A stretch of DNA of 36,810 bases, from contig CBFFRP010000542.1 in assembly GCA_965644295.1 (NCBI GenBank), positions 1-36,810 of the forward strand, given 5' to 3'. Source of the DNA: Paraphysomonas bandaiensis (taxonomy: Eukaryota > Protista > Chrysophyceae). The notes below the pieces were generated by a model. It was given only the letters and a program-made list of their open reading frames with translations, was not told where the DNA came from and searched no databases. This document shows, in pieces, positions 1-36,810 of the stretch; within the stretch, counting starts at the first letter, position 1, and each line of letters starts with the position of its first letter. A program made the translations under genes and the position numbers.

Positions 1-223
1 AAGTGTTGTTCTGTTTGTACACTAGTGTTCTGACTTCACTGGAGGTGGGGTTTGCGCGGTGATTCTTGGAGGGGGTCACTAGTACAAGCTTACAACGCTT
101 GACATACTGTTTAGAGTAATAATCATCCTGTTCTCCTGCAATCAGACATACATACAGCTCTGGTTAACTCATTGTGTTTGTTTCTGCTACACAGCCTTGG
201 TTATCAAACCTGGCTGTGTCACA
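1..223 (+). repeat. Probable 3' portion of the 5' LTR of element A
   Basis: No second LTR is available for comparison. Boundary inferred from shared architecture with element B: hairpin ACACAGCC...GGCTGTGT, then CACA|GTAATTAATTACTAC vs CATA|GTAATATTACTAC. Confidence 0.55.
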
Positions 224-750
224 GTAATTAATTACTACAAAAAGCAGATCAGCGCTGATAGTAATTGTTACACATACACCTCATTTTGCGATATTTGCAA
301 CACTTGTTGTTCTTGCACATTAGAATACTGAGCCTGGCCTTTATTAGCCTCCTCGTATTCGAATAGTCCTTAGAGTCTATAGATTGCATACCAGTGCAAG
401 CTTAGGTATTAAGGAGTGATATCTTGCAGTGTTTGAGAATACATATCCGTGAGCGCAGACTCCGTTAGACTGCGTCGTTAAGAGTGTACCTTGAACACTG
501 CAACAAACTCAACATTTTGGAAAACTGCTCTTATCGCATTGACAACTGACCGTCTGCGAAATGAGTAGATACCACAATTATTGAGTGGGTGAGATAGACC
601 TTGTAAGAGACTTGCAATACAATTTTATCGCATAGACAACTGACTGCCTGCGAAATACTTGTACAGCAATATCTACATAGTTTGATCTTGCGATAGCTCC
701 AATAAACCTGAGCCCAAGCTGTCCTGTAATTAATAAGACCGCAATTCAAA

Positions 751-2553
751 ATGTCTACTCCTAGTGGCAAAAGGACCAGCAAGAAGCCGTCCACTGCTCC
801 ACGGCGTCCTAAACCAGTGGTACAGGAGGACTCACCAGATAAAATAGATGAAAGTCAATACGAAGAAGCGCCCATGATGCCTTCACCTTCTGCCCCAGCA
901 TCCTCAGCAACCCAACAGATTCTGGACTCAGTACAGGAGATCCAAGATACCCTGGGACAAGTAGCCTTTGCGATATCCAACCTAGACAGTAGGGTACAAG
1001 CTCTGGAGAGTTCTAAGAGAGCAGATACACCTGATTCACCAGACACCCAGAGTGATGACACACCTGATTCATTCAGCAGCAAGGGCATTAAAGCAAATAC
1101 CACACCCAGGGGAGTCACTAAGCGTGCTAAGAAAGACCGACCAAAACCCCGTTATTCCACTTTAGGAGATCTGGCTACATTCAGGAGATTGCCAGAGAAG
1201 AAAGAGCAACTGAGTGAGGAGAGCTCCGACTCAGAGCTTGAGGAAGAGGCAGAAGAACATTTGGGGCGTCTTGCCAGTGTTTTTGGAGAGAAACGTCCAG
1301 GAAAGTTCTTCCGGAATTTGAAACGCAGCGCCAAGGTGGCCCAAGCTAAGACTGTCAATATAACTAGGCTGGAGAAGAAGTGTCACGTCAGGATTGAGAC
1401 ATTCAAACTTGGTAGAGTTTCAAGGGCGATCAAGGAGATTCTGGATTTCCAAGAAGAGGAAGAAACAGAAGTCCGCATCCAGAAAGTTTTATCTAGAAAC
1501 CTGAAGGATCACTTGCGTTCCGTCTATGATATTCAACACGCAGAATTAGCTAGCATGGACATATCTGACCTCATGAGAATCGTAGCCCTAGAGACGAAAG
1601 TTTTCAGCTGTGTTGGGTTTTACAACGAGCTGAAAGAATCTCTCAGCCATATGAAGGTCATGGAGTGGGACAATGTCAACGCTGTCAATTTTGAAGCCTT
1701 CTATTTTCAACAACTTCGTTTGATAGAATCCTTTAAAAGGATGTTGTCTATCATGTTGGAAAATGAAAGCAACAGGCGTTGGTGTCCACAGGCTGATGAC
1801 AAGGAATACGGCCTTATTAGGCTATTTAAAACCCTGAACGACGTCACATATGTGAAATTTGTTCTAGGTTGTATTCCGAAGAAGAAGTTCGACTTTATGG
1901 AAGACTTCTTCAAACTATATACGGAGGTACTGTTAGACCATTACCAGATCACGATTGCTTATAAACAGTTGCCCTTCAAAGCAACCGTGCAACATCAGGC
2001 GAAGTATGAGGAATACATGAAGCGCAAGCGTGAAATGTTTTCTAGACCTAAGCCTGGAGTGGCAAAGAATTCCACTAGCACCCACTCTTCTACCAGGTTA
2101 TTTAACATGGAAGAGGAACAGGCTTCTTTTTCTTCAAATGAATTTTCTCATGATGAAGAAGATTTATGGGATGCCTATGGGGATACATGGAAAAGCAACA
2201 ACCACAGTACCGATGTTCCTACTGGCGGCAAACCTAATGGCGAGCCAGCGACCGAAACTTCTGAAGAGAAAGATACATCCGACTCAGAAGGAGCTTTGCA
2301 AGCTATGGATGGCCAGAATCCATCTCATAAACCCAAACAAGAGAAGTATGGGTGCATGAGAAAAATCATGTATGGCAAGTGCGACAAGAGTGATTGTCGT
2401 TATAGCCATAATCCTAGAGCTCTCGCCAATACCGCTTCGGAATTGGCTGAGAAATCCCAAGCTTATTTGAAGACCACTTCTTCAACTTCGGGGTCTCAGG
2501 ATAAACCTCCTGCTATTTTAAGGAGAGATCGCTTCGGCGACTCTCGTCCTTGA
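751..2553 (+). CDS. gag: Gag of element A (600 aa), N-terminal coiled coil, C-terminal CCCH zinc finger
   Basis: Lies upstream of the protease and aligns with ORF 34096-35565 (ETKVFS/ETKVLS, WDNV/WKSV, CP...KEYG/CP...KEFG). C-x8-C-x4-C-x3-H at 2353-2409. Confidence 0.85.
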   Translation: MSTPSGKRTSKKPSTAPRRPKPVVQEDSPDKIDESQYEEAPMMPSPSAPASSATQQILDSVQEIQDTLGQVAFAISNLDSRVQALESSKRADTPDSPDTQSDDTPDSFSSKGIKANTTPRGVTKRAKKDRPKPRYSTLGDLATFRRLPEKKEQLSEESSDSELEEEAEEHLGRLASVFGEKRPGKFFRNLKRSAKVAQAKTVNITRLEKKCHVRIETFKLGRVSRAIKEILDFQEEEETEVRIQKVLSRNLKDHLRSVYDIQHAELASMDISDLMRIVALETKVFSCVGFYNELKESLSHMKVMEWDNVNAVNFEAFYFQQLRLIESFKRMLSIMLENESNRRWCPQADDKEYGLIRLFKTLNDVTYVKFVLGCIPKKKFDFMEDFFKLYTEVLLDHYQITIAYKQLPFKATVQHQAKYEEYMKRKREMFSRPKPGVAKNSTSTHSSTRLFNMEEEQASFSSNEFSHDEEDLWDAYGDTWKSNNHSTDVPTGGKPNGEPATETSEEKDTSDSEGALQAMDGQNPSHKPKQEKYGCMRKIMYGKCDKSDCRYSHNPRALANTASELAEKSQAYLKTTSSTSGSQDKPPAILRRDRFGDSRP

Positions 2554-3207
2554 GATAAGGAGGTTAACATGATTGAGGACCTAGAAGAACATGTGATCAG
2601 TGTTTGTGATGGGAATGATGATTGTGATTATCTCCCAGAGGCTAAAACATTGAATACTACTTCTTCAAAGGTCCATTTCAAGGATGGAGCTAAGCTGTAT
2701 GCTTCATATCCTTCAGCCAAGAAATTTTCATCAGCACATACTGTAGGTAGAGTAATTATAGACAAGAAGTTCGGAGTGGAAGAATTAGTGAAAGTTTTAT
2801 GTGACACAGGAGCCCTATCCGCTAACTACGTAGCACGTGATCTTGTGGATAGATTGCGTACCAAGCTAGAACCTAGCAGGTTCTACAAGGTCAAACACCG
2901 TGTGGTTTTGGCAGACAGTAGAACCGTAAAGGATCTTGACGAAGGGGTTCGATTGAACTTAGTGTTTACCGATCCCAAGAGTCACACTTACCAGTACACT
3001 GGTGAGTTCATCGTGATCGACATGTCATCTAATGACATTATTTTGGGACTACCAGCCCTCACTGGGAAGCTATACCCTTTCATGTGTGCTGTCATGGAGC
3101 AGGCCCATGAGAATCATCTCGAAGATTCGGCTCAAGGGAACCATAATTTGAGTTACCTCCTCCTCGAGAACCTCCAGACAAACCATCTCCCCTCCCTTCG
3201 TCTCTGA
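2554..3207 (+). pseudogene. pol: Truncated pol of element A: aspartic protease only
   Basis: DTGA catalytic motif and IILG motif. In frame with gag after a TGA; first ATG at 2569. The last ~15 codons run into unrelated sequence. Confidence 0.85.
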
Positions 3208-4039
3208 TACCTTGCCGTCATCTTCCTTCCACACACACTCTTTGCCTCAGCCTGTACCCCGCTTCACCAACACAGACACTAACAATGGCAGCTGAGGACG
3301 TCCGAGTCTCTCCTCTAGACCATCATGATCATCTCGTGCATAGGTCTATCAGAGTACCCGACCTTAACAGACCTAGTTCTGTTGCGCAGTCCCACCCTCC
3401 TCAATCAGATGTTGCCTCTTTTGCACCATCTCACTCCCTCTCGACTCCCTGTTGCTGGACACACCGGATGACCCTCATATCCAACTCCTGTCCAGCTATA
3501 CACTCTCTTGCATGTGCTCTCTACCGCTGGCTAAGACAGCAAAAGAGTCAATTTCGACGCTTCTTCACAGTAGGCCATAACCTTTTGCAAGACCTTCATC
3601 CACATACCTCCGAGCCACTTGGCACAATGCCTAAAGGAAGGCCACCAGATCGCCAATCTCAGCAGGGTATAGTACTGTTTCCTCTGGTTGCCGTGAGGTA
3701 CATAAGGCAGTCTCCGAGGCAAATTGCACACAATGTATGTGTAGTCATATAGCGAGTGGAGTCTCATCCCAAGGGGAGACCTCCAGATCACACGCGCCGG
3801 CGAGTCCCAGGACACACGAGCATGGCGAGCCTCATAACACACACTAAGAACAGAAGTGGTCGCACCTTGGTGCTTGCGGCGACGCACAAGCAGCTTCCGT
3901 AGCGTTAAATAGTAGGATAACGGAATTTGTATTGATTCGTTACGGGTAGAGGTCTAACTAGTATGTCTAGCATTCAACTAGCCACTACATTGGTGCAGGT
4001 TCTTAACGCCTATTGCTACATAAAAAGACTTTTAATATA
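3160..4039 (+). mobile_element. 5'-truncated non-LTR retrotransposon fragment (3' end)
   Basis: 3771-4039 is clearly homologous to the reverse complement of 26389-26655, the 3' UTR of the RNase H-bearing non-LTR element. The 5' boundary is approximate. Confidence 0.7.
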
Positions 4040-4470
4040 AGCTAGATCACAGAGAGAATTTGTCGTAAGACTAGATAGGTTAATTAATACCGTTTACACG
4101 AAGTTGTGATAACCAACACTAACTCATTTTAATCCACGCATAATATCCTACCTACGCGAACCTCTCGTTACTGAACATATCTTGAAAGATCAAACTATTT
4201 CAGTTTCTCAATATCATCACAGCATTTGTACATCATTATAATTTCACTGTATTCTCGTACATTGTCTTCAAGTGACATACTGAATATACTAGAATAAGAT
4301 ACATATTCTAATAACGAAAGTATTTGACTTAATAATTACAATTCTGTCTTGGGAGTACATATATGGGAACTAAGCATTGTGTGCAACAAAGCAAGGTTAA
4401 GGTTTAAGTAGTACAAGGTTAACCCTCTGCCTACAATTACCTCACCAGTTCACACGTGTGTATGTTGTTG

Positions 4471-5638
4471 CTACAGAGTCGTGATGAGTTCGCTAGAATC
4501 GGCTGCTAGCTGCGCTCTCATCTGCTGCTCGTCACTATCCAGTTGTGAGTCCAGCTTTTCTATTAAGCCAATAAGTCCCTGATGTCCACCAAGTGACTGA
4601 ATATGATTTACTATTTCTTGCCGCAGCCCACGTAAAACTTCGCGAGTGTAAGTCAGTGACCCTGACTCGATCATCAGCTGGACTGCATATCTTTTAATGC
4701 CATCATCAGATGTGCGTTGTCTAAGAATATTCAGTAGTCGAGAGTCTCCCGGGCACGAGTTGATGGCATGCAAAATAGGAAAAGAAAATTTCCCTTCAGT
4801 CAAGTCCTCGCAGAACGATTTCGTTTGCATGTAGGACACACTACATATGTTAAGCATCAAATATGAAATTTATAATTTGAGCTTACTAACCTGGATATGT
4901 TCACGTAGTCATCTCTTATTTGAAAATAAAGTCCCAGAGCATTAAGAAGCTCTGTAAAGTCGGTAGTACAGTTACTGAAGGACTGCATTAGCCCGACGGC
5001 CAGGCGAAACAAGCCTCCAGTTTTGTTTAGAACCATCGCCCTATACTCGTCCTCTGCAACAGCGTAACTTTACATATCACAATAAATGGTCATGTGCTAC
5101 CTGAGGGACACTTACACTGCTCCCTCCAGAGACTGTAAGAAGTGCAACGTCAGTGTCAGTGCATACTGCGATATAGTTGTGGAGAGGATATACTTACATA
5201 TCGTATCCTTGTCCCCTATGGAGGTTCAGCATCTCTCTCACATACACACGCATCGCATCTGCGGAGTTCAATTCATGACACTGCTCCAATGCTATGAAGT
5301 ATACGTAGTTCGCGCAGTTGATAGTGTTCGGTGTACCATCTGAAATATAAGTACGAATGAATTTCGATATAACAATATGATATAACGATGCGCATACATA
5401 TGGAGTGTGCCACAGGAACACCACGTCGCATTTTGCTGTTATCTTCAATATCATCCACCAGCAAGCTTGCATTGTGTAGAGTCCCAATTATAGATTTCAC
5501 TACTTCTACCTTGTCCTCTGGAATGCGTAGCCAGGTCTGAAAGGAATCCACAAGCAAACCTCGCACATCCTTCCCAGGAATTCTACTTAAGTAGTGGTAC
5601 GGCTCCAAGATAGAGTAATCGTTTACATACTTCTCCAT
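4471..5638 (-). CDS. GGPS1: Geranylgeranyl diphosphate synthase (GGPS1/type III-like), 5 exons: 5638-5398, 5339-5198, 5132-5101, 5053-4891, 4840-4471
   Basis: The spliced frame is continuous across four GT-AG introns of 47-65 nt. Motifs: GKDVR, LHNASLLVDDIEDNSKMRRG, LHRGQG, KTGGLF, FQIRDDY, EDLTEGKFSFP. Confidence 0.95.
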
Positions 5639-5887
5639 CACAGTTACAGTTTGACCCCTGTGTTGTTGCTCTCACAATTAATGCTTGTAGCTCAATTGTT
5701 GTTTAGGAGTCCAGTTGGTGGAATTCACTCCAACACTTTTCACCAAACTGAAAAGTGACTGTTTAAGATTCCTATGTGAAAAGTTATGTTTTGTGGATGG
5801 AGTTTTGAAGAAAAACAACTTATGAATTGATGAATCACCGCAATGAAAGTCATTCAGTGACATATCAGCTTTCACACAGTTCTAGCC
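5639..5887. promoter_or_regulatory. Probable bidirectional promoter and 5' UTRs between GGPS1 and RPL18a
   Basis: Only 249 bp separate two divergent start codons. No specific elements assigned. Confidence 0.6.
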
Positions 5888-6609
5888 ATGCCAACTAAGG
5901 TTGTCTTAAATGCTTTTCTCAAGCCTGTGCTGATATATGTTTTTGTATAGATGCGCCTTTTCCAGGTTGTCGGCCGCAAGGCCCCAACCCCTAACGATGA
6001 ATCTCCCCAGATTTATCGCATGAAGCTCTTCGCTCCTAATGAAGTGAATGCCAAGTCCCGCTTTTGGTACTTCATGCATCAGATGCGCAAGATGAAGAAG
6101 ACGACTGGCGAGATCCTTGATGTTAACGAAGTATGCTTGTTATCAGAGCTCTGTGGATTGTTATTTGTTGTTTATTGTTCTGTTCTCTATAGATTACTGA
6201 AAAGAACACCAACTACGTCAAGAACTATGGTATTTGGATCAAGTATAACTCTAGAAGCGGCACACACAATATGTACCGCGAGTACAGAGACGTGAGCCTC
6301 AATGCTGCTATCGATACCCTCTGTAAGTTTGACATGTCTATGACCCGCTGTATTTCTACACACGCTTTTCATGTATAATATTTATGTCGTGCAGACAATG
6401 ATATGGCTGGTCGTCATCGCTCTCGATTCCAGTCTATTCAGATCATCCGCACCGCCACTGTTAAGTCTTCTGATTGCAAGCGTGTGACCACCACTCAGTT
6501 CCACGACTCCAAGCTGAAATACCCCTTGCCCCACAGAGTTGTTCGCCCTACCACTAAGCAGCTGCGCTCCAAGTACTTGGCCACCAGACCATCCACTCAT
6601 TTCAATTAA
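5888..6609 (+). CDS. RPL18A: 60S ribosomal protein L18a (eL20), 4 exons: 5888-5899, 5951-6130, 6193-6322, 6395-6609
   Basis: [80 protein letters not shown] introns restore the frame. Confidence 0.97.
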
Positions 6610-7012
6610 TTGGATACTTATGCGGTTTTGGCTAGATAGCATCTTGGTGCCTGTTGCTGTTTTGCACTGTATTTAAGATGATATAAGAAGAAAGCTTTGT
6701 CATAGCAGTCCTATTTCATGTGGGGATTTCATGGGGGGACCACGCACACATAAACGCAGCTTTGCTCATGCAAGGTACAGACTAAGAAAATACTGATTCA
6801 AGTAGGGGTGGCTGACAGGGCTGTGCATATCAATGTCTATCAATTAATTTACGCAGGCTGTAGTCAATTCTAATTGCAATTATTACTTACTGTCTCAATT
6901 TCAATTATTGCAATTAATGTGCAATTATTAGTACTAAACTACATTAGCTGCCTACAAGCTACCTCAACTTTCATTTCATTCCAGAGGCGACGGTTCATGC
7001 TGCGGGTTGCGG

Positions 7013-7280
7013 TGTTGAGTTTTGCTGTTTGAGCAATTAAAAGCTGTAATTCTAAGATATTGGAATTATGACGGTTACTGGAGAATACAGTAGTGATGAG
7101 CTGTATTATGAGAAGTGATATCATGACGATGTAAGATCGTACTAGAAATGAGTGGTAGTAGAGATAACGTGATATATTGCTTATTATATTTATTTTAATC
7201 TTCTCTTATCTTAACTTGAATCATGAGTGAATACACGTCCAGTTAACTTAGTAATCATCCAATTGTGTCATAACTTGACA
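7013..7280 (+). mobile_element. Solo LTR related to the copia element, opposite orientation, diverged
   Basis: TGTTGAG...TTGACA ends flanked by 5-bp TSD TGCGG (7008-7012, 7281-7285). The first ~150 bp match the reverse complement of the copia LTR (TGTTGAGTTTTGCTGTTTG; TGACGATGTAAGATCGTACTAGAAATG). Confidence 0.9.
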
Positions 7281-7478
7281 TGCGGTAAGGAGTTTGCTGA
7301 TTGAGACGTGTAATAACCAGCTATTAGGTTATTCTAGTCTACAAGCTCTCTATTGTATATGCTTAAGTTTGTACATACTATCTGTGCAAACATAGATTGA
7401 ATATTATTATTATTGCCATAACTCACACTAAGATATATGATATATTATGACTATGACAATTCGGGATCTATTATTGAA

Positions 7479-7615
7479 CCTAGTCAAATTGGAGTAATTT
7501 CCTAGTCACACCAAAATTGGTGTAAAAACCTAGTCAAGCGGTTGAAAAACCTAGTCATTTAATAATTCATATTTTCAGTTTACAATGACTAGGTTTTATG
7601 GTATTCACCTAGTCA
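7479..7615. repeat. CCTAGTCA motif cluster 1
   Basis: Forward copies at 7479, 7501, 7529, 7550, 7608; inverted copy at 7586-7593. Confidence 0.8.
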
Positions 7616-8365
7616 AAAATAAAAATTTTCATTCAAACATGGGAGCATACTCTATCCATCAATTGATAAATGTAGATATTGTATACATGCAATACATAAC
7701 ATTATAACGTTGCATTCCAATGAGAAATTGGTGACCATGTCCGGTGCAATTCCATAGCTTCCCAAGGGCCATGACATCGGTGGGTTCACCGTTGATGAGG
7801 GACCTCGCTGCATTGTGAGTCTTGATGGAGATCAACATGTGCTTCACATCAATGTTCCCTGAGCACATAATTAAGATATGTAGAGAGTTATAAATGTATT
7901 TTACATACCTCACAAGCGATATTGGGTTTGCACTTGATTATCAAGGGATCTCCCGTACAACATACATAATATTATACTGTGATGTCTGTCATACAATGAT
8001 TAGCACTCACAAGATTGTAAAAAGTATTGTGTCATACAATGATTAACAGTCACAAGAACGCAAAATATATTGTAATATATAAATGCAGAGTACATATCTA
8101 TTGCACATACCTCACTAGAGGTAGGATCAATAGCTGCTAGTACCCACAGCGCGGGCAGTTGTAGACAAGAACGATAATAATATAGGTTTCGCTCTTGATT
8201 TTGTAAGCTTCCTCCCTTACAGCATATATATGCTGTGGTACCTATAATACAGTGATCCGTACTCTACTAAAACGCATCAGTACAATATAAAACCTAGTCA
8301 TATACTTACAGTTCAGAGGACCTGAATCCAAAATACGACATACCCATAAGCCAGTCTGAAAGCAA

Positions 8366-8831
8366 GATGCTGTAAGACTGATGACACACTCATGATGCTG
8401 TAAGACTGATGACACACTCATGATACTGTAAGACTGATGACACACTCATGATACTGATGTTCTGATGACACACTCATGATACTGTAAGACTGATGACACA
8501 CTCATGATGCTGTAAGACTGATGACACACTCATGATACTGTAAGACTGATGACACACTCATGATACTGTAAGACTGATGACACACTCATGATGCTGTAAG
8601 ACTGATGACACACTCATGATGCTGTAAGACTGATGACACACTCATGATGCTGTAAGACTGATGACACACTCATGATACTGTAAGACTGATGACACACTCA
8701 TGATACTGTAAGACTGATGACACACTCATGATGCTGTAAGACTGATGACACACTCATGATACTGTAAGACTGATGACACACTCATGATGCTGTAAGACTG
8801 ATGACACACTCATGATGCTGATGTTCTGATG
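8366..8831. repeat. 28-bp minisatellite, 16 full units plus a partial unit
   Basis: Unit GAT(G/A)CTGTAAGACTGATGACACACTCAT. A variant with CTGATGTTCTG occurs in unit 4 and in the terminal partial unit. Confidence 0.97.
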
Positions 8832-9617
8832 CTGCTCTACAGTCCACTTCAATGATACTGCTTTTAGAAGTTTGTTCCCTGAAAACCTCCTTTTTTTTCC
8901 GTTGGACTAAAAATAGGGAGATTTATGCACCCCTGAAAGCCAATGCAGCAATCGAAGTCATTCATTCAGTTCTGAAGTGAAGGAAGATGAGCGCCATCAC
9001 TCCCAGCATATGAAGATCTCAAGATGTCCTGCGGATCATAGAGTGAGTTATACCCACAGCTTCATGGACCCTCCTCCCCATAACACTCACAGGGACCATC
9101 GCTATATGCATACATGCTACAGATAGGCTAGATAGACATACACGTACATCTGTGTTATGTAGATATGTATATATGAGCTTATTGTTATGTTTGAGTGTTT
9201 GTTTTGATGCTCTGTAAGCCACTAATATATTGTGTGGTGTGAGATGGTATCTTAGACAGTCACAGTGTGTAATCAATGGATATAAGAACAACTTCTAAAT
9301 ATTGAGTGTCAATTGATATTTGATAACTTAACACGTCAGTTAGAAGGAGAGGTAGTGTAGGACTATCTACCTATATACAGAGTATATATATATGTCCTGT
9401 ATCATATGATTAAGTGTAGTACAGTATATACATCAGGGATAGGGAACAATATATTGTATTGCAATATACATTGTACAATATATTGTAAAATTTATTGATT
9501 GGTGGACTGGTCAAATATTCCATCAATGTTGTTTCTGTTAAAGTAGCTCACAATATATTGCAATATATAACAATCAATATTATGGTAGTCATATACAGAA
9601 AGGGAAATATTATTCAA

Positions 9618-9701
9618 CCTAGTCAAATTGGTTGAATTACCTAGTCACGCTATTTTTGGTGGAATAACCTAGTCAAAGTAATAAATGACTCAACCTAGTC
9701 A
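9618..9701. repeat. CCTAGTCA motif cluster 2
   Basis: Copies at 9618, 9640, 9668, 9694. The first three have the same 22/28-bp spacing as cluster 1. Confidence 0.8.
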
Positions 9702-9714
9702 ACTTTGGTAATAA

Positions 9715-9935
9715 TTAATCTTCCTCCTCATCAGCAGTATAAACAACATTTTGAGGTAAAAAATTCCGTACGTAGTTATCTGGATGTTGAGTTAGAAAAT
9801 TATGTAGAGCATACGATTTCCTGACGTTAGCCCAAGGTTCCCATGTGGGAATCTCATACCCTATCCAATGTACTAAGTATTTAGATAGGGCCTTTATTTT
9901 AGAAATATGGTGTACAGCATAAAAATTTCCATCCC
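9715..9935 (-). pseudogene. Terminal chromodomain-encoding segment cut off by the copia insertion
   Basis: FYAVHHI...KYLVHWIGYEIPTWEPWANV matches the chromodomain consensus. The start of the track ORF lies in the LTR and is an artefact. Candidate splice acceptor TTTATAG just upstream. Confidence 0.7.
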
Positions 9936-9944
9936 TATAAACAG

Positions 9945-10264
9945 TGTTAGAAATAGACATTTTTAGTAATAAGACCTTTGTTAACACTTATATGGAATAT
10001 TATATAATTATAAGAGATACCATACTTCATTCATTGACGTTCACCAACTCTTTCTATCTCTACTACACCAACCATTTCTAGTACGATCTTACATCGTCAC
10101 TATCTTGTACAGTCAGTATATTTCAGTTTTATCACTACAATGGCTATCATATTATTGGTTCTCATACTACAGCTAGCTACTACTGTATTCTTTGAGTAAC
10201 GGATATAATTCTAATATCTTGGAAACTACAGCTTTTAATTGCTCACAAACAGCAAAACTCAACA
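9945..10264 (-). repeat. Copia 3' LTR
   Basis: Direct repeat of 22632-22951 with no differences seen by eye. Preceded on the minus strand by purine tract GAGAGGGAG (10265-10273). Confidence 0.97.
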
Positions 10265-10391
10265 CTCCCTCTCAATTCAAAGCTGTAACACATGGCATAA
10301 CTGACGGATACGCAACCACCGAAACCGTATAGGACAAACCGGTGGACGTATGGCTCCGACGTTTCAGCTAGCCTCTCCGTAGACAACACGT

Positions 10392-13106
10392 TTATGAGCC
10401 TCTGTTTCGTTTGTATGAATTCTCTCTGATGACATCCACAGATGACTTCTGATCTTCTCCTAGACATCTCTTTCTATGCTCCTCGTATATAACGCCACAC
10501 AAAGATTTCGTAAATATGTCTGCAGTCTGGTTATCAGTTCCAACGTGATACAATATCGCAGTGTTAAAACGTCCTTCTGGATCTACATGTTCACGCACCC
10601 AGTGGTATTTGATTTCAATGTGTTTTGATCTTTTGTGGAACACTGGATTTAATGCTAGATCACGAGCACTCTGGCTATCTAAAAAAAATGGAGTGGGTTC
10701 GTACAGTCGAAGTCCCAATTCGGCCAACACCCCCCGAAGCCACACCAGTTCTTGCATGCCAGCGTACATAGCTTGGTACTCACTCTGCATTGAAGACGTA
10801 GACACAGTAACTTGTAAGATTGATTGCCAGGTGAGTGGTCCACCTGCTGCAAACACAATGTATCCAGTTGTCGACCTTCGTGACACAGTATCGCCTGCCC
10901 AGTCAGCGTCTGTGAAAATATGCATGTCAAAGCTCTTACCACTGAACCGAATACCTTTCCGCACAGTACCCCTGATGTATTGTAACAAATAAGTCATCAA
11001 CTTGCATGTAGCCTTTGTTGGTTTCGAAGCATATCGTGACAATAGGCCAACAGCATACGCAATATCTGGACGCGTATTCATTGATAGATATAGCATGGCA
11101 CCTAGTAAGCTACGATAGGGATAATTGTCGACTCCCTCTTCCTCCTGAGATGAGTTCTCACTATCAGTGCAATTAATCCTGTCCATGGCATCTACAGGTA
11201 GTGGGGATTTGCGAACTTTGTTTGAAGGTCCAAGGAATGCTGCATATTTGGTGAGAATTTTTTCAGCGTATGTCGATTGGTCAAGTTGAAAATAATTCTT
11301 GGTCCTTGTAACTCGAACGTTGAGAAAATGCTCTAATTCTCCCATGTCTGACATGTCAAATCTTTCACAAAACCGTTTCTTGATTTCTGTCAAAATAGTC
11401 AGATCCGCACAAGCGATTACTATATCATCAACGTATATGGTTAAGTACACACGATGACCTTTGTACATCATATAATATAGACATGGTTCTAAAATGCAGG
11501 GTTTGAATCCCAAAGACTTTATAAATCCATGTATGGTCTTCCACCATGAACGTGGAGAACTCCGAAGGCCATATAGTGAGCGATATAGTTTGAAACAGTG
11601 TCCTGGTGGCAACTGAAAATCGGGAGGAGGGTCCATGTACACGTCTCCTTCGATTTTAGCATAACAGAATGCATTCGACACGTCAAGTTGATGGATGTGC
11701 ATACTAAACATGAAAGCAAGGGCAATGATTAGTCTAACCGTAATCGATTTCACCACAGGAGCAAATGTATTTTCGACGTCTATACCTGTCCTTTGACCAT
11801 ATCCCAGAGCGACCAGACGAGCTTTATGCTTTTTTATTGATCCATCTTTATTGTATTTTCGTTTGAACACATATCTGGACTTTAGAGGTCTAACACCAGG
11901 TGGCGTCTCAACGACATTAAACACTTCCCGCTTGAATAATGCATTCCGTTCTAATCGTCTAGCTTCCTTCCAATTTGAAGCTTCAGGACATGTCAATGAC
12001 TCTTCATACGTCTCAGGCTCTCTATAAGTAGACGAGTTAGACATAAGTGCGCAATCACTCTCATCACACAAGTTAACAATCTCCTCGTCATGGAGAAGGT
12101 TTACCTCACCCAGGGTGGACACATTAGTCAACACCCTTCGGATTCGCGTACGTTTACCACTGGTCTCCCTTGACTCAGCATGTACAGTACCACTATTCTC
12201 ACTTGGCACACAAGAAGGTACATTCTCAAAGACACGATTCGCGCTGACCCCACTCGGTACAGCACCCGCACTACTCTCCGGCAAAGTACGAAGGGACATT
12301 CTCTTCCCTGGAATCTCATCCGCCGTAGACTTATTGGGCGTGTCACCCGAAGCCGGCGTATATGACGATCCACCTCTCTTGTCGTCACAAGAACGAGGTT
12401 TTGAGTACAGCCTGCGGTTATAGTCACCAGTCAACTCGGCAATATCACGTACGTGAATAGGGACTTTTTCTTCTATCTGCTCTTTCCCAGCAGTTACTAG
12501 CGCCCTAAACGCCACAATTAGTCCTTTTCGCACCACAACTCTCGTAGTCTTGAAGAGAAACCCGTCGTCCACATGATACGAACCAATCAGATGTTTAAAC
12601 TCTTCAACTGATCGATCTAATGGGTCAGTTTTGACTAAGGCCTCTTCAAGCTCTGCATAGTACTCCTTATCTCTTGGAGGTATACTTTCATCATACAGAA
12701 CATGTACTGATACGACTTCTTTGTCACCAAGCCACACACGGGATCCCTTTTTCGTATTGGATAGACCTATGAAATACCCAGTCTGCGACTTCTCCTGCCA
12801 GTCCTTTCGACGATCACCTTTGGGAATAAGCACATAAGCCTTGCACCCCCAGCGTCGAAATCTCGATAAGTCAGGGACTGAACCTCCTGGGACGCATTCC
12901 ATTGGAGACATCCAACCTCGATATGTACGTGTAGGCATTCGTCGAACTATCATGCATGCATATACATAAGCATCCCACCAAAAAATTACGGGTAATCCTG
13001 AGTCCATTAACAGAGCCAGAGTCATTTCTCCCAATGTTCGATTCCTACGCTCAGATACACCATTCATCTCAGGGCTGTCTGTGGAGCTCCAAGTGATGCT
13101 AGTTCC
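10392..13106 (-). CDS. pol: Copia polyprotein 3' part: integrase C-terminal part, RT, RNase H
   Basis: PEMNGVSERRNRTL, KARLVALG, QLDVSNAF, LYGLRS, YVDD, TRPDIAYAV, DADWAGD, KRSKHIEIKYH, ADIFTK. Confidence 0.95.
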   Translation of the reverse strand, partial: GTSITWSSTDSPEMNGVSERRNRTLGEMTLALLMDSGLPVIFWWDAYVYACMIVRRMPTRTYRGWMSPMECVPGGSVPDLSRFRRWGCKAYVLIPKGDRRKDWQEKSQTGYFIGLSNTKKGSRVWLGDKEVVSVHVLYDESIPPRDKEYYAELEEALVKTDPLDRSVEEFKHLIGSYHVDDGFLFKTTRVVVRKGLIVAFRALVTAGKEQIEEKVPIHVRDIAELTGDYNRRLYSKPRSCDDKRGGSSYTPASGDTPNKSTADEIPGKRMSLRTLPESSAGAVPSGVSANRVFENVPSCVPSENSGTVHAESRETSGKRTRIRRVLTNVSTLGEVNLLHDEEIVNLCDESDCALMSNSSTYREPETYEESLTCPEASNWKEARRLERNALFKREVFNVVETPPGVRPLKSRYVFKRKYNKDGSIKKHKARLVALGYGQRTGIDVENTFAPVVKSITVRLIIALAFMFSMHIHQLDVSNAFCYAKIEGDVYMDPPPDFQLPPGHCFKLYRSLYGLRSSPRSWWKTIHGFIKSLGFKPCILEPCLYYMMYKGHRVYLTIYVDDIVIACADLTILTEIKKRFCERFDMSDMGELEHFLNVRVTRTKNYFQLDQSTYAEKILTKYAAFLGPSNKVRKSPLPVDAMDRINCTDSENSSQEEEGVDNYPYRSLLGAMLYLSMNTRPDIAYAVGLLSRYASKPTKATCKLMTYLLQYIRGTVRKGIRFSGKSFDMHIFTDADWAGDTVSRRSTTGYIVFAAGGPLTWQSILQVTVSTSSMQSEYQAMYAGMQELVWLRGVLAELGLRLYEPTPFFLDSQSARDLALNPVFHKRSKHIEIKYHWVREHVDPEGRFNTAILYHVGTDNQTADIFTKSLCGVIYEEHRKRCLGEDQKSSVDVIRENSYKRNRGS

Positions 13107-13110
13107 AAAC

Positions 13111-14254
13111 TGTAACCCTGGGGGTTTATATAGTAGCAAGTGTAGTAGTGAAATAGGGTATTCAACAACAAGAAGAGAGTCAACAACAGAAGAAGGACAG
13201 CAAACAGTACAAGATAATTATTTACGAAGGAAGTGCAAACATCTAGCCACGAGTCACGGAATTACAACAAGCCATTCACACTGAAGTGCATACTTGCGGC
13301 TACTCTAGGCAGTTATTAATATCACGACACTCAAAACACGTTACCCAGTATCTCTACTACTTGCAATACATGTGAAGCCAGCCGACTGCACCTGTTGTTT
13401 TACGACGTAGAGGCAATAAGGGCAATGGAGAGAGACTTAGGTAGCATCAACGTGATGTACACACAATTCTCTCTGCATCATCCTCAGAACAGCATAAGAA
13501 GGGATCTTCAGATGTTGCTAGTACATCCTGAACATAAATGTCTCAAGTTAAGTGCAGAACTATGGATGTACACAGCCCAATACCTCTGTGAGCTGCATTT
13601 TCATGATGGTGCTCTGGATGTGGAGATGAGCAGGAGTTAGGACCATTCAAGAGCATACTATAGACGCTATGCATGGTGATGCTGCTAAGCAGGCATAGTG
13701 GGTGGCTATTATGGCAAGCGTGTGGCTTAAAGAGGAATATATGGAGAGAGTAAAGATGCAATAAGTTTTATATGAGTTTAGGGAGTATGATAAGAGCAGT
13801 AGACTATCAGCGAATACGGTATCACGTTACTCATTTTAGTTAGCTGTTTTTCAGTTTTATCACTATGGTTTTATTTCAGTTTTATGCGTAGTTTCAGTTT
13901 TATGCGCAGTTATTCAGTTTCATACGCTGTTATTCAGTTTTGTTTTATTGTCATAATACGTGTGGTATACACGGTGTATGCAAGAATGCATGCGGTGTGG
14001 TGTGTGTGATATAAAATGAACTTGGTTCATTCTGTAGATGCGTACCATTCTATATGTTATTCCTTGCATGTCATTGTTTTAAGTTACTTGACACTGTCTT
14101 AACAGCGATCTTTATTCTTAGAGGGAATACTGCGCGGCGTTATCTAGCGGATATCGTTGACCGTGTTGGGTGATTTAACAGTAATAATAAGTGTTTACTC
14201 ACACCTTATTATATATTTTGTTGGGAGCAAACCCGCAAGTCTGGTTTGTGCATA
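13111..14254 (+). repeat. Element B 5' LTR (TGTAAC...TGCATA)
   Basis: Repeat of 19455-20598; identical ORF translations in the track. Confidence 0.95.
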
Positions 14255-14511
14255 GTAATATTACTACTAGTCCCATAAGGCCTTTTATATTGCGTAGTAG
14301 TGTACTAGATAATTATCATTTATATTGGAAGTCATTGACCATTGTGGGGGCGAAGTTTGAAGCAACAATATCTCATCTTGTACTGTGCCTGCGGACAAGC
14401 ACGTCAAGACAGTAGATTTGTTACAGAGAGCTTAGCATTCACATAGGACAAAGACAACCACCAGTAGCTAGTCTGATAGTAAGATACAATTGTCTTAGCA
14501 TATAGACAGTA

Positions 14512-15426
14512 ATGGATGTCAATCAAGACGAAGCCACAGACCTGCAGCGTCTAATGCAGGGATTCGTAGAGCAAATTACAGGCATGGTAAATACTCTAAC
14601 TGAGACAGTAGCTGGGGTAAAAGATGACGTAGCTGGGCTCAAGCACGACGTAGCTGAGGTCAGCGATGAGCTCAAGGAATTGAGAGTAAGAATAGCTGTC
14701 TTGGAAGGATCGTACTCATTTCCACAACCCCTTGAAAATTCTCCAGCTGCAGTTTCGAAGTCAGTGAATGATGCTTCTGCAGGACAAGATGTTTGTGCTG
14801 CAAAAGAGCCCTTGAACATTAATATTGAAAATTTAAATTCTACCAGTGTGGAGTGCATGTTGGAACAAGAAACTGTCGTTTGTACTGAGGATAAAGAGAT
14901 GACCGAAAAGTCTTCTGAAATTCATAATGAGGATTCGGAATATGCCGAAAAGGAAGCTTTGATTGCGGTTATTGATTCTCAGGTTACTCCACTGGGTGAA
15001 ACTTTGATTGAAGAACTTAGACATCCAGAATTTCTTTCTGAGAAGTCCAAGTCTACTCAACAAAATGACTCAAAAGATGCAGGGTGTTCTGTTGTTAAGA
15101 CTGTAAAGGTCATTTCAGTGAATCAGCTTTCAGTTGAAAACCATACTGTCAACGACGATATTGACGGTGACACAATTGTCATGTCAACACATCAATCAGC
15201 CCTGCCATCGAAGGCTGTTGTTACTCCCTTAAGCTATCTTCTGGTTATGCCTGGACGAGTTATGGGAAAGCATTTGACATTGTTGAGTCATCTTGAAGTG
15301 GTTAATCTTCTTTACACCAAAATGATGTTTGAGGAACCATGCTTGTGTTTTAAAGAACTTGTACAGCGCGATGAGCATGGCCCTGGACCGCCTTTTGTCA
15401 CTTCGGTGAATCTATTTCAATTTTAA
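14512..15426 (+). CDS. Gag-position ORF of element B (304 aa); N-terminal coiled coil resembles the lineage Gag, remainder divergent
   Basis: LRVRIAVLEGS resembles LDSRVQALESS (A) and TASRVDNLESR (C). No capsid-like core or zinc finger recognised. Confidence 0.55.
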   Translation: MDVNQDEATDLQRLMQGFVEQITGMVNTLTETVAGVKDDVAGLKHDVAEVSDELKELRVRIAVLEGSYSFPQPLENSPAAVSKSVNDASAGQDVCAAKEPLNINIENLNSTSVECMLEQETVVCTEDKEMTEKSSEIHNEDSEYAEKEALIAVIDSQVTPLGETLIEELRHPEFLSEKSKSTQQNDSKDAGCSVVKTVKVISVNQLSVENHTVNDDIDGDTIVMSTHQSALPSKAVVTPLSYLLVMPGRVMGKHLTLLSHLEVVNLLYTKMMFEEPCLCFKELVQRDEHGPGPPFVTSVNLFQF

Positions 15427-16791
15427 AGAGAACCTATTGGGATGAAGATTGGCCGTACCCGATGTTGATGTTGTATTATTGTTGTTATTGGAGACACGTT
15501 ACCATCAGGGTGCCAATTCATTTCTTTTGATGAGAAGGTGATAGTATTGTTTGTGACGAACGGGTTCATCAGTTTCTAAATCAAAGGATTCGTTATTCAA
15601 TGCTTGTGAGGGAAATGTTGTATCGTATATCGTAAATATTTTATTCAATATAATGTCAGTTAAAATTCAGTCATTATTATATTATATGCTTGAGGAGAGG
15701 AGTGTCTACACGCGGTTACATTTTCAATGTAGCATTGAGGAAAGATGTTTCTTCGCTGGATGTCCATTGTGTAATTCATGATTCGTTGATCAATGTAGAT
15801 ACGGGAGTCGGTAGTGAATGTGTGCAGTTCATGTCTCAGAACAATATTATCAAAGGCTATATGGACTCAAGGACAACTGTTGTATACAATCTTTGTATAT
15901 ATTATGGTGTGAAGACTGCTAAATGGCTTGGTGATTCATCCGAAATATATATAAGATTGGATTGAGTTTTGAGAAGTTTGAATGTGTATATATATTCCAG
16001 AAGCTATTATTTATCATACTTATATCTAATATTTTGATCATTGAGAATGCATCGTCAATGCCAGTGATTATTGCAAATTGAGGATCAGTTGTTGTTATTT
16101 GATTTTGAGAAAGTCTTCCAGAGTTATTTTGAGAATTCTGTTTAAATATTGATATCAGAGTGGTCAATGGGCTCAATGATGTACTGCCATACTGTTTAGT
16201 TTCTTTCAATGATTGCTACAAGAGGAATTTGATTCTGGAGTTTGTTGAAAATGTTTCAAACGTGTTACGGATCAAAATGCGAGTCTTGTCAGTCTCGTAC
16301 GAATGTTCTGGTGACATCATTAAAATGAATCATTCTGAGTTGCCATCACTTGTTCGATTTATATAATTCAATCTACGGTCAGTTACGTACATATGGATCT
16401 TCTGTTGTGCAGTTTGTATTGACTGAGTTGGATTATCTATTGTTGTGAGTTGCAAACTGGGATAAACTGAGAGTAGTCGGTTTTCTGTGTGAGAGAGAGT
16501 GATTTGAACATTCATCATTTTCATCAGGAATTATCAACAATTACGTTGCTCGTCATTGATGGGTGGGATATACGGTTGGAATTCAGAAAGTGATACGAGT
16601 AATAAAACCTTGTACGCTAAAGGAAGGAGCTTGTGAGTATACCTCCTATATGCCTATAATCTATTTTGTCGAGCGTTGTATTCGAATATCTTTCAACATA
16701 TATTCGATTTAAGCAAGTGGAGTGTGATGTTTCTCAATACGGAGTTGTTACGGATTCCAATGAATTCAGTGATTGAGACATATATATAGTC

Positions 16792-19380
16792 ATGTTTGAC
16801 AACATGTTGATCTTAGCTGAAGACCCCGCTGATGCATACAAAAAGTTTGAAATGATAATTGACCGGTGTATTGAACGTAATGAAAAACTCAAGATGCCTA
16901 AGAGTTGGCTGGGATTCCGGGAAGTGAATTTCTTTGGCTACGTGTGCAGACACAAATCGTATGAGGTCAGTCCTGATAAGAAGGAAGCTTTGGCTAACAT
17001 TCCAATGCCTACGAGTACTAAGACGGCCAGAAGCTTACTAGGAAAAGGAGTTTTCTTCTCAGGGTTCACACCTAGATATTCTGACTTGGTAGGTCATCTT
17101 CCGGACATGACCAAGAAAACTTTCAACTGGGATAAATCTACATGGAAGCATGATTACGAAGAGGAGTATCGAAAATTCATAAAGGGTCTACAAGATGCCT
17201 GTGAGTTATTTTATCCCGACTATTCGTTAGAATGGATCCTAAGAACTGATGCTAGCGAGCTAGGAGTAGGAGCAGTATTATTACAGAAGAAAATTTTAGA
17301 GGATGGTACTGTTCAGTTACAACCAATAGCATTTATATCGAAAAAATTCTCAACGCAAGCACAACGATGGGCTACGATAGAGCAGGAAGGCTACGGTATC
17401 TATTATGCTGTCAGAAACCTCGCATATTATTTAGTGGGCAAGGAGTTTATTATTGAGACCGATCATAACAATTTAGTGTGGATGGAGGCATCTGAAGTAC
17501 CTAAAATTGTGAGATGGCGTATATACCTGCAATCGTTTAACTTTATGATTCGGCACATTCCAGGTTCTCAAAATTGGTTAGCAGATTGGCTCTCCAGAGC
17601 ACATAAGTTGCAACATTTGGCTGGTATATTTCCTGATGTGGACATTGAGGAATACATTGATGAAACTATGTTTGGCAACTTAGACATCTATCTTAACAAT
17701 TTTATGGATCCGGATGACAAGGAAGAAGAGTTGGAACCGTTGTATTTATCCAAAGAGGAAAGTTTTCAAGCAGTTCATAATGCCAGACAAGGTCACAAAG
17801 GAGCTTATGCCACGTGGGTAAAATTGAATAAGAAATGCCCGGGACACAGGATATCTTTTGAAGAAGTCACCGAGATGATCAATAAATGTCCCAACTGTGC
17901 TAAGACACGACTCGGAATGCAAGAAGCTTTGATAGCTATACCTCGCAGTTTAAAACCACCTTCAGCTCGTAGTGCCATCGGTATCGATGCAGTGGAAATT
18001 ACACCCCACGGTAAAGAAGGCTACACGCATATTAACGTGGTGGTAAATCTGTTTACAAAACATGTCTTCCTCGAACCAGTGAAGGGAGTCACTGCCATAA
18101 ATCTTGCTAATACTGTATGGAAGTATTGGAGTCAATTTGGTCATACTGATGTGATCATATCGGATCAAGGACCTGATCTAAAATCCCAATTATTTGACCA
18201 ACTTTGCTCATATATTGGTGTCAAACACACATTCAGCATAGCGGATAGACATGCCAACGGATGCGAGAGGATCATAGGAGAGGTAGTGCGGCATTTAAGA
18301 GCATTAGTATTTGATTACAGTGAGAAAGAAGAGAAGCGAGATGTATTTGAAGACCCCAGCTGGATTCCTACAGTGGCACATGTATTGAATTCTGAAGTAT
18401 CATCTGAAACGGGGTATTCGCCTTTTGAGTTAACATTTGGTTCTGAGAGTGAGAGGTATAACAATATGGGAAGGGATGAAGTACCAGAGAAAGCCCATGC
18501 TAGACTACATAAACTCAATGATAATCTAGCTCTGTTGCAACGCAGTTCGAGAGAATATCAAGATAAGTTGAAGGCCAAACGTTTCAGTAAAGGCATATCT
18601 CCTCAGCGACAGAATCAGTATCAGCCGGGCGACTTTGTTTTATTTGACAAAGGGGCCAAGGTTTACCCTAAAATGTCTCATAGATACCTAGGACCATTTC
18701 AGGTTATATCGCAATATAAGAATGATATTGACTGCAAACATTTGGTGACCGGAGTTGTAACAAAAGTAGATGTACGGGATGTAAAATTATATCCCGGAGA
18801 CAGGGAACAAGCCTATAAAATGGCTATGCGAGATCATGATCAGCATGAGATCGACACTATTTTATATTACACTGGAGACAGAGAACGGCGTTCAACAATG
18901 TTGTTTACAGTACGTTTCAAGGATGGAGATATCAGAGAGCTACCTTACAGCCAGGATTTATTTGATTCCATAGCCTATGAGGAATTCTGTAGCAGCAAGC
19001 CTTATCTACATCATCTTATTTATACCACGGATGGGGCCGCCAAATATATCAGTGAGAAGAGGAAGCAGTCAATAACTACGGTTCAACCGGGTGACGAGGT
19101 GTATGTAGATATCAGAGTATTCGGAGATGACTGGTATGATGCCCTACAACTACCAGATTCGCCCACTGTTACATATGTGATGCAATTTATGCTCACTCAC
19201 TGGTATCATAAAACCAGCAAGAAGCTAATTTCTGTCAAGAATCCCATGACCAAAGCCACATACAGATTTGATAACTACCATGTGAAATGTTTTGTACATC
19301 GCGACTTCGATCCGCCGACAACTATGGTACTGATAGATTCCGACTTTGCGCTACGTTTTCCCCAAGTCCATCAACATTAA
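16792..19380 (+). CDS. pol: Partial Pol of element B: RT from motif C onward, RNase H, integrase, GPF, chromo-like tail (862 aa)
   Basis: Colinear with element C Pol: LRTDAS, ETDHNNL, ADWLSR, HHCC, GIDAV, ISDQG, NGCER, GPFQV. Confidence 0.93.
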   Translation: MFDNMLILAEDPADAYKKFEMIIDRCIERNEKLKMPKSWLGFREVNFFGYVCRHKSYEVSPDKKEALANIPMPTSTKTARSLLGKGVFFSGFTPRYSDLVGHLPDMTKKTFNWDKSTWKHDYEEEYRKFIKGLQDACELFYPDYSLEWILRTDASELGVGAVLLQKKILEDGTVQLQPIAFISKKFSTQAQRWATIEQEGYGIYYAVRNLAYYLVGKEFIIETDHNNLVWMEASEVPKIVRWRIYLQSFNFMIRHIPGSQNWLADWLSRAHKLQHLAGIFPDVDIEEYIDETMFGNLDIYLNNFMDPDDKEEELEPLYLSKEESFQAVHNARQGHKGAYATWVKLNKKCPGHRISFEEVTEMINKCPNCAKTRLGMQEALIAIPRSLKPPSARSAIGIDAVEITPHGKEGYTHINVVVNLFTKHVFLEPVKGVTAINLANTVWKYWSQFGHTDVIISDQGPDLKSQLFDQLCSYIGVKHTFSIADRHANGCERIIGEVVRHLRALVFDYSEKEEKRDVFEDPSWIPTVAHVLNSEVSSETGYSPFELTFGSESERYNNMGRDEVPEKAHARLHKLNDNLALLQRSSREYQDKLKAKRFSKGISPQRQNQYQPGDFVLFDKGAKVYPKMSHRYLGPFQVISQYKNDIDCKHLVTGVVTKVDVRDVKLYPGDREQAYKMAMRDHDQHEIDTILYYTGDRERRSTMLFTVRFKDGDIRELPYSQDLFDSIAYEEFCSSKPYLHHLIYTTDGAAKYISEKRKQSITTVQPGDEVYVDIRVFGDDWYDALQLPDSPTVTYVMQFMLTHWYHKTSKKLISVKNPMTKATYRFDNYHVKCFVHRDFDPPTTMVLIDSDFALRFPQVHQH

Positions 19381-19416
19381 TTTTGACTTAGTTTTATACT
19401 GAGTTATATTATTATC

Positions 19417-19454
19417 GAAAAAAAAAAAAAAAAAAAAGAGAGGGAAAAAGGTAG
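19417..19454 (+). other. Polypurine tract of element B
   Basis: Long A run followed by GAGAGGGAAAAAGGTAG immediately before the 3' LTR. Confidence 0.9.
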
Positions 19455-20598
19455 TGTAACCCTGGGGGTTTATATAGTAGCAAGTGTAGTAGTGAAATAG
19501 GGTATTCAACAACAAGAAGAGAGTCAACAACAGAAGAAGGACAGCAAACAGTACAAGATAATTATTTACGAAGGAAGTGCAAACATCTAGCCACGAGTCA
19601 CGGAATTACAACAAGCCATTCACACTGAAGTGCATACTTGCGGCTACTCTAGGCAGTTATTAATATCACGACACTCAAAACACGTTACCCAGTATCTCTA
19701 CTACTTGCAATACATGTGAAGCCAGCCGACTGCACCTGTTGTTTTACGACGTAGAGGCAATAAGGGCAATGGAGAGAGACTTAGGTAGCATCAACGTGAT
19801 GTACACACAATTCTCTCTGCATCATCCTCAGAACAGCATAAGAAGGGATCTTCAGATGTTGCTAGTACATCCTGAACATAAATGTCTCAAGTTAAGTGCA
19901 GAACTATGGATGTACACAGCCCAATACCTCTGTGAGCTGCATTTTCATGATGGTGCTCTGGATGTGGAGATGAGCAGGAGTTAGGACCATTCAAGAGCAT
20001 ACTATAGACGCTATGCATGGTGATGCTGCTAAGCAGGCATAGTGGGTGGCTATTATGGCAAGCGTGTGGCTTAAAGAGGAATATATGGAGAGAGTAAAGA
20101 TGCAATAAGTTTTATATGAGTTTAGGGAGTATGATAAGAGCAGTAGACTATCAGCGAATACGGTATCACGTTACTCATTTTAGTTAGCTGTTTTTCAGTT
20201 TTATCACTATGGTTTTATTTCAGTTTTATGCGTAGTTTCAGTTTTATGCGCAGTTATTCAGTTTCATACGCTGTTATTCAGTTTTGTTTTATTGTCATAA
20301 TACGTGTGGTATACACGGTGTATGCAAGAATGCATGCGGTGTGGTGTGTGTGATATAAAATGAACTTGGTTCATTCTGTAGATGCGTACCATTCTATATG
20401 TTATTCCTTGCATGTCATTGTTTTAAGTTACTTGACACTGTCTTAACAGCGATCTTTATTCTTAGAGGGAATACTGCGCGGCGTTATCTAGCGGATATCG
20501 TTGACCGTGTTGGGTGATTTAACAGTAATAATAAGTGTTTACTCACACCTTATTATATATTTTGTTGGGAGCAAACCCGCAAGTCTGGTTTGTGCATA
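19455..20598 (+). repeat. Element B 3' LTR
   Basis: Repeat of 13111-14254; follows the polypurine tract and is followed by the TSD. Confidence 0.95.
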
Positions 20599-22632
20599 AA
20601 ACTTGCTCATTAAGTATTGCTGAATGGACTTGTCGATCAACTCAGCCCCCCCATCCGAATGGTACTGTATCAACCGGTGTGAACCGGGATATGTAGGGAG
20701 TTTACGCTCAACCCAGTCCTTCACGCAACTCAACACCTCATTCGCAGACCGTGTCTCCAACGGATATTCCCAAAACTCCTTGGTGGCTATATCTGATAAT
20801 GTCAGAACATATTTGTATCCTTGTCTGGATGGGCAATTGAAATATACAGCAATGTCCACAGAAACCTTCTCAAGGAACTCTGTAGCTTGCAGTTCGTCAT
20901 CTCTCTTTGCGGTGAATGATTTCCTTGTCATCTTTGATTTTGCGCAAGCTTTACAAATACCTTTCATTTTTCGTAAACTCTTCTTGCTGAGATGTCGTCG
21001 GGTTAATCCGCTCCCGGTAAAAAGTCTGTGTTTAAACGCTTCAATCAGCTTATGTTTGCTGACGTGTCCACAGCGCTTGTGTAACATCTCTAACGGATCT
21101 TCATGCACCTTGTCGGACAAATATACTTCCTCCAGCATTGTCAAATTTGGAAGATCAAGTATTTCCTGTAAATTTACATAAGGCATTCCGTTGCTTGAGT
21201 AGGTTGCCTCCAATACAGTCTCCCCAGTATCAAGTCGCACAACAGTGGGCTTGTTCAACAACTGCAATCCATACCCGTGAGAACGGAGTATTCCTCCAGA
21301 GCAGATATTCTTGACTGATCCAGGGCAGATCTTGATGTCAGTCCAATCGCCAAAGCCTCCAGTTTCCTCATAGTGTAAACTGGATCCAGCTCTGGTTGTC
21401 TGTATATTTCCATCCTCCTTCTTGACCGTATGAAGGAAATTTCTGTCCTTAACAATGAACAGTTTATTAGAGGCACAGCTGTCTAAATACACGGGTTCAT
21501 CGGAAGTGTGTAGCACCTCTTCAGAGACACATGAATCATCATGCGGTTCCTCATACATAATCATGTTCACAGAGTCCGAATCTTCCTCTTGCTCCTCTCT
21601 CCGCAAAAAACGATTCCAATCTGTGCGTTTTGCAGGCTTTTCGTCCAAAAATGGCCGGTTTTTGTCTCCTTGGGCAGAGTCACTACGTACTTGAGCACGA
21701 AATTTGCACTTATACGCACGATGTCTGGTGTCTCCACATACATAGCAGCCATCTGATTTTTTCTTCTCGTTGTTGTCTCTGCGACTCTCAGATCGATTCC
21801 TAGCGCCACGACTCTTTCCCTGCCTTCTTAATTTCGCGATCTTAAGGTCTCTCTTCTTCTTCCAGCACGATTTCTGTGAGTGACCCCGTTTGCCACATTT
21901 GGGATAGCTGCACACCTCATTTTCATCAGCAGTGGAATTCATGTTTACTTCGTCGGTGCCTTCTTTCGGGACACCTTTTGCCTGATCGTATCTCCTGCAT
22001 ATGGTGATCATATCAATAAAGGTTATGTCACCTTGTAGGTAGAGATTGGTGTACAATTGCTCCAAATCGCTTCGTGTTTCGAGGGCAGTCTGTAACTTCG
22101 TTTTTTTAGCGATGTCAGTGGGTGGTTCCCCCAACTCGGACATTTTTTGACAGATGCCGTTTAGTCGATCGATTGCTGCGCACACGAGTTCCCCCGGTAG
22201 AATTTTGAATCCTGCAAACTTCTTATTCAATTCAACTAATTCATATTGGATTTCCCCTCGAAACCGAACAATTAACCTAGAGATGAGTTCACTCGCTAAC
22301 TGCTCTTTATCAGGATGGTCCTGCGGGAGCATATCCTTTTCCCGGAAGTACTGATCCACGATCTCAAGGGCTTCAGCGACTGGTTGAACAGCTTCAAATA
22401 TCGAACTGATGCACGTGTCTTTCCTCTCCAGCCACTTGTCCAGATCCTCCTTGTACTTATTTCGGACTGTCACTGGCGCATTATTTGCTGGTCTTACTGG
22501 ACGGTCCTCTAGACCCAGATGGTTCCTGTTCTTCCTCATCAACCACACTTTCAGATTCTTTGACCAATTCACTACACCGAACTGATCAAATTTAGGAAGA
22601 AGTTTCCACTCCGAACTACTGTCTGCTACCAT
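20599..22632 (-). CDS. gag-pol: Copia polyprotein 5' part: Gag (two CCHC knuckles), protease, integrase N-terminus and core
   Basis: CSYPKCGKRGHSQKSC, CYVCGDTRHRAYKC, VYLDSCAS, LHKRCGH...CKAC, VSVDI, YHSDGG. The rejoined ORF is 1582 aa from the ATG at 22632; an upstream ATG at 22647 is possible. Confidence 0.93.
22622..22631 (-). other. Copia primer-binding site (initiator tRNA-Met type)
   Basis: TGGTAGCAGA abuts the 5' LTR and is complementary to the ...UCUGCUACCA end of many eukaryotic initiator tRNAs. Confidence 0.8.
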
Positions 22633-22951
22633 GTTAGAAATAGACATTTTTAGTAATAAGACCTTTGTTAACACTTATATGGAATATTATATAATTATAA
22701 GAGATACCATACTTCATTCATTGACGTTCACCAACTCTTTCTATCTCTACTACACCAACCATTTCTAGTACGATCTTACATCGTCACTATCTTGTACAGT
22801 CAGTATATTTCAGTTTTATCACTACAATGGCTATCATATTATTGGTTCTCATACTACAGCTAGCTACTACTGTATTCTTTGAGTAACGGATATAATTCTA
22901 ATATCTTGGAAACTACAGCTTTTAATTGCTCACAAACAGCAAAACTCAACA
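22632..22951 (-). repeat. Copia 5' LTR
   Basis: Direct repeat of 9945-10264. Confidence 0.97.
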
Positions 22952-24554
22952 AACAGATATCCATAGTCCCAGCACACACCAGCTTGTACTGATATGATAA
23001 TGTGTATATCAATATTCAAAATTTGTAAATGATAAAAACTGAAAAGAAAATTCAAAAAAGTGAACGACATGGTTTTGACCGACAGTGAATATCAGTATCT
23101 CACAATTTAGCAGAAGATAGCTCCATAACGTATTCTACAAATAGTAGTTCTCATTAAAAACACAATACCTCTCCGTATTTCATGACCATCTACTAACCAG
23201 ATGAGCAGTACCGATTGCTCACGTGATCCTCATGGCTTTAGAATCCTACAATTTTAAACAACACAAATGCCTTCGATTTCCATCACAATGCCGTATATAC
23301 TTCGGTTTACGGTGGCCAATACATGCGTGCCAGGATATACACGCCAGTATCAATCTGTGTGGTATTGGTAGCACTGCGCTTCCTTGTGAAATGCAGTTTC
23401 ACTTTTACTGTAGTGGTGGCAAACCACGACCCGAATCTGACATCACGGCAACAGTACGAAAACTTTGAAATGCATCAGAGAAAATATATAACTGAATGTC
23501 ATACACATGAGACCTACAGTAGCATACAGAAAATATTAACGGGATACTACATATAGAGTTGAGTGTAGAAAAATTGTTCCACGACGGCCTAGACATCAGC
23601 CAGACACAAAACTACGCATACAAGCAATGACTAGGACGTGATATATTGTAGGATCCGCATCTGTCATCAGTTCTAACAGTAAGTAAAAATGTCACCAGAG
23701 ATCCACACATCATTGAAGCATATCGACAAAAAATACAGTTGGTGTTTTACCAGGTGGAAAGTTACTCTGTGACAGCATCAAGGATGTTGTCTCAAGTCAA
23801 ATTCTCCAGAAAACTTCCAGAAGACGTCACAATCCTGCATCAAGACGGCCGATAAGCTGCGAAAATAGGGAACCAAAAATAGCTTGAGTACTACCTTTAT
23901 AAGAGTAACAGGTTAACTCGGTACTAAAGCCCACCCTCCTGGAAATTGCTCAACAATATATAACATATCACGTGAGGGCGATGATGAAACATTGTAGTGT
24001 ATTATCAATCGCATTCAGGATATATACAGTTATATATGTAGATATGGCGAGATAAGGTAGGTCAAAAAATTATCATTTAACACATGCTGGAAGATTTTTT
24101 TTGATGCGTAGTGTTCCAAGGTATTCGAAATCTGGCTCTGAATTTCTTTGTTTCGAAACTTTGCGGGCTTCAAAAGGCATAGCTACAGATAGGTCGACCC
24201 CATTCACTATTTTCCAATCCATCTTTGTCCCTCCTCTTACGTATCTGCCGAATAAGCGTTTCTTTATGTTATTAAATTATCTGGTCTGACATTGACGAGT
24301 ATCCACTAAATCACTGCTATCGACTTGCCCTTACAGGTATGCCATATGTGACGACCATCATATATATGCTACTGTGTATATACAAAACCGTAGTTTTGTG
24401 TATACGGGATATAGAAGTGGTTTTGCACAGAGAGCCCTAACATGAACGTGGAAATTAATTGCATTGTGTCAAGCAGATCCAGTATTGGGTACACGAACTC
24501 AGAGTTAACAGATTGCTGAACTAGTTTTAAATAGCAATCGTAATATTTTAAACA

Positions 24555-26058
24555 ATGAATAAGACAGAAATGAGAGCGGCAATGGAGGAGAAGCGTAGGC
24601 GGTGGATGCAGGACAGAGAGGTTACTTTAGCTAGGGAGGAGGTGTACAGTCAAACTAGAAAGGAAATGTCTCAGTCCTCTCAGCACATAGCTACTAAGGT
24701 TGGGTCAACATCTGACCACTCTCACGGCGCTGGCATGCTGACACACGATGAAATGCTTTTGAATAAACTGACTGAGCGCATAGCTGTATCTATCAGAGAT
24801 GAGGTGAGGAAGGAAATCAGCTGCGGGGCGGGTTCATCTGAGCTTCGAGAGGCAATGACCAGCAAACTAGATCAATATCTTGAATCTGAGCTGCACACTC
24901 ACACATGTAAGATCTGCTTTGAGCTTATGACAAGCCCAGATCACACGCCTATGCTTCTCTTCCCTTGTGGGCATACATTTTGCAAGGCCTGTATGGAAAA
25001 GCAGAGCAACAAATCGAAGACATGTCCCTATTGCAGGTAACCAAGTTCATATATATTAATAATATAACTGTATATACATAGGCAATGCATTACTAGTATG
25101 GCTGTAAACCAATCGTTGAAGGATTTGATAGATCAATTCGCCTTGCAACGACGTAAGGTAAGTTGGTTGCAGTGTATGACATGTCCGCTGTTGAGATGCC
25201 CTTATTTATACTAACTGATGTGTACATTAGCTGAATGACACATCGGTTCGAGTAGACGACGTATTCCCCAATCGAAAAGAGGCTGGAGTTAACTCTCGTA
25301 ATTCCTCGAGATATGAGGCTCGGTATAGGTCCTGCGAGATGCGACACGGCATCTTGGTGAACGAACTAGAACACGAAAAAACGGTAGCTCTTGAGAAAAT
25401 AGTCAAAAGAAAGAGGACCATAAAGAATGGTGTGTGTGTTTATATATGTAATTTATGTTTACTGCCTTTAACATCTAATGTGCAGCTGAGGAGCACTTGC
25501 GGGCTGAGCGCAAGGTCGTCACAGACAAGATGGCATTACTTCAGGAAGAATTGGAGCTTATAGACAAGTATCTTATGGAACAAGAAACGAAAATGAAAGA
25601 CGTAAGTGAGGTTCTCCTTAACATAGCTGTGTGAGCGCTTTTATATCACTAGGTTGAGGAATTGGAAGTTGAGACGCGACAGGGTATACGGCTTCTAGAG
25701 ACTTCGATTGCCAGTATACAGGTTCATAAACCACACTTGACACACTACTATGCAGAATATGTATTACTATGCAATGCCACCCGTTTCTATTTCCACGTTT
25801 TTGAGTAGCTTATCCAAAGTACCTGATAATGACATGTTACTTGTCTATTTCTTGCATATTGCAAAATATCAGTGCTCCAATATGTGCATGTGGTATAGAG
25901 TTCGCAGGGTAGTTATATCTACTACTGCCGTTCTATTAGTGAGCGCTGAATGCACTGGATTGTAGTGAAGATAATTGTATGTTGCCGGTTTCTATCTCAT
26001 GTCTATTTGTATGCAGGGTGAAATGGAAAAACTCAGAATACTTGCTGATGGAAATTGA
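24555..26058 (+). CDS. RING-finger (C3HC4) coiled-coil protein, putative E3 ligase; 6 exons: 24555-25036, 25082-25157, 25231-25429, 25486-25601, 25653-25721, 26017-26058
   Basis: CKICFELM...PCGHTFCKAC...CPYCR, then AVNQSLKDLID and an E/K/L-rich helix. GT-AG splicing keeps the frame. The last exon is less certain. Confidence 0.85.
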
Positions 26059-26295
26059 AGACATAATTTGTGGAGTATGTGTATAGTTTGGTGTGCAGTA
26101 TCTTTATTGGGTTTGTATAATATATTATTCATATATTATCTGTGGGTCTCATCGATGTCTTTTTAATGGGCCAACCAAAACTACAATGCCTTTAATTGTA
26201 CACATTGGCAGGTACCCAATTGCTTAATTTGCAATTCAACACTGTAGTTTATGGTTTTAGTGTTGCCGTTTACTTTTAAATGAGTTATTAAAACC

Positions 26296-29055
26296 TATAT
26301 TGAAAGTCTTATTATTAGCAATAGGCGTTAAAAACCTGCACCAACTTAGTAGCTAGATGAATGCTAGACAAACGTTATTTGTATGATGTATATTGAAAGT
26401 CTTTTTATTTAGCAATAGGCGTTAAAAACTCGTTTCGATATAGTGGCTAGTTGAATGCTAGATCTACTAGTTAGACCTCTACCCATAACTAATCAGCACA
26501 AATTCTATTACCCTACTATTTAGCGCTACAGAAGCTGCTTGTACGTCGCCGCAAGCACCAAGGTGCAACCACTTCCGTTCTTATGTTGTTTGTGTGTTTC
26601 GCCCTGCTCGTGTGCCTTAGGACTCACTGGCGCGTGTTGTCCGGGGGTCTCCCCTTGCGATAAGGTTCCGCCAGGCTCTGAGGTACAGGGTTCTGTATTA
26701 AGGTCCTGAGTGTACCAAGCACTGATGTGTGTGCTGAGAGGTTGATGGTGTGGTGGAACGTGGCGGTGTCGCCGTGCACCGTCTGGGCGTCAGGCATAGG
26801 TGGAGTTGCCGGAGACGGCGTCTCCGCTGTCTAGGGCCTGGTGGCTTTATACGGTCCGGTGCTATGGTCCTATGCGTATGATTGGTGGGATTCATATGTG
26901 CGGTGGGCGGTGTTCCAGTCTCGGTTCGTCTGTGGATTCCTAGTAATCTGAGCACCCTTGGGCGTTTCCATTTCTGTCTATGTTTTGGACGCGTTCGCGG
27001 TAGTAGCCTTGGGGAACCTTTCTGTAGGGTAACGTATCGTCTACTTCGATCTTGGATCATTAGCTTTGCTGCAGCGCAAAGCGGTAGAAGTAATCGGATG
27101 ACCGCTGATCGATGCTGCGCAGTCCTTGGGATGTCAGTGACTCATGGATGTGATCTCCAAAAACCGTCTCAAGTTGTGTAGTTGTGATGGTACCCGTCCA
27201 GAATCTCTCCACTTGTGGTACGGAAGGATTCCAGGCCCTGCTGGAGAGTCGCTGGAGTACAGTGGTGGTCCATTGGGGTAGTTCAGGATTTCTCAGTTCA
27301 TCTTGAAGCACGTTTTGTGGCTGTGAAATGCAGACTCCCTTATCTGCGTTATGGCGTCATTTGTACAGTCTAGACACATGTGCTTGAGTGAGTCTATTCT
27401 AAATCCGCAGTCAGAACATGCGGCTTTAGCCAGGTCGAGTCCGTGTTTGGTTTTCGCCCGGTTTCGTCCTATGCTGAAGGATTTGTCCCATGTCAGTGCT
27501 GCATTGAGTACTCGCTGGCGCAGGTGGGAACTCACTTTGACCTTTGATGGTCCACCATCTGCTTGCGCCAGTTTGCGCGGAAGTAGTGCTCCACTGTCTT
27601 TCCAATATCCAGGAGCCCGGTCGGGATTGTGACCGTATCGTTGGTCTCTGAGGGTTGTGTAGGCCTCCAGCGTCCGTTGATTGCGGAGGGATTGGAAATC
27701 CGTGAGCAGGGGACTAGTGCGATACGGCCGTCGTTCCCCAGTTAGGCGCCAGTGCCATAAACACTCGGTGAGTATTCGCTCAATGGCTTGGTCCACTTCT
27801 ATGTTACAGACAGTGTAATTTTGTCGTCCGAGTAGTCTATCTACCTCAAGCCAGTCCTCTCCTCCTGCTACTGCGTCGGCAATGTAAATTTCTTTGTCTT
27901 CATATGTCCATTCAGACTCATCAGAGGTACGTCGTTCGGGGTGTGATCGTATCCATGCTACTGTCCTTTTGTACAATCGTTATTTGCTGCAATGCTTTCG
28001 AGCAGTACACCTTTGGCACGATGCCCCAGTGCCCGACGTCTGATGGAAAGTGCTTCGTGTGTGCGTATGCAGACGGCCTTGCAGTCCGTGTTTATCGGTA
28101 TGTGTGAAGGGAGCCGCGCGGACAGTATATAAGCGCCATTGCTGCTCCCATGAGTTCGTATGCATACGGGCCAAGTCCAGGAACGTCGCTGAAGGGTGTC
28201 TCTAATATCGCAGTATTTTTGTTGTACCGGTCTTCCATTCATCCTCCGGGGGGATCCAGACGGCCGCCGCTCCTCCATAATGTGTCCATCTTGTGCGTGG
28301 GTGTACATGCGTAATGCGGCGCGGGGATAGGGCTGTAGGCGTGTATGAGCCGTCCGTGAAGATTGCCTGATAGGTATCCGCGTTTACATCATCCAGTCCT
28401 AATGTGCGGATAATGTTGGTCAGGGTGTGGGTATCTTGAGGTTCCGGAATGTCGGGTTGTTGGAGTGTGAGGCCGACCTCAGTACCCCATTCCCGCAGGC
28501 TTAAGGCAAAGTGGTGGTAGTTTGGGTACGGAGCGATTGTCTGTATTAGGAGAAAGTGCGCTGCGTCACCTGCATCCCCACCTAATAAAGCCTGTACAAG
28601 GAACGTCGAATGGATCCGATCACACCCTGAACGACGTACCACTGATGAATCTTAATGGACATATGAAGACAAAGGCATTTACATTGCAGACGCAATGGCC
28701 GGAGAGGACTGGCTTGAGGTTGATAGACTACTGGGTTAGAAGAAAGTGCGCTGCGTCACCGGCATCCCCGCCTAGGATTATGGCGCGCTGTAGGGAGCCC
28801 CATTTTTGTTCTTGAGCGTAATCTGAGAAGCGTTTCATTCCAAGTCCATTATGCCTGAGTGAGAGGTAGATCAATTCCGTGGGGTATCCAGGACTCAAGC
28901 TTAGTGCTTTCCTGTAGAGGGTTGCACAGGTGGAATAGATGTCCTTGTAATATTGTAGGGGCCAAGAAGCCATGGTGGCCTCTTGTAAAAAGTAGAGTGG
29001 GGATGATTTGGGTCTCAATAACCATGACTTTGCTAACAGAAGTTGACATTATTTG
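26296..29055 (-). mobile_element. 5'-truncated, frameshifted non-LTR retrotransposon: RT C-terminal region, RNase H, CCHC finger, 3' UTR
   Basis: PTELIYLSLRHNGLG (post-RT motif). RNase H fragments AIFTDGS, GAAAV, AYELMG, TDCKA, WIRSHPE, IADAVA across frames. Finger CSDCGFRIDSLKHMCLDC. 3' end shared with 3771-4039. Confidence 0.82.
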
Positions 29056-29160
29056 CTAAGGTTTACTATTCTCAATGATAAGATGAAAATTATAAACATT
29101 ACATGATAAAGAACCTAAGTTGTGTTCGATGTGTTCAACACCATTCATTTACTACTGTTG

Positions 29161-30123
29161 AAAGACAGACCCCCAGTCTAAAGACTCCTCCTCATACACA
29201 GGACATTGAATGCATCCACAACCGTACAATATGCTCATACATGTACTACACTACATACGATTCATATCCTACATCGTTTATAGTCAAAAACGCCCTGAAA
29301 TACGCCTAAATAGGTCCTTTCCAAAAACCTCCGATTTTTGAGTCCCAAAACCCCAAAAATCCCCAATTTTTTGAGAATTGCAGAAAATCGCCGATTTTCG
29401 AGCCACAAACACCCAAAATGACAATATTCGAATCCACAAAAATTGCAAGCACATTTCATGACAACGTGAAATACACAATCGCCAACTCATGCATAATACC
29501 GACAAAATGCAATCGGGTTCAAAAGCTTACAACCGAACGGTTAAATATCATTTCCTTGCAAGAGTGTGTACTTTAGACTGGACCATACAAATACACTCAT
29601 ATTCAGATCACTAACATGCCCATGACACCTCTGCATCTGCGTCCAATGGCACCTTACGAATTCCTCCCCATTCCGGAGAAAATCAACGGTGTATGGCAAT
29701 GGAGGAATATTCGTATATCAGAATCCAGAACAATGATCAAGCACATAGAGCTGTTCAAAACCATCAGAAAGCTTCTCATAATGATGGGTGGACTACGAAT
29801 ATCGCACATGCGGTACCAATCAATGCTTCCTGACCCAAAACGCTATGACACCGACTACCGTATGGATATAGGCGTAAACCGACGGGTAGCAATCGCGTAG
29901 ATCAAAGAAAACGTGTGTTCGAGGGTAAATCCTAGTTGTCTGTCGTCTTGCCCTCGTAATAATAATCTGTATCTCTTGTTGTCACCAATCTTATACAAAA
30001 CAAGCTACATATACCCTACATATTATGTTATCATATCGTTATTGCATTAATATAGTTATCAATATTATTATGATGATGTCATTAAACGTGTTAAAGGGTG
30101 TTATAAAAGCCCACGGCTTTACA
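29161..30123 (-). repeat. Element C 3' LTR (appears to lack its last ~52 nt)
   Basis: Starts TGTAAAGCC after the polypurine tract. Identity with the 5' LTR stops at 29161/35863. Confidence 0.92.
29616..29900 (+). CDS. 94-aa antisense ORF within element C 3' LTR, unknown function
   Basis: Intact ATG-initiated ORF in both LTRs. A possible decayed counterpart lies at a similar position in the element B LTR. Confidence 0.4.
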   Translation: MPMTPLHLRPMAPYEFLPIPEKINGVWQWRNIRISESRTMIKHIELFKTIRKLLIMMGGLRISHMRYQSMLPDPKRYDTDYRMDIGVNRRVAIA

Positions 30124-30142
30124 TTACCCTTTCTCCCCCCCC
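30124..30142 (-). other. Polypurine tract of element C
   Basis: GGGGGGGGAGAAAGGGTAA directly before the 3' LTR. Confidence 0.9.
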
Positions 30143-30153
30143 GGATGCCGTAG

Positions 30154-33100
30154 CTACTCCTGAATAATGTTGGGATAAGCCGCAGCGAGCGACGCATCAA
30201 CCAAAATCATGCGAGCAGGGTCAAAATCCTTCTGGGACCCCCAACAATAGACCAAATAGTTGTCGAAGGCATAGTTGGAACCGTTGAGATTAAAACGGGC
30301 GCTAATCTTGCGTTTGGAATTCTTGTGATACCAATGGGTGTACGTGAATTCCATGACATACGCGGCCGTGGCATAATCCGGTAAACCAAGACTCTCGTAC
30401 CACAGGTCACCGTAGAACCTGAGATCAACATAGACAGTATCTCCAACCGACACTGTTGTGATATTCTCTTTCCTCATTGAAGAAATAAAACGCTTCGCAG
30501 TAAACGAGTCGTATGCGAGGTGCCGCAAGTAAGGCCTAGACTCACAAAAATCGTAATATGCCTCACACTGAATATCCGGTGTCCATGGAATGTCCAAGAT
30601 ATCGCCGTCCGCATACTTCACCTTGAAGACCATCGTAGATTTGGTTCGTGAATCTCCCGTATATGAAAGAATCTCCTCCACCTTAAATTGTTCATGGTCT
30701 CGCATCGCCGCTTCAATAGCCGATTCCTTATCTCCGAAAAATGGCTCAAGATCAGAGACAGAGTATTCCCGAATTCCCCCGGTAAGAATATTACGAATTT
30801 GAACATCGTTCTTGTATTGTCGCACCACTTCGAAAGGACCCTTCATCCTCGAGGATAATTTCGGATGTGGTTTAGCACCAGCGTCGAACATAACAAAATC
30901 GCCTGGACAATACTGGTTTTGTTTGGCAGGATCCAAACCCGCTTCCGCTCGTTTCTCAACTAGAGACTTCTGGTAGTCTGCTGATATCTGGCGAACTAGA
31001 GCTAAGTAATCGTTCAGCCTTTTCAACAGCTGATGAGACGGATCATTGTCTCTCCCCTGGGCAGCCAAAAGATTCTTATAGATAGAATCCTGGGACCCAA
31101 ACGTCAGTTCGAATGCAGAATACCCCGTCTCACTACTCTCGTGGGTATTCAGAATGAACATGATAGTGGCAAGTAACAGTTCGTCCTCCAAAACAGCATC
31201 CGCCTCAATTCGCTTGTCAAAACAAATAGCACGGATGTGACGAACCACTTCCTTAATAATACGCTCACACCCATTGACATGCCTGTTGGCGATACTAAAA
31301 ACATGACGGAGTCCTGACAACTTAACCAGCTCTGCGAAAAGCTCTGATTTGAGATCCGGACCCATATCTGATATAATCATATCCGTGAGCCCGTATGTAC
31401 ACCAGCACTTCCATACTGCTGTAGCCAAATTGATAGCCGTCATTCCTTTCACCGCATATAGGTACACCAATTTCGTAAACAAATTAACCATGACCACAAT
31501 ATGCGTGTAACCAGATTTAGAAACAGGTGTAATAGCAACCGCGTCAATTCCCAAAGCACTCCTGGAATGAGGCGGTTTTAAATGTCTAGTGATAGGAATC
31601 AATCGCTGCTTCAGCTCTCGCCTATTCTTCTGACAGTTGATACATTCGTCCACGAAGTCTGCAACCACCTTGAAAGGCACGCCGTGTCCCGGAAATTGCC
31701 TACACAGACGTTTCCACGTCTCTTTCGCACCCCAGTGTCCTGCTTGCGCGTTGTGAACCTCTTTGATAGCCTGATAATAATCTATCCTCTGTACCTCCGT
31801 AGGCGGCGCGATCTCTTGAACGTCGTCCTCAAAATCGTCTTTTTCAAAGATGTTATGCAGTGTCACGAAGTTCACTTCATCTGAGTCGAAATCGTCACTT
31901 TCGTCCACAAATCCGGACAAATACAGCAATCTTGACAAGCAATCCGCAACCACATTGTTCTTCCCTGGGATATGACGAATCAAAAAGTCAAAATCCTGCA
32001 AATAAATTCTCCATCGAATTATCTTCGCAACTTCTGATGCCTCCATCCACACAAGGTTGTTGTGGTCCGTCTCGATTGTAAATTTCTTTCCTCTCAGATA
32101 AAACGAAAATTTCTTGACTGAATAGAATATACCAAAACCCTCCTTCTCAATAGTACACCACTTCAAGGCTTGCTCTGACAATTTCTTGGAACAGATAGCA
32201 ATAGTTTGCTGTTGAATCGGACTAGACCCAGTTCCCTCAACAGTCTGGAAAAGAATGCCTGCCACTCCATAGTCACTAGCATCTGTCCTAAGTGTCCACT
32301 CAAGATCATAATTCGGATAAAACAAAGCACAAGACTGTTGCAAACCACTCTTATAGTTTTCAAACTCCTGCCTATAATCGTGCTGCCATGTCGTTTCTTC
32401 CCAATTAAAACTACTCTTAGTCATATCCGTAAGATGTTTAACCAAATCTGAGTAATTCTGAACAAATGGAGCAAAGAATACTCCCAGACCCAACAAAGAT
32501 CTAATCTTCTTACATCTATTTCCATTCTCTGGAAAAGGAATCTTCAATAAAGCCTCTTTCCTATCGTCCGTGAGCTCGAAACTATTGTGCCTTACCAAAT
32601 AGCCAAAAAACTTGATCTCCCTAAATCCTAACCAGGTCTTTGCAAATTTCAACACAACTCCATGTTCAATGCATCTATCCAGGAAAATCTCCAGCTTCTT
32701 ATACGCATCATCAAAATCATGTGCCAATAACAGAACATTATCAAATATACACAGCGCCCATTCCAGATCTCCAAACAATTTGACTACCGCTTCTTGCAAC
32801 ACACTAATCCCTGGAGACACTCCCTCCGGAAGGAATAAAGGCTGAAATTGGCCCCACGGTGTTTGAACTGACAATTTTTCAGATGTGTTCTCATGCAACC
32901 TGATCTGATGGAACGCATTCGTGAGGTCAATGTCCATAAATATCTTATAGCCAATAATACGATCCAACTCATGTCTTACATTAGGAACTGTATAGTGTGG
33001 ACTTGGAATGTACTTGTTGATTTGCACGTAATCCCCACAAATCCTAATAAAAGGTTTCGTGGCTTTTGGCGCGATCACCAAACAAGAAGCCCACGGCGAC

Positions 33101-34092
33101 CTACTAGGAACATAGATGTAACCACACAGTCTCCTAAACTCCTTCTCCGCATCCTCATATAATCTAGGATTTACGGGTCTTGCCTTCGGCTTGATCCTAG
33201 GAGGCAAATTCTCAGCGAACTTGATGTTCAACGGATCCACTCCTTTTATACCTTCCCACCGCTCTGGAACAAATACCTCTACTCCCTTAGTCCTCAATAA
33301 CTCCAGCACCGGTCGCGCTGCTGAGAACTCTGGAGACACGTGCTCACCAAACATATCCTCGAACTCGCTCAAAGCTTCCTCTCTAGTCTTTCCAAGAAAA
33401 CTTGAGGCAAATCCGAACTGCGAAGGGTCCGGAACATCCAATTCTTCAGGTGCTACCTCCCTACTACTGTCACACCACGGCTGCAATAATTCTTCAACCG
33501 CATTCAACAACAAATCATCCTCGGTAACATCGTCCTCACGCCTTTTAATAAAACTTACTTCTGATTCAATTCGTTCAATAGTCCTTCCTTTAAGCATAAA
33601 TAGAAAATAATCCCATAGATCCTTAACGATAGCCGGAAGTCCAATAATAATATCGTTGCTACCCATATCAGCAACAATGAAATCCCCGTCATATATCACG
33701 AACTCTCCCTTGGAGTCTTCTCTCTCAAACCTCAATTTTAATTTCACTACAAAACTACACTTCATTCTCGACGTTTTATCGGCAAATCCTATAACTGTTT
33801 CTTTTTTTATGACTTTGTTTTCACACACATGATTTCTAAACGTCTCAAACAAATCCTTGGAAATGAAGTTAGATGTTAGGGCTCCAGTGTCGAACAATAT
33901 TCCACGCACAGATATTATATAGTTATCATCACATACAATGCTTCCCCCAGAATGAGCCAATGTCAAGTCTTTTCGTTCTCGCGTATTACAGACATTCATC
34001 AAATTTCTGAGGAAAACTCGACTAACAGTCTCAGGATCATTCAAACCGTACAATATTTCTTCGTGATCCTGCGAACCATTAGCCTCGCACAT
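30154..34092 (-). CDS. pol: Pol of element C (1312 aa): protease, RT, RNase H, integrase, chromo-like tail
   Basis: FDTGA; SPWAS, RICGDY, DLTNAFHQI, CIFDN, FFGY; TDAS, TDH, ADCLSR; HHCC, D,D33E, GPF. Confidence 0.96.
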   Translation of the reverse strand: MCEANGSQDHEEILYGLNDPETVSRVFLRNLMNVCNTRERKDLTLAHSGGSIVCDDNYIISVRGILFDTGALTSNFISKDLFETFRNHVCENKVIKKETVIGFADKTSRMKCSFVVKLKLRFEREDSKGEFVIYDGDFIVADMGSNDIIIGLPAIVKDLWDYFLFMLKGRTIERIESEVSFIKRREDDVTEDDLLLNAVEELLQPWCDSSREVAPEELDVPDPSQFGFASSFLGKTREEALSEFEDMFGEHVSPEFSAARPVLELLRTKGVEVFVPERWEGIKGVDPLNIKFAENLPPRIKPKARPVNPRLYEDAEKEFRRLCGYIYVPSRSPWASCLVIAPKATKPFIRICGDYVQINKYIPSPHYTVPNVRHELDRIIGYKIFMDIDLTNAFHQIRLHENTSEKLSVQTPWGQFQPLFLPEGVSPGISVLQEAVVKLFGDLEWALCIFDNVLLLAHDFDDAYKKLEIFLDRCIEHGVVLKFAKTWLGFREIKFFGYLVRHNSFELTDDRKEALLKIPFPENGNRCKKIRSLLGLGVFFAPFVQNYSDLVKHLTDMTKSSFNWEETTWQHDYRQEFENYKSGLQQSCALFYPNYDLEWTLRTDASDYGVAGILFQTVEGTGSSPIQQQTIAICSKKLSEQALKWCTIEKEGFGIFYSVKKFSFYLRGKKFTIETDHNNLVWMEASEVAKIIRWRIYLQDFDFLIRHIPGKNNVVADCLSRLLYLSGFVDESDDFDSDEVNFVTLHNIFEKDDFEDDVQEIAPPTEVQRIDYYQAIKEVHNAQAGHWGAKETWKRLCRQFPGHGVPFKVVADFVDECINCQKNRRELKQRLIPITRHLKPPHSRSALGIDAVAITPVSKSGYTHIVVMVNLFTKLVYLYAVKGMTAINLATAVWKCWCTYGLTDMIISDMGPDLKSELFAELVKLSGLRHVFSIANRHVNGCERIIKEVVRHIRAICFDKRIEADAVLEDELLLATIMFILNTHESSETGYSAFELTFGSQDSIYKNLLAAQGRDNDPSHQLLKRLNDYLALVRQISADYQKSLVEKRAEAGLDPAKQNQYCPGDFVMFDAGAKPHPKLSSRMKGPFEVVRQYKNDVQIRNILTGGIREYSVSDLEPFFGDKESAIEAAMRDHEQFKVEEILSYTGDSRTKSTMVFKVKYADGDILDIPWTPDIQCEAYYDFCESRPYLRHLAYDSFTAKRFISSMRKENITTVSVGDTVYVDLRFYGDLWYESLGLPDYATAAYVMEFTYTHWYHKNSKRKISARFNLNGSNYAFDNYLVYCWGSQKDFDPARMILVDASLAAAYPNIIQE

Positions 34093-34095
34093 TTG

Positions 34096-35565
34096 TCAAG
34101 TCACTCCACCAGGCCTCGGCAAAATCTTTCGCGGCCCTTTGGAATCATCTGCCATCATCTGAGACAGCTTCTTCATCATCCATTTCCGGGTTTCCGTTGC
34201 AACTGCTCCATTATGACCCTGGACATGCTTACATTCCTTCCCTTTGTAGCAGTTCCCATACAACGCATACGCAACGCAACCACGGGTTGGATTAACAGTC
34301 TTCTCTAGGTTCATCACCTGTTCTATAGCTTCCTTATCAGACTCTGGTTCGCCGAGCAACATCTCCTCAACCTCATTCTCGAAATCATCATCTGACATCC
34401 CGTCATCCTTGACCACAACTATCGGGTCAACCTCCTTGTCATCTAAATCACTGTAGAAATCATCCTCAACTCGGTCCGCAAACTGCACGTTGTTTAAAGA
34501 TTTCGGTTTCTCCTTTGCAACGTATCCATTGTCCCGATTCCTCGAACTCCTTTGAATTTGCTTCCTACTGAAATCGGACCCTTCATAAGGCACCAATCTG
34601 ATGTTCTTGGACGCCTCATAATGCTCACTCGCCTTGGAAACGTATGTATCCAGAAACTCTTCAACATTACCATAATTAGTATCCGTCACCCTTGGAATCT
34701 CAGCCAGAACTCGTTTGTTGTAAGACTCGTCGATCAACTCCAAAAATACTTGAGCCGATCCAAACTCTTTTCCTCCAACCGGCGGACACTTAGTACTATT
34801 GGCCTCCATCATGATAGTAAACGTACGCATAAAAATACTCTTTCGCTTCAAAATCTCTTGAAAAAACAGCTCATGTGTATTCGGCCGCACTGATTTCCAA
34901 TCCAGTGGCTTAAAATATCTCAGCGCGTATCGCAAAGTCTCAATGAACTCAACTTTGGACAACACCTTGGTCTCCTTAGCCATCATCTCACAGAATTTCT
35001 GAGCACTCAACTTAACAAACATTTTATCCGTCAAGCTATTGTTGAACATAAGCAGGTTCCGAACACGCCTGCTAACTATCTGGGCTGGCTCAAGCTTAAT
35101 CCCATTGATCTGTTCATATTCAAACCATTGGATGATAAACTTTGTAAAATCACTAAGCTCCATCGAATCCAGAAAAATATGCTTATGGGATGGCTTTTCA
35201 ACATTGATGATGACATGCTTTGGAACCTCCATTCCCTCTGAAGACTCAGCCTCCCTCATGAATACAGATGTCCTTCGCTCTTTCTTCTTGCCTTTGTCGT
35301 CGGCAGCCCTGCCACTCTCTCTGGTATGTCCCTGCTGCTCTTCACGCTGGTCACGGATGGCCTCATCTACTTCCTTCTGAGCTTCCTCCAGCTCATTAAC
35401 TAAAACTTCTTCATTAATAGACATTCTGGACTCCAGATTATCTACCCTACTGGCAGTTGCTACACACAACTTAGTGACGTTCTCCAAATTGAGAGCAATT
35501 CCCCGTAACATTTCCTTAACTTCATCTAACTCAGATGAACCAACAGGACCCTCCGAATCAGACAT
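34096..35565 (-). CDS. gag: Gag of element C (489 aa) with C-terminal CCCH-like finger
   Basis: Homologous to 751-2553; CVAYALYGNCYKGKECKHVQGH at 34213-34278. Confidence 0.88.
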   Translation of the reverse strand: MSDSEGPVGSSELDEVKEMLRGIALNLENVTKLCVATASRVDNLESRMSINEEVLVNELEEAQKEVDEAIRDQREEQQGHTRESGRAADDKGKKKERRTSVFMREAESSEGMEVPKHVIINVEKPSHKHIFLDSMELSDFTKFIIQWFEYEQINGIKLEPAQIVSRRVRNLLMFNNSLTDKMFVKLSAQKFCEMMAKETKVLSKVEFIETLRYALRYFKPLDWKSVRPNTHELFFQEILKRKSIFMRTFTIMMEANSTKCPPVGGKEFGSAQVFLELIDESYNKRVLAEIPRVTDTNYGNVEEFLDTYVSKASEHYEASKNIRLVPYEGSDFSRKQIQRSSRNRDNGYVAKEKPKSLNNVQFADRVEDDFYSDLDDKEVDPIVVVKDDGMSDDDFENEVEEMLLGEPESDKEAIEQVMNLEKTVNPTRGCVAYALYGNCYKGKECKHVQGHNGAVATETRKWMMKKLSQMMADDSKGPRKILPRPGGVT

Positions 35566-35810
35566 TTCGATATATATCTATAAACTACAATAATGATATC
35601 TTCACTTACGTGTTTTACCGTAAGTAAATTTACTATGAACAACTCAGGTCTTGCAACCTAAGATCACTGAAAAGATATGAAATGGTTGTTTATCGAAACA
35701 ACAAAACAGAAAGCTATAATAATAACTCTTTAAGAAACCAACAGCCAGAAACACAAGCTCCCCTGTATCCTGCAATCTAAAGCTCCCAATAGACAGATCA
35801 GTCAACCAAC

Positions 35811-36810
35811 TATGTTAATTTCATAGAGAATTATTATTAAAACTAAAGTTACAAGCGAAACAAAAGACAGACCCCCAGTCTAAAGACTCCTCCTCATACA
35901 CAGGACATTGAATGCATCCACAACCGTACAATATGCTCATACATGTACTACACTACATACGATTCATATCCTACATCGTTTATAGTCAAAAACGCCCTGA
36001 AATACGCCTAAATAGGTCCTTTCCAAAAACCTCCGATTTTTGAGTCCCAAAACCCCAAAAATCCCCAATTTTTTGAGAATTGCAGAAAATCGCCGATTTT
36101 CGAGCCACAAACACCCAAAATGACAATATTCGAATCCACAAAAATTGCAAGCACATTTCATGACAACGTGAAATACACAATCGCCAACTCATGCATAATA
36201 CCGACAAAATGCAATCGGGTTCAAAAGCTTACAACCGAACGGTTAAATATCATTTCCTTGCAAGAGTGTGTACTTTAGACTGGACCATACAAATACACTC
36301 ATATTCAGATCACTAACATGCCCATGACACCTCTGCATCTGCGTCCAATGGCACCTTACGAATTCCTCCCCATTCCGGAGAAAATCAACGGTGTATGGCA
36401 ATGGAGGAATATTCGTATATCAGAATCCAGAACAATGATCAAGCACATAGAGCTGTTCAAAACCATCAGAAAGCTTCTCATAATGATGGGTGGACTACGA
36501 ATATCGCACATGCGGTACCAATCAATGCTTCCTGACCCAAAACGCTATGACACCGACTACCGTATGGATATAGGCGTAAACCGACGGGTAGCAATCGCGT
36601 AGATCAAAGAAAACGTGTGTTCGAGGGTAAATCCTAGTTGTCTGTCGTCTTGCCCTCGTAATAATAATCTGTATCTCTTGTTGTCACCAATCTTATACAA
36701 AACAAGCTACATATACCCTACATATTATGTTATCATATCGTTATTGCATTAATATAGTTATCAATATTATTATGATGATGTCATTAAACGTGTTAAAGGG
36801 TGTTATAAAA
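35811..36810 (-). repeat. Element C 5' LTR (its first ~15 nt lie beyond the window)
   Basis: 35863-36810 repeats 29161-30108. The inner end at 35811 (...TTAACATA|GT) is inferred by analogy with elements A and B. Confidence 0.85.
36318..36602 (+). CDS. Second copy of the 94-aa antisense LTR ORF
   Basis: Identical translation to 29616-29900. Confidence 0.4.
   Translation: MPMTPLHLRPMAPYEFLPIPEKINGVWQWRNIRISESRTMIKHIELFKTIRKLLIMMGGLRISHMRYQSMLPDPKRYDTDYRMDIGVNRRVAIA

What the first reader, a model, noticed from the sequence alone, without database searches (positions are those of the whole stretch)
29161..36810. Candidate new Ty3/gypsy lineage with several replication hallmarks altered together
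Seen: three diverged members (A, B, C) share a package of non-canonical traits, each visible in at least two of them. These are FDN at the RT active site, D,D33E integrase, a CCCH-type Gag finger, one in-frame UGA between gag and pol, a self-complementary sequence at the PBS position, CATA LTR ends and a two-domain integrase tail. Element C has intact ORFs, and B and C have LTR pairs that look identical, so the lineage was recently mobile. Inference: the traits are lineage adaptations in priming, catalysis and integration rather than decay. Novelty cannot be confirmed without a search.
Basis: partly seen in the sequence, partly recalled or inferred. Interest (0 to 1): 0.88.

Follow-up and report, generated by a model that had tools for sequence, protein, structure and literature searches.

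The report
Chrysophyte gypsy clade with odd hallmarks
Element C belongs to a large, apparently undescribed group of Ty3/gypsy retrotransposons of golden algae. Their reverse transcriptase always lacks one of the three 'essential' catalytic aspartates, and their primer site is a perfect palindrome rather than a tRNA match, so they are a natural test case for rewired reverse transcription.

Summary
Element C (29161-36810, minus strand) has open gag (489 aa) and pol (1312 aa) ORFs in one frame, separated by a single UGA. Aligned to Ty3, the YLDD box reads IFDN and the integrase D-E spacing is 33.

These traits are not decay:
- Every relative examined has xxDN at the YxDD position: 120 proteins, 95 loci, and 145 of the 150 best 50%-identity cluster representatives. 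The 5 others are about 24-30% identical.
- All other catalytic residues are kept.
- C-family copies differ with dN/dS of 0.02-0.03 in pol.

Clade-wide traits are DN, a CCCH Gag finger with no CCHC, and a perfect 10-16 nt palindrome at the primer-binding position. The palindrome's sequence varies between subclades but its symmetry never does.

Sub-lineage traits are D33E (34 is commoner), CATA LTR ends (others end in CA) and the UGA (26 TGA, 5 TAG, 30 fused gag-pol).

Hosts are chrysophytes. The window's eL20 exon is 97% identical to Paraphysomonas, and relatives occur in Dinobryon, Pedospumella and Chlorochromonas.

Caveats:
- B is internally deleted.
- C's 3' LTR stops 229 bp short of the conserved CATA/palindrome junction.
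- Placement against GyDB/Repbase could not be done, and no publication was found.

The parts
35863..36810 (-). Element C, 5' LTR. Its start is cut off by the window end.
   Evidence: It is 100% identical to 29161-30108 over 948 nt.
35634..35862 (-). U5-like stretch of C ending in ...GTTCATA. It is present only on the 5' side.
   Evidence: It aligns with the LTR ends of B, L010 and L011, for example at the ACTGATCT block and the CATA end. There is no second copy in the window.
35624..35633 (.). Perfect palindrome GTAAATTTAC at the primer-binding position of C, 68 nt upstream of the gag ATG.
   Evidence: The same motif directly abuts the LTR end in L010-L013.
34096..35565 (-). C gag ORF (489 aa), ending in TGA at 34096-34098. 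The next codon is CAA, followed by ATG.
   Evidence: Pfam gives no hit.
34213..34278 (-). CCCH-type finger of C Gag, with spacing C-x8-C-x5-C-x5-H.
30154..34092 (-). C pol ORF (1312 aa), in the gag frame. Domain order is protease (DTG, aa 68-70), RT, RNase H, integrase.
   Evidence: Pfam hits to RVT_1, RT_RNaseH, Integrase_H2C2 and rve. Match to the Ty3 Gag-Pol polyprotein, E 2.9e-46.
32737..32748 (-). RT motif C reading IFDN where Ty3 reads YLDD.
31264..31368 (-). Integrase catalytic D909 to E943, with 33 residues between them.
30157..30765 (-). Integrase tail (aa 1110-1312). It holds a chromo-like domain, a helical linker and a second beta-barrel domain (aa 1207-1312, nt 30157-30474). A GPF motif lies just upstream at 30826-30840.
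   Evidence: AlphaFold2 models with pLDDT 94.6 and 95.4. hhalign to an ORF with a Pfam Chromo hit on record (precomputed gene table): E 1.2e-4, probability 55%. Foldseek gives only weak Tudor/PWWP/SAWADEE hits.
30127..30142 (-). Polypurine tract of C (G8 AGAAAGGG).
29161..30123 (-). C 3' LTR. It starts with TGTAAAGCC (by analogy with B and L010) and ends at ...GTCTGTCTTT without the CATA end.
13111..20598 (+). Element B, nested in a copia element. LTRs lie at 13111-14254 and 19455-20598, running TGTAAC...TGCATA. The target-site duplication is AAAC. The palindrome is at 14255-14264, MFDN at 16792-16803 and the PPT at 19425-19451. The element is internally deleted.
   Evidence: Removing B plus 4 bp leaves one open 1596-aa copia ORF.
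1..3207 (+). Element A, a 5' fragment. The LTR end lies at 1-223 (...CACA), the palindrome at 224-235, gag at 751-2553 with a CCCH finger at 2353-2409, TGA at 2551-2553, and the protease ORF at 2569-3207. Everything beyond that is lost.

Best explanation
C is a young member of a large Ty3/gypsy clade of the chromovirus type that lives in chrysophytes (golden algae). Its ORFs are intact. The clade has a fixed set of departures from the retroelement canon.

Shown:
- The RT works with two catalytic aspartates, one in motif A and the first one in motif C. The second Asp of YxDD is always Asn.
- Gag carries a CCCH finger instead of a CCHC knuckle.
- The position just 3' of the 5' LTR holds a perfect 10-16 nt palindrome and no tRNA complement.
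- In the A/B/C branch, gag and pol share one frame and are separated by one UGA.
- Integration makes 4-bp target duplications. The integrase has a D-E spacing of 33 or 34 and a conserved two-domain tail.

Inferred:
- The DN polymerase is catalytically competent, perhaps slower or Mn-preferring, as the Ty1 D211N mutant is in vitro.
- Pol is made by UGA readthrough driven by the codon after the stop, often CUA or CAA.
- Minus-strand synthesis is primed at the palindrome by self-complementary pairing, most simply between the two packaged genomic RNAs, with one cut at the 3' edge of the palindrome to give the 3'-OH. This would explain why the LTR ends exactly at the palindrome.
- The chromo-like domain plus the barrel domain tether integrase to chromatin.
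For: - Membership in Ty3/gypsy: Ty3 homology and domain order.
- DN invariant: 120 of 120 proteins; all 93 motif-C calls made on the 95 loci held, 80 of them fetched with patterns that do not touch motif C; 145 of the 150 best 50%-identity cluster representatives seen from a divergent member, with the 5 DD ones being 24-30% identical multi-RT proteins.
- Other catalytic residues are conserved.
- dN/dS in pol is 0.02-0.03 between C and copies from other samples.
- LTRs are identical in B and C.
- CCCH is found in nearly all Gags and CCHC in none.
- Palindrome: 34 of 39 elements have a perfect palindrome of at least 10 nt 25-135 nt upstream of the gag ATG, against 12.7% of control windows. The other 5 are four whose palindrome lies 351-512 nt upstream (L012, L014, L026, L069) and L067, which has none. 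At least 12 different palindrome sequences occur, all perfectly symmetric.
- The LTR ends exactly at the palindrome in B, L010, L011, L012 and L013. B's limits are confirmed by restoration of the copia ORF.
- Stop codon: 26 TGA against 5 TAG and 0 TAA. The next codon is CTA in 12 of the 26 TGA cases, and C follows TGA in 21 of 26.
- Experimental precedent: Ty1 RT with the second Asp of YXDD changed to Asn still polymerises, with kpol down 223-fold and a Mn2+ preference. Its transposition is partly rescued by second-site RNase H changes (PMC2148107).
- Hosts.
Against: - No biochemical data exist for any member.
- In C itself the LTR identity stops 229 nt before the palindrome.
- No conserved hairpin lies next to the palindrome, and no second copy of it occurs in the LTR, so the priming chemistry is unsupported beyond geometry.
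- No significantly stable RNA structure follows the UGA; z-scores run from -1.7 to 0.
- The chromodomain assignment is weak: no Pfam hit and hhalign probability 55%.
- The second tail domain has no significant structural match.
- Phylogenetic placement against named clades was not possible.
Confidence: 0.75

Rival explanations
1. The clade is real but already catalogued, for example as Repbase 'Gypsy-N' families of stramenopiles or a named GyDB clade. The finding would then be a new member and not a new lineage.
For: A few members are already in public protein sets, all unnamed: EukProt gene models of Dinobryon, Pedospumella and Chlorochromonas, plus the NCBI 'hypothetical protein' OXE36858.1. 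Repbase and GyDB could not be searched.
Against: Six full-text searches found no paper describing DN reverse transcriptases, CCCH Gag or palindromic PBS in LTR elements, and none on chrysophyte gypsy elements. No database source gives any of the hits a family name.
Confidence: 0.2
2. The palindrome is not the primer site. It would be a dimerisation or packaging signal, or a protein-binding site, and priming would use another, unidentified primer.
For: In C the LTR repeat ends 229 nt upstream of the palindrome. Palindromic dimer-initiation sites are known in retroviral leaders (own knowledge). No cleavage activity or hairpin could be inferred.
Against: In all five elements with readable LTR pairs the LTR ends at the base before the palindrome, which is where a primer's 3' end must sit. 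No element has a TGG-type tRNA complement there. C's LTR would otherwise end in TT, unlike every relative, whose LTRs end in CA or TA. That favours a truncated 3' LTR in C.
Confidence: 0.25
3. Pol is made by termination-reinitiation at an ATG close to the stop, not by readthrough.
For: In C the ATG follows the stop after one codon, and in A after five.
Against: In relatives the first ATG lies up to 30-34 codons downstream, inside conserved pol sequence. The stop is TGA in 26 of 31 cases, with CTA, CAA or CGG as the next codon in 16 of those 26. These are the classical leaky contexts (the contexts are own knowledge).
Confidence: 0.1
4. The DN RT is dead as encoded. Either the elements ride on RTs of co-resident YxDD elements, or the Asn codon is edited back to Asp in the RNA.
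For: A canonical YLDD chromovirus fragment lies in the same assembly as relatives (L011 765-1310). AAY to GAY is a single A-to-G change.
Against: Pol is under strong purifying selection (dN/dS 0.02-0.03). All other RT, RNase H and integrase catalytic residues are kept in 118-120 of 120 proteins. This would not be expected for an unused enzyme. No editing system of that kind is known in stramenopiles (own knowledge).
Confidence: 0.03
5. The traits are decay in dead copies.
For: A is a fragment and B is deleted.
Against: See the conservation statistics and the open 1312-aa ORF above.
Confidence: 0.01

Closest known systems
Ty3 of Saccharomyces cerevisiae and Ty3/gypsy (Metaviridae) elements generally
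   Same: Gag, then protease-RT-RNase H-integrase. The RT-RH region aligns with Ty3 over 427 residues, E 2.9e-46 for the polyprotein. Also shared are the integrase HHCC and DDE, LTRs, a PPT and a short target duplication.
   Different: YLDD becomes IFDN. The D-E spacing is 33 or 34. Gag has a CCCH finger instead of CCHC. There is an in-frame UGA instead of a +1 frameshift. There is no tRNA PBS.
Chromoviruses (Ty3/gypsy elements with an integrase chromodomain and a GPY/F module)
   Same: A GPF/GPY motif is followed by a three-strand-plus-helix domain. This domain aligns with the chromodomain of a canonical chromovirus ORF from a relative's contig.
   Different: The domain falls below Pfam Chromo detection. 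It is followed by a conserved extra beta-barrel domain of about 105 aa with no significant PDB match.
Tf1/sushi group self-priming elements
   Same: No tRNA complement at the PBS; priming by the element's own RNA is the likeliest model.
   Different: In Tf1 the PBS pairs with the first 11 nt of the transcript (own knowledge). Here the site is self-complementary, and no second copy exists in the LTR.
Ty1 RT D211N mutant (second Asp of YXDD changed to Asn)
   Same: It has the same substitution at the same position. The mutant still polymerises in vitro (PMC2148107).
   Different: In Ty1 it is a laboratory mutation that abolishes transposition unless suppressed. Here it is the wild type of a whole clade that is under purifying selection.
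Gammaretrovirus and plant-virus stop-codon readthrough
   Same: A single in-frame stop lies between gag and pol, and the codons after it are of the leaky type (CUA, CAA, CGG).
   Different: The stop is UGA rather than the UAG of MLV. No downstream pseudoknot or stable structure was detected. About half of the clade has no stop at all.
Motif C variants of viral RNA polymerases (GDN of Mononegavirales, ADN of birnaviruses)
   Same: These are natural polymerases with Asp-Asn in motif C. This rests on my own knowledge and was not tested here.
   Different: They are RNA-dependent RNA polymerases, not reverse transcriptases, and are unrelated in lineage.

Membership tests
Ty3/gypsy LTR retrotransposons (Metaviridae) | pol domain order protease-RT-RNase H-integrase | tested here: met
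   Pfam domains in that order. DTG at aa 68, RT at 370-498, RH at 569-701, IN at 774-936.
Ty3/gypsy LTR retrotransposons (Metaviridae) | RT-RH sequence closest to Ty3-type RTs among solved structures | tested here: met
   The best PDB matches are Ty3 entries 7q5b and 4ol8, E 2.9e-46 and 2.6e-39, ahead of CaMV and retroviral RTs.
Ty3/gypsy LTR retrotransposons (Metaviridae) | Flanking LTRs, a PPT and a 4-5 bp target duplication | tested here: met
   B has 1144-bp LTRs and TSD AAAC, and excising it restores the copia ORF. L011 has TSD GGCT and L012 has GCAA. C's TSD cannot be read because of the window end.
Ty3/gypsy LTR retrotransposons (Metaviridae) | Canonical RT motif C, Y-x-D-D | tested here: not met
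   IFDN in C and MFDN in B. xxDN in all 120 proteins, in all 93 motif-C calls made on the 95 loci held, and in 145 of 150 representatives.
Ty3/gypsy LTR retrotransposons (Metaviridae) | PBS complementary to a host tRNA 3' end (TGG...) | tested here: not met
   The sequence after the LTR is a palindrome of the GTAAATTTAC type. None of the junctions starts with TGG.
Chromoviruses | Chromodomain at the integrase C-terminus | tested here: inconclusive
   No Pfam Chromo hit in 115 tails. hhalign to an ORF with a Pfam Chromo hit on record (precomputed gene table) gives E 1.2e-4 and probability 55%. The model shows three strands plus a helix.
Chromoviruses | GPY/F module upstream of the chromodomain | tested here: met
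   GPF at aa 1085-1087 of C. G1085 and P1086 are invariant in 22 diverse members.
Chromoviruses | Placement inside the chromovirus branch of an RT/IN tree with GyDB references | not testable with these tools
Tf1/sushi self-priming group | PBS complementary to the 5' end of the element's own transcript | tested here: inconclusive
   No second copy of the palindrome occurs in the LTRs of B or C. The transcription start is unknown.
Readthrough-type gag-pol (as in gammaretroviruses) | One in-frame stop between gag and pol | tested here: met
   A, C and 24 further distinct elements have TGA, and 5 have TAG.
Readthrough-type gag-pol (as in gammaretroviruses) | Stimulatory RNA structure 3' of the stop | tested here: inconclusive
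   Folds of 100 nt after the stop in C, A, L010 and L004 give z-scores of -1.7, -1.1, -0.3 and 0.0. Pseudoknots are not modelled by the tool.

The most novel reading that the evidence does not exclude
A whole clade of LTR retrotransposons has abandoned tRNA priming. Instead it primes at a palindrome, by pairing between the two packaged genomes or another self-complementary mechanism. It did so together with a change of the polymerase active site from three to two aspartates, which would make the two changes mechanistically linked.
Probability: 0.35. Interest if true: 0.85.

Novelty: new variant of a known kind. Interest (0 to 1): 0.72.

Why it matters
The three aspartates of the RT active site are treated as universal, and loss of any one is used to call an RT dead. 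Here a diverse, selected and recently mobile clade shows that the second Asp of YxDD is dispensable in nature. The clade spans at least 145 clusters at 50% identity and occurs in marine and freshwater samples.

This matters for three reasons:
- It affects how retroelement ORFs are annotated as 'inactive'.
- It gives enzymologists a natural counterpart to the Ty1 D211N mutant.
- Together with the palindromic primer site, it points to a possibly new way of starting reverse transcription.

It also opens up the almost unstudied mobile-element content of chrysophytes.

Tried and rejected
- Placing the clade. A search from a divergent member (L072) aimed to find where DN ends. The 150 best representatives were still 145 DN, so the nearest YxDD outgroup was not reached.
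- Literature. Eight searches were run. One found the Ty1 D211N precedent and the others found nothing relevant.
- Resolving C's LTR end. Other C-family contigs (L001, L002, L015) are collapsed or tandem assemblies and give no 3' flank. The missing 229 nt occurs nowhere else in the window.
- A hairpin next to the palindrome. One is seen in A, B and C but not in 23 relatives, so it was rejected as a clade feature.
- A readthrough structure after the UGA. None was significant.
- Rfam and tRNA scans of the window found nothing.
- Foldseek on the whole tail and on domain 2 alone gave no match below E 0.02. Pfam on 115 tails gave only weak DUF7141 hits in 21 of them.
- UGA reassignment in the host was rejected because the 1312-aa pol and the 489-aa gag contain no internal TGA.
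Full report
**Anatomy of the window.** The window holds four LTR elements.
- A (1 to about 3207, plus strand) is a 5' fragment. It has the last 223 nt of an LTR, a 12-nt palindrome, a 600-aa gag, an in-frame TGA and a protease ORF. Homology to C then stops.
- A Ty1/copia element (9945-22951, minus strand) has 320-bp TG..CA LTRs and target duplication AACAG.
- B (13111-20598, plus strand) is inserted in that copia element. Its two 1144-bp LTRs are identical, run from TGTAAC to TGCATA, and are flanked by AAAC. Removing B plus one 4-bp duplication leaves a single open 1596-aa copia ORF, while duplications of 0, 2, 3, 5 or 6 bp do not. B's limits are therefore exact.
- C (29161-36810, minus strand) is the finding. 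It has gag at 35565-34096, pol at 34092-30154, a PPT at 30142-30127, a 3' LTR at 30123-29161, and a 5' LTR cut by the window end.

- Against Ty3, C's RT reads IFDN where Ty3 reads YLDD. The integrase has two one-residue gaps between the second Asp and the Glu, which gives D-33-E.
- B has MFDN and, by my count on the ORF printed, the same spacing.
- A and C have a CCCH-type finger near the Gag C-terminus. A has the classical C-x8-C-x4-C-x3-H. C has C-x8-C-x5-C-x5-H.
- In both A and C, gag and pol share a frame and are separated by one TGA.

**The traits are not decay.**
- The RT-RH part of C pol finds 801 proteins with E <= 1e-10 (90%-identity cluster representatives). All of the 120 best have xFDN.
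- A metagenome scan used peptide patterns that do not include motif C and fetched 80 loci at 32-53% identity. Counting the 15 loci fetched earlier, 95 loci were scored and gave 93 motif-C calls: IFDN 76, LFDN 10, IHDN 3, MWDN 2, AYDN 1, QFDN 1. None reads DD.
- Seen from one of the most divergent members (L072, MWDN), 145 of the 150 best 50%-identity cluster representatives are DN. The five DD proteins are long multi-RT products only 24-30% identical. The invariant feature is therefore Asp-Asn, not 'FDN'.
- In the same 120 proteins, RT motif A Asp, the four RNase H carboxylates, the integrase DDE and the HHCC are kept in 115-120 of 120, and protease DTG/DSG in 106 of 120 (12 lack that region).
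- C differs from copies in three other samples by 33-46 nucleotides in pol but only 3-4 amino acids, giving dN/dS of 0.02-0.03.
- An experimental precedent exists. Ty1 RT with the second Asp of YXDD changed to Asn still polymerises in vitro, with kpol down 223-fold and a Mn2+ preference. Its transposition defect is partly suppressed by changes in RNase H, and Ty3 RT is said to be similarly flexible (PMC2148107).

**Which traits are clade-wide and which are local.**
- A CCCH finger occurs in nearly every Gag, mostly as C-x8-C-x4-5-C-x3-H, and no CCHC was found.
- The D-E spacing in the loci is 34 in 73 cases, 33 in 15 and 35 in 4. Among the 120 closest proteins it is 33 in 77 and 34 in 40. D33E therefore marks C's neighbourhood only.
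- Of 65 distinct gag-pol junctions, 30 are fused single ORFs, 26 have an in-frame TGA, 5 a TAG and 4 are unclear. After TGA the next codon is CTA in 12, CAA in 3 and CGG in 1, and the next base is C in 21 of 26. These are the known leaky contexts (own knowledge). No stable structure follows the stop.
- LTR 3' ends are CA in 12 and TA in 10 of the 22 junctions with a GTA..TAC palindrome. CATA is therefore a local variant of CACA, and A itself ends in CACA.

**The primer site.** This is the most striking feature.
- In B, L010, L011, L012 and L013 the LTR ends at the base before a perfect palindrome.
- Across 39 elements with enough upstream sequence, 34 have a perfect palindrome of at least 10 nt lying 25-135 nt before the gag ATG. 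Only 12.7% of random windows from the same loci do. For 12 nt or more the figures are 79% against 5%.
- Four others have the palindrome further upstream, and only L067 has none.
- The sequence differs between subclades, with at least twelve versions of 10-16 nt. Examples are GTAAATTTAC, GTAATATTAC, GTAATTAATTAC, GTATTAATAC, CAATATTAATATTG and TAATATCGATATTA. The symmetry is always perfect.
- That pattern argues for selection on self-complementarity and against pairing with one fixed host RNA. None of the junctions starts with the TGG of a tRNA complement.
- I infer priming by pairing of the palindromes of two genomic RNAs, followed by a cut at the 3' edge. This is geometry, not evidence. No conserved neighbouring hairpin and no second copy in the LTR were found.

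**A problem in C.**
- The two LTR copies of C are identical only up to 29161/35863.
- The conserved end, ...GTTCATA plus GTAAATTTAC, lies at 35640-35624, at the usual 68 nt from the gag ATG.
- The 229 nt in between align with the LTR ends of B, L010 and L011.
- An LTR ending in TT would be unlike all relatives.
- I therefore think the 3' LTR of this copy has lost its last 229 bp. The available C-family contigs cannot settle this.

**The integrase tail.** It is conserved across the clade and folds with high confidence, pLDDT 94.6.
- The first domain, three strands plus a helix, aligns with the chromodomain of a canonical chromovirus ORF at E 1.2e-4 and probability 55%. It gets no Pfam Chromo hit.
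- The second domain, about 105 aa, is a beta-barrel with only weak Tudor/PWWP/SAWADEE-like matches at E >= 0.29.
- A chromatin-reading, targeting role is inferred and not shown.

**Host.**
- The first exon of the eL20 (RPL18a) gene was searched by reference as part of ORF 5951-6295. The exons were not joined.
- It is 97% identical to Paraphysomonas MMETSP1103 and 84-85% identical to other chrysophytes.
- Short RT fragments of the clade occur in EukProt gene sets of Pedospumella encystans (IHDN), Dinobryon pediforme (IFDN) and Chlorochromonas danica.
- Nothing in the window or the loci looked human.

**Novelty.** No database source gives any member a family name, and eight full-text searches found no description of these traits. 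Repbase and GyDB could not be queried, and no named reference sequences were available for a tree. I rate the finding as a new variant of a known kind, with high but not extreme interest.

Noticed in passing
window 9945-22951: A Ty1/copia element on the minus strand, with 320-bp TG..CA LTRs and TSD AACAG. It is split by B. Removing B plus 4 bp leaves one open 1596-aa ORF, so the copia element was intact when it was hit.
   Followed up: yes
L012 10047-11036 (-); also L011 10386-11165, L013 11733-12230, L014 5667-6224: Relatives of C carry 1.4-2.8 kb between pol and the 3' LTR, with an antisense ORF. In L012 this ORF has a SET (lysine methyltransferase) domain, Pfam E 4e-9. C and B lack this region.
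   Followed up: partly
window 9715-9987 (-): A 90-aa ORF with a weak Pfam Chromo hit (E 0.004), largely outside the copia 3' LTR and overlapping its last 43 nt. It is probably the tail of yet another element, into which the copia element inserted.
   Followed up: partly
window 8366-8820: A tandem array of a 28-bp unit, 16 copies at 96% match, in the intergenic stretch between the eL20 gene and the copia element.
   Followed up: no
window 4471-5641 (-), 5951-6136 (+), 24555-25040 (+): Host genes: polyprenyl (GGPP) synthase-like exons (named by eye from the ORF translations; not run against any family library), the first exon of ribosomal protein eL20, and a RING-finger ORF.
   Followed up: partly
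window 27000-29100: A block with about 51% GC and several minus-strand ORFs (146-227 aa) without Pfam hits, one of them containing an RNase H-like TDGS motif. It abuts the truncated end of C's 3' LTR and may be another mobile element.
   Followed up: no
L004 1-16438; L015 1-13933: Head-to-tail arrays (internal-LTR-internal) of clade members with periods of 8523 and 6715 bp. They could be real tandem copies or assembly of circular or collapsed forms.
   Followed up: no
protein P0471 (NCBI OXE36858.1): A clade RT fragment with IFDN is deposited as a hypothetical protein of a 'Phenylobacterium zucineum' MAG. This is presumably a eukaryotic contig mis-binned into a bacterial genome.
   Followed up: no
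L011 765-2989: A decayed chromovirus with canonical YLDD and a Pfam Chromo domain lies in the same assembly as DN-clade elements. DN and DD gypsy lineages therefore coexist in one host.
   Followed up: partly

Follow-up and report, generated by a model that had tools for sequence, protein, structure and literature searches.

The window, that is, the whole stretch of 36,810 nucleotides of Paraphysomonas bandaiensis DNA analysed here (contig CBFFRP010000542.1), carries members of three families of one Ty3/gypsy group, which we call elements A, B and C, together with a Ty1/copia element (Table 1). Element B is inserted in the integrase gene of the copia element (9945-22951), forming nested, very recent insertions, and the interrupted copia frame confirms the 4-bp duplication of element B. 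Intron-split host genes lie at 4471-5671 (minus strand), 5951-6295 (plus strand) and 24552-25563 (plus strand); they correspond to a polyprenyl synthetase (PF00348), an exon without a Pfam match that we take from its likeness to be probably ribosomal protein L18a, and a RING-finger protein. The stretches 26296-29048 and 3531-4039 hold a fragmented element with no Pfam match, part of which recurs as an inverted copy at 3763-4039 and in which an RNase H-like IFTDGS was read by eye; these fragments are probably remnants of a non-LTR retrotransposon.

Table 1. Positions of the retrotransposons, their parts and the tandem array in the window.
Feature	Position	Strand	Evidence or remark
Element A, gag-TGA-protease fragment, third family of the same group	730..3207	+	tblastn with element C Gag, E 2e-18, and Pol, E 8e-15; RT outside the window
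Tandem array, 28-nt period, ~24 units	8251-8922		
Ty1/copia element with YVDD RT	9945..22951	-	identical 320-nt LTRs, TGG primer site, AACAG 5-bp duplication
Element B, 5' LTR, TG...TA	13111..14254	+	preceded by target duplication AAAC
Element B, segment replacing the partner's gag end, protease and RT N-half	14724..16794	+	loose ends 14723 and 16795 in runs X6/X15; tblastn
Element B, truncated pol ORF, 862 aa (rest of palm, thumb, RNase H, integrase)	16792..19380	+	starts at MFDN
Element B, 3' LTR	19455..20598	+	1144/1144 nt identical to 5' LTR; followed by AAAC
Element C, 3' LTR, 963 nt	29161..30123	-	starts TGT
Element C, polypurine tract	30124..30142	-	
Element C, pol frame, 1313 aa: protease (DTG), RT, RNase H (D605, E652, D677, D718), integrase, GPF/SH3 and chromodomain-like tail	30154..34095	-	
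Element C, RT motif C, IFDN (YxDD position)	32737..32748 (N453 codon AAT, 32739-32737)	-	translation, Ty3 alignment
Element C, RT motif B, P423-E424-G425 (PEG)	32821..32829	-	alignments; PFG in Ty3 and CaMV, PQG in foamy virus
Element C, RT motif A, D388-I-D390 (catalytic D390, clade-specific extra acid D388)	32926..32934	-	alignments
Element C, fingers residues K344 and R351	33043..33066	-	aligned to dNTP-binding Lys/Arg of Ty3 RT
Element C, gag frame, first ATG 35565	34096..35577	-	ends in TGA in frame with pol
Element C, 5' LTR, cut by the window end	35863..36810	-	948/948 nt identical to 3' LTR

Element C is an intact Ty3/gypsy LTR retrotransposon. Pfam places RVT_1 (371-499), RT_RNaseH (598-702), H2C2 (775-825) and rve (850-937) along its Pol in the gypsy order PR-RT-RNase H-integrase, the DTG motif of the protease having been read from the sequence. 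The best PDB sequence match of its RT is Ty3 (4ol8, E 8e-26), and the fold matches those of CaMV, Ty3 and MLV. Many of the relatives described below carry PF00385 after the integrase; it scores above the cut-off in P0249, P0241 and P0305, not in element C or P0196, and the tail of element C aligns to the PF00385-bearing region of relatives with E ~1e-14. Gag and pol are separated by a single in-frame TGA in element C (34096-34098) as well as in element A (2551-2553). Related loci with an in-frame TGA are L001, L002 and L004, and also L007 and L008, where it comes after the protease; L003 and L005 have none, and some relatives have one frame of 1700-2050 aa. The L004 stop reads TGA-CTA, which we take to be a readthrough context. 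These features suggest stop-codon readthrough as the recoding mode of the clade, and Pol is probably made by readthrough of the in-frame TGA or by reinitiation after it.

The 1313-aa stop-free pol frame (30154-34095) contains ATA TTT GAT AAT on the minus strand at 32737-32748, that is, I450-F451-D452-N453 of the RT. When this RT is aligned with that of Ty3 (4ol8), IFDN falls on YLDD, DIDLTNAF on TLDLHSGY and LPEG on MPFG, so both the Tyr and the second Asp of motif C are substituted in element C. Translation, this alignment and contigs from separate runs thus confirm the IFDN that the original prediction had placed here, and its reading of the motif A Asp as intact is also right, D390 being encoded at 32928-32926 within DIDLTNAF. 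The fingers residues K344 and R351 presumably play the role of HIV K65 and R72.

Contigs from two separate runs cover motif C, one of 3830 nt from DNA run X5 with 8 differences, none of them in the motif, and one of 501 nt from run X15 with no difference; because both show the same letters, IFDN is not a sequencing error. Nor is it a product of chance, since Asp followed by Asn (D-N) stands in all 238 aligned rows of homologues described below. The stretch of element C is present in 20 of the 24 listed runs, with at least half of its words in 18. Eight full-length cluster members of 1312 aa are 99.2-99.8% identical to element C, and IFDN is read in all 10 of the 11 C-cluster members that are long enough to reach the motif. 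It could be argued that such motifs belong to decayed copies or arise from assembly artefacts, as a single decayed YxDN copy does exist (P0523, one of 141 background domains); given the intact long frames, the identical LTRs, the same letters in separate runs and the 238/238 conservation, we rejected this explanation, whose probability we regard as negligible.

Motif C was then compared across homologues, as had been proposed with the original prediction. The first search, limited to the best 120 of 360 matches plus element C, gave D-N in 121/121 rows. The second, with the divergent locus L007 as query, added 117 new sequences from the best 120 of 261 matches, and D452-N453 is found in every one of the resulting 238 rows, with RT-RNase H identities to element C of 41-100%. 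Among representatives clustered at 50% identity, the same query gave 291 matches at E <= 1e-30 (11,181 at 1e-10); 13 of the best 150 of these 291 had already been counted, and 135 of the 137 new ones are D-N, the remaining 2 being multi-RT concatenates of ordinary D-D gypsy. No D-D member of the clade was seen among the rows examined, the best 150 of 291 representatives included, and intermediates may exist beyond those 150. Of the loci related to element C, L001-L005, L007 and L008 read FDN, and L006 stops short of the motif. The substitution is therefore not a single-copy mutation, as the original prediction had maintained. A quick tree, subject to long-branch caveats, of 41 D-N rows (12 atypical, 28 random and element C) and 18 D-D rows puts all D-N rows on one side of a branch whose SH-aLRT is 100, the stem measuring 1.71 changes per column. 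On this tree, the D-N rows are one deep, long-stemmed clade of Ty3/gypsy, in which D-to-N happened once. The D-N clade is a real feature, namely, a clade-wide departure from the RT catalytic triad within Ty3/gypsy.

Chromodomain gypsy lineages of stramenopiles (oomycete Chronos, Ectocarpus) are described, in the available parts of two reports, as having arisen apart from chromoviruses by convergent capture (PMC5348765, PMC12477816); a word search of those parts found no mention of YXDD or of an aspartate. The D-N clade does not join the three chromovirus-like rows in the quick tree, with its very long stem and 18 outgroup rows, so we have not filed it as a chromovirus. Within the clade, position 650, two residues ahead of the catalytic Glu of RNase H, is Lys rather than Glu in a large subgroup (P0213-P0322; K in 101/238 rows), most of which carries a Pfam chromodomain. 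The literature yielded no published account of a gypsy lineage with xFDN and DxD/PEG, a search that motifs given only in figures or supplements, subscription papers and Repbase or GyDB entries would escape, and the ESM Atlas returned only generic RT clusters or clusters without taxa. As to the settings of single relatives, a pattern scan of contigs from prokaryote genome collections, whose other matches are mostly chance, found the FDN relatives L092, titled as an actinobacterial bin, and L197; both are probably eukaryotic contamination of prokaryote bins. The divergent FDN elements L007 and L008 lie in IMG/VR contigs, one of them labelled as part of a giant-virus bin (GVMAG), which reflects contamination during binning or else a giant virus that carries such an element.

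Element B had been put forward as a second case of the altered motif. Its MFDN (16792-16803, plus strand, ATG TTT GAC AAC) is real, and the Asn is common to two families whose Pol proteins are 51% identical; what did not stand is the idea of a second working RT. Upstream of MFDN, tblastn with the element C Pol detected no RT motif A or B, the match starting at C residue 441, so element B is a truncated, non-autonomous copy. Three full-length relatives (P0196, P0197 and P0036) are 98.5-98.7% identical to it over its length (P0196, 98.7%) and read IFDN, and since the full-length partner P0196 does so, the Met of MFDN is specific to B. The segment 14724..16794 shows no Pol similarity by tblastn apart from a possible decayed trace in its last ~30 nt, and contigs of the full-length form diverge from element B at 14723 and rejoin it at 16795; run X17 gave no contig on element B, which is not proof of absence. 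The truncation, the identical LTRs, the near-identical full-length IFDN members and the contig junctions together make element B a young non-autonomous derivative with a likely FDN helper, and it would move with proteins provided in trans, the most likely provider being its IFDN partner. P0198 matches the 862-aa product exactly, and this product turns up again in P0200-P0202 and in a transcript with the label taxid 36769, Paraphysomonas; the truncated form makes up 5 of the 9 members read in its cluster. The ORF starting from motif C (P0195, P0198, P0200-P0202) is thus kept open across several samples and a transcriptome; speculatively, the protein may provide element B with an integrase of its own, or serve as the subunit that contributes RNase H to an RT dimer like that of Ty3.

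Conservation of the RT, whose examination had also been proposed, bears on whether the enzyme works. K344, R351, D390, D452, E424 and G425 are each present in 238/238 aligned rows, and the steric gate is F/Y in all of them. The RNase H acids are kept in 237 (D605), 235 (E652), 235 (D677) and 232 (D718) of the 238 rows, nearly all misses being gaps. Between families, with the L003 rows left out, synonymous sites are saturated (pS 0.78-0.95 against pN 0.22-0.43), so pairwise dN/dS is not given. Among the variants listed for the C family, 32 of 38 coding changes are synonymous, compared with 21% of possible changes, and the three that fall in RT-RNase H are all synonymous. Of the same listed variants, 29 lie in the integrase region (30314-31438) and 3 in RT-RNase H (31900-33300), an excess hinting at recombination within integrase between C subfamilies. 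Because D-N is fixed across the clade, the other catalytic residues are kept, synonymous sites are saturated and insertions are very young, the RT of element C is very probably active with two aspartates.

The statement of the original prediction that the equivalent Ty1 change, D211N, blocks transposition and leaves polymerisation is correct: as given in the consulted part of the source, the mutant retains polymerase activity with a 223-fold lower kpol and a preference for Mn, and loses transposition (PMC2148107). Likewise, the available text on Ty3 reports D151N and D213N as dead, D214N and D214E as active with low processivity, and all of them as lethal for transposition (PMC5371799). Since the same change stops both Ty1 and Ty3, and a YVDD copia is present in the window, one might suppose that the polymerase is dead and persists as a scaffold or to carry RNase H, with the clade copied in trans by an ordinary YxDD RT. 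But D390, D452, K344, R351 and the steric gate would not then stay invariant over 372 database proteins, and element B, which shows what dependence looks like with its motifs A and B lost, has a near-identical helper that itself reads IFDN. We therefore consider a dead RT improbable.

It is also conceivable that Asp is restored from the Asn at the RNA or protein level, by A-to-I editing that makes AAU read like GAU or by deamidation. One first-position change (AAY to GAY) would suffice, and both AAT and AAC occur. Against editing, a contig from the RNA library X17 (32725-32914, depth 3.3) has no difference, although it ends 12 nt past the motif and may hold DNA, and the X15 contig, whose RNA nature is a guess, has none either; moreover, reverse transcription of edited genomic RNA would yield D-D elements, of which there are none among the 372. 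Deamidation is favoured by a Gly after the Asn, whereas N453 is followed by V, I, L, M, F or A. Both routes would leave the fixed D388 and E424 unexplained, and we judge them very unlikely, even more so than a dead enzyme.

Returning to an active two-aspartate RT, two acids near the catalytic residues are candidates for making up the loss. The residue two positions before the motif A Asp (-2) is D in 238/238 aligned rows and D in 123, E in 8 and N in 4 of the 135 D-N representatives, and the middle residue of PxG (position 424) is E in 238/238 rows and E in 134 and D in 1 of the representatives. Two background sets were compared. One comprises 141 RT domains, contributed by 118 of the 120 relatives of the chromovirus-like L061; the other comprises 77 of 78 viral-contig loci selected by a PFG...YxDD pattern. 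Among these 218 domains, which are redundant, being mostly badnavirus-like loci and fungal chromovirus-like elements, no D or E occurs at -2, and K occupies it in 126 and 68, respectively. Position 424 is F in all 141 domains chosen without the PFG pattern, F being given by construction in the second set; columns 446-451, shifted in part of the background rows, were left out of the comparison. Elsewhere, the -2 residue is T in Ty3 and foamy virus and S in CaMV. The four representatives with Asn at -2 (P0377, P0400, P0436 and P0444) look intact and sit on separate tree branches, so an acid there is not strictly required.

A structure prediction had been suggested as a way of finding a compensating acidic residue. 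The AlphaFold model of element C (pLDDT 91.9, pTM 0.77), which catalytic fragments of MLV RT match with a Z of ~23 and an rmsd of 2.1-2.7 over ~230 residues, places D388 and D390 on the same strand and N453 where a second strand begins. In the HIV RT sheet, V108 and D110 face Y188 and D186, and it is from this V108/D186 register that we infer D388 to lie diagonal to N453. The adjacency of D388 to N453 thus comes from the HIV register, not from model distances. On balance, we lean towards the view that the missing carboxylate is made up by D388 and, less surely, by E424.

Around 27 other RT columns are clade-diagnostic on the same stem. One D-to-N event on a long stem makes the co-fixation of these residues a single observation, which allows no covariation test and is no proof of compensation. 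The two-aspartate RT might thus be active without D388 or E424 acting as compensators, through diffuse changes on the stem, RNase H tuning or the use of Mn instead. This accords with the other diagnostic columns, the four members with Asn at -2 and the single origin of D-N, and also with the Ty1 D211N mutant, which prefers Mn and for which the available part of the source reports suppressors in RNase H that bring back 5-10% of transposition (PMC2148107). Yet the -2 position holds only D, E or N in 135/135 representatives, compared with mostly Lys outside the clade, and position 424 only E or D, so that metal-ligand or hydrogen-bonding chemistry is kept beside the catalytic residues, and the RNase H catalytic acids look ordinary. 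Compensation by these other routes is therefore possible but, in our view, less likely. The original prediction of a naturally functional two-aspartate RT with compensating changes accordingly gains support from fixation, conservation and young insertions, and, at the level of sequence, from D388 and E424 as candidate acids.

If D388 does compensate, the active site might operate as follows. The two metals would be bound by D390 and D452, whose counterparts are the only aspartates of the triad that Ty1 and Ty3 need in vitro. D388, on the neighbouring beta-strand and diagonal to N453, would give the missing carboxylate at the catalytic-metal and primer side; alternatively, it could hydrogen-bond the Asn amide so that the carbonyl of N453 points at the metal. 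The usual Lys...Asp pair would thereby become an Asp...Asn pair, and the negative charge of the site would be kept. E424 presumably occupies the position of HIV Q151. More speculatively, placed under the fingers Arg, it could facilitate the release of pyrophosphate and translocation, at which Ty1 D211N fails; the apparent Kd of this mutant for pyrophosphate is ~170-fold lower according to the part of the source at hand (PMC2148107).

Priming may be unusual as well. No TGG primer site was found at the 5' LTR edge of B or C, the only two elements with a defined LTR end, and one is present in the copia element. For self-priming of the Tf1 type, no perfect complement of at least 11 nt was found beside the LTR in the elements examined. 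A 14-nt palindrome, TAGTAATATTACTA, spans the LTR edge of element B (14240-14270), and short hairpins lie just inside the LTR end in both B and C (14240-14270 and 35840-35880). LTR ends other than TG...CA are known to occur. The full picture, which we offer tentatively as quite possible though short of probable, would be an undescribed protist lineage of hundreds of families in which motif A, instead of motif C, now provides the third carboxylate (a D-x-D plus D triad unreported in RTs), with a motif B Glu tuning pyrophosphate release and possibly with priming that does without a tRNA 3' end.

To our knowledge, YxDD is treated as an invariant RT signature and is used to call copies dead. If the D-N elements are active, RT scans that require YxDD miss or mislabel a large lineage of marine and freshwater protists. 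The third Asp has been puzzling for two decades, as Ty1 and Ty3 mutants polymerise in vitro and do not transpose; the D-N clade would amount to a natural suppressor experiment that names D388 and E424 and offers natural D, E and N variants at -2. It may also be a source of RTs that are unusual in their metal use, fidelity or processivity.

Compared with Ty3/gypsy as represented by Ty3 (4ol8), the elements share the LTR-gag-pol-PPT-LTR organisation, the order PR-RT-RH-IN, the 4-bp target duplication (in B, that of C falling beyond the window) and the fold. YxDD, a typical but not defining feature of Ty3/gypsy RT, is absent, xxDN taking its place in 238/238 rows; element C has IFDN instead of YLDD, DxD instead of TxD or KxD, and PEG instead of PFG, and its RT is ~25% identical to ordinary gypsy RT. 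Further differences from usual Ty3/gypsy elements are the lack of a TGG primer site in B and C, the in-frame TGA between gag and pol, and the TG...TA LTR of B. Among other right-hand polymerases, the L protein of mononegaviruses has GDN as motif C, and T7 RNA polymerase works with two aspartates; judged by these motifs, they share with the D-N clade one Asp in motif A and one in motif C with Asn or nothing as the third residue, but they are RNA polymerases. A further parallel is with the Ty1 D211N and Ty3 D214N laboratory mutants, in which the third Asp of the triad is likewise replaced by Asn and polymerase activity, in the mutants, survives in vitro. Those mutants do not transpose, whereas here the same substitution is fixed in a radiating clade with very recent insertions.
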